Below are positions 1 through 54,425 of a DNA stretch of 54,425 nt, in pieces (position 1 is the first letter of the stretch; every line of letters begins with the position of its first letter). Source of the stretch: a virus (taxonomy: Duplodnaviria; Caudoviricetes). The stretch lies in the IMG/VR virus record IMGVR_UViG_3300031965_000039, positions 1 to 54,425 of that record; one strand, 5' to 3'. The position numbers and the translations under genes were made by a program. The notes under the pieces were generated by a model. It was not told the origin of the DNA and ran no database searches. It worked only from the letters and a program-made list of their open reading frames with translations.

Positions 1-2
1 TA

Positions 3-182
3 GATATTACGTCTCTGATTCATTTGATTATAGGTTTCTTGATGGCACCACTTGGGATTTGGATTGTTTTGGCTTTTTCACTGGGAGGTGAGCGATCTGA
101 TGGCACAAATTCAGATCAAGGGGCTGATCCTCTAGATGCAGCATTCTCACTTTTAGGATTTTACCTTTTTGGATTGCTATGA
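3..182 (+). CDS. 3' end of a small membrane protein (partial)
   Basis: Open frame from window start: DITSLIHLIIGFLMAPLGIWIVLAFSLGGE...AAFSLLGFYLFGLL*; hydrophobic segments; stop overlaps next ATG. Confidence 0.5.
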   Translation, partial: DITSLIHLIIGFLMAPLGIWIVLAFSLGGERSDGTNSDQGADPLDAAFSLLGFYLFGLL

Positions 183-406
183 ATCAAGTCAAACATCTGC
201 CCGCTGATAAACAACAGGAGAAGCAAATGGGCAATGGTAGCGTTACTTGGAAGTGGGTTTCTGCCCTTCTTATGGCAGTAGTCTTATCTATTGGTGGTTA
301 TCTTTATGCTGCAATGGATAAGAAAGTCACTGCGATTGGCGAGCAACTTGCCGATGTTAAAACACAATTAGCTGAAATCAAAACGGAACTTAGGCTAAAA
401 AGATGA
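179..406 (+). CDS. single-TM coiled-coil protein (holin/spanin-like candidate)
   Basis: One TM helix then heptad-like tail; in lysis region; SD AGGAG suggests the later start MGNG. Confidence 0.5.
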   Translation: MNQVKHLPADKQQEKQMGNGSVTWKWVSALLMAVVLSIGGYLYAAMDKKVTAIGEQLADVKTQLAEIKTELRLKR

Positions 407-861
407 AGTCAACTCGTCTGATTTGCAAAGTAATCTTTGAGCCTGTTGTTGTAGGGCAAGTGGTGTTGATATTTCTATTGTGGTGGCTTGTTTCTTGCTC
501 GAATGGGGAGTCGGCCTTGAAGGTCGGCGAGGTCAGCCGAAAAGTGGAAATCTCTTGGAGTCCGAACATGGAGAGCGACATTCTCGGTTATTATATCATG
601 CTCAAGAGGGCATCGGAACCAGCTTGGTCAGTATCTCCGTTCATTTTCCACCCGGATACCATGTATACTTTCAACAATCTGTGGGATTATCCCATGCAAG
701 AGATATTCTTCACAGTCATAGCAAGAGACAAAGAGAACCTTGAGTCTATTCCATCGGACACGGTCTCGGTGTTCACAGATACGACAGTAGTTGTAAGTCG
801 TCCTCCTACGAAGGTTAGGGGAATTAAGGTCAGGACAATAACGGAAGTAGGTGTGCAATGA
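403..861 (+). CDS. lipoprotein with fibronectin type III-like domain
   Basis: Lipobox LVSC; ISWSPN-ESDILGYYI...FTVIARDKENLES-PS pattern. Confidence 0.65.
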   Translation: MKSTRLICKVIFEPVVVGQVVLIFLLWWLVSCSNGESALKVGEVSRKVEISWSPNMESDILGYYIMLKRASEPAWSVSPFIFHPDTMYTFNNLWDYPMQEIFFTVIARDKENLESIPSDTVSVFTDTTVVVSRPPTKVRGIKVRTITEVGVQ

Positions 862-1463
862 GGACCGGAACTGCTACAAAGTTTAATCCTGGCTATTGTA
901 CCGACAATGAACTTGAAAGAGTTGAAGGCTGTTATGAAAACTTTGCTAACTTCATTCTTGAGCATGGTGGTTGGAATGGAAAAATTGTTGACATTGGCAA
1001 GGACAATCCTAAGAGACGCTTCCTCGAAAAATATTTAGAGGTAGAGATTGAAACTGTTGACTATTCAGATTTCAATTTTGATGTAATCAATTTCGAAGCT
1101 GATTGCATTTTATGCTTCGAGGTAATTGAGCATCTTCAAAATCCGCTTTGGTTTATGAAACAGTTGGCTCAGAACATGAAAAGTGATACGATTCTGTATT
1201 TATCAACTCCGAATAGGCCACAGGTTATGAGATGGAATCCACGACATTTTAGGGAGTATAAACCACAGGAGTTAATAGATTGGTTATTGAACCCTGCCAG
1301 CCTTCGAGTGGAAAACATGGCAAAGATTGAGGCTTTAAAAATCAAGTGGGTTAGTTTTTTAACTGGTATTCGTCCTTTGATACGTATCATTCCGCAATTC
1401 CTATGGGGTGGTAAGACTCAAATTTATAAAATTGTGAAGGACATAGATACCTTTTTGGAGTAA
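858..1463 (+). CDS. class I SAM-dependent methyltransferase
   Basis: IVDIG, DCILCFEVIEHL-NP, LYLSTPN motifs. Confidence 0.8.
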   Translation: MRTGTATKFNPGYCTDNELERVEGCYENFANFILEHGGWNGKIVDIGKDNPKRRFLEKYLEVEIETVDYSDFNFDVINFEADCILCFEVIEHLQNPLWFMKQLAQNMKSDTILYLSTPNRPQVMRWNPRHFREYKPQELIDWLLNPASLRVENMAKIEALKIKWVSFLTGIRPLIRIIPQFLWGGKTQIYKIVKDIDTFLE

Positions 1464-1468
1464 GATAA

Positions 1469-1573
1469 ATGTTAGAAATTGGGATTCCTTTAGCAATTTT
1501 ATTTCTGGCTATGCTTGTAGTGCGCAAGATTGCAAGAGAGCAGAAAATGGGTGATGAGAACAAACCTCAATGA
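1469..1573 (+). CDS. 34-aa single-TM peptide (holin/antiholin candidate)
   Basis: MLEIGIPLAILFLAMLVVRKIAREQ...; GGAG SD; stop overlaps endolysin start. Confidence 0.5.
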   Translation: MLEIGIPLAILFLAMLVVRKIAREQKMGDENKPQ

Positions 1574-2133
1574 ACATTTCTAATACCGGCAAAATAATGA
1601 TTGTCAACTTGGAAGGATTGCGCTACGATGCTTATGATGACGCAACCGGCCAGCCCATAACCAACACGACGAAGTTAGTTGGCCGTCCTACTATCGGTGT
1701 GGGCCATCTCGTAACTAAAAAAGAATATGAAAGTGGTGTGATTCGGATTTATGAAGGAGCGAATTTCGAAGATGTGCATTGGCGGGATGGCTTGACAGAT
1801 AAACAGATCATGAAATTACTTGCGATGGATTTGAAACAAGCGGAGTTAATAATCGAGAATCACGTTAAAGTCGCATTAACACAATCTCAACATGACAGTC
1901 TCATCTCGTTCATATTCAATATTGGTCCCGGAAAGAAGGGAAGCAAAGACGGATTCGTTACTTTAAAGAACGGACAACCTTCAACGATACTGATAAAATT
2001 AAACGCTGGCGATTATGAAGGTGCACGGGATGAAATGGAAAAATGGGTAAAGGCTGATGGGAAAATCAATGAGGGTTTGGTCAATCGCCGGAACAAGGAA
2101 ATAGAAATGTGGGACAAAGGAGTTTGGAGTTAA
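1570..2133 (+). CDS. endolysin, GH24 lysozyme
   Basis: EG-R-AY-D...TIGVGH, LTQSQHDSLISFIFNIG, GLVNRR-KE motifs. Confidence 0.92.
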   Translation: MNISNTGKIMIVNLEGLRYDAYDDATGQPITNTTKLVGRPTIGVGHLVTKKEYESGVIRIYEGANFEDVHWRDGLTDKQIMKLLAMDLKQAELIIENHVKVALTQSQHDSLISFIFNIGPGKKGSKDGFVTLKNGQPSTILIKLNAGDYEGARDEMEKWVKADGKINEGLVNRRNKEIEMWDKGVWS

Positions 2134-2143
2134 GATTAAAAGA

Positions 2144-2458
2144 TTGAAATTTGAGGAAAAAATGAATAGATTACTTATAATTGCCGCAAAGTTCATTGTT
2201 CAAAAAGTTATGCCTAATGTGATTAAAGTTGGATTAGACAAGTTGGATGGTAAAAAGTTTGATGGTTCAAAAAGGTTATTTGGTGCGGTTGGTATTGGTC
2301 TCGGAATTGGTATGTATGCAGTTCCAGAAATTTGGCCTATGTTCAAACCGGTTCAACCATTTGCTCTTGACATGACAATACTCGGAGGGAGTACATTGAT
2401 TGTGGGAACTGCCCACTGGCTTACTAAACTTGAAAAACAAATAACAAAGGAGCAATGA
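2144..2458 (+). CDS. membrane protein, holin candidate
   Basis: Two hydrophobic segments; follows endolysin. Confidence 0.5.
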   Translation: MKFEEKMNRLLIIAAKFIVQKVMPNVIKVGLDKLDGKKFDGSKRLFGAVGIGLGIGMYAVPEIWPMFKPVQPFALDMTILGGSTLIVGTAHWLTKLEKQITKEQ

Positions 2459-2459
2459 T

Positions 2460-2816
2460 ATGCCTATCACGAAAGAAGCTTTTCAGGAATTACTCGAAGC
2501 TGTGGATGCAGCCATCACCATTGTCAATCCACTATTGGATGGTTTTCAATTGACCCAAGATTTAGCTGGACTATTTACTGGTTTAACAAAGATTCCAAAT
2601 GCCTACCAGGGTATCGGTGAAGTTGATGATGCACTTGATGCGATTACGCCAGAGCAATATGCACAAGTTGACCAATTGGTTGATTCCCGCATCACAACTA
2701 TTGTTAAGGATGCTGCGTATCAGAAATGGCGTCCGAAGATCGTTAATGCAACATTGGCAATCGCAGCGGTAATTGTCGGTGTCGCCTCTGGCGCATTGAC
2801 ACGAGCAAAAAAATAA
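2460..2816 (+). CDS. hypothetical protein with hydrophobic C-terminus
   Basis: AGGAG SD; contiguous with lysis genes. Confidence 0.6.
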   Translation: MPITKEAFQELLEAVDAAITIVNPLLDGFQLTQDLAGLFTGLTKIPNAYQGIGEVDDALDAITPEQYAQVDQLVDSRITTIVKDAAYQKWRPKIVNATLAIAAVIVGVASGALTRAKK

Positions 2817-2850
2817 TCTTCTGTTTCATCATTTTAATCCTCCTTGGTTG

Positions 2851-2885
2851 AAGTCGGGATGCTTAATCGTGTCCCGACTTTTTTT
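2851..2885 (+). terminator. intrinsic terminator between convergent operons
   Basis: AAGTCGGGA...TCCCGACTT stem followed by T-run. Confidence 0.8.
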
Positions 2886-2891
2886 GTATTT

Positions 2892-3251
2892 TCACACTTC
2901 ATTCAAATACCGGAATAAACTTTGATAAGCATTTAATTCTGCTTCAAGAGCACTCATGCCAGCAATTGCATTTCGATACTGTGCTTCTGCCAAATCTTTT
3001 TTCAATGCCCACTCCCAGCATATTCCTTGGGCTACTTTTGGTCTCACCGTTGCTGGCATATTTTTTAGTATCTGCCCTTCAAATTCAATTCCAGAATCGG
3101 AACCAAGTTTTATGATAGCTTTTGCAAGCTCGCGGTCGTAATCAGCTAAAGCTTCGGCCTTGGCTTTTCCGCGCTCGGCTAATTCCTTGCGGCCTATTGC
3201 AAGAGCGTTAATCCGCCGTTCTATTTCTTCTGCAACTTTGATTATTTCCAT
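2892..3251 (-). CDS. hypothetical coiled-coil protein
   Basis: 119-aa helical ORF at end of leftward operon. Confidence 0.7.
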   Translation of the reverse strand: MEIIKVAEEIERRINALAIGRKELAERGKAKAEALADYDRELAKAIIKLGSDSGIEFEGQILKNMPATVRPKVAQGICWEWALKKDLAEAQYRNAIAGMSALEAELNAYQSLFRYLNEV

Positions 3252-3420
3252 TGTTATGCTTCTCTATTGCACGCTTTGTTAGGCGTGATTTTATGCTGGC
3301 AATGCGTCCCCATAACGTAAGACCTTCATCAGCTTCACATCCATCAAGGATTGCTTCGGCATATTCAATTTCTGCGAGTAATTCTTCGCGGGTGAATTCA
3401 TTACGATTTCTACGAGACAT
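3208..3420 (-). CDS. hypothetical protein in attC-bounded cassette
   Basis: AGGAG SD; lies between GTTAGGCGT and ACGCCTAAC. Confidence 0.6.
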   Translation of the reverse strand: MSRRNRNEFTREELLAEIEYAEAILDGCEADEGLTLWGRIASIKSRLTKRAIEKHNNGNNQSCRRNRTAD

Positions 3421-3442
3421 GATTTTCTCCTAAACGCCTAAC
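3278..3442. mobile_element. integron-like gene cassette with attC half-sites
   Basis: Ends GTTAGGCGT (3278-3286) and ACGCCTAAC (3434-3442) are 9/9 complementary; each abuts a truncated attC-like arm. Confidence 0.55.
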
Positions 3443-3486
3443 GGTTTGCTTTACCTGCGCTTTGTGGTAGGCAACGTATGTTTGTT

Positions 3487-3876
3487 TTAAATGCCCAGAC
3501 TCTTTTTGCGTCTCATTTTATTTTTGCATTCAGGTGAATAATATTTTGAATTCCAAGACCATTTTATCAAACGCTTCTTGCATCCACATACACAGAATGC
3601 AATTTTGTTGATTGGGATTAGCATACCAGTAACATCACATGATTTGCCAAGTAAGAAACGCTCCCATTCTGTTTGTGTCGGATTGAGATCGCGCGATACC
3701 ATTACTCGTAGATTTGATGCTGTGATCCCCATCCATTCTGCTATTTCGCCATAAGTCATTTCGTGATCCTTTTTGTAGGCTAAAATAGCTGGTAGGTAAT
3801 ACGTACCGTCCAGACGGTTCTTTTTAGGTCTCATGTAGTTTGTAGCGTTTATAGCGTATGTCTTTCTAATATACAA
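3487..3876 (-). CDS. HTH protein with Cys-rich C-terminus
   Basis: MTYGEIAEWMGITASNL helix-turn-helix; CVCGC...YYSPEC. Confidence 0.55.
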   Translation of the reverse strand: MYIRKTYAINATNYMRPKKNRLDGTYYLPAILAYKKDHEMTYGEIAEWMGITASNLRVMVSRDLNPTQTEWERFLLGKSCDVTGMLIPINKIAFCVCGCKKRLIKWSWNSKYYSPECKNKMRRKKSLGI

Positions 3877-3929
3877 CAGAAGATAACCTGATTTGCAGAT
3901 AATTCACAGAAATAATCCTTGCTTTTTGG

Positions 3930-4124
3930 TTATTGATTTACAACTTTCAATATCTTTTCATGTCGGTCAAGTCTTTGGTTTGCCAATCGAAACATATCGG
4001 CATAAGTCATAGAGCGCTCAATCAGCTCCCCATCAACCAAATCGCAACGGTCATTACTTTCCTCATGTTCTTCAGAAAGCAACTGATTATAGTAATCAAG
4101 ATTTTCGTCCTTCCATGTTCCCAT
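3930..4124 (-). CDS. hypothetical protein
   Basis: Tightly packed in leftward operon. Confidence 0.55.
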   Translation of the reverse strand: MGTWKDENLDYYNQLLSEEHEESNDRCDLVDGELIERSMTYADMFRLANQRLDRHEKILKVVNQ

Positions 4125-4130
4125 TTTTTA

Positions 4131-4745
4131 TTATTTCTTGACTATTCCCTTGAATGCTGATTCAAAACTCAATAATTCATCTACAAATTTATCTATGCCA
4201 TCTTTCAAATTTGCAATAAATTTTTCGTCTCGTTCTACCCTATAAATGAATATATCCCGATAACGATTGCGAGGATCGTAACTTACAAAATCACTCCACT
4301 GTCTGCCAGTCACCCACAGCTCGCCTTGAATCTGTTTCATGTGCTCCGTTGGAACCACGCCGTCAATAATATACTTCACATGAGTATGGCTCGCTGGGCA
4401 TTTAATTTGCACCAAACCATCTTCACCTACAAGACTATCAGGCGATGCGCCAATGTTTTCATCCAGGGCCACAAACCCAACTTGACTTACTTCCTGGCCT
4501 GTTTCTAATTCATAGGCCAAACGTGCTCGCCATTCCCATTCATTCCCCCATTGAATATATTTTGAGGTATAACCGTTTTCGTCAATTTCACCAGTCAATC
4601 GTTCGGCGAGTAACTTGCACATATAGGCCATCCTCGTTTTACCTTCACCTTTAGCCAAGGCATCAGCAAAACAAGACGCAGTAACTTTCCCACGCCGAGC
4701 TTCATGCCATTCGGCAGTACCTTGAACGCACTCAATGATCTTCAC
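4131..4745 (-). CDS. YqaJ / lambda-exonuclease family recombination nuclease
   Basis: QGTAEWHEARRGKVTAS, GASPD, IKCP, QIQG motifs; GTG start overlaps ERF stop. Confidence 0.92.
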   Translation of the reverse strand: MKIIECVQGTAEWHEARRGKVTASCFADALAKGEGKTRMAYMCKLLAERLTGEIDENGYTSKYIQWGNEWEWRARLAYELETGQEVSQVGFVALDENIGASPDSLVGEDGLVQIKCPASHTHVKYIIDGVVPTEHMKQIQGELWVTGRQWSDFVSYDPRNRYRDIFIYRVERDEKFIANLKDGIDKFVDELLSFESAFKGIVKK

Positions 4746-5518
4746 TTTACGATCACTTTCTTTTGTTGATATCTGATAATTCGATTCTTGCATTGCTGAA
4801 AATCGCTCTCCTTCAAATCGGCAAGAGTTTCAATAGAATAAAACTGGCAAGTCTTTGTATAAAGTACTTCATCATTTGATCCGATTAACTTTTCGAGTTC
4901 CATTTTCTGATCATCTGAAATAGTTGTTTCATCACCTTTTTCGTTTCCACCGCGATTTCCGTCATCATCTTCACCAGCCGCCACCAAACCAAGCGCCATA
5001 AACAAACTGATTCGGCGCCCGTAACTAACTGATGAATTGACTTTTTGAATACTGTTCATTCTTTGAGTACCAGGATCAACCGGGGCCATAAAAGTAGCCG
5101 TGCGAGAATGTCCAAGAATATGTTTCACAGTACAAATAATCTTGACCTTATTATCTTCTGTGAATTCCCCATCAAAAGAATATGATAATTCGGATTCGGC
5201 TAATGGTTTTTGAATCAGTGGAATTACATCTTCGAGTGCAGCATACTTGAAATAAACTTTGCCACTTGTTGCATCTTTAGCTTCTGTCTTTTTTCCAATC
5301 ACCGGGCAAGAAGATTGAAATTTTGACATTGCTTCGTTAAAAGAACGTTCAGCAATCTGTTTATCATAACGTTCTTTCAAGGCAACTAAACGCTCAAGCG
5401 TTTCTACGTTAGAACCCTTTTCAACAGCAGCCATAAGAATCGTTTCAATCGAAGGGCTTTGAACTACAATCGATCTATTCGGATCTGTTTTAGTAAATAA
5501 TTCTTGAGTGTTTTCCAT
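4742..5518 (-). CDS. ERF family ssDNA-annealing protein
   Basis: FKYAALED, Q-SSVSYGRR-SL-ALGL-GEDDDG motifs. Confidence 0.9.
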   Translation of the reverse strand: MENTQELFTKTDPNRSIVVQSPSIETILMAAVEKGSNVETLERLVALKERYDKQIAERSFNEAMSKFQSSCPVIGKKTEAKDATSGKVYFKYAALEDVIPLIQKPLAESELSYSFDGEFTEDNKVKIICTVKHILGHSRTATFMAPVDPGTQRMNSIQKVNSSVSYGRRISLFMALGLVAAGEDDDGNRGGNEKGDETTISDDQKMELEKLIGSNDEVLYTKTCQFYSIETLADLKESDFQQCKNRIIRYQQKKVIVK

Positions 5519-5676
5519 AACGAATTCTCCTAAAGGGTTTTATATTTCTTGTGCAATTAAAATATCAAGTAATTTACAAAGATTTTCTAACCAAACCGCC
5601 AAACGTTCAATTTGGTTGGGACATCGAAAATGGTTCAGACATGCCAGCTTTCATAACTATCAAAAAAGATGGACAA

Positions 5677-5907
5677 CTATTGCAATAAACCTTGTTCATG
5701 TCGCTCTTTCACAAGAGGACAGTCAGTATATTTAACCATTTCTTCGTGCTCGGCCAGACACTTTATGCAAATTTCATCCTCTTTGATTCCTGGTAAATGT
5801 TTGTGCAACAACTCTAAATACCGGGCATCTTCTGGTAATTTTATATTTGGATCGTCTATGAAGCAAGCCATAACAAAGAAACCTAACTTTTGCTGCACTG
5901 GATGCAA
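5677..5907 (-). CDS. hypothetical protein
   Basis: ORF beginning inside/after attC-like site; start uncertain. Confidence 0.5.
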   Translation of the reverse strand: MHPVQQKLGFFVMACFIDDPNIKLPEDARYLELLHKHLPGIKEDEICIKCLAEHEEMVKYTDCPLVKERHEQGLLQ

Positions 5908-6012
5908 AAGCTGTGATTTTTAAAGATTGTCCAATGCATAATCCATAGTTCAGTTAATTATCGTTGCTCCTGACGCATTAAATCTTTTGCACCAGTGAGC
6001 ATTGCGTTAGCC
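5881..6012 (+). mobile_element. attC-like recombination site (complete)
   Basis: ACCTAAC-TTTT-GCT[G]CACTGG[A]TGCAAAAG ... CTTTTGCACCAGTGAGC-ATTGC-GTTAGCC: R boxes, unpaired spacers, two extrahelical bases. Confidence 0.8.
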
Positions 6013-6473
6013 GACCTTTGGCTTTCTTTCCATTCTTTGTATGCTGTTCTTTTTTGTTTCGCCACGGCTGTCAGTTCCCTGCGTTTTGCATTTATTTCCC
6101 GTCGCAGATTCCACTCTCTCGTATAGAGCCTCTCGTACTGGAGTCGCAGGTCGGCTAACAAGTCACCAGCTTTCTTGGTAGCTTTTGTGTTTGGTTCTAC
6201 GCTGCTTTCAGAGATGTAGTGACGCGCAGCATCATGCATGTTGCGGTAGTCCTCAAAGAACGAAATCAGGCGGTTGGTATCTCCCCCGAGCGCGCGGAAT
6301 TTCTTGTCGTAGTAGGTTTCCACGACGATGCAGCCATCCCGCCAAGACAGGAAATCTTCGCCATGATTTTCGAGAAATCGGACGAGCGCATCTAACAAGC
6401 CTGATGCAGCTAACGGCTCTCCCTCTCTGACTTCGTCGGGAGTCGTTGGTAATTGGTCATTCATTTTGGTCAC
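5958..6473 (-). CDS. hypothetical protein, apparent fusion of cassette modules
   Basis: Reads through attC-like arms at 6390, 6153 and 6006. Confidence 0.6.
   Translation of the reverse strand: MTKMNDQLPTTPDEVREGEPLAASGLLDALVRFLENHGEDFLSWRDGCIVVETYYDKKFRALGGDTNRLISFFEDYRNMHDAARHYISESSVEPNTKATKKAGDLLADLRLQYERLYTREWNLRREINAKRRELTAVAKQKRTAYKEWKESQRSANAMLTGAKDLMRQEQR
6006..6159. mobile_element. integron-like cassette
   Basis: Ends GTTAGCCGACCT (6006-6017) and AGGTCGGCTAAC (6148-6159) are 12/12 complementary. Confidence 0.65.
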
Positions 6474-6764
6474 TGTGTTTTCTCCTGGAGAGCGGCTTTT
6501 GAACGAATTGCCTTGACAGTTGCTATTATTTGGGCCGCAGCGTGATTTGTGAGACCGTCACCGTCGCCGCAGTGGTGATAAGCCGTGCCATAATGAGCAT
6601 CGAAAAGAATATCAAGAAGGTTTTCTAATTTCTGTACGTAAGCTTCTGAATTGTTCGTATTCAGTGACTGGATTGTTTTCATTTGAATTTCCTTTTTAAA
6701 GCGTTTCAAATGCATTTCTTTTTTGTTTACCATGGAGAGCCGTAGCTGATCCGGGTCGTTAGCA
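6390..6764 (+). mobile_element. attC-like site with ~310-nt loop
   Basis: ATCTAAC-AAGCCT-GAT[G]CAGCT[A]ACGGCTCTCC (6390-6422) pairs with GGAGAGCCGTAGCTGATC-CGGGTC-GTTAGCA (6734-6764). Confidence 0.7.
6470..6682 (-). CDS. hypothetical protein inside the attC-like loop
   Basis: MKTIQSLNT... preceded by AAGGA SD. Confidence 0.6.
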   Translation of the reverse strand: MKTIQSLNTNNSEAYVQKLENLLDILFDAHYGTAYHHCGDGDGLTNHAAAQIIATVKAIRSKAALQEKTQ

Positions 6765-6776
6765 CTCACTTTGTGC

Positions 6777-6992
6777 TCACCTTGATTCCGAGCTTTCAAG
6801 CAACTCATCGGCTCCGATGTCGGTATAAACCGCGTCGCTACTGTGGCCCATGTCGTCCTTCTCTCCAGTAATGACCATTACCGCTTTATGAATGTCTTTC
6901 TGTTTCTCGTTGTTGGCCTGCGCTAACGTAAGCAGCCTAATCAGTTGTAAGTACTCTGTTTTAGTTACTTTGGTTTTGTCTGTGTATTTCAT
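6777..6992 (-). CDS. hypothetical protein in cassette 6758-7011
   Basis: GGAG SD; cassette ends GTTAGCAC / GTGCTAAC 8/8 complementary. Confidence 0.65.
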   Translation of the reverse strand: MKYTDKTKVTKTEYLQLIRLLTLAQANNEKQKDIHKAVMVITGEKDDMGHSSDAVYTDIGADELLESSESR

Positions 6993-7004
6993 CTTTCTTC
7001 TCCG

Positions 7005-7058
7005 TGCTAACCAGCGATTCAAGCCGACGCGGTGTGACAGCGGCGGCAGTAGTTAAGC
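7005..7058 (+). mobile_element. truncated attC-like site
   Basis: TGCTAAC-CAGCG-ATTCAAGCCGACGC resembles classic attC left arm; ends GTTAAGC; L' box missing. Confidence 0.55.
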
Positions 7059-7063
7059 GGACA

Positions 7064-7252
7064 TTACCATGTTAACCGCACCATGCTTGGATTATCCGCC
7101 TTGAATCTTTCAGCAGGCATCTTGTTTGTTTTGATTGTTATATATAACCATCCGCTATTTTCTTCTACGTTTTCAACCAACGCAGGTGCAACTCTATCAT
7201 CGGGGTGCCGCCTAACTGGCGTCTGCTTCATCTTTTTCTCCTGTTGGTTCAT
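7064..7252 (-). CDS. hypothetical protein in cassette 7052-7216
   Basis: Ends GTTAAGCGG / CCGCCTAAC 8/9 complementary. Confidence 0.55.
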   Translation of the reverse strand: MNQQEKKMKQTPVRRHPDDRVAPALVENVEENSGWLYITIKTNKMPAERFKADNPSMVRLTW

Positions 7253-7535
7253 AAGTTAGATAGAATATATCGCATTTTACAGGGTAGAGTTCGCCCTTCA
7301 CACCACGAATGATCCAGTCACCCCACGAAACTAAGTGCTGACCTTCGAGCGTACCAATCGACAGCGTACCGTCTCCTGTTCCTTCTTCTGTCGGGTACAA
7401 CGAGCCAGGTGTTTCACGATCCAGTTGCCACGCCTGATGCATCCAGTTCGGCCAATCTACGTTGTTGGCGCGGCGCTCTTCGGTCATTTGGAATGCCTCG
7501 ATCACTACTGGCTTTTTGCGAAATTTCATGTTCAT
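7212..7535 (-). CDS. conserved phage protein (KKPVVIEA...TLEG...GDWII-GVKGE-YP)
   Basis: Recognisable widespread phage hypothetical motif set. Confidence 0.8.
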   Translation of the reverse strand: MNMKFRKKPVVIEAFQMTEERRANNVDWPNWMHQAWQLDRETPGSLYPTEEGTGDGTLSIGTLEGQHLVSWGDWIIRGVKGELYPVKCDIFYLTYEPTGEKDEADAS

Positions 7536-7554
7536 TTTTTCTCCCTTGTTCTCC

Positions 7555-7770
7555 TCAGAACTCATGGTTAATAAATTCTGAAAACATTTTTTCAACTACT
7601 TCCATCGCGCGTTCTTCACCGTAGTATTCGGTCAATTTTCCAATTGTGAAATTCTCCAACTCCCGCAAGGTATCGAAAAGAATCTGTTTGGTTTCTTCGG
7701 TAGCTTCATTGCGTGTGCTATCAAAATCAGCGGTTTGAATTTCTCTACGGGTATACCCTATGTCAGGCAC
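7555..7770 (-). CDS. hypothetical protein
   Basis: AGGAG SD, GTG start. Confidence 0.55.
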   Translation of the reverse strand: MPDIGYTRREIQTADFDSTRNEATEETKQILFDTLRELENFTIGKLTEYYGEERAMEVVEKMFSEFINHEF

Positions 7771-7881
7771 AGTAATTTCTCCTGTTTTTTAAGGCGCGGC
7801 TCGATTGCTTAGGCCTCTTTATCGTGAATAGCAAGTTCACCCTGACATACAACTTTCGGACTCTTAGTCTGCGGAATAAAA

Positions 7882-8097
7882 TTAAATTTCATTGGACTCT
7901 ATTTCTTCTAAGGCTTTGAGGGCTGCATAAAGTTTATGAGCAGATTCTTTTGAAATTGTAAAACTTATTTCCCACTCGTTAAGAATTTGATTTGCTGCCT
8001 TAATTAACTCCACGATTTCCTTAAATGCAATCTTTTCCAACTCCGCCGCATAGCACATTTCCGGTGTATAATTTTCCCAAGCTTGTTCTTTAGTCAT
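7882..8097 (-). CDS. hypothetical protein, paralog of 8094-8381
   Basis: Shared MTKEQAW start and ALKALEE end. Confidence 0.65.
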   Translation of the reverse strand: MTKEQAWENYTPEMCYAAELEKIAFKEIVELIKAANQILNEWEISFTISKESAHKLYAALKALEEIESNEI

Positions 8098-8381
8098 TGA
8101 TCGACCTCTTCTAAAGCTTTCAGAGCTTCGTCAAGCATGATACATTGCTGCGCATCATCTTGAAGATTCTCTTTCATAAACAACACAGCTTCTTCTGCTG
8201 CTGCTTGCAGGGCTGTGATTTTCCCGTTTAATGATTTCAGGATTTCCCGAATTTCATTTATATTATATTCGCGGGAATCATGGCCAGCATCAAAACCAGC
8301 GTAAAAAGATACGCGCTCACTCATACAATCCACATTTGATTTATATGGATTATATTTGTGCCAAGCTTGTTCTTTAGTCAC
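8094..8381 (-). CDS. hypothetical protein, paralog of 7882-8097
   Basis: Shared MTKEQAW start and ALKALEE end. Confidence 0.65.
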   Translation of the reverse strand: MTKEQAWHKYNPYKSNVDCMSERVSFYAGFDAGHDSREYNINEIREILKSLNGKITALQAAAEEAVLFMKENLQDDAQQCIMLDEALKALEEVDQ

Positions 8382-8572
8382 TTCTCTACCTCCACAAATT
8401 CAGGTAAAAACATCCAATGAGTTGGTCGTAAAGTATGACCATTAATTTTAAACAAACCATCTTCACCGAAATATGCAGTGGTATATCCCGAAATGTGAGG
8501 CCAGATCAAAACCTCGACAAGTCCTTCCTTTGAAACATCCGGCAACTCTGTTTTAACGTTTATCCAATCCAT
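8378..8572 (-). CDS. DUF551-like protein
   Basis: MDWINVKTELP...THWMFLPE. Confidence 0.8.
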   Translation of the reverse strand: MDWINVKTELPDVSKEGLVEVLIWPHISGYTTAYFGEDGLFKINGHTLRPTHWMFLPEFVEVEK

Positions 8573-8592
8573 TTATTTTGCCTCCACAAAAA

Positions 8593-8796
8593 TCATTTCA
8601 ATTCGGCTTCGCTAAGTTTTTTGTAAACCGATAGCATTTCAACTACGTCACCATTAGCGATTGCTTTTTCGGCGCGGTTAATATCGTACTTTAGTAAAGT
8701 TGCCCCGAAAATACCAGCAACCCCAATATCCTCATAAGATTTTAAAATCTTACGGCGGCGTTCGGCTTCTTTTTGCAATCCTTCAATCAGGTTCAT
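8593..8796 (-). CDS. hypothetical protein
   Basis: Overlapping start/stop packing. Confidence 0.6.
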   Translation of the reverse strand: MNLIEGLQKEAERRRKILKSYEDIGVAGIFGATLLKYDINRAEKAIANGDVVEMLSVYKKLSEAELK

Positions 8797-8957
8797 TCTA
8801 CCTGCACAAATTCAGCGTTAGGAAACTTCGCCCTAACCCGCGCATAAAATCGCTCAATGGTCTCGATTTTCTTGCGCCGAGCAATAACAACAGTTCGATT
8901 ATTAGACTCAAAAGGTAAAATGCGATAAGCGCTATTTTTTCTGAGTTCGATTATCAT
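8793..8957 (-). CDS. 54-aa hypothetical protein
   Basis: MIIELRKNSAYRILPFE...FPNAEFVQVE*; ATGA overlaps at both ends. Confidence 0.5.
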   Translation of the reverse strand: MIIELRKNSAYRILPFESNNRTVVIARRKKIETIERFYARVRAKFPNAEFVQVE

Positions 8958-9157
8958 AACTCACCATTTAAAATTTTTTCTGCTAATTCAAGCGGAATTT
9001 TTTTAATTGGTTGAGACTCATAATAAGAATCTAAAACCGCTTTAACATCTTCAGCGGTTATTTCTTTGCCAACTTTTTTTGAAGCTGCAAACGCGATCTT
9101 TTTCAATTCGATTATCACATTTTTCCTTTTATCAAAGACCAAACGCTTTTTTCCCAA
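8954..9157 (-). CDS. hypothetical protein
   Basis: Operon packing. Confidence 0.55.
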   Translation of the reverse strand: MGKKRLVFDKRKNVIIELKKIAFAASKKVGKEITAEDVKAVLDSYYESQPIKKIPLELAEKILNGEL

Positions 9158-9356
9158 GAATTACAACTATCTTGTCAAGATGCTTCCTCGGTGGAAGCCA
9201 TCTTCCTGACTCATAGCAACTTAAAGTACTACGCGAGATTCCTGTCTTTTCAGACAAATCTTTTTGAGATAAGTCCAGACCTATTCTGGCAAGTTTCATT
9301 TGCTTCCCAAGGAGGCGCATGGATTCCCTTACAGAGATAACATTTTCAGTTTTCAT
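9132..9356 (-). CDS. XRE-family HTH regulator (Cro-like)
   Basis: LSQKDLSEKTGISRSTLSCYESG; first gene after leftward promoter. Confidence 0.9.
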   Translation of the reverse strand: MKTENVISVRESMRLLGKQMKLARIGLDLSQKDLSEKTGISRSTLSCYESGRWLPPRKHLDKIVVILGKKAFGL

Positions 9357-9362
9357 ATTTCA

Positions 9363-9391
9363 ACTATACAAAATAATTTTTAGAAAGTCAA
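9363..9391 (-). promoter_or_regulatory. sigma70-type promoter, leftward
   Basis: TTGACT-N17-TATAGT. Confidence 0.75.
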
Positions 9392-9413
9392 GCAAAATTT
9401 TATAAAATAATTC

Positions 9414-9442
9414 TTGACTTTTAGGTGGGAGTTTAGTATACT
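9414..9442 (+). promoter_or_regulatory. sigma70-type promoter, rightward (divergent pair)
   Basis: TTGACT-N17-TATACT. Confidence 0.75.
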
Positions 9443-9475
9443 CTCGGAGTAAGTTTTTTTGAAAGGAATTTATAG

Positions 9476-9784
9476 ATGAGTAGTAGAAAACAACAAAACA
9501 ATAATAATGCTGCCGACAAAGCTGTCAAGTTGAGTAAATTGTTAGCCAGCAAGTATTGTGGCAAATGCGTTCACATCATAAACATCCCAGGTAACTGTCA
9601 TATCGGTTGCGCAAACTTAAACGCGAAGCCAACGCGAAAAATGTGGAAGGGCTGCGGAATATGGCCGCTCAACTTTGACACTGCGACCGTCGAATCGTGC
9701 GATGGCTACAGCGAGAACCAAAATGACGAAATTGACCGCAAAGAAACCCCACTGCTCGAACTGATGCGGCTTCTTGCTGGCTAA
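9476..9784 (+). CDS. Cys-rich hypothetical protein in cassette 9541-9785
   Basis: CGKC-H...HIGC...WPLNFD; ends GTTAGCCAGCAAG / CTTGCTGGCTAAT 12/13 complementary. Confidence 0.7.
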   Translation: MSSRKQQNNNNAADKAVKLSKLLASKYCGKCVHIINIPGNCHIGCANLNAKPTRKMWKGCGIWPLNFDTATVESCDGYSENQNDEIDRKETPLLELMRLLAG

Positions 9785-9915
9785 TAAGGTATTAACCCTC
9801 AAAGGAAAAGAAAATCAGTACTCCGCAGGGTGAGTTGTGGGGTGTATGATATATCGGAGAAAACATGAGTGGAGAACCAAAACAACATGAACTTAATAAC
9901 CAAATGGAGGTTCTC

Positions 9916-10098
9916 ATGGAAACAAAATTCAAGGTGCCTAAGTTGGCACCGAAGCTTGAACGACTTCACAAGGCCATCACTGCCCTGTGGGGCGCAAAAA
10001 TGAACATGAGTAAGATGGAACAACCTGAATTCAAGGACGCATTTGTTAAAACTGCTGAACGGCAGAAAGCGAGGATAAGGGGAATCATAAACGAATAA
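9916..10098 (+). CDS. hypothetical protein
   Basis: GGAGG SD before METKFK. Confidence 0.6.
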   Translation: METKFKVPKLAPKLERLHKAITALWGAKMNMSKMEQPEFKDAFVKTAERQKARIRGIINE

Positions 10099-10172
10099 AA
10101 AAAGAAATCTACGAGGGTAAATATTGGATGGAGACCTAACATCTATGAACTTAACTCCAATGGAGGTCTCAA

Positions 10173-11243
10173 ATGAACAACAAGGATTTAGGATTAGAAA
10201 AAGATAATGGCAAATTTGTCATTTGCGAAGGTAAACATCAATTTTGGAGAAGATTCGTCTGTTTCTTTAAATCAAGCTGGTATTTTGTGCGGCATGATTG
10301 GAACACATGGAAACAGCTTGCTAAGTACGGAATGCTTTTATTGCTGGTTTCAACGGGATTTACTCAAGAACGCGGTGAATTCTGGATTGAAACATTCAAA
10401 CCCGGCTCTTCCAGCCTTGTGGATGTCAATCAGAATACGCTCGTGTTTCTTGATACGCTGGCAGCAGATTCGTCTATCACCATCTGGTATCTTGGAGCCA
10501 GCGATTCAATGGACTGGTATATGAACGGTAAGAAAGTGAATTTTGAAATTGGCGAGGCATGGAATGATGCTAAGCGTTTGAGCCGAGCGCGCACTGTAGC
10601 GGCACTGTATAAAAGCAACCGTATCGGGGTTACTTATCACTCTAAACGGGGTGTCCTGGTTCAATGGGAGCGTATTCCAAAATTGGTTGAGGGTCCGACT
10701 GATGATTACGAGACTAATGGTGTTTACACGAAAATCGATACAGCTTATCTCTCATGGCTACCGTTTCGGATTCCGGATCATTTTGTTATAGTCTCGATTT
10801 CTTTGATTGATCCTTTGTTGAAAAACGACGAAGGCTATGACCTCAAAGAAGAAGTGATCGGCTATGAAGTCGGTTTATTCGCCAATGTCGCTAATAATAT
10901 TTATTTCGGAGTCGGTGCAGCCCACCGTTGGGACAAATGGGATCCGGATGCTGCGATGGAAGAATGGCGGACAACTTTCTTTGTGTCGGGCGCTATCAAG
11001 GCTGGTAAGGTCATGCTGTTCATATCACCTGGTTTGGCGTGGAACTATTTCCGCCATGATGGACTCGACCACGCTCGTGTTCGCGGAGCGTTCAGTGGGA
11101 AGATTGCATACCGGACCAAAGCTATGAAAGACCTTGACGTACTCGCCAGTTTCGGGGGAGATTGGATGGCCGTGAACGAATTTAACGTTCAAGACACCAA
11201 TCTTAACTTTGGTGTCGGAATCGGGTATCGGATATCAAATTAA
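10173..11243 (+). CDS. putative outer-membrane beta-barrel protein with OmpA-like N-terminal domain
   Basis: Signal-like LLLLVSTGFT/Q; G-SD...N...LSRARTV; amphipathic strands ending NFGVGIGYRI. Confidence 0.65.
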   Translation: MNNKDLGLEKDNGKFVICEGKHQFWRRFVCFFKSSWYFVRHDWNTWKQLAKYGMLLLLVSTGFTQERGEFWIETFKPGSSSLVDVNQNTLVFLDTLAADSSITIWYLGASDSMDWYMNGKKVNFEIGEAWNDAKRLSRARTVAALYKSNRIGVTYHSKRGVLVQWERIPKLVEGPTDDYETNGVYTKIDTAYLSWLPFRIPDHFVIVSISLIDPLLKNDEGYDLKEEVIGYEVGLFANVANNIYFGVGAAHRWDKWDPDAAMEEWRTTFFVSGAIKAGKVMLFISPGLAWNYFRHDGLDHARVRGAFSGKIAYRTKAMKDLDVLASFGGDWMAVNEFNVQDTNLNFGVGIGYRISN

Positions 11244-11258
11244 AAATGGGAGAAATAA

Positions 11259-11459
11259 ATGAGTAAAAATATTAATGGCATTGCAGTTATTTATGCAGAG
11301 GCAGAGCAACAATGTGATTTATGTGGCAACATATCCGAGCTTAGATCCTATGGCCATAACGGTGAATGTATTTGCTATGAATGCGGAATGAAGGACGAGA
11401 AAACAACTGATCGCATGATGGCTAAGGTTTTATTTGGGGTGGAGGATTTTGAGAGATGA
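11259..11459 (+). CDS. small zinc-finger protein
   Basis: CDLC...ELRSYG-NGECICYEC. Confidence 0.7.
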   Translation: MSKNINGIAVIYAEAEQQCDLCGNISELRSYGHNGECICYECGMKDEKTTDRMMAKVLFGVEDFER

Positions 11460-11860
11460 ACGTTTACTTCGGAACTACTGCTGCACCTAACTCATCACAT
11501 AAAGCTTCGGTAAGGCGCGATTGTCTGAAGTGTGAAAAAACTAAAATTGCTATACAAAAATTGCGCAATGTAATTGAAGCGGGCAATATGAAAGTAAACG
11601 AACTATGGGCACAAATTACGATTGGAGATGTAATTGAACTTTTCAAAGAAGTGCTTGATGATGATGACCAAACTTATGTTCGTAATATAACATCGGTTAT
11701 CTTTGACATTCCAGGTCAGCCATCGGTAGAGTTGACAGCAGATGAATTGAAAAAACTTGTCGTTGGCTATGACAAAAATAGATCAATGCCTCACACGGTA
11801 TTAATCTGCAAGGAATCAAAAAATGAAGATCACAAGAATTATTTGTCAAATCCTGTCTAA
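11456..11860 (+). CDS. hypothetical protein
   Basis: ATGA overlap, 134 aa. Confidence 0.55.
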   Translation: MNVYFGTTAAPNSSHKASVRRDCLKCEKTKIAIQKLRNVIEAGNMKVNELWAQITIGDVIELFKEVLDDDDQTYVRNITSVIFDIPGQPSVELTADELKKLVVGYDKNRSMPHTVLICKESKNEDHKNYLSNPV

Positions 11861-12341
11861 TGAAAAGCAGATGGGCCAAATTGTTTTGTTCGGAATAATT
11901 ATAGCTCTGCTCATCTGGACGGCTTGCGACAACTATCCGACTGAAGTCGCCACATCGCGGCCATTCAGGGTCGAAAACAAAGGGACAATCCGCTTTAACA
12001 ACAACACGGTCGTCAGTTTCGTTTTTGACATTTATGGAGGCGGTCCAACTTATAAGATAAGTTTTGACTATGACGCTGACGGAGATCACGATGACGGCAA
12101 GCTGACGGTGACACGCCGAAGTGATAAGGAGCCGTTTGGAATAATAACTCCTGGAGTGGCTTTGGTGGCGATACCTTCAAACGTTGTCAGAATTTTGATT
12201 TTCGATGTCAGTAGTTCAAAAGATACTACTTTGACAACTCAAATTAGAACGACGGCGCCGGATGCAGTTCTGGAAATCAATCTCGGCACGGAAGGATTCG
12301 ACTTCCATTATGCACCCCAAAACAAACCAAAAAGGAGCTAA
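11823..12341 (+). CDS. lipoprotein
   Basis: Hydrophobic stretch ending WTAC; beta-rich body. Confidence 0.65.
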   Translation: MKITRIICQILSNEKQMGQIVLFGIIIALLIWTACDNYPTEVATSRPFRVENKGTIRFNNNTVVSFVFDIYGGGPTYKISFDYDADGDHDDGKLTVTRRSDKEPFGIITPGVALVAIPSNVVRILIFDVSSSKDTTLTTQIRTTAPDAVLEINLGTEGFDFHYAPQNKPKRS

Positions 12342-12342
12342 C

Positions 12343-12534
12343 ATGAATCTATACAAATTGATATCATCGACGGTTGATGACGAGAAGAGATTTGGAAGGT
12401 CAAGATACGCAAGGTATAATGTACTTGCCAATACTCTCTCGGAAGCAATCGAAAAAGTGAAACCATCTTTGTCAAATGAACTGAAGGAGTACATTGACGA
12501 AGCCGAGATCATTGCCATGATTGACGTAGAATAG
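12343..12534 (+). CDS. hypothetical protein
   Basis: AGGAG SD before MNLYKL. Confidence 0.6.
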   Translation: MNLYKLISSTVDDEKRFGRSRYARYNVLANTLSEAIEKVKPSLSNELKEYIDEAEIIAMIDVE

Positions 12535-12600
12535 CCCCAATGCCGGCGCGGTGTGCGTTTACAGGAAAGGCCAACGAGTTCCGAGATGTCGGTTCCGTGC

Positions 12601-12628
12601 GTAGGTTCAAATCCTGCCAGTCTCACTA
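12601..12628 (+). other. tRNA 3'-end-like fragment
   Basis: GTAGG-TTCAAAT-CCTGC T-arm then CAGTCTC-A-CTA; no matching 5' acceptor strand found. Confidence 0.5.
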
Positions 12629-12717
12629 AAAATTGTCAGGGGGACAAGTGGGAAAATGTCCATTTTGCGGGAAGTGAAAATACAGAAATTGAGAAACAAA
12701 CCTATGGAGGTTTTTGC

Positions 12718-12885
12718 ATGAAATTAACAGATGCCGTAAAGACGGAAAAGGTTAATGTAAGTTCAGGGAGCAACTCGATTTATTTTGACGAAAGTTCTTC
12801 GAATTGGGTTGTGCTGACAAGGCACTATAAGGCCAGGCACAATATAGTTTTAGACGAAGCGGTGAAGGTGTTGCTTGAAGGATAA
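12718..12885 (+). CDS. hypothetical protein
   Basis: GGAGG SD before MKLTDA; stop lies in attC-like R box. Confidence 0.6.
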   Translation: MKLTDAVKTEKVNVSSGSNSIYFDESSSNWVVLTRHYKARHNIVLDEAVKVLLEG

Positions 12886-13009
12886 CGCTCGCTTCACGCG
12901 TGGCGGGAGAAGAAGCAAGGAACGTCAAAGTAAAAATAAACTATGATTACGAACAAAACAGACCCGAAAAGCCGGTGCCCCGCCGGCGCTGTGCAAGCGG
13001 TCGTTAGGT
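12880..13009 (-). mobile_element. attC-like site (complete)
   Basis: On + strand GGATAAC-GCTCG-CTTCACGCGTGGCGGG ... CCCGCCGGCGC[T]GTG[C]AAG-CGGTC-GTTAGGT. Confidence 0.75.
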
Positions 13010-13016
13010 GTAGATT

Positions 13017-13283
13017 ATGTCAAACATTGAACAAACTAAAGATGGACTGATTGAAAAATCGTCAGGGCGCAAGATTGAAAGTCCGTTGGATTATGTTGAA
13101 AAAAGCAATGATGTCCTTTCTGCATTACAAAGCGCAATTGGTTCACTACGTCATGTTACTCTTTATAGTTCGCAAATCAATACAAGAGAGCAATGCCAAG
13201 AAATGATAGAGGCATTGCAAGATCGAGTCGATGCTGCCGTAAAAGCAAGAATATTATTTGCCAAGAATAGCGACCGTGTGTGA
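13017..13283 (+). CDS. hypothetical protein
   Basis: Starts just after attC-like site. Confidence 0.6.
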   Translation: MSNIEQTKDGLIEKSSGRKIESPLDYVEKSNDVLSALQSAIGSLRHVTLYSSQINTREQCQEMIEALQDRVDAAVKARILFAKNSDRV

Positions 13284-13544
13284 TTATGATGGTTTAATCG
13301 GAGTGTGGATTGAAGAACTATCTGAAATTTTTTCAAAGCAAGGACATAGTGGAACAAGCGCTGAAATAACGCTGGCATTATTTAATCAGCTTATGGATGA
13401 ATATAAAACACCAGGGATCAGTTGATTAAAAATAATGAGAAACTTATGAAAGTAGAAATTCCATTTCCAGAATGCCAGGATAGAGAATTTGCCGAACGTG
13501 CCTGGCATTGCTTGCAAGTTTTTAAGAGGTAAACTAAAAACAAA

Positions 13545-14078
13545 GTGAACGAGTGTATCATGGAACGGCCAGATCTTGAAATAATAGTAACCTTTGAGAA
13601 GATGCTGGCTGAATACTGCGGATCAAAGTATGCTGTTTCTGTTGACTGCGGCACTCATGCCATTGAACTTGCTTTGAGATTGGTTAAACCGCCTATAGTT
13701 TTTATTCCGCGGAACGAATATCGTTCCGTTATCAATGTTGTTCGCCGGCTTGACTTGGAAATGGAATGGACAGAATCACGGGAATTGCCGTTTGAATTGA
13801 CACGGAATCCTTCCGTTTTTGATGCTTGTGGAATTCTGCCAAGATTTGAATCTTTTGTAAATGAAAACTCTATTGTTTGCCTCTCTTTTACAGGAGCAAG
13901 AAAACCTATTAACATGCCAAAAGGCGGAGCGATTCTTTGCAACAATATTGCAGCACGGGATTGGTTTCTCGCAATGCGATGGCATGGAACTGAGACTGAG
14001 CCAGGCTTATATTACTGGCTATCACCAGAAGATGCAGCGCATGGGATTAGAGTTTTGACTGATTTGATGTATAAATAA
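13545..14078 (+). CDS. short DegT/DnrJ/EryC1/StrS-like PLP protein
   Basis: FEKMLAEYCGSKYAVSVDCGTHAIELAL; CLSF...K...GGAIL. Confidence 0.8.
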   Translation: MNECIMERPDLEIIVTFEKMLAEYCGSKYAVSVDCGTHAIELALRLVKPPIVFIPRNEYRSVINVVRRLDLEMEWTESRELPFELTRNPSVFDACGILPRFESFVNENSIVCLSFTGARKPINMPKGGAILCNNIAARDWFLAMRWHGTETEPGLYYWLSPEDAAHGIRVLTDLMYK

Positions 14079-14097
14079 AATTTGAGAGGACTTCAAC

Positions 14098-14703
14098 ATG
14101 ATACAAAACAGTTTTCCAATGATTGAAAAAGTCGAGAACATTAATTTGCAAGGAGAATGGCTTGAACCATTGAAACGGATCGAACCGAGACTGCAAGCAG
14201 CAGGAATAAATGCTTTTTACAATGTTCTTCATAAACACAATGATCTTCAAGATGGCGAAATTTACGTTCGGCATAGAGTCGGGAAAGGATTGAAGGAAGT
14301 GGAATTCGTCAAGCCGATGCAAGAGCCAAAACGAAGTGTCTTACTACCAAATTCGTTTGTGATCGTCAATGACTGGATTTGGCCAGTAGTGTGGGCTATT
14401 CCTGAAGATGCACCACAACTCCCAAATATTGAAATGTTGAAGCTAATCGTTTCCGCACTTCTTGAAACTGGGAAAGCAAAACAGATTGGTTTCACGCTTT
14501 TGCCGAGACCACAATTGACGGCCCCGGAAGGAAAGACTTGGATGGAGAAACAGATCGGAAACCGTATCCTTGAAACTAAACTATGGAATATTGAAACGGA
14601 TGGAAAGGCAAAAATAACTAATTTCACTTCCGATGGAGCTTTCAGAAAATGCAAGAATTGTAGTTTGTATTCTGACGGAACGCACTCAAAGGGATCACAT
14701 TAA
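14098..14703 (+). CDS. hypothetical protein
   Basis: GAGGA SD, 201 aa. Confidence 0.65.
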   Translation: MIQNSFPMIEKVENINLQGEWLEPLKRIEPRLQAAGINAFYNVLHKHNDLQDGEIYVRHRVGKGLKEVEFVKPMQEPKRSVLLPNSFVIVNDWIWPVVWAIPEDAPQLPNIEMLKLIVSALLETGKAKQIGFTLLPRPQLTAPEGKTWMEKQIGNRILETKLWNIETDGKAKITNFTSDGAFRKCKNCSLYSDGTHSKGSH

Positions 14704-14820
14704 TAAAATGCGCCCCAGTAAATAAACCTGCGATAAAGAGTGGTGTCTGGTCGCGGAGTTATTTTGAACAACTGGGGCGCTTAAATTTATGTTAGGCAAC
14801 TAAAACGAGGAACTTTTATT

Positions 14821-15042
14821 ATGAGAAAGATGCAGCGCATGGTTAGGTGTGCTTTCACGGCATCCGAAGCCAATCACATCCTTAGCCTAATAGCATGTAA
14901 TGAGCGCAACGGCGAACATACCGCGCCTCAAGACCAATACTGGAAACGGAGCGAACGCATAAAGACCAAGCTCGCCAGCATACCGAACGACAAGTTGAGG
15001 GGCGGGACGCTTTACCAGCGTCCCGCTCGAACGGAAAGTTAG
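14821..15042 (+). CDS. hypothetical protein in cassette 14842-14988
   Basis: Ends GTTAGGTGTGCT / AGCATACCGAAC 10/12 complementary; C-terminus encoded by attC-like site. Confidence 0.6.
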   Translation: MRKMQRMVRCAFTASEANHILSLIACNERNGEHTAPQDQYWKRSERIKTKLASIPNDKLRGGTLYQRPARTES

Positions 15043-15044
15043 GC
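14982..15044 (-). mobile_element. attC-like site (63 bp, complete)
   Basis: On + strand ACCGAAC-GACAA-GTTGAGGGGCGGGACGCT-TTACC-AGCGTCCCGCTC[G]AAC-GGAAA-GTTAGGC. Confidence 0.8.
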
Positions 15045-15068
15045 CCAGCCTTAACAACGGAGAAAGAC

Positions 15069-15278
15069 ATGGACACAAAAACGAAACGCAAATACCTAAG
15101 AGACTATACCTGTGCCGCGCGCAACTTAGAACTTGCTGGTGTTGCATTAACAATCCTTGAGGGGATGAATACACGGGAGGCGGCATCCGCTGTCAACGCA
15201 CTGCAACGCGGGCAGAAACGACAATTAAAACTTTTGGACGCGGCGGCGGCGAAACTTGGCGTTCCTTACGGGGCATAA
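15069..15278 (+). CDS. hypothetical protein in cassette 15038-15279
   Basis: GGAG SD; ends GTTAGGCCC / GGGCATAAC 8/9 complementary; stop within R box. Confidence 0.7.
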   Translation: MDTKTKRKYLRDYTCAARNLELAGVALTILEGMNTREAASAVNALQRGQKRQLKLLDAAAAKLGVPYGA

Positions 15279-15401
15279 CGCGAGCATCACGCGCAAAAGG
15301 AAAAAGAACAGTGAATGAAGAAAGCAAACTGAAACCTGATAAAGGCATTGAACTAACCCAAGAGCACGCAGCCCTTTTGTCGCGTGAATGCGAAGTTAGA
15401 C
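15273..15401 (-). mobile_element. attC-like site (complete)
   Basis: On + strand GCATAAC-GCGAG-CATCACGCGCAAAAGG ... CCTTTTG[T]CGCGTG[A]ATG-CGAA-GTTAGAC; same geometry as 5881-6012. Confidence 0.8.
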
Positions 15402-15482
15402 CAAAAGCATATTTAATATGATTCAAACTGTTTGATTTTGGTTATGAACTTGGTGTTTGTCTTTGTGAGGAACAAAAAATCC

Positions 15483-15511
15483 TTGACATTTAGCGGTTAT
15501 GTGAGTATATT
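15483..15511 (+). promoter_or_regulatory. sigma70-type promoter of replication genes
   Basis: TTGACA-N17-TATATT. Confidence 0.75.
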
Positions 15512-15554
15512 TCAGTACGGTATCCGAAAGCCGGTGAGTAGTAGTAAAATAGAA

Positions 15555-15653
15555 TGCAAATAAGGTGTTTAAAGCCCTTAATGGTAGGGGTTTGTGAAAT
15601 CCTTATTTGCAGATATTCATAAGCAAATCCCTACCACTGAGGGTTTTTATTTT
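15555..15653 (+). promoter_or_regulatory. structured leader / attenuator
   Basis: Long stem 15572-15594 with 15624-15646 plus T-rich tail; second helix 15555-15565 with 15601-15611. Confidence 0.55.
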
Positions 15654-15956
15654 ATGTCTAAAGCAAAAGATAAAGCTCTTGTTGTAGATAGGCTTCACGA
15701 CTATCTGATTTTCCAATTTCATAAAACAGGCCTGAATAATCTTCCATTTAGTTCTGCTGGACTTCATTTTGCAATCGGCGGTAACATTAAAAAACTCCGT
15801 AAAGCCAAGAAACTCCTACCAATAAAATATCCCTATCTTAGTCGCGAGGTAAAAGAAATTCCCAATCCTGATTGCAATTCTGAATTTAAAACAATTCATC
15901 GATCTTTTTATTCTATTGATTGGAATAAATTACGCAAGCTGAATGGAAAGTCTTAA
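15654..15956 (+). CDS. hypothetical basic protein
   Basis: ATG directly after leader hairpin. Confidence 0.55.
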   Translation: MSKAKDKALVVDRLHDYLIFQFHKTGLNNLPFSSAGLHFAIGGNIKKLRKAKKLLPIKYPYLSREVKEIPNPDCNSEFKTIHRSFYSIDWNKLRKLNGKS

Positions 15957-16027
15957 ATTATCATCTTGGATGGTTCGGGCAGGATTTCTGAATTGAAGCA
16001 ATTTTTGTTTTGAAAAGGCAGCAGTGA

Positions 16028-16798
16028 ATGGCATTTGTTAAAATGGAACGCAGCGCAGAGGTCGATGAAATGCTAAAGCATCCTTTGGAATTTACATTGT
16101 TAGCTCAGATTGCGAAAAGAGCGCGCAGAGCAGAAGATGATGCCAATATTCACGGGCTTGAAATAGGTCAGGCGTTAGTAGGAGACTACCAATCAGTTGG
16201 CATGTCGAGGCAACAATATCGACGTTGCCTGACCAACCTTCAAACATGGCAGATAATAACCATCAAACCAACCAACAAAGGAACCATCGCAAAGATAATA
16301 AATACAAGAATTTTTGATCCAAACCTGCCATCAAACCAACCAACAAACACGCACGCAACCAACCAACAAACACGCACGCAACCAACCACTAAGAAGAATA
16401 TAAGAAGAAAAGAAGATCAAGAAGATTATATCCAAAGTCCAGAAAGCGGACGTTTGGACGCAAAACAAATTGATGATATTTATTTCAGGGCCGCTGACTA
16501 TGCAATTGAACAAATAAAGAAAACGCATCCGCATCTTTCGCTTAATGGGCGCATTCGAATAAAGACTGCCGCGGATTTTGATAAACTGGTGAGGATTGAC
16601 AAAAAAGCACTTGAAGATTTGCGAGCGATTCTTGATTGGTTACCGGATTCTCCAATTGATGAGCGAACCGGATTTAGCTGGAAGCAACAGATTCAATCAC
16701 CTTTGAAAATTAGGCAACGTAAAGATGGGATTCTATATTTTGATAAATTGTTTAGCGCTATGAACAATTCCGGAAAAAAGGAATCGGTTTACGTATGA
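16028..16798 (+). CDS. replication initiator protein (lambda O-like)
   Basis: N-terminal winged-helix-like region, central repeat linker, upstream of helicase. Confidence 0.75.
   Translation: MAFVKMERSAEVDEMLKHPLEFTLLAQIAKRARRAEDDANIHGLEIGQALVGDYQSVGMSRQQYRRCLTNLQTWQIITIKPTNKGTIAKIINTRIFDPNLPSNQPTNTHATNQQTRTQPTTKKNIRRKEDQEDYIQSPESGRLDAKQIDDIYFRAADYAIEQIKKTHPHLSLNGRIRIKTAADFDKLVRIDKKALEDLRAILDWLPDSPIDERTGFSWKQQIQSPLKIRQRKDGILYFDKLFSAMNNSGKKESVYV
16334..16388 (+). repeat. 23-bp tandem iterons, probable origin
   Basis: AACCAACCAACAAACACGCACGC x2 plus partial copy inside initiator gene. Confidence 0.7.
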
Positions 16799-17625
16799 TT
16801 GATCCTAAAATTTTCACTACTCTCAAAGATTACGCTGGAGACGACCGTGTAATCAGTAGTTTCGAGATGCGCGACTGGCTGGAAATGCAGCCTGAACTAA
16901 AGATTATTAGGTTCGGATTCCCGCGAGTTGATCGGCTGTGTGAAGGATTTGAGGCTGGCGAGTTAGTTGTAATATCCGGGCCCCGTAAGAATGGTAAGTC
17001 CCTTTGGGCGCAGTCCATAACGTATCACCTAAATGAGCAGGAAGTATATCCATTGTGGTTTAGTTACGAAGTAACTCCAAAGAACTTTTTCAAAAGATTC
17101 GATGTCAAAGGTTTGCCATTTTTCGCTTTGCCATTCCGGGAAATGGACAATAACCTTGGGTGGATTGAAGAAAGAATCGTTGAAGCCTTAGTCAAGTTTG
17201 GGTCCGCAGTTGTGTTCATTGATCATTTACACTATCTGCTTGACCTTGAACGCATACGTAATCCTTCTCTTGAAATCGGGACACTGATACGCAAACTAAA
17301 GAGGATATGCGTGAACTATAATATCATCATCGTGCTAATGTGTCATTTCACAAAGCATATCCGAGGCGATGAACCGGATACAGGAGATGCCCGTGATTCA
17401 AGTTTCATCGAGCAGGAAAGCGATACCGGTTTTGTGATATGGCGAGACAAAACAGACAAAAAAAAAGAATCATCATGGCTAAAACTTTGCTATGCGCGTA
17501 GGTCTGGAGCTTTTGATGAAAAGATAAAACTTAGAAAAGAAAATGGAGTGTTAGTTGAAAGCGATGATTTCCACAAAGAACCAGCGAAGGATGGAAAACT
17601 TGCGGCTGCTGGCGAGCCGTTTTAA
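16795..17625 (+). CDS. DnaB-like helicase (ATPase domain)
   Basis: GELVVISGPRKNGKS, VFIDHLH, RDSSFIEQESD. Confidence 0.9.
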   Translation: MIDPKIFTTLKDYAGDDRVISSFEMRDWLEMQPELKIIRFGFPRVDRLCEGFEAGELVVISGPRKNGKSLWAQSITYHLNEQEVYPLWFSYEVTPKNFFKRFDVKGLPFFALPFREMDNNLGWIEERIVEALVKFGSAVVFIDHLHYLLDLERIRNPSLEIGTLIRKLKRICVNYNIIIVLMCHFTKHIRGDEPDTGDARDSSFIEQESDTGFVIWRDKTDKKKESSWLKLCYARRSGAFDEKIKLRKENGVLVESDDFHKEPAKDGKLAAAGEPF

Positions 17626-17836
17626 TCTAACAATGGCCGATGTACTAAAAACGCAATTGCAGATTTGCCGGGACGATGAAACTGAATTGCTGGCTCGTCT
17701 TGTCGATGTACAACGAGAACTTAGTTTCATAAATCAGCAGGAACGCGCTGTAGTAATGGCCCGGATGGATCGTTTGAATAAACTTTTATCTTCTAATCAA
17801 GAGTACATGAAATTTTTGAAAGCTGCTGTCAAATAG
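17555..17836 (+). CDS. hypothetical coiled-coil protein
   Basis: Follows helicase; start uncertain. Confidence 0.5.
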   Translation: MKAMISTKNQRRMENLRLLASRFNLTMADVLKTQLQICRDDETELLARLVDVQRELSFINQQERAVVMARMDRLNKLLSSNQEYMKFLKAAVK

Positions 17837-17907
17837 TTCCGAGTAATCAATACGAGTGCCCTAAATGCAAGGTGGTATTTCAATAACTTTAATCCGTGAG
17901 GTGAAAT

Positions 17908-18648
17908 ATGAAATTTGAAGTAAAAGACAGGTTCAGTAGTGATATTAAATTCATTGCTGAAATAGAATGCGATAAGGATGAATCGCGTTCTGTAAAGTTG
18001 GGTTTGGCGGTAAGATGGAGAATTAAAAATTTCGCCGACTTGCGTTCCGCCGACTTGCGTTCCGCCGACTTGACTTCCGCCAACTTGAGTTCCGCCGACT
18101 TGCGTTCCGCCGACTTGCGTTTCGCCGACTTGCGTTCCGCCAACTTGCGTTTCGCCAACTTGCGTTCCGCCGACTTGCGTTCCGCCGACTTGACTTCCGC
18201 CGACTTGCGTTTAGCCGACTTGAGTTCCGCCGACTTGCGTTTCGCCGACTTGCGTTCCGCCAACTTGCGTTCCGCCAACTTGCGTTCCGCCAACTTGACT
18301 TCCGCCAACTTGAGAAAAACGATTCTCGATCCTGAAAAGCCGGCAAATGAAAAAATTGACGGTTTTGAAATGGACGAAAATGGTAACGTATTTGGCTATC
18401 GCACTCGGAAAGCCGGGCATATAGACCGGTACCGCGATGGCTGGACATACTCGGCAGACTTCTTTTCGGTCTGCGAAAAAACAGAGTGTCATCCCGGTCT
18501 TTATCTATGGCCTACGTTGGAAATGGCTCAGGATTATTCCGGCAAAGATAATGAATTCATCAAGGTTATTGCTCCGGTAGTGCATGTTCACAAGGCTGGT
18601 TCAAAATGGCGGTGTCGTTGGTTTACCGTGATTGGAAAATCAGAATAG
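17908..18648 (+). CDS. pentapeptide-repeat protein
   Basis: A(D/N)L-x-x repeats; GAGGTG SD. Confidence 0.9.
   Translation: MKFEVKDRFSSDIKFIAEIECDKDESRSVKLGLAVRWRIKNFADLRSADLRSADLTSANLSSADLRSADLRFADLRSANLRFANLRSADLRSADLTSADLRLADLSSADLRFADLRSANLRSANLRSANLTSANLRKTILDPEKPANEKIDGFEMDENGNVFGYRTRKAGHIDRYRDGWTYSADFFSVCEKTECHPGLYLWPTLEMAQDYSGKDNEFIKVIAPVVHVHKAGSKWRCRWFTVIGKSE
18031..18312 (+). repeat. 15-bp tandem coding repeat
   Basis: ~19 copies of TCCGCCGACTTGCGT variants. Confidence 0.95.
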
Positions 18649-18669
18649 CTTTCGCCTCACGGAAGCAAA

Positions 18670-18710
18670 AAGCCGCCTGCGCCGGTATGGGCGGGCGGCT
18701 GAAAATTTTT
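18670..18710 (+). terminator. GC-rich hairpin, possible terminator
   Basis: AGCCGCC...GGCGGCT stem. Confidence 0.45.
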
Positions 18711-18798
18711 CAAAAGGTGGTGTTTCAATGAGCAGATTTGCAGAAAAGACTACAGTTGCGAGTGGCATTACCGGCTCCACAGGGGAGAGAATGAGGCA

Positions 18799-18996
18799 AT
18801 GAAAATCACAGAAAAAGTGAAGAAGAATTTAAAAGAAACGTTGCTGCAGGATTTACGGGAACTTGAATCTGAATGTGGTATACCGTCAAGCCAAAAAACA
18901 TTTCTTGATAAGCAATTCCCATACGCTTTACGAATGTGGGAAAAAGCGGAGTCTGAAGAAGATTTTTGGGCAACGTTTGAATATACAATTGATTAG
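18799..18996 (+). CDS. hypothetical protein
   Basis: GAGG SD. Confidence 0.55.
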   Translation: MKITEKVKKNLKETLLQDLRELESECGIPSSQKTFLDKQFPYALRMWEKAESEEDFWATFEYTID

Positions 18997-19020
18997 CTAA
19001 AATAAACCAGTGGAGGAACG

Positions 19021-19671
19021 ATGAAAGACGTAGAAATCTTTGAACATCCATCTTTCGGCATAGTTGGATTCAGCCGTATAGATGGTCACACGCGATTATT
19101 CTCATCCGATTTGTTACACGGGAATTTCATTCAACTCGAAATCAAGACTGCGAAATTGCATCGCCATTTATGTCAAGACCAGATTTATTCCAAAAACAAG
19201 ATAATAGAAGTGTGGCTGTCCGAAGCGCAGTTCGTCAGTTTGATTTCCACCATGAACGTTGGGGATGGTGTTCCATGCACCATAAAGTGGGAACCAACAA
19301 ACGGAGAAGTTGATGAGCCGCCGATCAAAGAATCGGAATCCGAAACATCGCGGCATGAATTCAAAGAGTGGTTTTCTGGAATCGAAAAGGAGTTGCGCGA
19401 GGCGGCCTCGCAGATGCAAATGATACTTGATTCTGGCAAAGCACCGACAAAAATGCAGACAAAAGAACTGATCAGATTGACAGTGAACATAGCCAAAGTT
19501 TTCAAGAACAATGCCGTTTTCGCTAATGATCAATTCAGCCGCGCAGTAGAAAAAACCGTATCTCACGCGAAAGCAGAAATAGAGGCATTCGTAAACAATT
19601 ATGCTCATCGTACTGGAATAGAGCAGTTGAAAAGTAATCCTGTAAAGCAATTATCAAACGAGGATTTATGA
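19021..19671 (+). CDS. conserved phage hypothetical protein
   Basis: HPSFG-V-FSR...LF-SD...EV-LSEAQF...N-GDGVPCT; GGAGG SD. Confidence 0.75.
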   Translation: MKDVEIFEHPSFGIVGFSRIDGHTRLFSSDLLHGNFIQLEIKTAKLHRHLCQDQIYSKNKIIEVWLSEAQFVSLISTMNVGDGVPCTIKWEPTNGEVDEPPIKESESETSRHEFKEWFSGIEKELREAASQMQMILDSGKAPTKMQTKELIRLTVNIAKVFKNNAVFANDQFSRAVEKTVSHAKAEIEAFVNNYAHRTGIEQLKSNPVKQLSNEDL

Positions 19672-19920
19672 GACAAAAACTGATGGCAATTGACTGGCCG
19701 GCTCCGATAGGGGCGGCCCTTGAATATCTAACCCGGCCGCGGACTAAGTCGCAGTGGTTTGGTGCCGGCTTGTCACTCAGCTAACCAAAGAACATGCGCG
19801 GACGAACTGTAGATGACGGGTACCGCAATAACAAAAGCCCGCTACAAACAGCATGGCGCGACGGATACGGCACAGTCGAGATAACTTCAACGCTGAAGGC
19901 ACGAAGCCGCCATACTGTTT

Positions 19921-19993
19921 GCTGGTATAGCTCAATTGGTAGAGCGTCTGATTTGTAATCAGATGGTTGTGGGTTCAAGTCCTACTGCCAGCT
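19921..19993 (+). tRNA. tRNA-Thr (anticodon TGT)
   Basis: Full cloverleaf: GCTGGTA/TGCCAGC, GCTC/GAGC, TCTGA-TTTGTAA-TCAGA, GTGGG-TTCAAGT-CCTAC; CCA not encoded. Confidence 0.95.
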
Positions 19994-20030
19994 CAATAGA
20001 TTTGATGGGTTCTATGTTGGTGAATGAAAT

Positions 20031-20066
20031 TGGCACTTGCCACACCTGCCTGAATGAAAATTGCCC
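20031..20066 (+). repeat. 36-bp direct repeat, copy 1
   Basis: 33/36 identical to 21434-21469. Confidence 0.85.
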
Positions 20067-20093
20067 GCATCCTAAGCGCAAAATGGAGGTCAA

Positions 20094-20609
20094 ATGAGTT
20101 CAACTAACAGAGCCGCGAATCGAATATCTCAAGATGATTATCCTACACCAATTTGGTGTGTAGAATTGATCAAGCAAGAGATCAATTTTAAAAATGTTCA
20201 AAGCTTTTTAGAACCATGTCTTGGGGAAGGGAACATTTATAATACTATAAAAACTGAAGTAGATGGCGATTGGGAATGGGATGAAATAAAAGAGGGGCGC
20301 GACTACCTAAAGACTCCATGCTTTAAGAAGTTTGATTTGATCGTTACTAACCCGCCGTTTTCTTTAGCGCTTGAATTTTTACAGAAATCTCTTGGTGAGG
20401 CCTATACGGTGATTTACTTGTTGCGTCTTAATTTTCTCGGTTCGCAGACAAGGAAGCAATTTTGGAATGAGAATCCGCCGTCACACGTTTTCGTGTTGAG
20501 CAAGAGGCCATCCTTTACCGGGAATGGAACCGACTCTTGTGAGTACGCTTGGTTTGTTTGGCGTGGAATAAACTGTATGAAAAGAAAGCCGGGGATTTAC
20601 GTAATTTAG
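20094..20609 (+). CDS. amino (N6A/N4C) DNA methyltransferase
   Basis: YPTP, LEPC-GEG, VTNPPF. Confidence 0.88.
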   Translation: MSSTNRAANRISQDDYPTPIWCVELIKQEINFKNVQSFLEPCLGEGNIYNTIKTEVDGDWEWDEIKEGRDYLKTPCFKKFDLIVTNPPFSLALEFLQKSLGEAYTVIYLLRLNFLGSQTRKQFWNENPPSHVFVLSKRPSFTGNGTDSCEYAWFVWRGINCMKRKPGIYVI

Positions 20610-20687
20610 GAGGATAGCCGCCATCGAAAAGAAACCTGTGCAATTAAATTTTGATGGGATAATAACTGAGATGCATGAGAAAGCAGA

Positions 20688-21158
20688 ATGATACAGATAC
20701 TCGATTCCTGTTGCGGATCACGGATGTTTTGGTTTGACCGCAATCAGCAGGGTGTTTTATTTGCCGACAAACGCAGAGAAAGCCACATTTTGTGCGATGG
20801 GCGAGTCTTGAATATCACACCGCAAATCCAAATTGATTTTCGCAACATGCCATTTCGAGACAACTCTTTTAAATTAATTGTTTTTGATCCGCCGCATCTT
20901 CATAATCTTGGCGGATCAAGTTGGATGGCCAAAAAATACGGTCGTTTAAACAATACGTGGCAAACAGATATAACACAAGGCTTTAACGAATCGATGAGAT
21001 GTCTTGAACTTTACGGAATCCTCATTTTCAAATGGAATGAAAGAGACATACCGGCCACCAAAATTATAAAAATAGTAAATACTGCGCCATTGTTTGGCCA
21101 CATAACTGGAAAACAAACGATCTGGATGACGTTTATGAAAAAAGAGAAAGAAAAATGA
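20688..21158 (+). CDS. SAM-dependent (DNA amino-type) methyltransferase
   Basis: ILD-CCGSRMFWFD, VFDPPH, LIFKWNE. Confidence 0.88.
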   Translation: MIQILDSCCGSRMFWFDRNQQGVLFADKRRESHILCDGRVLNITPQIQIDFRNMPFRDNSFKLIVFDPPHLHNLGGSSWMAKKYGRLNNTWQTDITQGFNESMRCLELYGILIFKWNERDIPATKIIKIVNTAPLFGHITGKQTIWMTFMKKEKEK

Positions 21159-21229
21159 TTGAATTTGAGGCTTGGCGTGATACGGTGATAATTGGAGAAC
21201 CATGATTTACTTGATAGGACTTTTTTGAT

Positions 21230-21427
21230 GTGCCGGACTGCTACAAACTAACATTTACTAGCATTACCAAATACAGCTACACGGTCATGTTCAATGATCG
21301 TCTATTAGGGCATCTTGACTTCGACATAGGTAATGGGTTTGTTTTCTACGATGAACCTATGGACGGCTTCTGGACAAGCTGGGCGTTACGAGAAATATGT
21401 GATAAATTGGATGAACTCAATAGCTGA
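21230..21427 (+). CDS. hypothetical protein
   Basis: Ends LREICDKLDELN. Confidence 0.55.
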   Translation: MPDCYKLTFTSITKYSYTVMFNDRLLGHLDFDIGNGFVFYDEPMDGFWTSWALREICDKLDELNS

Positions 21428-21433
21428 CAAGGA

Positions 21434-21469
21434 TGGCACTTGCCACATCTGCCTAAATGAAAACTGCCC
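21434..21469 (+). repeat. 36-bp direct repeat, copy 2
   Basis: 33/36 identical to 20031-20066. Confidence 0.85.
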
Positions 21470-21495
21470 AATCATAAGTCAAAGGATTATTTACA

Positions 21496-21753
21496 ATGCC
21501 TGAAAAGATCTCGAAAGAAGAAATGGAAAAGCGGCGATTGTATCCGATTACTAAGCCGATACCTTCAAATGATAGACTTCTTGATGATCTTCATCTTTCT
21601 TTGAAACAAGATCGAATACCACATTGCTTAGTCGATTACAAAAATGGTCTGTGGACTATTGCGCGTGTATTTATGCCCTTAGATGGCTTGGGACGGCCAG
21701 ATCATACTCGGTATTGGGTTGAAGGTAGATCGTCAAACGTAGGTCAACTATGA
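21496..21753 (+). CDS. hypothetical protein
   Basis: AAGGA SD; last gene before terminator. Confidence 0.55.
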   Translation: MPEKISKEEMEKRRLYPITKPIPSNDRLLDDLHLSLKQDRIPHCLVDYKNGLWTIARVFMPLDGLGRPDHTRYWVEGRSSNVGQL

Positions 21754-21791
21754 GCGTCTGGTATATATTCTGAGCAGTTGATGAGGCAAGG

Positions 21792-21824
21792 AAAAAGCCT
21801 CTCGGTAAATTGAGAGGCTTTTTT
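21792..21824. terminator. bidirectional intrinsic terminator
   Basis: AAAAAGCCTCTC...GAGAGGCTTTTTT between convergent operons. Confidence 0.9.
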
Positions 21825-21855
21825 ATTAGAGGGATAGAGAGGGAAAAAGAAATTT

Positions 21856-22119
21856 TTAAAAACCTGCGATGGTTCGAGCGCGTTTGATACGCTCCTCGAA
21901 TTCAATCGCGGTATCTACCTTGACATAATTCTCCGCCAAGACAACGAAGGTAATCCAGCCGGTCCGGGTACTGCTATACCGGATTGGCACTCTGAATTTG
22001 CCACCATTGCCTTCCTCGATGCGAAGTAACGCACTTCCCCGGCGAGTGTCATAGCGGCGGCGCCAGACATCGCCAGGTTTGGTAGCTAAGGCGACTTCAA
22101 AGCGTTGTTGTGGTGTCAT
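21856..22119 (-). CDS. hypothetical protein
   Basis: Leftward operon. Confidence 0.6.
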   Translation of the reverse strand: MTPQQRFEVALATKPGDVWRRRYDTRRGSALLRIEEGNGGKFRVPIRYSSTRTGWITFVVLAENYVKVDTAIEFEERIKRARTIAGF

Positions 22120-22141
22120 TGTTCAATTCCGAAATTAATTT

Positions 22142-22336
22142 TTATGGCTTGACATTCTTCTTTCTTTTGACTTCGCAAGCCGCGCAAAGGCCGAGTTCTG
22201 TATTCCATTCCTCTCGTTTAGCTTGAGTAATAGTATCGGTTTTGGCATCTCTCACTGATACATGAGAGAAGCTATCAATCATCTCAGAACATCCATTACA
22301 GATCAGGCAGACTTCATAGCTGAATTTTGGTTTCAT
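22142..22336 (-). CDS. small zinc-binding protein
   Basis: CNGC...LCAAC. Confidence 0.6.
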   Translation of the reverse strand: MKPKFSYEVCLICNGCSEMIDSFSHVSVRDAKTDTITQAKREEWNTELGLCAACEVKRKKNVKP

Positions 22337-22548
22337 GGCTTGACTTCTGCTATCGGTTGTGTTACGAGCTGCGCTGTATGCGATTGAACCTCGACCAATT
22401 CAACTTTAACGGGCCCCAGTCGAGCCAAACTAAGAAGTTTGACAATATGTGAATTTGCACTGTCGCCGGCAACAGCAGCCTCACGATAAAGGCGTTGTTG
22501 TAATGCTTCTGGCATTCGGATTATAACATTTACTCTTTTTTCTTTCAC
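22333..22548 (-). CDS. Arc-like ribbon-helix-helix protein
   Basis: VIIRMPEALQQRL-EA...S-NS-IV-LL. Confidence 0.8.
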   Translation of the reverse strand: MKEKRVNVIIRMPEALQQRLYREAAVAGDSANSHIVKLLSLARLGPVKVELVEVQSHTAQLVTQPIAEVKP

Positions 22549-22730
22549 TGGTTCACCTCCTTTTGACTTTCGGCGATAAAAATATCGGCAAAATCAAATG
22601 CTTCTCTCACCAGCATTTCTTTCAAATTACCTGGCGCCGATGAAATTAATGATTTCCCAATCTCAACAGCAATTTTAAGCCTGAATTTTGCTTGTTGATT
22701 TGGTGTCATATCCATGAAATAGGTTGTCAT
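22545..22730 (-). CDS. hypothetical protein
   Basis: GGAGG SD before MTTYF. Confidence 0.6.
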   Translation of the reverse strand: MTTYFMDMTPNQQAKFRLKIAVEIGKSLISSAPGNLKEMLVREAFDFADIFIAESQKEVNQ

Positions 22731-22761
22731 AATTTTACCTCCGTAATGGTTTGATTCCCCG

Positions 22762-22962
22762 TTACCATATTCCATGCTTGCGGCGCGATTCATCTATCTT
22801 TTGCGCCATGTCACAGATTTTCAACTTTACATCAAACATCAAAGTTGAGCCTGTTGCCGGATCGGTCGCTGACAAGCCATGGTCCGGCAGGTCTTCGCTG
22901 CGGTAATCATAAGGCTTAATGTCAGTGAAACCGCAGCTTTCGAGAAATGTTTTCTTTGTCAT
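22762..22962 (-). CDS. hypothetical protein
   Basis: Overlap packing. Confidence 0.55.
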   Translation of the reverse strand: MTKKTFLESCGFTDIKPYDYRSEDLPDHGLSATDPATGSTLMFDVKLKICDMAQKIDESRRKHGIW

Positions 22963-23156
22963 TTCACCACCGTTATCGGGCGATTGTGGATCATTTCAGC
23001 CTTGATTTCTTGCCGGCGATCTATTTCTAACATACGTAAACGCCGCATTTCGATTTTGCGTTGGGCTGGTGGATTGGTTCTGAGAATTGTTTCGATGATG
23101 TGCAAGCGCGTATTGCACTTCGCGAGTCGTTTTTCAGTAGGTGCGAGATGGTGCAT
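22959..23156 (-). CDS. hypothetical protein
   Basis: AGGA SD. Confidence 0.5.
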   Translation of the reverse strand: MHHLAPTEKRLAKCNTRLHIIETILRTNPPAQRKIEMRRLRMLEIDRRQEIKAEMIHNRPITVVK

Positions 23157-23217
23157 GATGCTTCCTGTTTAAAGTGTAAAGTTGATTTATATTGGCATAA
23201 TACCAGCATCGGCGAAA

Positions 23218-23421
23218 CTATTTGTCGATAACTACCCAATTGATAGCTTCAATCCGTCCGGTTTTTAACCCGACGGCGATAACAGTTTGTACAGCGGAAC
23301 TATCGCCGATCGCCTTTGCAGACGGAATGATGGAACGTAGGACGGCAAGGGTTTCGCTGTCCGTGCTGTATAGCTTTTCGTTTAGTTCAAATAGTTGCTT
23401 GTCTTTCATGGTTGTTTTCAT
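23218..23421 (-). CDS. hypothetical protein
   Basis: CACGGAGGTGCA leader. Confidence 0.65.
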   Translation of the reverse strand: MKTTMKDKQLFELNEKLYSTDSETLAVLRSIIPSAKAIGDSSAVQTVIAVGLKTGRIEAINWVVIDK

Positions 23422-23656
23422 TTTTGCACCTCCGTGCAGTTAGTAAACCTATGCCCGGCGAACCGGTCTTTAGTGCTCCGTTACGTACCCACTCAAAATA
23501 TACATTTTCAGTTGGGAATTTACTTCTTAAAAACGTTACTGGGGGGTAATCCCCCCTTACTTCCTCGTCGAGATTATTTAAATAATCTTGATATTCGGCA
23601 GGAGTGCCGAATCTTTCGATAATTCCGGAATTTGTAATAATAAATTCATTTTTCAT
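23387..23656 (-). CDS. hypothetical protein
   Basis: CACGGAGGTGCA leader. Confidence 0.6.
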   Translation of the reverse strand: MKNEFIITNSGIIERFGTPAEYQDYLNNLDEEVRGDYPPVTFLRSKFPTENVYFEWVRNGALKTGSPGIGLLTARRCKNENNHERQATI

Positions 23657-23682
23657 AATGCACCTCCGTGCTTTGGTAAAAC

Positions 23683-23874
23683 CTATGACTTGCGTCTTGA
23701 AGTTATTGGCCCAGCTGCTACGAGACGATTTTCCAGGGCCAGTTGCTGAATTGCAGTTTCTTTTTTAAATGTGAGAGTATTCAACTCTGCTCTGATGCTA
23801 TCCATCATATCATAATCTAAGAGCTTCCGTGCCGCGATGTAGGCGGCGATTAATTCTGTTCTGGTTTTTTTCAT
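23683..23874 (-). CDS. hypothetical protein
   Basis: AAGGA SD. Confidence 0.6.
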   Translation of the reverse strand: MKKTRTELIAAYIAARKLLDYDMMDSIRAELNTLTFKKETAIQQLALENRLVAAGPITSRRKS

Positions 23875-24100
23875 AGCTGAATTTCCTTGTTAGTTGTAGC
23901 TCCCGGCCAGCGTGTCTTACGTCCGAGTGCTTGCCGGGAGTTTGAACGGAGGTTCGGTTATTCTTCGATTTCTTCTGAGCGAAGCTGTTCCGGTTCGAGG
24001 CTGTTCCAGTCGATTGAGCCAACTTCGAGGAAAAACTCTTCCAAGAGCCATATCGCCCAATCCTCGCGGCTAACATCAAAGCCCGCTTGTCGGTTTTCAT
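23810..24100 (-). CDS. hypothetical protein
   Basis: GAGG SD; TAATG overlap with upstream gene; 3' part uncertain. Confidence 0.45.
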   Translation of the reverse strand: MKTDKRALMLAARIGRYGSWKSFSSKLAQSTGTASNRNSFAQKKSKNNRTSVQTPGKHSDVRHAGRELQLTRKFSYEKNQNRINRRLHRGTEALRL

Positions 24101-24312
24101 TAGAATTGCCTCTTCATTGAGTTGAGTTCTTCGTGTGTGCCAGAAAGCGGCACAATTGGATTGCCGTAGGATTGAAACGCTTTGCGATATTCATTCCCTT
24201 TTGTGTCGTGATAGGAAGCAATTACATAAGTTAAGCGGCGGCGTCTATCTTGGCCGGGAATTGCTTTTTCTTCGCGGCTGACAATGTGAGAAAGTATTAG
24301 TGTTGCTTCCAT
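24100..24312 (-). CDS. hypothetical protein
   Basis: Operon packing. Confidence 0.6.
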   Translation of the reverse strand: MEATLILSHIVSREEKAIPGQDRRRRLTYVIASYHDTKGNEYRKAFQSYGNPIVPLSGTHEELNSMKRQF

Positions 24313-24313
24313 C

Positions 24314-24580
24314 TTAGTTGTGTCCCTTTTCCATCAAACGTTCAAACTCGTCGATGGACTTCTTTTGTTCTGTTTTGCTTCTGCCGTCTTTGTACCCAAG
24401 TATCCAAGCGGCAAGTTCTTGAGCTGTACGATCTTTCATGTAACTGAATTGAATCGCGTCCCAATAGCCGTCGAGATAGTCGTTGTACTCTGAAGTAGTT
24501 GCGTGTTCGTTTAATTTCATACGCTCATAGCTGCCTTTCGGATAGTTAGTTGCGGCGAATGTACGTTTGATGATTTTCAT
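24314..24580 (-). CDS. hypothetical protein, first gene of operon
   Basis: CACGGAGGTGCA leader. Confidence 0.65.
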   Translation of the reverse strand: MKIIKRTFAATNYPKGSYERMKLNEHATTSEYNDYLDGYWDAIQFSYMKDRTAQELAAWILGYKDGRSKTEQKKSIDEFERLMEKGHN

Positions 24581-24618
24581 TTTTGCACCTCCGTGTTTTT
24601 GTGTGCAAGCAAACTGAT

Positions 24619-24634
24619 TGCAAAGTGTATGCCA
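24619..24634 (-). promoter_or_regulatory. sigma54 (-24/-12) promoter candidate
   Basis: TGGCAT-ACACT-TTGCA matches TGGCAC-N5-TTGCW with exact spacing, ~40 bp before the start codon. Confidence 0.65.
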
Positions 24635-24687
24635 AATGTAAATTCTGTGCCTAAACGTGTAAAAAGTACACTAAAAAAGGCTCAAAA

Positions 24688-24755
24688 AATCGGACCTTTT
24701 AGTTCCAATCGGAACTTTTAGTTCACTGCGTAATCGGAATTATTTGTTCCGATTA
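24688..24755. promoter_or_regulatory. three related protein-binding sites (enhancer/operator array)
   Basis: AATCGGACCTTTTAGTTCC, AATCGGAACTTTTAGTTCA, TAATCGGAA-N7-TTCCGATTA. Confidence 0.65.
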
Positions 24756-24782
24756 GCCTCATAAGTAAAATAGAAAAAAGTC

Positions 24783-24811
24783 TTGACAAATAGAAGTTTT
24801 TGTGTTATATT
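24783..24811 (+). promoter_or_regulatory. sigma70-type promoter
   Basis: TTGACA-N17-TATATT. Confidence 0.75.
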
Positions 24812-24816
24812 TATGC

Positions 24817-25263
24817 ATGGAAACCGAATCTGCGAGTTCATTTTCAGGTTTGACATTCAGCAAGAGTAGACAACTCGGGCGATGTGAAGTTATCGAGGCC
24901 GCAGAATTTCGAGATAAATCTACGACCTGGCAAGACCTTGAGCGCCAGTGTGAATCCTACCTTGAGTACTTTTTTCATGACATCCGTGTTATACGCCTGC
25001 CTAATGCCGTTTTTTCTGCAATCTACGGAAACAATAGTCTCAGTGCAAATCGCAAGGGGTTAATCTCAAAATTTCTAAAAGGCATCCCCGATTTTGTGAT
25101 TTTGCGCGAACGTGAAGGCAAGCGAGATTTCCTCTGCATCGAATTGAAACGCGGATCAGGTAAGATGCGACAAGGACAAAAGAAGTGGAGCGAAAAAGTT
25201 ACGGTTCATGTATGCAAGTCATTTGAGGATTTCCAGGAAGTATTTGAGTGCTGGTATAAATAA
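24817..25263 (+). CDS. VRR-NUC / PD-(D/E)XK nuclease (resolvase-like)
   Basis: KGIPDF...CIELKRGSGK...Q-W. Confidence 0.8.
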   Translation: METESASSFSGLTFSKSRQLGRCEVIEAAEFRDKSTTWQDLERQCESYLEYFFHDIRVIRLPNAVFSAIYGNNSLSANRKGLISKFLKGIPDFVILREREGKRDFLCIELKRGSGKMRQGQKKWSEKVTVHVCKSFEDFQEVFECWYK

Positions 25264-25268
25264 TAAAC

Positions 25269-25442
25269 ATGAAAACTGAACCGTGTGTAAAAAAAGAATC
25301 GCTTGGCTTGAGTGTGAGTGATCTGTTATGCCCAAATTGGCTAACAAAAGCTGAAATGGAGCATCCGGGATTTATGTTGCGCATGACTGACCCGGATCAG
25401 AACTCAGATAGAATAAGACGTTCATATATTTGGTTAGACTAA
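25269..25442 (+). CDS. 57-aa hypothetical protein
   Basis: Fills gap between nuclease and terminase small subunit. Confidence 0.4.
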   Translation: MKTEPCVKKESLGLSVSDLLCPNWLTKAEMEHPGFMLRMTDPDQNSDRIRRSYIWLD

Positions 25443-25457
25443 CGGAATAGAACCAAG

Positions 25458-26060
25458 ATGGCAGACATGAACGAAAAAGAATCCCAGCCACAGCCAGAAA
25501 AAAAAGAAGTGGCAATTGTCTACGGTCGAGATGGGCGCGTAATGAATCCTAAAAGCCTTGCCCAATTAAGCCAGAATAAACCAGGCAATCCGCACGGGTT
25601 TAAACAGGGAAACTCCGGCTTTACAGGAAAACATCACCCGCGAACATTGCTACGAGAAGCCTATCAAGACTTGCTATCCGCCACAGTTACAGACCTGAAA
25701 ACAGGAAAAAGAAAAAAAATATCGAGGCAACTCGCACAAATGCACTATGTTATGTTAAGAAGGACATACAAAAAAAGAAACGCGGCAATGTTTAGCCGAT
25801 TGCTCACCGATTTTGCAATTGCGGCAGGCGAGGCGAGCAAAAACGAGCCTGCACAACCTCAAATTTCCGCACAAAACGTCATACTTTTGCCCAGCCATGA
25901 CAGTGTAATTCAACTTCCACCGCCAGAACAGGCAGAGTACGAAGTCCAGAGTACCGCAGTTTCGAGCGGAAACGCCCCGTCATTGAACGAGCAGTCTCGA
26001 ACCCTACCCGAACCATTGCCAAAGACAGAGAATGCAACTACGGGCAAAATACAGCATTAG
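25458..26060 (+). CDS. terS: probable terminase small subunit
   Basis: N-SL-L...FKQGNSG motif, disordered tail; upstream of terL. Confidence 0.55.
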   Translation: MADMNEKESQPQPEKKEVAIVYGRDGRVMNPKSLAQLSQNKPGNPHGFKQGNSGFTGKHHPRTLLREAYQDLLSATVTDLKTGKRKKISRQLAQMHYVMLRRTYKKRNAAMFSRLLTDFAIAAGEASKNEPAQPQISAQNVILLPSHDSVIQLPPPEQAEYEVQSTAVSSGNAPSLNEQSRTLPEPLPKTENATTGKIQH

Positions 26061-26431
26061 GCATTATCTTCCCACCACAACCGATAGCGTTAAAGCGTTA
26101 TTCTCACCAGCAGGAAATAATTGCAGCATATAAGTGCAATGTAAACAGCCAGTATGTATAAGAACTATTATGTAAACTAACTAAGGAATACGCTATGCAA
26201 ATGAATGAACAGATTAGAGTTAGCACCAGAAAGATGCAGGAAATGAGACAAGCTTCTGTACTGCGATACCATCCGCCAGGTGCAGAGAGTACGTAGCTAA
26301 ACCCCCACCCGCACCTACCCCCCCCAGGGGGGATATGCCCACTCGACCCCCCGTATGGGGACCCCTCGGAGAGATGTTATATCCCCACACAGTCAATTTA
26401 ATAATTTCACTTGGAGGTTTTGAAAAAAATC

Positions 26432-26460
26432 TTGACATTGATATTGATTCTGGTTATATT
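26432..26460 (+). promoter_or_regulatory. sigma70-type promoter
   Basis: TTGACA-N17-TATATT. Confidence 0.75.
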
Positions 26461-26494
26461 TGTCCCTAACAATTGTGGAGATTTTGGGACAAAG

Positions 26495-26656
26495 ATGACT
26501 TGGAGAGATATTAGATTATTGAGAGCATTTGTTTCTTATCATGTTGGGCGGAAGCCTGAAGCTATTCGTAAGGCTATGCAAAGATTAAGTTTCAAGAGTA
26601 CATTTGAGGGATTTTCAAAGTACATAGACAGAATTGGGAAGAAGGATGCCGTTTGA
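26495..26656 (+). CDS. hypothetical protein
   Basis: MTWRDIR start downstream of promoter. Confidence 0.5.
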   Translation: MTWRDIRLLRAFVSYHVGRKPEAIRKAMQRLSFKSTFEGFSKYIDRIGKKDAV

Positions 26657-26985
26657 CAAAAAGAAGTATCCGCCAGATTGGGAAGATATTCGGAATAGGA
26701 TATGATGAAATGAACTGGAAATTCTGGCTTGATAAGGAAGTGTCAGAAGCCATTCTGTGCAGATGCAAGGAGAGGCGGCAAGTGGTATCTGATGGAACCG
26801 GAACCGGGTTCAAGTGTATGGCCTGTGGGAAGAAGATTCAGTGCAAGTACTGTGTTAGAGTTGCGATGTATTGTATTAGCGGGAAGTGGGTGACAATTCT
26901 CTACTGTAACCGGCATGAGAGGAAAGCTTTGAATACAGCGATACATGCATTGGCAATCAATTCGAGTCCTATGTTTTTTAATTGA
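26653..26985 (+). CDS. Cys-rich zinc-finger protein
   Basis: CRC, CMAC, CKYC, C--H. Confidence 0.6.
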   Translation: MTKRSIRQIGKIFGIGYDEMNWKFWLDKEVSEAILCRCKERRQVVSDGTGTGFKCMACGKKIQCKYCVRVAMYCISGKWVTILYCNRHERKALNTAIHALAINSSPMFFN

Positions 26986-27137
26986 TGGATGAAACACTGC
27001 ATGAGCGGTGGCAGGCTCACTAAGAGAGGCTGAGCCTATAATTGGCAGCGCGTGATTCGGAACCAGGCGAATATTGCCGATGCCCTGCCGTCCGCTCTAT
27101 GTGTGCAATAATCATGTCCGGGGTTGTATGAACTGTA

Positions 27138-27350
27138 ATGAAGAAAAGAAACGAAGTGCGGAGTACTTACAATATGAAATTGTATGAACGAGCCAGAAAA
27201 AAAGCTTTGAAAAGCCACTCTGAATTCACTATAAGATTAGAGCTTTTTTTTTGGAAGCATGGAAGTCTAACAAAATTAAGAAATCTGACATTCGAGAAAG
27301 TTGAGGAAATTTTATTTAAAGAATTTCCCATAAAAAATCATGCAGATTAA
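27138..27350 (+). CDS. hypothetical protein
   Basis: Basic 70-aa ORF. Confidence 0.5.
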   Translation: MKKRNEVRSTYNMKLYERARKKALKSHSEFTIRLELFFWKHGSLTKLRNLTFEKVEEILFKEFPIKNHAD

Positions 27351-27507
27351 AAAGGCACCAAAATATCTCTCTCAATGGTTTGAATCATTTGCAGTGCATG
27401 ATTTAGAAATATCTGTTGGAAAGATTGTAACTGCCAAGATTGACGGAAAAGAAAAACGCTACATCAAAGTAGCAAAAGATGATTGGGAAGAATTGCCTTG
27501 CAAATAA
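27340..27507 (+). CDS. 55-aa hypothetical protein
   Basis: MQIKKAPKY...WEELPCK*; overlaps neighbours. Confidence 0.5.
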   Translation: MQIKKAPKYLSQWFESFAVHDLEISVGKIVTAKIDGKEKRYIKVAKDDWEELPCK

Positions 27508-28988
27508 AAGTAGGCAATGAAATAAAGAATGTGCTTTGGGCACCTAATCCTGGGCCTCAAACAGAGTTTTGTCAAACGACAGCTGACTACGCTTTATATG
27601 GAGGTGCCCGTGGGGGTGGGAAAACTGATGCACTTCTTGCTGAAGCGACCAGATGGAATCAATTTCCGGATTATAAATGCTTATTTCTTCGTAAAACATT
27701 TCCTCAATTGTCTGAAGTAATGGAACGAGCTTTCAAACTTTATCCTCAACTTGGTTTAAAATGGGAAGGTGAACGCCGATTATGGCGAGCATACTCGGGT
27801 GCATTTATTCAATTTGGACACTGCGAAAATGAGAAAGATAAATATAACTATATTGGAAAAGAATTTCATCGTATCATTTACGATCAAGTAGAACGATTTA
27901 CAGAGTCTCAATTTCAAGAAATAAATACTACTCTTAGAACAACCAATCCTAATATTCCAACACAAGTGTTAGCTTCGGCAAATCCTGGTGGTGTAGGGCA
28001 TGGATGGGTTAAAAATAGATGGATTAAAAAATGCCGGCCAATTCCAAATGGCAACAAGATTTACAATGCAGATTTTAATATTTGGTGGCAACCATTAAAA
28101 GCTGGACAACCATACAAAGATGAATTCAATCAGATATGGCAATACTATCCAGCACTTGTTTTTCAAAATCCACAAGTAATGGATAATGATCGCAAATATG
28201 TCAATAAATTGTTGGCTCTTAAATATGAGAAACGAGAAGCATATCTCTGGGGTAATTGGGACGTTTTTCTTGGTCAATTTTTTCAAGAATGGCGAGATGA
28301 AATTCATGTTCTTAGAAAGAAAGATGTACCAAAAGTTCCTATGCACTGGGATGTTCTTGGAGCCTGTGATTATGCCTCAAGTGGTTGGTACTTTTCTTTA
28401 GTTGCAGCCATAACTCATAATGCAGAAATAATCATTCTTGAAGAAGATTACTTTCTTGGTGGTTCAATTAGAAAAAAAGCCTATCGTGCACAAAGATTAA
28501 TCGAAAAGTATCCGCAAATGAAAAGATGGGCTTGCCCCTGGGATATGTTCAATGAAACAAGAGACAAGGATACTGAACAGGTGGTTGGTAGAATTATAGA
28601 TCGATTCGTTAAACATATTGATAAAGACTGTCGTAAACGAGTAAGATTTGTAAAAGCTTCAAAAGATCGAGTAGCGGGATGGGATCTTATTCGGGATGGA
28701 CTGTCTTGGTCTGATGGAGATAAGCCTTGGCTTTACGTCATGGGAGATTGTAGAAAACTTATAGAAACAATACCAGAACAATGCTATCAAGATCAAGAAT
28801 CAGAAGATGAAAATATAATTGACAAAGAAGATTTAGACAAAGAAGGATGGACGCATGGTGTCGATGCACTTAGGTATCTGTGTATGGTGGCTAAACGCGA
28901 AAAGAAAAAAATCCCAACGGATGTTTACGATGCACCAGAAAAAGCAAGACAGCAACAAACACAGCCTAATCATTGGTTATTAAGTTAA
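27483..28988 (+). CDS. terL: terminase large subunit
   Basis: PNPGPQTEF, YGGARGGGKT Walker A, ASANPGGVGH-WV, HGVDALRY; start uncertain. Confidence 0.95.
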   Translation: MGRIALQIKVGNEIKNVLWAPNPGPQTEFCQTTADYALYGGARGGGKTDALLAEATRWNQFPDYKCLFLRKTFPQLSEVMERAFKLYPQLGLKWEGERRLWRAYSGAFIQFGHCENEKDKYNYIGKEFHRIIYDQVERFTESQFQEINTTLRTTNPNIPTQVLASANPGGVGHGWVKNRWIKKCRPIPNGNKIYNADFNIWWQPLKAGQPYKDEFNQIWQYYPALVFQNPQVMDNDRKYVNKLLALKYEKREAYLWGNWDVFLGQFFQEWRDEIHVLRKKDVPKVPMHWDVLGACDYASSGWYFSLVAAITHNAEIIILEEDYFLGGSIRKKAYRAQRLIEKYPQMKRWACPWDMFNETRDKDTEQVVGRIIDRFVKHIDKDCRKRVRFVKASKDRVAGWDLIRDGLSWSDGDKPWLYVMGDCRKLIETIPEQCYQDQESEDENIIDKEDLDKEGWTHGVDALRYLCMVAKREKKKIPTDVYDAPEKARQQQTQPNHWLLS

Positions 28989-28991
28989 AGT

Positions 28992-29348
28992 ATGAATAAC
29001 TACGTCAAAATCTTTAAGTTGAAAACCCGCACTGAAATTAATGCTTTTATCTTTGATTTTATTGAGTTCAAGAAAGTAGATCGCGTCATGCAACAGCAGA
29101 TACCGCACAAGCCGATTGACTATGTTTCTACGTTTAAGCTCAAGAATGATAAACTGGTGAACAAATTTATCGATGACTTCTGTAATGCCAAACAGATAGA
29201 TGAATGCGTAAAGATAGCCATGCGGGATGCTTGGGAGAATCAGGTTGGGATTGGAATGTATCGGGAGGAAGATCAATATTGGAGATTAAAGCGTCAACAA
29301 ATGAAACTTGAAAAGGAATGGAGGCATCGTCATGGAAAACCAAACTAA
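28992..29348 (+). CDS. hypothetical protein
   Basis: Contiguous with terL. Confidence 0.6.
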   Translation: MNNYVKIFKLKTRTEINAFIFDFIEFKKVDRVMQQQIPHKPIDYVSTFKLKNDKLVNKFIDDFCNAKQIDECVKIAMRDAWENQVGIGMYREEDQYWRLKRQQMKLEKEWRHRHGKPN

Positions 29349-30135
29349 AGCAAAAGATGAATTTATATCAGAAGTTCTAATGCTTTGTCATAAGTATACG
29401 CCGCAAATACAATTAGTGGCACCAAGTCCAATAAAGGCATGTGAGATATTCTATGACATCAAGAAAGGATTTGATGAAATAAGAGATGTTATTAATAAGA
29501 TGCTACAAACTAAATTCGAGGATGGTGATAAGAATAGAGTAATGATGATCATATTTGCTGAGACATTAAATAGGGAAATATTTACAGTAGATTCTTTCGT
29601 TAAAATAGTCGGCAAAAATGGCCTGTCGGTATATAATCTTTTTGAAGAATATAGAGACTTTTTACGTGATGTATCCTTTGACAATTTTGAGGTTGGCACT
29701 AAAAATATAACAGTCAAGTCAAAGAAGCCTATTCTTGAGTTGGAATCATGCTGGGATGGACCAGCCATAAAGTACGAAGATGGATTCGGTTTTTATAAAA
29801 TAGATGGAATCATTGTGCCAAGCAAGATTATTACCGAATCTGCGGATAGCAAAGAGTTGGTGATAATGTATCTTAAAGAAAATGCTGAGATTAGAAGCTT
29901 TATACTAAAAAAGGTCGGTGCACTAAAAATATTAGACCTAATGTCTGCAAAGTTGCTTGACAAGAAAAATATATATGAATTATATGAAACAAAAATGCTT
30001 GAAGAAAAGTGGTGTGTATTCCTTAGAAGTATAGATCCTTCAACAGGAGTATGTTATGATGAATTTGTTGATTCAGAGATAAAAACGGTTAAGAAAGCAT
30101 TGAAGTTTATTGATGAGAGACAAAATAATCCTTGA
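29332..30135 (+). CDS. DUF6745-like protein
   Basis: DGPAIKY-DG-G-Y-I-G-VP...NAEIR...DPSTG; GGAGG SD. Confidence 0.7.
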   Translation: MENQTKAKDEFISEVLMLCHKYTPQIQLVAPSPIKACEIFYDIKKGFDEIRDVINKMLQTKFEDGDKNRVMMIIFAETLNREIFTVDSFVKIVGKNGLSVYNLFEEYRDFLRDVSFDNFEVGTKNITVKSKKPILELESCWDGPAIKYEDGFGFYKIDGIIVPSKIITESADSKELVIMYLKENAEIRSFILKKVGALKILDLMSAKLLDKKNIYELYETKMLEEKWCVFLRSIDPSTGVCYDEFVDSEIKTVKKALKFIDERQNNP

Positions 30136-30160
30136 CAAACCAACTATTTAAGTATATATT
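30132..30160 (+). promoter_or_regulatory. sigma70-type promoter of morphogenesis operon
   Basis: TTGACA-N17-TATATT. Confidence 0.75.
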
Positions 30161-30169
30161 GCGGCAAAC

Positions 30170-30346
30170 ATGGACGCTAACAAGGAAAAACTTTCACGAT
30201 TACTGCGCGTCCTTTTAGGATTGGGACATGATTTTACCGGGATTACAGACGTAAAATTTAAATGGCGTGATGGAGAGATGACGGGGGGCATCAAAAAAAA
30301 CGAAGAGCAAGAATTAGATTGGCAAAAGTTGAGCGAGATAAAATAA
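30170..30346 (+). CDS. 58-aa leader protein
   Basis: MDANKEKL...DFTGITDVKFKWRDGE...; starts right after promoter. Confidence 0.55.
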   Translation: MDANKEKLSRLLRVLLGLGHDFTGITDVKFKWRDGEMTGGIKKNEEQELDWQKLSEIK

Positions 30347-30378
30347 AAATTAACTGAAATATCCCCGAATCCTTAAGG

Positions 30379-30428
30379 AAGGGGCACTGTCTTCCATTCT
30401 TGGTTAGACAGTGCCCCTTTTTTATTTT
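30379..30428 (+). terminator. terminator/attenuator before portal
   Basis: GGGGCACTGTCT...AGACAGTGCCCC then T-run. Confidence 0.75.
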
Positions 30429-32489
30429 ATGCCAGAAATTCAATTTGACATTGATTTAGAAAATCCTGTAGTTCGAGAATCTTTTGACCGTGTAGCAAAG
30501 GTGCAGAAGGCATTTGTACGCGAGGTTGGGGAATATTCTGAGCAAGCAGAAGAAGAAGAAGAATCCTATCGAGCTTATTTTTCAGATTCTTGGAAAACTG
30601 ACATCAAAACCAAGCGGGAAGCAAGGGGCTTGCCAGTATCAGACGTTGCAAGGTTCGCCTCGGTTGTTGATACTATTTCTGGCAATGAACGCCAGAATCG
30701 TACTGATACGCATATTTTTCCATTTGAGCGTGACGATCAACTCACGGCTGATGTTGGCAATCTTTATCTCAAATATCGGAATCGCAAAGAGCAGCAGTGG
30801 CATGCTGATTCTTTGGCTTTTATCAATGCTATTGTTTCAAAGCGTGCCCATTACGAATTCTTTTTAAGAAATAATCCTAAAGATGGTTCGCTTGAAACTA
30901 TACGTGTTCTCAGACCGGCCTCGGAAGTTTATGTCCAAAAACCATTTCGGGATATTACGGCCAGTGATTCAATAGGGACCTTCCATGCACAGTGGGTATT
31001 TGTGGAGGACGTGATTAAGCAGTACAAAGAGAAAGTCAAAACACTTGGTCTTTTAGATTTTACGCCACAGGATCGCAAACCTCGCAATGAAATTACCCAT
31101 TTGCTTGATGCTTACGACTTTCCGGATCTAAAAAACAACGACTACTTTTTCAATAAAGAAAAAACGATGGTACGGGTAATCCGCTACTGGCGCCGTCATC
31201 GCAAACCGATTTATCAAATCATCAATCCTAATCCTGCCAGTTTCAAAGATATTCTTATCGGTTCAGAGGGTTCAAAAAGCAAAGCCATTGAAAAGGCCAT
31301 TGCTTTTATAGCGGAGCGGCCAGAGATAGCTATTGGCTACCTGCAAATGAGTCCGTTGGTTGTTGACAATGAAGTCATCAATGAATTGAACGATAAAACG
31401 ATTGAATATGTAGCAAAGGAATTCATCGAAGAACAATTCAAAGATGTGTATTCATTCCACGCGATTTCCGGTAGAGTGGAATTGGAGTACGAAGAAGAAT
31501 ATGGAGATTTCATTCCCTGGACTCACATGTTTTGTTATTTCGTGGATGGGCGAGCTGGTGGGTTGCATGAACGCATTAAGGATTTGATTCAGGAAGTCAA
31601 CTTTATCCATGCCAAGTTGATGCAGCGTCTCGGCACAATGGGTAAAATGCCGCTTGGTATTGAAGAAGATGCGACTGAAATGAAGCCTGATGTAATTAAG
31701 CAGAACTATGAAGATGGTGGCATAATCATCTTCAAGCCTGATGCCATTCGTAAAAATAAATTTCATGCCTTTGAAGATAAAACATTATCTTCTATTCCTG
31801 CCTACATTACTCTTGAAGAAAGCCTTAACAATACGATTAAAGAGTTAACCGGGGCTAACGATCCGTTACAGGGTCGTAGCCCAGGGGCTAATACTGCTGG
31901 AATTGCTATCGAGCTTTTGCAAAGAACTGGATCGGCTTTGATTGCTCCGACCCTGGATAATTACAAACGCTTCAAGATGGAAAATGCCCGTATGGAAGTA
32001 GAAATGCTTCTTAGGGCTTATAAGCTGCGCCCGCAATTGACGGCTTACAAACTGGTGCGAGTTGTAGGGGCCATGCTCAATTTGCCGGGACAACAGCAAA
32101 GCAAACTTGCCGAAGTGATGCAACAGGTCGATCAGACAACAGAAGAAGGAGATGAATTGGGTATGGTGACATTTATGCTATCGCTTTTAGAGCGAATGAG
32201 GGGCATGGAATATGATTTTACCATTGACGAATTTATTCATTCGCCATCGTTGAGATTTGCGCAACTACAACAATTGTCAACTATGGCAAGCTCGCTGGCT
32301 TTTCCAGTTGATCCGAGCGCAATTATTGAAAGCATGGAATTGCCTCAGCAATTAAAAGACCGACTTTTGGCTTTTCTTGGAGCACAAGAAGGCGAGCAAC
32401 AAGTATTAAATCGTGGTAATCAAGGGGGATTCAATACAAAGGGATCGCCCCCATCTTTAAAAAGCATTAACTCAAATGGAGGTCAATAA
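30429..32489 (+). CDS. portal protein (P22-like)
   Basis: VDTISGNERQNR...P-E-DD-TA; LIQEVN; IKELTGAND-LQG. Confidence 0.9.
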   Translation: MPEIQFDIDLENPVVRESFDRVAKVQKAFVREVGEYSEQAEEEEESYRAYFSDSWKTDIKTKREARGLPVSDVARFASVVDTISGNERQNRTDTHIFPFERDDQLTADVGNLYLKYRNRKEQQWHADSLAFINAIVSKRAHYEFFLRNNPKDGSLETIRVLRPASEVYVQKPFRDITASDSIGTFHAQWVFVEDVIKQYKEKVKTLGLLDFTPQDRKPRNEITHLLDAYDFPDLKNNDYFFNKEKTMVRVIRYWRRHRKPIYQIINPNPASFKDILIGSEGSKSKAIEKAIAFIAERPEIAIGYLQMSPLVVDNEVINELNDKTIEYVAKEFIEEQFKDVYSFHAISGRVELEYEEEYGDFIPWTHMFCYFVDGRAGGLHERIKDLIQEVNFIHAKLMQRLGTMGKMPLGIEEDATEMKPDVIKQNYEDGGIIIFKPDAIRKNKFHAFEDKTLSSIPAYITLEESLNNTIKELTGANDPLQGRSPGANTAGIAIELLQRTGSALIAPTLDNYKRFKMENARMEVEMLLRAYKLRPQLTAYKLVRVVGAMLNLPGQQQSKLAEVMQQVDQTTEEGDELGMVTFMLSLLERMRGMEYDFTIDEFIHSPSLRFAQLQQLSTMASSLAFPVDPSAIIESMELPQQLKDRLLAFLGAQEGEQQVLNRGNQGGFNTKGSPPSLKSINSNGGQ

Positions 32490-32752
32490 TGCCTTACAAC
32501 ACTAAACCTACTCATATCCCGGAGCACATTGACACAACTGGCGCATTTACGCCAAGCAAGCGCTTTCGTCCTACCAGCCCTTTGCAGAATCAAGGGAATG
32601 TTGATGATAGCGAGCGCAATGATTTTGTGCTGGCGCAAACGAAAGATATGGCTGGTACGCCAAAGCGCGATCTATTGGACGGTGAATCGGTTAAGTTTAC
32701 GCCGCCAAAAGTGGTGTCAGATTTGGATTATAACGCAGAAAACAAGCTGTAA
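32489..32752 (+). CDS. hypothetical protein
   Basis: GGAGG SD; TAATG overlap. Confidence 0.65.
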   Translation: MPYNTKPTHIPEHIDTTGAFTPSKRFRPTSPLQNQGNVDDSERNDFVLAQTKDMAGTPKRDLLDGESVKFTPPKVVSDLDYNAENKL

Positions 32753-32839
32753 CCTTCTCTCACACTAAGGGCCAAGCGGCTGGCGAAATCCTGCAATGGC
32801 GGGAAAAAACGCAGCCAACGACCAAAAAGGAGATTTATC

Positions 32840-33562
32840 ATGTTTTTTAATAAGTATCCCGTGCCATTATACGATGAGGATCCGGCTAATGGTGACGGTG
32901 GCCAATTGGAGTCTGATGACGATAGCCAAGATGATTCCAAAGACCAAAAATGGGAAAAGCTTTTAGGTATGGTTGAAAGCCAGAATAAAAAGCTTGATAC
33001 CTTTGAAAGGCTCGTTGGCAAATGGTCCACGGAAGTAGGGGCAACGCGGCAAGACCTTGCAAGCGTTAAGACCTTTATGGAAAACTTCCAAAACAAGACC
33101 AGTGGCGATAACGAGTTTGATCCTTATGACCGCGATAAGTTGCAAACTTTCATTCAAGAGAGTTTGAAACCGATAGCGGAGTTTCAAAAAAACTATGTGA
33201 CAGTCGATTCTTTGCAGCAGTTGCTTGCAGAAGCCGAACGTCTTGGCACAGTGAAAGAAGAATTTTCTTTGACTGATGATGAGATGAGGGAATTGAATGC
33301 TAAAGCACAAGAAGCGAAAACCGACTTGCGGCTTATGGCATTTGAAACCTTCGGTGAACGTAAGTTTAAGGCGCAAAAGAAAGGACTGGACTTAAAAAAA
33401 GAACTCAAAACGAAAGATACTACCGAGCCTATGCAGCCCGGTGCAGATTCGGTATTCACAAAAATAGGAATACCGACCGATCCAAAGGAAATCGAAAAGT
33501 TAGTAAAGGAAAAAGGATTGGAATATGTCAAGAATCTTATGGTGTCTGCGAAGCCCGTGTAG
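32840..33562 (+). CDS. probable scaffolding protein
   Basis: Acidic N-terminus, helical, directly upstream of capsid gene. Confidence 0.7.
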   Translation: MFFNKYPVPLYDEDPANGDGGQLESDDDSQDDSKDQKWEKLLGMVESQNKKLDTFERLVGKWSTEVGATRQDLASVKTFMENFQNKTSGDNEFDPYDRDKLQTFIQESLKPIAEFQKNYVTVDSLQQLLAEAERLGTVKEEFSLTDDEMRELNAKAQEAKTDLRLMAFETFGERKFKAQKKGLDLKKELKTKDTTEPMQPGADSVFTKIGIPTDPKEIEKLVKEKGLEYVKNLMVSAKPV

Positions 33563-33582
33563 TATTATGAAAGGAATTGAAC

Positions 33583-34659
33583 ATGGCTAAGTGGACTGTT
33601 GCTGCTTCCACACCTTCTGAAACATTGTCGGCTCAGGTATGGGCTGGTATTGCACATCAGGAAGCACGTATCAAAACCTTTTGGTCTTCGCATCTTGGAC
33701 CAAATGGGGAAAACGGACAGCAATTTCATATCATTGGGATTGATGAACGTTTTGTTAAAGATAAAGGAGATGCAGTTAATACCAATTTGGTGATGGACTT
33801 GACCAGTGATGGTATCAGTGGTAATGCTGGTACATCTCTTGAGGGTAACGAGGAAAGTCCAACTGTTTATTCTGACAGTGTTCTTATCGGTCGTCAAAGA
33901 AATGCCATTCGTTCGGATGGTGTTTTGGATGAACAACGAAGCGCTGTTAATATTCGCAAAACAATGTCTGAGCGCCTGGGTTATTGGGCGGCACGGGTAC
34001 TATTGGATAAGTGGATTTTTCGCAAATTTTCCGGTACTACCCATATCGATAAAAACTCGGCAACTATCGGCGAGGCGGCGGCTGCCAATTCCAACGTTCT
34101 GTATGCCAACGCTAAAACAGCATTAGCGGAACTTGAAGCTGGCGACACTTTCACGCTCGATCTTGTCTCACATGCGAAAACATCGGCAATGGTGGGGACT
34201 TTGAATGGTTCTACCATTTATAAGTTCAAGCCCTATTATGTCGGTGGCCGGCCGTATTACATCTACGTGGATCGGCCAGAGGCTCGGCTTGCCATGCGTG
34301 CTACGGAAGATTGGAAAAGTGCGCAGCTCCAAGCACGTGAGCGGTCAATGGAAAATCCGATCTTCTCCGGTGCTGATGGCATTTGGGATGGTGTGATTTT
34401 GAAATTCCACGATCTGGTAGTTACCGGCAGCAACGCTGGGGCAAGTGGTGATGTATCATACGCAAACGGGCTTTTCCTCGGTACACAGGCTGGATCGCTC
34501 TATCCTGCACAGCCGGCACCAGATTGGGTTGAGAAAACGTTCGATTACTCAGAGGAATACGGTATTGCTACCGGTATGACTCAGGGTATGGACAAACTTC
34601 GGTATAACTCAATTGACTTTGCGGTGATTGCAATCCGTAGCGCAATTGGTCAAATCTAA
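33583..34659 (+). CDS. major capsid protein (N4-gp56 / DUF4043-like)
   Basis: KDKGD-V...LEGNEE...QR-AVNIR...NPIFSG-G-WDGV...FLGTQA...E-FDY. Confidence 0.9.
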   Translation: MAKWTVAASTPSETLSAQVWAGIAHQEARIKTFWSSHLGPNGENGQQFHIIGIDERFVKDKGDAVNTNLVMDLTSDGISGNAGTSLEGNEESPTVYSDSVLIGRQRNAIRSDGVLDEQRSAVNIRKTMSERLGYWAARVLLDKWIFRKFSGTTHIDKNSATIGEAAAANSNVLYANAKTALAELEAGDTFTLDLVSHAKTSAMVGTLNGSTIYKFKPYYVGGRPYYIYVDRPEARLAMRATEDWKSAQLQARERSMENPIFSGADGIWDGVILKFHDLVVTGSNAGASGDVSYANGLFLGTQAGSLYPAQPAPDWVEKTFDYSEEYGIATGMTQGMDKLRYNSIDFAVIAIRSAIGQI

Positions 34660-34676
34660 CAAGAGGAGCAAATATA

Positions 34677-35204
34677 ATGAAGCGACATTTCTTTTTGGTG
34701 ATGGCGGTTGCTCTTTTTGTTGTGACCGCAGCTTTTTCACAAACTCGGGTGCGCGAATATTTGCACCCAAATATCAAATATCCCAATGGCAAGGAATGGA
34801 ATGATGCTGTTGGAGATTCCTTGAGTGATGCTGTTCCTGATACCATAAGCTTTTCGGTATTGGGAAGTGGCAAGAAAGCGCCTATCAACGTTACGGTTAT
34901 GATTGAATGTAACGGTGTTGGTGGCGCTAAAGATTCTGTTCAAGTCACTTGGCGGGTCGGTCACGGAAGTCCGTTTTACGTAACTCTCGGTTCGGCGGTG
35001 AATGAGTTTACCACCGTTGCGGATGCTGGTACTTATATTATTCGAACATTTGTTATCAATACCACCGGTGCCGCAATTGCCAATAATGCTCAAGCTACCG
35101 TTGCTCCAGACTTTAGTGCTATGCAAATTGTTCTTAAACAAGCAACTGATGACAACGAAACGATTAGCTATCGCATTCGAGCCTGGGGTACTTACGAACA
35201 GTAA
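34677..35204 (+). CDS. beta-rich virion (decoration-like) protein with signal peptide
   Basis: MKRHFFLVMAVALFVVTAAFS/Q; directly after capsid gene. Confidence 0.7.
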   Translation: MKRHFFLVMAVALFVVTAAFSQTRVREYLHPNIKYPNGKEWNDAVGDSLSDAVPDTISFSVLGSGKKAPINVTVMIECNGVGGAKDSVQVTWRVGHGSPFYVTLGSAVNEFTTVADAGTYIIRTFVINTTGAAIANNAQATVAPDFSAMQIVLKQATDDNETISYRIRAWGTYEQ

Positions 35205-35210
35205 CATGAT

Positions 35211-35239
35211 GGGGGCTGAGATGCCCCCCTAATTTTTTT
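35211..35239 (+). terminator. intrinsic terminator
   Basis: GGGGGC...GCCCCC then T-run. Confidence 0.65.
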
Positions 35240-35249
35240 GGGAGAAATT

Positions 35250-35861
35250 ATGGGTAACAAAACTATCGAAAAAATTTACGGTTGGGTAGAGTTAAGCGAT
35301 AATGCGAAAAAGTGGATCAAGCAGCGCATTATGAAAGGGAATCTCAGGTTGGCAGAGGGCTGGAAAGTGGTGCCGGCGCATCATCGTCCTAATCCGACTA
35401 TTCAGATTATTCAGGTTGGATATCCGGATTGCGAGGAATCACATCTTTACTGGTTTCTTAATAACCAGAAGCGGGACCGCAATGGACAGGTAATTGATGA
35501 ACCATTGCCAATCAAATCGCAACGGGATAAAGAATTTTTCCATGAAGAGAATGCCAAAATGCACGCTCGACATGGCTTCAAATTTTACAACATTCTCTCT
35601 TCGCGGCGCAACTATATTGAGCAGTACGATGTGGATTATCCAGATTTTGTGCGCGGTGGCAACAAAGCGCCTGGTGTGCGTCAGCCGGTGTTTGATGATG
35701 TGACAGAAGGTTTTAACGTGCGCCCGATTGCAACTGGTATAGACATTCCAGTTAATCAATCAGTTATTCAACCGCCACAGCCAGAGAGAAAAAAAGGTGG
35801 GCGGCCAAAAGGTTCGAAGAATAAGACCAAAACTGTTGAACAACTGGCGGCAACTGCGTGA
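35250..35861 (+). CDS. hypothetical protein with basic KKGGRPKGSKNK tail
   Basis: GGAG SD. Confidence 0.7.
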   Translation: MGNKTIEKIYGWVELSDNAKKWIKQRIMKGNLRLAEGWKVVPAHHRPNPTIQIIQVGYPDCEESHLYWFLNNQKRDRNGQVIDEPLPIKSQRDKEFFHEENAKMHARHGFKFYNILSSRRNYIEQYDVDYPDFVRGGNKAPGVRQPVFDDVTEGFNVRPIATGIDIPVNQSVIQPPQPERKKGGRPKGSKNKTKTVEQLAATA

Positions 35862-36742
35862 GCGATTTTAGCCAAATCTTAGAGAAGATAAGATCAAATC
35901 TTCTCGAGGCCGGAATCCGCTACAAAGTCATTACAACTACATCTGCTGGGGCGGCCGGTGGAACGACGTTTATTTCAACCGATATGGATGAATTAGATGA
36001 TGCCTGGAATACCGCAGAAGCCACTGTTCTTGCCGGTGACGCAGATTTGAACGGCCTGAAGCGTGTTGTTGAGGATTTTGCAGCTTCATCTGATACCGCC
36101 ACTTTAACGAATAATCCATTTCCAAAACAAGTAGGAAACGGATTGACGATCAGGCTATCGGAACCAGGTATTTGGGGTATTGATGACCTAAAACGATACA
36201 TTGTTCAGGCAGCTAATTACTTTTTGAGAAAAGCTGTTGATCTGAATGTCAACTACACTATCCGGGAAACTATCGGCGGCGTACTTGGAGTTTGCGATTT
36301 ACCTGATTCGGTTATGAAATTTGTACAGCCTATCGCAAAATTAGATGGTGTAGTTGTATCTTTCCTATCTCCAAATCGCGCCGCGATGCTGGATGAAAAC
36401 CCCTACCTGAATGTCACTGCTGGCACTCCAATAGGCTATTTTGTTGGGCGCGAAAGCGATTCTGAGGTAGTTGGGCAATTGCTTTACAAGCCAGCCGTGA
36501 ATGGAAATATTGTATTTAATTATGTTCCAGTAGCATTATTCGATACTACGGATAATTGGAAAGTGCCAGATGAAGCATGGGATGCTATTTCTGCTATTGC
36601 TACGGGCTATGCTTTACAGGCCAATGAACGTCCGGATTTGGCAAATATGTGGATTAGAATGGGATTAGGCTATCTTCCACAAGAAAAGACTACGGAGGAG
36701 AAGATTAGAGAGAAGCGATCAATGGAGGCGCAAACGACATGA
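35858..36742 (+). CDS. head-tail adaptor-like protein with inserted domain
   Basis: LKRYI-A...CDLPD...GTP-YF...Y-P...VPD-WDAI. Confidence 0.65.
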   Translation: MSDFSQILEKIRSNLLEAGIRYKVITTTSAGAAGGTTFISTDMDELDDAWNTAEATVLAGDADLNGLKRVVEDFAASSDTATLTNNPFPKQVGNGLTIRLSEPGIWGIDDLKRYIVQAANYFLRKAVDLNVNYTIRETIGGVLGVCDLPDSVMKFVQPIAKLDGVVVSFLSPNRAAMLDENPYLNVTAGTPIGYFVGRESDSEVVGQLLYKPAVNGNIVFNYVPVALFDTTDNWKVPDEAWDAISAIATGYALQANERPDLANMWIRMGLGYLPQEKTTEEKIREKRSMEAQTT

Positions 36743-37815
36743 AAGCAGTGCGTTGCACATTGCTTCTTGCAATATTGTTTTGTACTCAGATCTTTGCACA
36801 GGGTATCCCTTTTCGCATGGGTGCTCGCATGTACTTTATTGATGCAAATGGTGATACGCTTGGGGTTTTTGACGGAACAAGCAATATCATAGAATGGAGA
36901 ACCGGCGCAATTCGTCATATCAATGAATCCGCTACACAAATTGATTTGAGTTTTGATGGTGATGATGGTGTACTTGGTGATGAAGGTATTATCCGTCACA
37001 TGAGAGCTTTACAGCAGTTGCGTTTCTTTACGAATGGTACTGAAGCTGCTCGTATTGACAGTTTTCAAAACGTAGGGATAGGTGGAGGATTTGCACCATC
37101 GGCATTGCTTCATGTTCGAGGAGTTGCAAATACCAGCTTAGCTAAGTTCACGCCGACAACTGGATCGGGTTATGTTCTTATCTCTTCGGATGCTCAAGGT
37201 GATCCAATTTTTTCTATGTTAGATGCAACGGGTGCCGAGAAAAATAAGTTCTTTTCTGATGCGACATCAAGTTACATTTCTGGGAAGCTCGGAATAGGAA
37301 CGGACGCACCAAGCCAGAAACTTGAAGTAAATGGTTATGTTGAGCGGCATGATGTGACCGATTGGGATGCAATTGCCTGGTTTCCACCGAGTGATTCTGG
37401 GGCGGTTCTCGATACGTTGGATAATGTGATTGAGGTTCTTGGTTTTTATCACAATACCGATTCGGTTTATGCTGTCAACACATGGCAAGCCCCACCCTAC
37501 TTCACGGCTATTGACTCAATATGGGTAACAGTAGAGGCACCGAATACAAGCGGTGATTCTGCGGCCTATGCTTTGGCTAAACGCCAGCCGGCAGAGGGAG
37601 AGGCTGCAAATGGTTCCTTTGCAATTATAGATACTGTGATTCGAGATCTCGGGACAACTTCAAGAGCATTAAGGACGTTCAGATTTACTTCGGGCTTTTC
37701 TGGAATTGCTGCAAATGACATTGTTGATTTTAAGTTATGGCGTGTGAACAGTGGGGTTTCAAACAACGTGGCCGCTGTGGTAAACCTGAGACGGACAAGG
37801 ATATTTTGGCGATGA
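36739..37815 (+). CDS. tail fibre-like protein with signal peptide
   Basis: MKAVRCTLLLAILFCTQIFA/Q; NVGIG and GKLGIGTDAPSQKLEVNG repeats. Confidence 0.75.
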   Translation: MKAVRCTLLLAILFCTQIFAQGIPFRMGARMYFIDANGDTLGVFDGTSNIIEWRTGAIRHINESATQIDLSFDGDDGVLGDEGIIRHMRALQQLRFFTNGTEAARIDSFQNVGIGGGFAPSALLHVRGVANTSLAKFTPTTGSGYVLISSDAQGDPIFSMLDATGAEKNKFFSDATSSYISGKLGIGTDAPSQKLEVNGYVERHDVTDWDAIAWFPPSDSGAVLDTLDNVIEVLGFYHNTDSVYAVNTWQAPPYFTAIDSIWVTVEAPNTSGDSAAYALAKRQPAEGEAANGSFAIIDTVIRDLGTTSRALRTFRFTSGFSGIAANDIVDFKLWRVNSGVSNNVAAVVNLRRTRIFWR

Positions 37816-38507
37816 AACGTTTTCTGTTAATCTTTTTCCTTTGTGCTACCTCTGTATTTGGGCAAGTTGTTTATGACTCATTTACTGATGCGACTTCAAC
37901 ACCTTTGACGAGCCATACTACAGATACCGGACAAACATGGTCGTTACAAGTGGATCCGGTTTTCACAATACAAAATGCTTCAACATTCCCAACAGCTACT
38001 GGGACAGTAGCCAATTTGGGTAACGGTTCAACTCAAAGTGGAGAATTTGCTTATGTTGAAAGCGGCATTGCAGATGTTGACATTGAGTGCTACGTTAGAA
38101 CTGGAAATAGTCCAAGTAACAAATTTCCAGGTATAGTATTCAGGCATTCGACAGGAGAAAACGCACTGATTGCTGCTATAGGAACGGACGATGTTCTGTA
38201 TTTACAAAAGATGGAAACCGGAGTTATCACAGACGAAAATACTGTGAATGTTGGATTTGATGTTGGATTTTTAGAGGAATATAAATTGCGGGTTGTGGCT
38301 ATTGGATCGGCGATAACGGTTACTCTGACTTGTTTATCTGGGTCGGCTGGTGGATGTGTAACAGTAAATCTTAGCGATGTAATTACGTTTAACCAGACAG
38401 AAACTAAACACGGTATTTATGGGCGGGATTTAACAGATCAATACGATGATTTTACAGTTAATCAAGTAGGAAGTTGGCCGGTGCGTCGGAGAGGATTGAG
38501 ACGGTAA
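37812..38507 (+). CDS. lectin/ConA-like beta-sandwich virion protein with signal peptide
   Basis: MKRFLLIFFLCATSVFG/Q; DSFT...L-SH...GIVFR...YKLRV-G-I...HGI...DDF-V. Confidence 0.7.
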   Translation: MKRFLLIFFLCATSVFGQVVYDSFTDATSTPLTSHTTDTGQTWSLQVDPVFTIQNASTFPTATGTVANLGNGSTQSGEFAYVESGIADVDIECYVRTGNSPSNKFPGIVFRHSTGENALIAAIGTDDVLYLQKMETGVITDENTVNVGFDVGFLEEYKLRVVAIGSAITVTLTCLSGSAGGCVTVNLSDVITFNQTETKHGIYGRDLTDQYDDFTVNQVGSWPVRRRGLRR

Positions 38508-38509
38508 AA

Positions 38510-39118
38510 ATGGCTACGCATACTTTCAGAAAAACTTTTACTGGTACGATAAACCTGTCAACGGGATTTTTGTTGACTCAGACTTATTCTGGACTTGGAA
38601 CAAGTCTTGAAAATGTAGCACTTAGTTCTTTTCAGTCTATTCCACTGGTATTTTTAGAGGCCCAAGAGAATGTTCGGTTAAGAGCTAAGAATGTAGGTTT
38701 GACAAGTTTCGATGTGTATGTCGATTCGGTAGGTGATCCGCCTCCTTATACCAATGTTCAGGTGATGGTTGTTGGCGGTGGAGTAGTTTCGTTCGATGAA
38801 TCGGAAGGATTGCAAGCCAATGAACTGATAGCACGAATGTCAACCGATCCGAGATTGGATGCTTTCTTGGCTGAAAATAGAGAGAAACTATTTAAGGAAT
38901 TTCTCTGGCGCCTGATACATGAAGCGGAAATGGACACGCTAAAAGACTTGAAATGTCGGATTAAAGAGCAGGATATAACACTGGTACAAAATACCAGAGC
39001 AATAAATCTTCCTAACGATTATCTTTTGTTGGATTCGGCGCGGTACAAAACAAGTTCTGATGACGTACTGCTTGAAGGTTTAAATGTGGAAATAGTAGAC
39101 CAATCGGAGTTGCCGTGA
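38510..39118 (+). CDS. beta domain fused to N-terminal half of an adaptor-like protein
   Basis: ANELIAR...LIHEAE...ITLVQNTR-INLPNDYL-L. Confidence 0.6.
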   Translation: MATHTFRKTFTGTINLSTGFLLTQTYSGLGTSLENVALSSFQSIPLVFLEAQENVRLRAKNVGLTSFDVYVDSVGDPPPYTNVQVMVVGGGVVSFDESEGLQANELIARMSTDPRLDAFLAENREKLFKEFLWRLIHEAEMDTLKDLKCRIKEQDITLVQNTRAINLPNDYLLLDSARYKTSSDDVLLEGLNVEIVDQSELP

Positions 39119-41490
39119 AAAAATATATCATACTGATTTTGCTGGTATTTGTTGGACAGAGCGATGCCCAATTACAAAGGTATTTGCAGGCACTATCTGA
39201 CCATACAATTCTTCAAGGGAGTCCTATTGGTAGCACGCCAGTTTGGAATATCATTGATTCATTGACCGTGGCTTTGGATTCGACGATTGCCAGTTTGCAA
39301 AAGTATGGTTACAATCTTGGTAATTATACCACATTAGGATCAGCAGCTACAGCATCGGCGAATGATACGAGCTTATTGATTGTTTCTTCAAGGGTATCAA
39401 TAACATCGAACACGACACTTTCTGGTCCATCATCTATTCAGGTAAATTCTGGGGGCAGAATAAACATTACAAGTGGGGATACGCTCTTTGTTAATATCCC
39501 ATTTTATGCAGATAGGTACCAAGTGTTTGAAGGCTCTGGGGTAGTGCGGTTCTCGGCTGGGGTCGTGGATGCTGTAAAACCTGAGTGGTTTGGGGCACTC
39601 GGTGATGGATCAACTGATGATTCTTTTGAATTCAATAAGGCAATTCAAGCGATGCCAGATTCAGGTGGAACATTGCAATTATCAGCCGGAAGCGTTTTTA
39701 AAATAGATAGCCTTGAAATTTTTACGGATAATATAACAATTTCAGGACCGGAAGGAAGTTATGGTATTATAAAAATCGGTAGTGGGCAGGTTGTAACTGG
39801 CATTGGTTCTGATGTTTTTGCAACGAATGTTAGTCCTGCAGGAGTCTCTACACCACTGCGAAATATCTCATTCAGGAACATAAGATTTATCGATCAGGCA
39901 AGTGGCAGCAAAACACATTTTCAATTAAGTCAAATCACAAATCTAATTTTTGACAACTGTATTTTTGTTGGTGATGGAAGCGCAGCAAGTACTGGTTCTT
40001 TTGCTGCCATTAGGTATGAGTACTCCGTAAATGTGAACATCATAAATTGCACATTTGAGAACTATGTACGCTCGGTGCCAGTTGTTGGAAACTATGGCAC
40101 ACCTCAAAACAGTGCATTAAATAATTATCCAAAACTGGTTTTTACTGGAAATAAGTTTTTCAACACTAAGGCTATGATGGTTCACAACCATAACGATGTC
40201 AGTTATGGAGATCAATCTGATAATGGGGAATTTGGGCAAGTACGTGATTCATCTATGGCTGTGATTACTGGGAACATTGGCCGAGCCATGACGTCCGGAT
40301 CTCAGGCAGCTATTGGATTACAGCACATGAGTAAATGCGTAGTCAATAACAATGTGATAATCGGATACTCGACAGCGATTGATGCCGAAACTGCCGATGA
40401 AACAATCATGGATAGCAACTACATTTGGGGAGGCGGAGTTCGAATTGCCACGACCAATCTTGACACTTCAATGTATAAAGTGATTTTCAGTAATAATTAT
40501 GTTGATGGAGCCGGAATAGCAGGAGCCTCCGGATCTGGTTTAGTGGCGATTACTGGAGTTGCCTCAGATTCAAGTAGTTCTTTCATTTTTGATGGAAACA
40601 TGATCAAAAACAGTAAAGCGGATGGTTTGTTTTTGAACAATGTTAAGAATGTAATTGTAGCAACTAATCAATTTATTGATAATTTGCAAACGGCTGGTTT
40701 CGGAAATGGTGGGATAGGATGCCCACCAACTGGTTATCTCCATAACATAATGATTCGGAATAATCAGTTTATCAATACTGATTACTCAAGCCCTACTATG
40801 CTTTATGGAGTAGTAGTTAGAGGCTCAAGTTTGAAGGGGATCAGTTTGATCGGAAACCAATATGTGAACATGGCTACTGGAGACGTATTTGGGGAATCGA
40901 ATGCTTTCCGAGCAATGGAAATTTCCGATCAATTTAAAAGTAGGCTTGGAATTTATGCACCATCTGATTCATTACTTTTTCAAACTGGTTCTAACAAAAA
41001 TATCGTTTTTAAACCGGGCGCAGAAGGTAGGGTAGTAATTGGGGACGCCACATCGAGTTATTCAGGATTGACGATAAACGGTCATACTTCTGCCGGAACG
41101 CCAGACACGACACTTTATGTTTACAATGACGCTGGTTCAACCGCCGAAGCTGGAATATTTTTTGGGGCAGCAGTAAATCCATTTGCAGCAAATATATCCT
41201 CGAATCCTGTAAGTGCGACCGCTGGTACATTGAAATTTCGAACCAAAAAAGCTGGGACTATGACACAAGCGGTAACTATAGATTCTCTTCAAAATGTAGC
41301 AATTGGAGCAAGTAATCCATCAAATGCAAGTGTAAAGTTAGATATTCAAGGAACTACCGGAGCATTAAGGTTGCCAGTGCTTTCAACAACACAAAGAAAT
41401 GCGTTGACCGCTCTTGAAGGAATGCTGATTTTTAACACAACGGTTGATTCATTGCAATTTTATAACGGAACAGCTTGGAAAAATAACTAA
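39115..41490 (+). CDS. tailspike-like right-handed beta-helix protein with signal peptide
   Basis: MKKYIILILLVFVGQSDA/Q; PEWFGALGDGSTDDS-FNKAI; Asn-rich repeats; LPVLSTTQRNAL...GMLIFNTT. Confidence 0.85.
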   Translation: MKKYIILILLVFVGQSDAQLQRYLQALSDHTILQGSPIGSTPVWNIIDSLTVALDSTIASLQKYGYNLGNYTTLGSAATASANDTSLLIVSSRVSITSNTTLSGPSSIQVNSGGRINITSGDTLFVNIPFYADRYQVFEGSGVVRFSAGVVDAVKPEWFGALGDGSTDDSFEFNKAIQAMPDSGGTLQLSAGSVFKIDSLEIFTDNITISGPEGSYGIIKIGSGQVVTGIGSDVFATNVSPAGVSTPLRNISFRNIRFIDQASGSKTHFQLSQITNLIFDNCIFVGDGSAASTGSFAAIRYEYSVNVNIINCTFENYVRSVPVVGNYGTPQNSALNNYPKLVFTGNKFFNTKAMMVHNHNDVSYGDQSDNGEFGQVRDSSMAVITGNIGRAMTSGSQAAIGLQHMSKCVVNNNVIIGYSTAIDAETADETIMDSNYIWGGGVRIATTNLDTSMYKVIFSNNYVDGAGIAGASGSGLVAITGVASDSSSSFIFDGNMIKNSKADGLFLNNVKNVIVATNQFIDNLQTAGFGNGGIGCPPTGYLHNIMIRNNQFINTDYSSPTMLYGVVVRGSSLKGISLIGNQYVNMATGDVFGESNAFRAMEISDQFKSRLGIYAPSDSLLFQTGSNKNIVFKPGAEGRVVIGDATSSYSGLTINGHTSAGTPDTTLYVYNDAGSTAEAGIFFGAAVNPFAANISSNPVSATAGTLKFRTKKAGTMTQAVTIDSLQNVAIGASNPSNASVKLDIQGTTGALRLPVLSTTQRNALTALEGMLIFNTTVDSLQFYNGTAWKNN

Positions 41491-41711
41491 TGGCACAGGT
41501 TATTACTAAAGACGATCTTAGTAATTTACAGATCGACAAAAATAGATTAAAAACCATGACCCTTGATGAACTCAAAGGATTGGTTTTTGATACTCGAAAT
41601 AGTTTGCAATCGCGCAAGTGGGAAGCGGTTAGCCGATCCTCGCTTTCACAGTCATGGAGTTCGGTGAGCCGCAGTTTATCACAATCTTGGAGTAATCCAA
41701 CACGATCTTAA
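41490..41711 (+). CDS. hypothetical protein with Ser-rich repeat
   Basis: VSRS(S)LSQSWS twice. Confidence 0.55.
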   Translation: MAQVITKDDLSNLQIDKNRLKTMTLDELKGLVFDTRNSLQSRKWEAVSRSSLSQSWSSVSRSLSQSWSNPTRS

Positions 41712-41728
41712 TTTAGGAGCACAACAAA

Positions 41729-42253
41729 ATGAAACGACTTTGGTTGATTTTGCTAATTTGTTTGCCTGTGCATGTTTTTGCACAAAAGGTACACAACATT
41801 GCGACAGGGGCACTCATTACTGATTCGCTCAACGATAGTACCTTTATCATCTCTGCGGAACCTGGATTGACAGGGGTAAGGGTATTTGCGAGTGGAACTA
41901 CCGCAGATACTATCTTGACAAAGTGGGTCTATCTGCGTGACATTAATGGTGACATTGCGGTAAATTTCAGGAAGTATAATCTTTCTGGAAATGATTCGAC
42001 GCAATTAGCTATGCAACTTTATCATGGAGTTGGGACACCTGATAGCACTGGAATAACGACCAACCAGCTTGTTTTATCTAATACGGACACTACAATGAAT
42101 TGGTGGCTTCCGGATTCAACATGGTGGAGTAAGCGTATTCCAGTTAAATTCCGTTTTCGTCTATTAGAAAGAGATGATCAGAAAAATGCGTATTTGCTAA
42201 ACGTTAATGCTTATGGGCCAAGCGGCGCACAACCTTATCTTGACGATAAATAG
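41729..42253 (+). CDS. beta-rich virion-module protein with signal peptide
   Basis: MKRLWLILLICLPVHVFA/Q; AGGAG SD. Confidence 0.75.
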   Translation: MKRLWLILLICLPVHVFAQKVHNIATGALITDSLNDSTFIISAEPGLTGVRVFASGTTADTILTKWVYLRDINGDIAVNFRKYNLSGNDSTQLAMQLYHGVGTPDSTGITTNQLVLSNTDTTMNWWLPDSTWWSKRIPVKFRFRLLERDDQKNAYLLNVNAYGPSGAQPYLDDK

Positions 42254-42265
42254 GAGAATTCAGAG

Positions 42266-42565
42266 ATGATAATATGGAACGATTCTAAATTTGCCTATAA
42301 AGAGTTTGGCAAAGAAGGAAAATTGGCAGCAGAAGTAACAAGCACTGCGGAAGTGCAAACACCCAATGGTGTGCTTTCTGTGCGTCCTGGGGATAAGATT
42401 GTGATAAATGCGCGTGGAAATCAATTTGAAGTTGTACGGGCTTCGGTTGTGGAATCAGTCAAAGGAACCGTAAAAGAGACCGTAGAGACGGTCAAAGAAA
42501 CTGTAACTCAACCTTTCAAGAGTTCTAAAAAGAAGGGTAGAAAAGATGCCAGCAAAAGCAACTAA
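42266..42565 (+). CDS. hypothetical protein
   Basis: AGGAG SD; T-NG-V-PGD-IV motif like 7212-7535. Confidence 0.65.
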   Translation: MIIWNDSKFAYKEFGKEGKLAAEVTSTAEVQTPNGVLSVRPGDKIVINARGNQFEVVRASVVESVKGTVKETVETVKETVTQPFKSSKKKGRKDASKSN

Positions 42566-42767
42566 AAATCAGCAGGCCAAAGTTCACAAGGTGATGTCCG
42601 AGTATAAAGAAGGGACATTGCATTCTGGATCGGGGGCAAAGGTAACTGAACGTGATCAAGCTATTGCAATAGGGATGTCAGAGGCAGGATTGAGCAAAGG
42701 GAAAAAGAAGATGCGTAACCCCAAGGAGCGCGTAATTCAGAAAAAGAAACTGTGGAAGATGTGCTAA
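42546..42767 (+). CDS. DUF6496-like basic protein
   Basis: KV-KVM-EYK-GTLHSGSG-KV-R-QAIAI-MSEA. Confidence 0.85.
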   Translation: MPAKATKNQQAKVHKVMSEYKEGTLHSGSGAKVTERDQAIAIGMSEAGLSKGKKKMRNPKERVIQKKKLWKMC

Positions 42768-43423
42768 GAACGTCTTTTAACCGGTGTGTTAATAGCTTTC
42801 ATAAGTGACCACTTTCTAAGTCGAAAAACAAAAGTTTGATATGGAATATTATATCGACGTGCAATTTGAGCCATAGTTAAATGTTCATCACCAATAGTAA
42901 AATATCGATTATTTCGTTTATTGTTAGCTTGCTCTATTTTCGTTTCCCAACGAACATTCAATGGCCAACTGTTAGCAAGACATTCTTTGCATTTGCCGCA
43001 AGAATAGTGACCGTTATTATTAATGCGACCAAGAGAATATTCAAAAGAAGGACGTTTGCCAACATCAGCAAAAAAAATTGGGAAAGAATTATACCAACAT
43101 TCGCAAACTTTTATTCCTCTACCACCATAAAGATGATAATCTTTGTGAGATTTAGTATGACAACGCTTTCTGATATTTCCCCATGTTATATATTCAGTGG
43201 TTCTATTCCCTTTGCTATCTGTATGTCCATGTTTAAAATTATTAAATTTTTTAAGACAACCACATGAACGAATATGACCAGAACGTAAATTAAAAGTAGC
43301 AACAATTGTGGTTTTACCGCAATCACAGAGGCAAATCCATTTAGTTCTTCCAGTTACTTTTGGAAGTTCTTTTATGACAGTAAGAAGATCAAAACGATGA
43401 TTTAATAGGTTAAGCTTTCTCAT
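42764..43423 (-). CDS. HNH-type homing endonuclease
   Basis: WICLCDCG...SCGC...YGGRGIKVC..W...RINNNGHY...NVRW; antisense with own promoter. Confidence 0.85.
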   Translation of the reverse strand: MRKLNLLNHRFDLLTVIKELPKVTGRTKWICLCDCGKTTIVATFNLRSGHIRSCGCLKKFNNFKHGHTDSKGNRTTEYITWGNIRKRCHTKSHKDYHLYGGRGIKVCECWYNSFPIFFADVGKRPSFEYSLGRINNNGHYSCGKCKECLANSWPLNVRWETKIEQANNKRNNRYFTIGDEHLTMAQIARRYNIPYQTFVFRLRKWSLMKAINTPVKRRS

Positions 43424-43430
43424 TAAAATA

Positions 43431-43459
43431 AATATATGTCAATTTACTATAAAAGTCAA
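43431..43459 (-). promoter_or_regulatory. sigma70-type promoter of HNH gene
   Basis: TTGACT-N17-TATATT. Confidence 0.65.
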
Positions 43460-43480
43460 TACTAATTTAATGAGGCCATA

Positions 43481-43831
43481 GTGGGACAGACAATAAATCT
43501 TCCGGTAGGACCGCCATTTCGCGGATGTTTGGTGCGTACAAATCCGATCCAGTTACGCCTATATTCTAAGGCCGATCAAGATTATACGCTCAGAATCACA
43601 TATATACCTGTACCACCAACTATAACATCAGCTTCACAAGCCTTGTATACACCGGCGATCTATAATGAAGCCGTCTATCTTAAGTTTGTGGAGAAAACCG
43701 CACTGGCAATGGGTGAGGCAGAATTAGCAGTTTTCTATCGGCAGCTTTACGATGATGAAGTGAGACGGAATCGGTTTCTTGCAACACAGCAGCATAGGCA
43801 AGCCATGAAACTCAACTTTAGCTGGTGTTGA
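43481..43831 (+). CDS. C-terminal half of an adaptor-like protein
   Basis: G-P...LRLY-ADQDYTLRITY-P-P...P-YNEAV...A-FY-Q-Y. Confidence 0.65.
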   Translation: MGQTINLPVGPPFRGCLVRTNPIQLRLYSKADQDYTLRITYIPVPPTITSASQALYTPAIYNEAVYLKFVEKTALAMGEAELAVFYRQLYDDEVRRNRFLATQQHRQAMKLNFSWC

Positions 43832-43834
43832 TAA

Positions 43835-46189
43835 ATGCAACGATTGTTTTTCCAGAATGATTTTTCAAAGGGCATCGTAACCCAGACAGATTCTGGTGAC
43901 GCGCCAGAAAATTCAGGTGTACGAGTGGAGAATATTAGAATAGATAAACCTGGACTTCTTCGTGGTGAGCGTGGCTATAAACTTTTTGCTAATGGTCCGG
44001 CTGGAATAGCTGCGGATGACCGTCACTTTCAGGAAGTTGTGATTAACGATACACAGGTTTTTATTGCCTGGGGTCAGGATGGGAATTCAATCCAACACTT
44101 TTACTATTCAAGCAATGGCGGAACGACTTGGATAGAGATAACGGAAATTGTTTTTTGTGAAGTGGCTACTGTAACATCAAGCACTGTGTTTACTATTTCG
44201 GCAGGATCGGCACCATTTGATGATGCGCCATCATCATTGGAGGCTTATTATCAATCTCCAAACTTTTGGTGGATTTTCTGGCATGATGTATCAACTCCGG
44301 CAAATGATGCTTTTGATTTAGTTAAAACTTATGTTGGATCGACAAAGACGGTTACGGTAAAATATGGATTTAGTGGTATTGCAAATGGTGACAAAGTAAT
44401 TTTAATGCGGTTTCCATTATGGAATTTTGCTGATTTGCAGGATTTGGCTGATGGTACAATTGCTAATTTTGATAAGCACAGGAATTTTGTTAGAGATGCT
44501 GGAAATTTCAAGCCTACCATTGTTCAAAGGCAGGATGCCGTAGCGATCTATTGTGGACGAAAAAAAGATAATGTGAATGGTGGGATACCAAATCATACTG
44601 GGATATGGTTTGGATTTATTAGAATAGCAAGTATGTTCGCTGATTCTGATACATTTAATGGCTATATTATTGGAGCCTATCATGCGGAACGATTGTTTCT
44701 TGATGGAATCAATACAACGAATTTAATAGCATCGTTGGCTTCTCCTGCCACGAGTACGGTAGGATTAGCTGCTGGTGATTATGGCGTAGTTTTGACACTT
44801 ATTTATGATGAATTTCAGGAATCTCCGGTGTTTTTGAAGCCTGGCGATACTCTTGCCGCTGGTCAGGTTCATACAGTTGCGTCAAATGATGATCTTCAGA
44901 TAAATCTAAGTTGGGACAAGTTGACGACCAATACTGAAATGCAAAATCATCCTGGAAGTTTAAGGATGGATGCTTTACGGGTTTATTTGTGTAAGGTTGA
45001 CGCTGCACGAAAACCGACTACGCCGTTTTTTATGGTAAAAGAAGTGAAGATAAAAGGTAAATTTACGCTATCCGGATTTTGGACACTTGCTACTATCCCC
45101 TATGTCCAAACTGTAACAATAACAGGCGCCGACTGGGATGCTGGTACTCAATTTGAGTCAGAACTTGTTCATGGTTATTTCTCCAGGATTAGAGTAAATG
45201 CGGATTTGGCGACTGTGGTAGATGGACGGGAGATTGTGGCATCTCTTACGACCGGAGAACAGGAAATAAATTTATTTGAAGTTATTGGAGCAGAAGAGAG
45301 TAAACATTATTTGATATATCCTGCTATTAATTCCGCAAATCGAGTTACACCAGACGCACATCCAGAGGCAGACATTAAAGACATGTCTGAACATGGAATT
45401 TATGCAATTAACAACATTCAACCATTGCGAAATAAGTTAGCCGTTTTCGGTGAAAATGATGTTGTGCTTCTTGCTGGCACAGAAGAAGTGGACAAGTTTG
45501 AGAAACGTGGGGTAAATTGGTGGTGGAGCGTTGTAAGCAAGGGTGAAAAACTCTTTTGGGGAAACATTGATTCAATCTATGATTTGCGTGAAGGTGGTGA
45601 ACCGCGCGAGATGGGTTTTGCTATACGCGATACTTGGCAAGCACTTTCTGAAGATAACCGCAAGAAATCAATTGCGGTTCACGATAGCAAGAATGATCTG
45701 TTTCTTTTGCATTCGCCGAGTGGGACAACATACATTTGGGACGATCAACGCGAAGCCTGGCGAACATATATTTCAGATAAGACGTGGGAATGGTTGAGCG
45801 TAGGCGTGGATGGGGAGATTCTGGCTACGGATAAGACCAATATCTATCAGTTGTTCCCAGATAGCGGCAGCACAGAGAACCTGATTGGTGTGTATGAAAA
45901 AGTGATTGATTTTGGTGGTCCGGTAAGTGTGAAACAAATCAAGCTTATGTATAAGATTACAGGAACTATTACTGTTAAGATATTTGACTTAGAGAAAAGT
46001 GAGAGTTATCATATTGCTGAGGCAAAGTTTTTCAGTCAATCGCAATTTTTAGAATTGCCTAAGAAGATGTCATTTAATGCCAAGAAGATTAAATTACAAA
46101 TGACGATTAGCCCGACCGCGGCCAGCAACCATAACTACGAGATTGATTGGGTTGCGTTGTACGGACACCCATTAACCGAGCACGACTAA
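43835..46189 (+). CDS. tail hub / DNA-stabilisation protein (P22 gp10-like)
   Basis: DFSKGI...PEN...ENI...G-L-RGY N-terminus; beta-propeller-like; position. Confidence 0.7.
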   Translation: MQRLFFQNDFSKGIVTQTDSGDAPENSGVRVENIRIDKPGLLRGERGYKLFANGPAGIAADDRHFQEVVINDTQVFIAWGQDGNSIQHFYYSSNGGTTWIEITEIVFCEVATVTSSTVFTISAGSAPFDDAPSSLEAYYQSPNFWWIFWHDVSTPANDAFDLVKTYVGSTKTVTVKYGFSGIANGDKVILMRFPLWNFADLQDLADGTIANFDKHRNFVRDAGNFKPTIVQRQDAVAIYCGRKKDNVNGGIPNHTGIWFGFIRIASMFADSDTFNGYIIGAYHAERLFLDGINTTNLIASLASPATSTVGLAAGDYGVVLTLIYDEFQESPVFLKPGDTLAAGQVHTVASNDDLQINLSWDKLTTNTEMQNHPGSLRMDALRVYLCKVDAARKPTTPFFMVKEVKIKGKFTLSGFWTLATIPYVQTVTITGADWDAGTQFESELVHGYFSRIRVNADLATVVDGREIVASLTTGEQEINLFEVIGAEESKHYLIYPAINSANRVTPDAHPEADIKDMSEHGIYAINNIQPLRNKLAVFGENDVVLLAGTEEVDKFEKRGVNWWWSVVSKGEKLFWGNIDSIYDLREGGEPREMGFAIRDTWQALSEDNRKKSIAVHDSKNDLFLLHSPSGTTYIWDDQREAWRTYISDKTWEWLSVGVDGEILATDKTNIYQLFPDSGSTENLIGVYEKVIDFGGPVSVKQIKLMYKITGTITVKIFDLEKSESYHIAEAKFFSQSQFLELPKKMSFNAKKIKLQMTISPTAASNHNYEIDWVALYGHPLTEHD

Positions 46190-46190
46190 A

Positions 46191-46436
46191 ATGGCAAAAG
46201 ATATTCGATTACCAAAAGAATACAATCCAGAGCGCATTTCCCAATTGCTCTCTGGTATGCTGAATAAAATAGAGAAGATGGCAAGTGATAAAAAAATAGG
46301 GGAGGCTACTGCGATTGGTTCATCTCCGGCATTGGGAGAACGGGAATTGCAGATATTTGACGATGCTGGAACACGCAAGTTATTTGTGCGCCACAACGGG
46401 AAAAACTATTCAGTTGATTTAATTGAGGTAACATAA
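46191..46436 (+). CDS. small tail-associated protein
   Basis: RLPKEY...; follows tail hub. Confidence 0.6.
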   Translation: MAKDIRLPKEYNPERISQLLSGMLNKIEKMASDKKIGEATAIGSSPALGERELQIFDDAGTRKLFVRHNGKNYSVDLIEVT

Positions 46437-46437
46437 G

Positions 46438-47034
46438 ATGCCAATTCCAGCAGGAGTACAAATCGGATTGCAACTTGCCCCGTATGGTTTATCATTGGGG
46501 AAGAAACTTTTTGGTGGGCTTTTTGGTGGTAAAAGCCAGGAAGAAAAGAATCGTGAGATTATAGAGCAAATGCGCAAACGAATTATGCGCACTGGTGGAG
46601 CTGCACAGAAGCTACAAGAAGGTGTTTTGCGGCAGAATTTAGCTGGTGGTTCTCGTTTGCAAGCAACCAATGTGCTTGGACAGCAGCAGAATCGAGCGAT
46701 TGAGAGCATTTTCAATACCTTGAGTGAAGCAGAGATCCAGGCTTTACAAATGCTTTTGGGTGCGCAGGGTGAACAAGCACGATTAAAGTTCCTGCAAGAT
46801 CAGCAAACGCTTGGTATGTTAGGAGATTTAAGTGGTTCATTAGGAAAGTTGTTTGCACCAAAGTTAGGAACTACAGGGGCAGGAACTACAAGTACAGCTA
46901 ATGCTGGCAGTGTTCAAGGTTTAAGTCCTGAAATGGTTAAATTGCTTGGACAGCTTTTTAATGTACAAAGCTTGACGCCCAAGCCTTTAATTACAACGAA
47001 TCCTTCGATACCGACCTACGGAGTGAGACGATAA
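46438..47034 (+). CDS. probable ejection (internal virion) protein
   Basis: G/L-rich N-terminus, Q-rich helices. Confidence 0.65.
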   Translation: MPIPAGVQIGLQLAPYGLSLGKKLFGGLFGGKSQEEKNREIIEQMRKRIMRTGGAAQKLQEGVLRQNLAGGSRLQATNVLGQQQNRAIESIFNTLSEAEIQALQMLLGAQGEQARLKFLQDQQTLGMLGDLSGSLGKLFAPKLGTTGAGTTSTANAGSVQGLSPEMVKLLGQLFNVQSLTPKPLITTNPSIPTYGVRR

Positions 47035-47870
47035 TGGCAGCGGCAGGTGATGTTCTTCTGGCACTGGCGTCTGGTGGCCTAAAAGGTTATTCAGAGCGTA
47101 AGCGTGAAAATGAGCTTCTATCTTTGCAGCAGAAAGTAACGGAGCAAGACCGTTTACTTAAAACTACTGAAGATATGCAGAATGCGTTGTTTAAATTCAG
47201 CTCTTTGGTTACGCCTGAAACATTGCTGATGGCTTATCAGCAACTTCCAGATTTGGTAAAGCGTGGACAGGGAGGGCAAGCATTCGGTCTTTTACAACCA
47301 CAAGCAGAAACTTTAGAAAAACGTACACAACGTGTAAGTGAAGAGCAATTTGGTAAAACGTTTGGATTGGCTGAAAAAACTTATGGTTTGAAAGAAAAGG
47401 AGACGGGACTTGAAGAACGAAAACTTGGTTTAGCCGAACAGGAATTAGGATTAAAGCGCAAACGCGAAGAACGTTTATCGCAACCACGTAAACTGAACAA
47501 TCGAGAATTACAGGAAGCTATTGATGATACCAGGTTGCGATTGCAATCTTTAGAGCAAGATCCATTAGCATCATTGAATAATCCTGATGTTCAGGATCAA
47601 ATTAAACTTTTGCAAATGAATCTGGATGAGTTGATGGGGATTCAAAAAGAGCGAATTACTGGTAAAAAGGAATCTCCAAAAAAACAGCCGCGTCGAATGA
47701 GTAATGATGAATTGACTGTACGATCTCGCATATCAGATTTTGAAGGGGCATTTAATGCCGGGCAGATAGACACTAATACTTATAAACTCAAGATCAAAGA
47801 GCTTTGGCAGCAACTTGGTAGCACGGAAGAAGCGCGGCAGTTGATTAAACAAGCGACTGGACTTCAATAA
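47034..47870 (+). CDS. probable ejection protein
   Basis: Coiled-coil with heptad GL repeats. Confidence 0.65.
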   Translation: MAAAGDVLLALASGGLKGYSERKRENELLSLQQKVTEQDRLLKTTEDMQNALFKFSSLVTPETLLMAYQQLPDLVKRGQGGQAFGLLQPQAETLEKRTQRVSEEQFGKTFGLAEKTYGLKEKETGLEERKLGLAEQELGLKRKREERLSQPRKLNNRELQEAIDDTRLRLQSLEQDPLASLNNPDVQDQIKLLQMNLDELMGIQKERITGKKESPKKQPRRMSNDELTVRSRISDFEGAFNAGQIDTNTYKLKIKELWQQLGSTEEARQLIKQATGLQ

Positions 47871-47872
47871 AG

Positions 47873-50800
47873 ATGGGTTTATCTGTTTTCAAAAGTAGCA
47901 AAGAGTTTGATGAATTTCTGCCACCTGTAAGCAAACAGGCAAAGCGAGTATCTCCATTTGCATCTGCAATGGAACTTGATGCTTTCTTAGATACTCCTGA
48001 TACCCCTATTCCACCTCTATCACAGCCGGGGTTATCACCTGAGCCTGAAACTCTGGCTGTGCCTACTTCTAAGCCTTTTCTCGATCAGCCAGCTTTCTTA
48101 GGCGGCCCCTCAATGCGGCAGACTCTTAAAACTGTTGAGCCTGCTTTGTCTGCTATTGATACCTCGTTTGAACTCATTCGCCGTAAGTTATCTGATTGGA
48201 CTGGGCTTGTCAAGAAAACCCGCGAAGGAACAATTTCAGGGAAGGACATTGCAGACTATTTCCGACCCGATGTGAACTTGAAAAAAACCATTGAGACCTT
48301 CAAGAAAATCCCAAAAACTGGTACTACTTTAGGTGGACTGACTGCTGAAAAAGAAATTCCAGAGGAAGAAAAGTTTACATCGTTCCTCGATGTTTTTGAA
48401 AAGGGGATTGAAGATTTTGGTTTCGACCCGAATACGACTATCAACATACCGACTGGTGCACCGCGCGGTGGTCGACCGGGTTCTAACATGGTACCGGTTA
48501 AGCTGAAAACTATTGCACAGGTGCTTGGGGTTGCGGCTGAACTTGCACCACTTGATGCAACGGATTTGCTACCAAGAGCAGCGAGATTGCTCAAGAAGGC
48601 AGACAAGTTGAATCCGGCAGAAGCAAAGGCATTACGGAAAACACTTAACAAAATTGAAATGCGTAATTCGGTACTGGAAGCACTCGATGAAGTAGATGCG
48701 GAGCGCGTAGGCGGAGAAGTAACGCCAGTAACGGAAGTTACGCCACCTGTGCAAAAAGTTGCACGTGAAACATTGCCAGAACCACTTAAAACAGAGATTG
48801 TTCCAGAGGCCATTCCTACGCCTCGGAATGCCATTCCTGAAAAGCCTACTACTGAGACGGTTCCGACTGCTAAAGTTGAACCTGAACCGATTGTGAGCGA
48901 AAAACCAGTAACTGGTAAACCGTTTGAGTTCCCACAAGCAAAAGAGTCGGTGGGTGGATTAGTTGTTCGTGATAAAATTCCAAATCAAGAATCAATAGAA
49001 GCAACTCTTGCTAATTATGAAATACTTCCCGGTATTAGAGAAGTAAAAATGTCAGATTTTACTGGTAAGCCAGATGTTTCAAAAAGAAGCAAAGAACTTG
49101 CTAATGAAATACGAGAATCTGGTGAAATTAATCCTTTGATAGTAGTTGAGGATAAAGATGGGCTTTATATTCTTGAGGGTGCAAACAGATGGGATGCTTT
49201 GCATGAATTAGAAGTGGAAAGATTTCCTGCAATGATCGTGCGTGATCTTGAATCATTACAAATTAAACGTAAGGGAGGTAAGAAACTTGCCAAAGAACTT
49301 GTCCCGCAAGGGCGGGAAACCGAGAAAGCCAAGGAAGCCGAGACCGGGGTACAGCCGGTAAAATCAGAAGAAGAAATTCTTGAGCGTGGTCGGAAAACAG
49401 AAGCGGTTTATCCTGAGACACAAATGAGCGCAGGTTTTGGGCCGATAAAGATTCCTGAAATTACCATCGGAGCTAAGGCCGAACCAAAAGTAAAGTTTGA
49501 GGATGTGGCAAAAGAGACCGAGTGGAACGCGGCTAAGGGACGCAGCGAGCGTTCATTCTTTGAGGGCGTGAAAGAGAAGTTGAGTCATGCGGCTGCTGGC
49601 TTTACTCGTCAATTTGTTCATTTGCCAAACGAAAAGAGGTTTGCTAATGCAATTGAGACTTTGCGCCAACTAAAGAGTGCGCCAGGAACTTCATCGCGTG
49701 AGGCGTTGGAAGTAGTCAAACAATTAGTGAAAGACGTTGATGTCCCAGATATTGACCTTGCCATGCGCAAGCTCAAGTTAGAAGATTACAGGTCTGGTCT
49801 CGAAGCTGATAAAGCGGCACCGTTCGGTTTCACTGCTGATGAGATCGGAAAAGAGATTGCCAAAATTGATGGCATTTTAAAAACATCGCCTAAAGCTGAT
49901 CGCATTGTCAAAGAAACCCGTGCGCTTTTAGATGAACTTGGCAAGAAGATGGTGGATGCTGACATACTAAAAAAATCGCAACTGACCAAGAACTATTTCC
50001 ACCGTGAGATATTGCGATACGCCAACGAAGAATCGACGTGGCAAGGTACAGGCAAAAAGTTGAAGCGGCCACGACCAGGATTTGCTAAGGCACGTAAGGG
50101 TTCTGAGCTTCCTGATAACACCGATTATATTCAGGCATTTTACTCTTTCTTGTCTGACGCTAAATTTGATTTGAGAGTAGCGGACTCGCTCAAACGACTT
50201 CGTAAAGAATATGACATACTTCCCAAACTGAAAGCCGAGAACAAGGGTAAGGGTTTTGAAGAATTGCTATCGTTAGAAGATGCTGACGGACATACTCTGT
50301 GGCAGCCTGAGGTTGGCAATAATCTTTTCCGTACCAATTCTGTTTCGCAAAAGATTGCCGATGAGTTGATGAAAGCCTTCCCGGCCGGCATAGAGATCAC
50401 CACCGAGAATTTAAAAAGCATTATGGCGCTTGGCGGGAAAAAAGAAACATGGCTAATTCCTGATGAGCTGGTTAAACAACTAAATGACATGCGCGGGGAA
50501 GCACTCATTGGCGGGAGTGGCAACAAGATTTTGAAAACACTTGGTATTAAACAAGCCACAACTGCATGGAAGGTTTGGACATTGCTTTCGCCAAAGCGAG
50601 TAATTCAGTATAATTTCCGCAACTTTATTGGCGATGCCGATGGAGTCTTTGCTGCGCAGCCAGGAGTTTTTAAGAAAGTGCCAGAAGCGACAAAAGCCCT
50701 GAAAGAATACTTCTTTGAAGCAAAGCCGATGTCAAAAGAGTTACGCGAGTTTAATGAATTTGGCGGTATCGGTTCGACATTTACCGAAGTAGAAGCGCGA

Positions 50801-52336
50801 GATATTAGCAAAGTTAGGGACTTTGAACGATTATACTCAAAAACACTTGGCGAAGTAGCAAAGGAAACTGTTCGCCATCCGATCAAGTCAATTGTACGGC
50901 GTTCTGGATGGGATAAAATCTCAACCATGACAGAGTTCCGGGAAGACATTCTAAGATTTGCGGCTTATCTGCACTACAAAGAAAAAGCTGGCACTGGTAA
51001 GTTGACCAATTACGGAGCCAGCAAGAAAGAATTGGTTGACGGTCTAAAAAATCCAAATGAGAAGGCGGCTAAAATTGCGCGTGAACTTCTCGGTGACTAT
51101 GCAGCGATTTCTAAGTACGGAGAATCATTACGAAACTCATTAATTCCGTTCTATTCGTGGATGGAGATCAATGCAAAGCGGTGGCCACGGCTTGTGAAGA
51201 ATGCTTTTGAAGAAAGCAAGACTGCCGGTATACGCAGTTCGGCTTTACTCGGTGGCAAAATAGCGGCGGGATTTGCTTCACGAGTAGTTTCGGCTTATGC
51301 TACAACTTATGTTTGGAATAATTACATAGCTCCTTTGGTGTTCGGTGAGAACATCGAGGATCAACTGAGCGAGTACGACCGCAAACGTTTACACATCAGT
51401 CTTGGTAAAAATGACGATGGCACAGTACGACTTATCCGTACACCCGGTGCCAGCGGTGATTTTTTAGAGTGGTTCGGGTTCAATGAATTGCCGGTGCTAT
51501 TCGACATGGTTTCTCGGAACGTCATAAGCATTGGAGATGCGCTGGTTCAATTAGCTAAGGCCCCGGTGAACAAGGTAGCTCAGGGCATAAATCCCTGGCT
51601 GAAATTGCCAGCAGAGTTAGCAAGTGAAAAACAATTCTTCCCTGATGTGTTCAATCCGGGTCCGGTGATGGATAAGTGGGAACATATTGCCAGGGCGTGG
51701 CAACTCGAAACCGTCTATCGACAGATGAAAGACATTCCTCAAAAGCGCAGCATCGGAAAGGATTTGACTAAGTCGATGATGTTGATTACAGAATACGACC
51801 CGACCGAGACGGCCTACTATGATGTGCTGGCTTTGAAACGCGATTTTATGAGAAGCAAGGGGCGCGAAGCTGGGTTCGGGCTATCAGAAAAGTCTCAAAC
51901 CTATCGCAACTACAAGAAAGCAATTCGCTACGGTCAAAGAGAAATTGCAGATGCACTGTTGAAAGAAATGGCGGAAAAGGGTTGGATATCAGGGCTTGAA
52001 CAATCGCTGCGTGCGCTCAATCCTATGCACGGTTTGAATAAAGCGGATCAAGTTGAATTCAGAGACAAGTATCTTAATGGATTACAACGGCAGAAACTTA
52101 TCAAAGCCATTGATTTTTATAACAAAAATTTAGAGGCAGCTAAGATTCCACAGGAATTGAAAGTAAAAAGCAAAGGAGTGGAACAGATTGAAAAGGAAAT
52201 GTCTAAATATCCTGTGGAAAATCAAAAACAAATGATTAGAAGCATTGAAACAAATTTAATGAAATATACACCAGCACAACGTGAAGCAATTAAGATTATG
52301 TTGGAAAGAAAAAAACGGCAATTACAAATTCAATAA
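47873..52336 (+). CDS. large polyvalent ejection protein with ParB/Srx-like domain
   Basis: 1487 aa; INPLIV...YILEGANRW-AL; C-terminal DY...LIPFYSW...NP-LK-E pattern. Confidence 0.75.
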   Translation: MGLSVFKSSKEFDEFLPPVSKQAKRVSPFASAMELDAFLDTPDTPIPPLSQPGLSPEPETLAVPTSKPFLDQPAFLGGPSMRQTLKTVEPALSAIDTSFELIRRKLSDWTGLVKKTREGTISGKDIADYFRPDVNLKKTIETFKKIPKTGTTLGGLTAEKEIPEEEKFTSFLDVFEKGIEDFGFDPNTTINIPTGAPRGGRPGSNMVPVKLKTIAQVLGVAAELAPLDATDLLPRAARLLKKADKLNPAEAKALRKTLNKIEMRNSVLEALDEVDAERVGGEVTPVTEVTPPVQKVARETLPEPLKTEIVPEAIPTPRNAIPEKPTTETVPTAKVEPEPIVSEKPVTGKPFEFPQAKESVGGLVVRDKIPNQESIEATLANYEILPGIREVKMSDFTGKPDVSKRSKELANEIRESGEINPLIVVEDKDGLYILEGANRWDALHELEVERFPAMIVRDLESLQIKRKGGKKLAKELVPQGRETEKAKEAETGVQPVKSEEEILERGRKTEAVYPETQMSAGFGPIKIPEITIGAKAEPKVKFEDVAKETEWNAAKGRSERSFFEGVKEKLSHAAAGFTRQFVHLPNEKRFANAIETLRQLKSAPGTSSREALEVVKQLVKDVDVPDIDLAMRKLKLEDYRSGLEADKAAPFGFTADEIGKEIAKIDGILKTSPKADRIVKETRALLDELGKKMVDADILKKSQLTKNYFHREILRYANEESTWQGTGKKLKRPRPGFAKARKGSELPDNTDYIQAFYSFLSDAKFDLRVADSLKRLRKEYDILPKLKAENKGKGFEELLSLEDADGHTLWQPEVGNNLFRTNSVSQKIADELMKAFPAGIEITTENLKSIMALGGKKETWLIPDELVKQLNDMRGEALIGGSGNKILKTLGIKQATTAWKVWTLLSPKRVIQYNFRNFIGDADGVFAAQPGVFKKVPEATKALKEYFFEAKPMSKELREFNEFGGIGSTFTEVEARDISKVRDFERLYSKTLGEVAKETVRHPIKSIVRRSGWDKISTMTEFREDILRFAAYLHYKEKAGTGKLTNYGASKKELVDGLKNPNEKAAKIARELLGDYAAISKYGESLRNSLIPFYSWMEINAKRWPRLVKNAFEESKTAGIRSSALLGGKIAAGFASRVVSAYATTYVWNNYIAPLVFGENIEDQLSEYDRKRLHISLGKNDDGTVRLIRTPGASGDFLEWFGFNELPVLFDMVSRNVISIGDALVQLAKAPVNKVAQGINPWLKLPAELASEKQFFPDVFNPGPVMDKWEHIARAWQLETVYRQMKDIPQKRSIGKDLTKSMMLITEYDPTETAYYDVLALKRDFMRSKGREAGFGLSEKSQTYRNYKKAIRYGQREIADALLKEMAEKGWISGLEQSLRALNPMHGLNKADQVEFRDKYLNGLQRQKLIKAIDFYNKNLEAAKIPQELKVKSKGVEQIEKEMSKYPVENQKQMIRSIETNLMKYTPAQREAIKIMLERKKRQLQIQ

Positions 52337-52346
52337 AAGGATCACA

Positions 52347-52649
52347 ATGCTTGACATCATCGAAAAAAACGCACTGATTCAATTTATGCTATTAGGCGTG
52401 ATAATTCTGACACAGTTTGTAACTATTTTTGTTCTTTGGCGTCGTTCGGCCAGGATTGACTTGACTGATAGCGACAAGAAAGTGATTGCCTCATTCTTGG
52501 TTACTGAAAAGAATGTGGATAAGAGTATGCGACAGGATGTAAAATTATGTCCTGAATTTGAAGCTCCGTGTTTAGGGAAAAAATGTTTGGCTTATTTTGT
52601 TGACAGCAAGGAAAAACCGCAATGTATAAAAGGCTATTTGCTTTCCTAA
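52347..52649 (+). CDS. single-TM protein with Cys-rich C-terminus
   Basis: AAGGA SD; CP...C...C...C. Confidence 0.6.
   Translation: MLDIIEKNALIQFMLLGVIILTQFVTIFVLWRRSARIDLTDSDKKVIASFLVTEKNVDKSMRQDVKLCPEFEAPCLGKKCLAYFVDSKEKPQCIKGYLLS

Positions 52650-54425: not shown

What the first reader, a model, noticed from the sequence alone, without database searches (positions are those of the whole stretch)
3278..15401. Accessory arms built from integron-like cassettes without an integron integrase
Seen: five attC-like folds with R boxes, unpaired spacers and extrahelical bases (5881-6012, 6390-6764, 12880-13009, 14982-15044, 15273-15401) and a truncated one (7005-7058). Seven segments have complementary GTT.../...AAC ends as expected for cassettes: 3278-3442 (9/9), 6006-6159 (12/12), 6758-7011 (8/8), 7052-7216 (8/9), 9541-9785 (12/13), 14842-14988 (10/12), 15038-15279 (8/9). 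Several are chained into arrays (5.9-7.2 kb, 14.8-15.4 kb). No tyrosine recombinase is visible. Inference: the phage gains and shuffles small genes using a host IntI in trans, a CALIN-like phage cassette system.
Basis: partly seen in the sequence, partly recalled or inferred. Interest (0 to 1): 0.88.

Follow-up and report, generated by a model that had tools for sequence, protein, structure and literature searches.

The report
Integron attC cassettes in a soil phage
The early region of this uncultivated soil phage holds five genuine integron recombination sites (attC) that bound small gene cassettes but no integrase, a rare arrangement already described in a few phages, here partly decayed and with the sites facing the opposite way to the genes compared with a classical integron.

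Summary
The core observation holds. I built a covariance model (R3) only from attC sites of other records. It finds the attC sites of a class 1 integron and of phage TJE1.

One site, 6389-6764, is an ordinary 130-nt attC split by a 244-nt insertion. Together with the gene beside it, it is 86% identical to a cassette that sits in dense attC arrays in metagenome contigs. Identity starts at the R box.

The "truncated" site and three of the seven "complementary-end" segments are not above chance. The other four are anchored on supported sites and match the signature I measured in real arrays.

The window has no tyrosine recombinase, but the record is estimated 62% complete.

In all five sites the recombinogenic bottom strand is the coding strand. 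That is the reverse of class 1 and TJE1, and the same as in several IMG/VR arrays, one of which lies next to an intI.

Decay is visible: an insertion, site remnants and read-through ORFs. This argues for past capture more than active shuffling.

Clusters of attC sites lacking an integrase (CALINs) were published for phages in 2023, so this is a new member of a known kind.

The parts
5880..6012 (-). attC site e1. R boxes are CTAAC/GTTAG. The unpaired spacer is 4/3 nt. The 3' arm carries two bulged bases (T and C) 6 bp apart. The loop is about 80 nt.
   Evidence: R3 20.6 bits, E 0.0065. R2 17.9 bits. Fold.
6389..6764 (-). attC site e2. It has the same geometry as e1, but its loop is split by an insertion, giving 376 nt in all.
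   Evidence: R3 32.1 bits. The L028 attC at 467-596 scores 51-58 bits. L028 470-497 equals window 6761-6734 at 28/28, and L028 491-772 equals window 6493-6213 at 85.8%. Alignment A4.
6490..6733 (-). 244-nt insertion in the loop of e2, flanked by a 7-nt direct repeat (GCTCTCC). It carries most of a 70-aa ORF (6470-6682). Its GC is 40%, like the phage backbone.
   Evidence: Alignment with L028 and L029. Sequence. GC. ORF frame checked.
6174..6464 (-). Core of 'gene C', a conserved protein of about 95 aa. Its start codon lies inside the loop of e2. GC is 51%.
   Evidence: 20 homologues, mostly 94-105 aa, cover only 36-56% of the 171-aa window ORF, apart from a 99%-identical full-length copy. 14 metagenome loci carry it. 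R2 hits at E<=0.01 on the gene's strand occur in 12 of them, all but the ~1-kb L038 and L039.
6152..6195 (-). Probable decayed attC (44 nt), at the place where relatives of gene C have their downstream attC. Its 3' R box plus flank (6148-6159) is 12/12 complementary to the 5' R box plus flank of e1 (6006-6017).
   Evidence: R3 11.5 bits and R2 9.6 bits, both at noise level. The 12/12 pair is the only one of its length in the window; pairs of 11 or more average 0.17 per shuffle. In L034 an attC starts 19 nt after the end of homology.
5958..6173 (-). Read-through tail of the gene C ORF (about 70 aa), which no short homologue has. It runs through the remnant site and into e1.
   Evidence: Alignment A3.
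7004..7060 (-). Both R boxes are present with a weak 9-bp hairpin. It may be a remnant. Its 3' box (7004-7011) is 8/8 complementary to the 5' box of e2 (6758-6765).
   Evidence: No model hit. Fold. The 8/8 pair is listed. Weak.
6777..6992 (-). 71-aa ORF between the 7004-7060 remnant and e2, with a Shine-Dalgarno sequence directly after the GTTAG box. The cassette has 48% GC.
   Evidence: No Pfam, PHROG or IMG/VR relative.
5677..5871 (-). 64-aa ORF directly downstream of e1.
   Evidence: No PHROG hit.
12880..13010 (+). attC site e3, lying between genes.
   Evidence: R3 33.5 bits, E 6e-6. R2 20.6 bits. Fold.
14842..14853 (+). R-box-like remnant (GTTAGGTGTGCT), 10/12 complementary to the 5' box of e4 (14977-14988). 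Its first 9 bases equal the 3' box of e3.
   Evidence: Sequence. R3 8.9 bits for 14800-14849, at noise level. Weak.
14982..15045 (+). attC site e4, a short 64-nt type. It lies inside the 3' end of ORF 14821-15042, whose stop codon falls in the 3' R box.
   Evidence: R3 33.0 bits. R2 24.5 bits. Fold.
15069..15278 (+). 69-aa ORF of the cleanest cassette (14988-15278, 53% GC). Its TAA stop is the TAA of the 5' R box of e5. The cassette ends (15038-15046 and 15270-15279) are 8/9 complementary.
   Evidence: No relatives found.
15273..15402 (+). attC site e5. The spacer is 4/3 nt and the 3' arm has bulged T and A 6 bp apart. It is the last site of the right-hand cluster, and a promoter-like region follows it.
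   Evidence: R3 21.8 bits. R2 19.7 bits. Fold.

Best explanation
The two arms of the phage's early region each hold a short cluster of genuine integron attC sites that mark off small gene cassettes. These are integrase-less attC clusters (CALINs) inside a phage genome.

SHOWN:
- Five sites match an attC model built without them.
- One cassette (attC e2 plus the gene C core) belongs to a cassette family found in dense attC arrays elsewhere.
- The cassettes are richer in GC than the phage backbone.
- Cassette ends that abut supported sites carry the complementary-end signature of real arrays.
- In all five sites the strand with the bulged bases on its 3' arm, which is the recombinogenic bottom strand, is the coding strand.

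INFERRED:
- The cassettes entered by integron-integrase recombination. IntI binds the folded bottom strand and cuts between A and C of the 5' AAC. It then joins the site to another attC, or to a GTT-type secondary site in the phage DNA.
- The enzyme came in trans, from a host integron or a co-resident element. Some viral contigs with the same kind of array do encode IntI.
- If replication starts at the divergent early control region, where cumulative GC skew is lowest, the bottom strands lie on the lagging-strand template in both arms. That favours folding.
- Much of the array now looks fixed rather than active. One site is split by an insertion, two or three are reduced to remnants, and two ORFs read through former cassette borders.
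For: MODEL.
- Independent model R3: five hits of 20.6-33.5 bits against at most 12.1 bits of noise in the window, and at most 15.3 bits in about 90 kb of control viral DNA.
- Validity: R2 finds both attC sites of a class 1 integron at 41.6 and 32.4 bits. R3 finds exactly 3 sites in phage TJE1 at 20.8-26 bits. The paper reports a 3-site cluster in TJE1 and IntI1 recombination of five of six tested phage sites (PMC9892861, section 3.4).
- 9 of 12 modelled pairs show compensatory changes in alignment A2.

SHARED CASSETTE.
-. Identity to L028 begins at TAAC of the R box, and the upstream sequences differ.

COMPOSITION.
- Cassettes have 47-53% GC. The window has 42% and neighbouring genes 38-42%.

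END SIGNATURE IN 83 REFERENCE SITES.
- Between a site's 3' box and the next site's 5' box, contiguous complementarity averages 8.6 and is 7 or more in 52 of 65 pairs.
- Within a single site it averages 4.2 and is 7 or more in 11 of 83.
- The class 1 control gives 11.
- In the window, e4 to e5 gives 8/10, and there are pairs of 12/12, 8/8 and 10/12.

POLARITY.
- The model strand is the intI strand in L011, L022, L025, L026 and L042.
- Bulged bases lie near L'' on the bottom strand (PMC5027507, passages).

LAGGING STRAND.
- A bottom strand on the lagging-strand template favours folding (PMC13108822, passage).
- The GC-skew minimum is at 9-10 kb.

NO RECOMBINASE.
Against: - Between consecutive supported sites the end signature is weaker than in reference arrays: e3 to e4 7/10 and e2 to e1 6/10, against a mean of 8.8/10.
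- e1 and e5 score only 20.6-21.8 bits, while active-looking arrays score 30-67 bits.
- e2 is 376 nt long, outside the variable-loop range of 20-100 nt quoted for attC.
- Only one of the cassettes has a relative that I could trace to an array. Two others had none in IMG/VR.
- No excision joint or length variant appeared. Only Logan contigs could be laid, from runs that may be the source of this DNA.
- IntegronFinder's own model was not available.
- E-values from my models are rough because calibration was shortened.
- The record is estimated 62% complete, so a phage-borne intI cannot be excluded.
- The replication origin is not known.
Confidence: 0.75

Rival explanations
1. An active phage cassette system. 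A host IntI now excises, inserts and reorders these cassettes during infection, so gene content in both arms turns over quickly.
For: Four sites look intact, with scores equal to or above the TJE1 sites that recombine in the published assay (PMC9892861). If replication starts near 9.5 kb, the bottom strands would lie on the lagging-strand template. The cassette at 14988-15278 has clean ends.
Against: There is an insertion in e2, there are remnants at 6152-6195 and 7004-7060, and two ORFs read across former borders. No joints were seen, though the test was weak. No host or IntI has been identified.
Confidence: 0.3
2. Capture as a block without IntI acting on the phage. A stretch of a host or phage attC array was picked up by illegitimate or homologous recombination, possibly by the phage's own ERF/YqaJ system, and the sites are passengers.
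For: ERF and YqaJ recombination genes sit beside the left-hand cluster. YqaJ also sits inside the array of L019. Complementary cassette ends would survive block capture, so they do not discriminate. The published paper raises off-target recombination as a route (PMC9892861).
Against: There are two separate clusters of opposite polarity, each matching the local direction of transcription, so at least two events with the right orientation are needed. The border of the shared cassette lies at the R box.
Confidence: 0.2
3. The phage carries its own integron integrase in the part of the genome missing from this record, so this is a complete phage integron.
For: The record is estimated 62% complete. 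One of the five attC-bearing viral records searched (G002, 91% complete) encodes an IntI over the TIGR02249 cut-off right beside its array.
Against: The window runs from lysis genes (lysozyme at 1570-2133) through the early, replication and structural genes into tail genes. The gap therefore falls in the late region, far from both clusters. Three of the five searched records are 93-100% complete and lack IntI.
Confidence: 0.1
4. Look-alikes: phage hairpins such as terminators or RNA processing sites that resemble attC by chance.
For: All five lie at or near gene ends, on the transcribed strand. Published work notes that attC sites may act as weak terminators (PMC9892861).
Against: Model scores stand far above noise. 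e2 is homologous to an attC in a dense array. The AAC/GTT boxes, the spacer and the bulge spacing all match.
Confidence: 0.03

Closest known systems
Clusters of attC sites lacking an integrase (CALINs) in phage genomes (Qi et al. 2023, PMC9892861)
   Same: attC sites with small ORFs inside phage genomes and no intI. Site scores under my model are like those of TJE1. That paper also reports several ORFs between some sites and divergent site directions in one phage.
   Different: In TJE1, 3 of 3 sites lie on the strand opposite the annotated genes, which is the classical polarity. In the window, 5 of 5 lie on the gene strand. The window also has two clusters of opposite direction flanking the early control region, one site split by an insertion, and remnants. 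I could not see that paper's supplementary tables of the other clusters.
Bacterial CALIN and single-attC (SALIN) elements, and insertion of cassettes at attG sites (Cury et al. 2016, PMC4889954; Loot et al. preprint 10.1101/2022.09.11.507474)
   Same: attC sites without an integrase. The proposed origin is IntI-mediated insertion outside an integron, with later loss of the folded sites (passages).
   Different: The host replicon here is a phage. No insertion-point consensus could be tested.
Class 1 mobile integron cassette array (control locus L042: intI1, dfrA17, aadA5)
   Same: The same site architecture, found by the same model. The same complementary-end signature, 11 contiguous bases.
   Different: Class 1 has intI1 and attI, and its ORFs lie on the strand opposite the bottom strand. 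The window has no integrase, and its ORFs lie on the bottom strand.
attC arrays in IMG/VR viral contigs and metagenome contigs found here (L011 with intI, L015, L019, L020, L028-L041)
   Same: The bottom strand is the coding strand. One cassette is shared. A YqaJ gene sits next to or inside the array in L019, as in the window.
   Different: Those arrays are dense, with 7-16 sites per locus, higher scores of 30-67 bits and 55-62% GC. The phages are not related to this one: portal and helicase searches found nothing beyond one weak helicase hit at E 3.4e-4.

Membership tests
integron attC recombination site | Conserved AAC and GTT triplets in paired R boxes at the two ends | tested here: met
   All five sites. 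AAC and GTT are invariant in reference alignment A2.
integron attC recombination site | Imperfect hairpin with an unpaired central spacer, bulged bases on the L'' arm and a variable loop (features as described in PMC5027507) | tested here: met
   e1, e2 and e5 have a 3-5 nt spacer and two bulged bases 6 bp apart on the 3' arm. e3 and e4 have the spacer but an irregular bulge pattern.
integron attC recombination site | Match to an attC covariance model | tested here: met
   My own models R2 and R3, validated on class 1 and TJE1 sites. IntegronFinder's attC_4 model was not available, so the standard test itself was not run.
integron attC recombination site | Size in the known range (variable loop of 20-100 nt) | tested here: inconclusive
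   Four sites are 64-133 nt. e2 is 376 nt because of a 244-nt insertion.
integron attC recombination site | Recombined by an integron integrase, with the bottom strand preferred | not testable with these tools
   Needs the attC x attI conjugation assay.
CALIN (cluster of attC sites lacking an integron integrase; IntegronFinder definition) | At least 2 attC sites less than 4 kb apart on one strand | tested here: met
   + strand: 12880, 14982 and 15273. - strand: 6389-6764 and 5880-6012. The second cluster depends on the over-long e2.
CALIN (cluster of attC sites lacking an integron integrase; IntegronFinder definition) | No integron integrase nearby | tested here: met
   No TIGR02249 or PF00589 match anywhere in the 54.4-kb window.
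complete integron | intI gene with an adjacent attI site and Pc promoter | tested here: not met
   No intI. attI and Pc were not searched for. The record is incomplete.
integron gene cassette | The 3' R box of one site is complementary to the 5' R box of the next site, because both come from the same circular cassette | tested here: inconclusive
   In reference arrays, 52 of 65 pairs have 7 or more contiguous bases. In the window, 12/12, 8/8, 10/12 and 8/9 occur where one partner is a remnant or a supported site, but only 3-5 contiguous bases between consecutive supported sites.
integron gene cassette | ORF on the top strand, followed by its attC (classical orientation) | tested here: not met
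   In 3 of 3 inter-site intervals the longer ORF is on the model (bottom) strand. The opposite holds in class 1, in the genome-bin loci L025 (8 opposite, 0 same, 4 ties) and L026 (3 opposite, 0 same), and in TJE1.

The most novel reading that the evidence does not exclude
The window belongs to a so far undescribed, co-directional form of attC array that is common in soil viral contigs.

In this form the genes are written on the recombinogenic bottom strand, so each cassette is 'attC first, gene second', sometimes with the start codon inside the attC loop. Where an integrase is present (L011, and L022 at 73% identity), it lies on the same strand at the downstream end of the array.

Such arrays would share a cassette pool, including the gene C family, that differs from the pool of classical bacterial integrons.

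Because phage genes tend to run with replication, this polarity would put the bottom strand on the lagging-strand template and favour cassette turnover.

For: in arrays of this type, ORF strand calls were 23 on the model strand, 0 opposite and 37 ties. In the classical controls (L025, L026, L042) they were 0 on the model strand, 12 opposite and 4 ties. Pfam-supported genes in L019 lie on the model strand.

Against: there are many ties in GC-rich DNA. TJE1 is classical. The metagenome arrays have no assigned replicon. My two literature searches cannot show that the arrangement is not in print.
Probability: 0.3. Interest if true: 0.75.

Novelty: new member of a known kind. Interest (0 to 1): 0.55.

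Why it matters
Phage-borne attC sites link two gene-exchange systems that are usually treated apart: integron cassettes and phage mosaicism. Qi et al. found integrons or integron parts in 21 of 10,705 sequenced phages, so each clear case adds to a thin record.

This case comes from an uncultivated soil phage and adds three things:
- Direct sequence evidence that a phage gene with its attC also circulates in dense attC arrays.
- A view of how such cassettes decay and become ordinary phage genes, through loop insertion, site loss and read-through fusion.
- A polarity opposite to the textbook integron. If this proves general in viral arrays, it bears on how cassettes are expressed and how easily the sites fold during phage replication.

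It also shows that a careful reading of raw sequence can recover attC sites to the base.

Tried and rejected
- **Crude arm-complementarity scanner.** It ranked e1, e3 and e5 near the top but did not separate them from chance pairs, so I dropped it.
- **Global GTTAG/CTAAC counts.** They are not enriched: 46 and 36 observed against 37.8 and 34.0 expected. The motif alone is no evidence.
- **Rfam.** It found only a tRNA and reported no attC-like family.
- **Model R1.** It contains the window's own sites and sites found with a pattern taken from them. Its high scores for e1, e3 and e5 are circular, so I used it only to discover arrays.
- **Pattern scan of IMG/VR.** It gave 13 loci, about what chance would give for 19 fixed bases (my estimate, no call). 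8 of the 13 fold as attC sites and led to the arrays.
- **34653-34725(-).** It scored 16.6 bits with R2, fell to 10.9 with R3 and lacks a spacer and bulges. I treat it as a false positive.
- **Close relatives of the phage.** None in the phage collection by DNA or by the 356-aa protein. The terminase matches below 60% identity, 27-30% in the best listed rows. ERF relatives reach only 37-40%. The 356-aa protein, the 69-aa cassette ORF and the 71-aa ORF have none in IMG/VR. Gain or loss at the sites could therefore not be compared.
- **Reads.** Two soil-metagenome runs hold the stretch, but only as contigs, and both may be its source. One 13.5-kb contig spans 2832-16363 with no joints or variants. 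This says nothing about rare circles.
- **Function of the cassette proteins.** Pfam and PHROG searches of the cassette ORFs gave nothing, apart from a truncated DegT-like N-terminus in 13545-14078.
- **Shine-Dalgarno plus start codon inside the attC loop as a general rule.** It holds for only a minority of sites, so I do not claim it.
- **Other attC-bearing viral contigs.** They are not relatives of this phage.
- **e2's 3' R box as a recombination border.** Homology to L030-L041 starts there. This could instead reflect fast divergence of the attC relative to the protein-coding core. I leave it open.
- **Supplements of PMC9892861 were not available.** They list the other phage clusters and their borders and might include a relative or mention polarity.

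Full report
**What the window is.**
- It is a whole IMG/VR virus record of 54,425 bases, classed linear and estimated 62% complete. Two soil-metagenome runs hold it.
- It is a tailed phage. It has a lysozyme at 1570-2133, and a terminase, portal and major head protein at 27-35 kb.
- The early region is divergent.
  - Minus-strand genes run from 9356 down to 2892 and include ERF (4742-5518) and YqaJ (4131-4793).
  - Plus-strand genes run from 9476 and lead to a DnaD-like loader and a DnaB-like helicase at 16-17.6 kb.
- Cumulative GC skew is lowest at 9-10 kb.
- No close relative exists in the phage collection or IMG/VR.

**Checking the folds.**
- Folding as DNA showed that 5880-6012 (minus strand), 12880-13010 and 15273-15402 (plus strand) share one design.
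  - The ends are TAAC and GTTA, paired.
  - Next comes a 3-4 nt unpaired spacer.
  - Then a stem whose 3' arm carries bulged bases. In 5880-6012 and 15273-15402 there are two, 6 bp apart. In 12880-13010 the pattern is irregular.
  - The loop is 70-80 nt.
- This is the attC design described in print. On the bottom strand there are R boxes with AAC and GTT, an unpaired central spacer, extrahelical bases near L'' and a variable terminal structure (PMC5027507, passages).
- A pattern taken from the three sites hit 13 IMG/VR loci, and 8 of them fold the same way.
- Model R1, built from these 11 sequences, then uncovered arrays of same-strand hits in L019, L015, L011, L010 and L020. Because R1 contains window sequence, I used it only for discovery.

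**Independent models and controls.**
- One array-bearing viral record (L011, in G002) has an integron integrase over the TIGR02249 cut-off next to its array.
- Its relatives in genome bins (L022, L025, L026) also have hits upstream of intI, on the intI strand.
- R2 was built from 20 sites that are neither from the window nor from the pattern search. 9 of its 12 pairs show compensatory changes.
- In a class 1 integron (intI1, dfrA17, aadA5), R2 finds both attC sites at 41.6 and 32.4 bits. They lie on the intI1 strand, opposite the cassette genes. The model is therefore general, and it models the bottom strand.
- R3 was built from 42 sites in loci reached only through protein homology.
- Over the whole window, both strands, filters off, R3 gives five hits: 33.5, 33.0, 32.1, 21.8 and 20.6 bits. 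These fall at 12880-13010(+), 14982-15045(+), 6389-6764(-), 15273-15402(+) and 5880-6012(-). Nothing else exceeds 12.1 bits.
- R3's training set contains homologues of the 6389-6764 site, so that hit is partly homology.
- About 90 kb of unrelated viral DNA gives at most 15.3 bits.
- R3 finds exactly three sites in phage TJE1, at 20.8-26 bits. The published cluster there has three sites, and five of six tested phage sites recombined with IntI1 (PMC9892861).
- The 'truncated' site at 7005-7058 gets no hit.

**The shared cassette.**
- The ORF at 5958-6473 (171 aa) has 20 database homologues. Apart from a 99%-identical copy, they cover only its first 95-100 residues, and most are 94-105 aa long.
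- Fourteen metagenome contigs encode this core.
- Twelve of them also carry attC sites scoring up to 59.5 bits, on the same strand as the gene. In several, the gene sits inside a dense array.
- In L028 the attC at 467-596 is a normal 130-nt site.
  - Its 5' arm equals window 6761-6734 at 28 of 28.
  - The stretch from its loop into the gene equals window 6493-6213 at 85.8%.
- The window's 376-nt site is thus this attC with 244 nt inserted in the loop. The insertion spans 6490-6733, is flanked by a 7-nt direct repeat, has 40% GC and carries most of a 70-aa ORF.
- Identity with L028 starts at TAAC of the R box, and the sequences upstream differ. This is what cassette exchange predicts.
- After the conserved core, relatives have their next attC. 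In L034 it starts 19 nt after the homology ends.
- At that place the window has only a 44-nt remnant, at 6152-6195, which scores at noise level. The ORF reads on for about 70 codons into the next site.

**Complementary ends.**
- I measured this signature in 83 reference sites.
  - The 3' box of one site and the 5' box of the next are complementary over 8.6 contiguous bases on average. The run is 7 or more in 52 of 65 pairs and 10 or more in 31.
  - The two boxes of a single site average 4.2, with 7 or more in 11 of 83.
  - The class 1 control gives 11.
- In the window as a whole, however, GTT...AAC pairs of 8 or more occur 12 times, against 7.8 in shuffles. An unanchored 8/8 or 9/9 pair means little.
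- Four of the seven segments are anchored on supported sites: 6006-6159 (12/12), 6758-7011 (8/8), 14842-14988 (10/12) and 15038-15279 (8/9).
- Three are not: 3278-3442, 7052-7216 and 9541-9785.
- Between consecutive supported sites the signature is weak, at 3-5 contiguous bases. This fits lost or decayed sites in between, namely 6152-6195, 7004-7060 and the box at 14842.
- Cassette segments have 47-53% GC, against 38-42% for neighbouring phage genes.

**Polarity.**
- In all five sites the bottom strand is the local coding strand. In 3 of 3 inter-site intervals the longer ORF lies on that strand.
- The class 1 control and the genome-bin arrays show the classical opposite arrangement: L025 has 0 same, 8 opposite and 4 ties, and L026 has 0 same and 3 opposite. 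So do TJE1's three sites.
- The viral and gene-C arrays behave like the window: 23 intervals on the model strand, none opposite and 37 ties.
- Other support:
  - GC3-supported ORFs lie mostly on the model strand.
  - Two Pfam-supported genes lie on the model strand in L019.
  - The gene C family itself lies on the model strand.
- In L011 the intI lies on the same strand, at the downstream end of the array.
- Published work shows that a bottom strand on the lagging-strand template folds and recombines more readily (PMC13108822, passage).
- If this phage replicates outward from its early control region, both clusters would have that orientation. This is inference only.

**Integrase.** No TIGR02249 or PF00589 match exists in the window. 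The record's ends fall in lysis and tail genes, so the missing part is probably late genes. That is not proof.

**Verdict.**
- The finding is real: integrase-less integron cassette clusters in a phage.
- The idea that a host IntI moves them is reasonable but untested. The visible decay suggests that much of the array is now fixed.
- The phenomenon was published in 2023, so I rate this a new member of a known kind.
- Two extras are worth following up: the traced cassette and the reversed polarity.

**Limits.** IntegronFinder was not available. Only contigs, not raw reads, could be laid.

Noticed in passing
L011 4690-5646 (-) and attC hits from 5831 to 9155 (-): An IMG/VR viral record (G002, 91% complete) encodes an integron integrase over the TIGR02249 cut-off. 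Nine attC sites lie immediately upstream on the same strand, and the supported ORFs run the same way. A Polyangiaceae genome-bin contig (L022) has a 73%-identical IntI with the same layout.
   Followed up: partly
L019 4400-12295 (+): A 93%-complete viral record carries at least 16 attC sites on one strand within 8 kb, interleaved with tightly packed small genes. A YqaJ-family gene sits inside the array, the same recombination-module neighbourhood as in the window.
   Followed up: partly
window 6490-6733: A 244-nt segment of phage-like composition, flanked by a 7-nt direct repeat, sits in the loop of an attC and brings in a small ORF. I did not examine how it got there: microhomology, or a small mobile unit.
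   Followed up: partly
window 14710-14780: A perfect 10-bp inverted repeat with a 51-nt loop lies in the gap after gene 14098-14703 and is followed by a GTTAGG box at 14791. It looks like an attC without bulged bases and with AAT in place of AAC. No model hit.
   Followed up: partly
window 13545-14078: A 177-aa ORF matches only the first 60 or so positions of the 360-position DegT/DnrJ/EryC1 aminotransferase family. It is possibly a gene fragment lying between two attC sites.
   Followed up: no
window 17908-18648: A pentapeptide-repeat protein is encoded just after the replication genes.
   Followed up: no
window 19921-19993: A tRNA gene, the only Rfam hit in the window.
   Followed up: no
window 15571-15647: A 24-nt inverted repeat, 83% complementary, overlaps the start of gene 15594-15956, downstream of a TTGACA-type promoter-like site near 15484.
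   Followed up: no
P0010 (homologue of the gene C core): One homologue of the conserved cassette protein is fused to a PF14354 domain (recalled to be a restriction-alleviation family). This hints at an anti-defence role for the family.
   Followed up: no
L045 30004-30059 (-): In Polaribacter phage P12002L the only near-threshold hit of my model (15.8 bits) lies between two methyltransferase genes and on their strand. That is the same polarity as the window and unlike TJE1.
   Followed up: no
P0001: A 99%-identical copy of the 171-aa read-through ORF is on record from a 55,950-nt contig, so a near-identical phage exists in another assembly.
   Followed up: no
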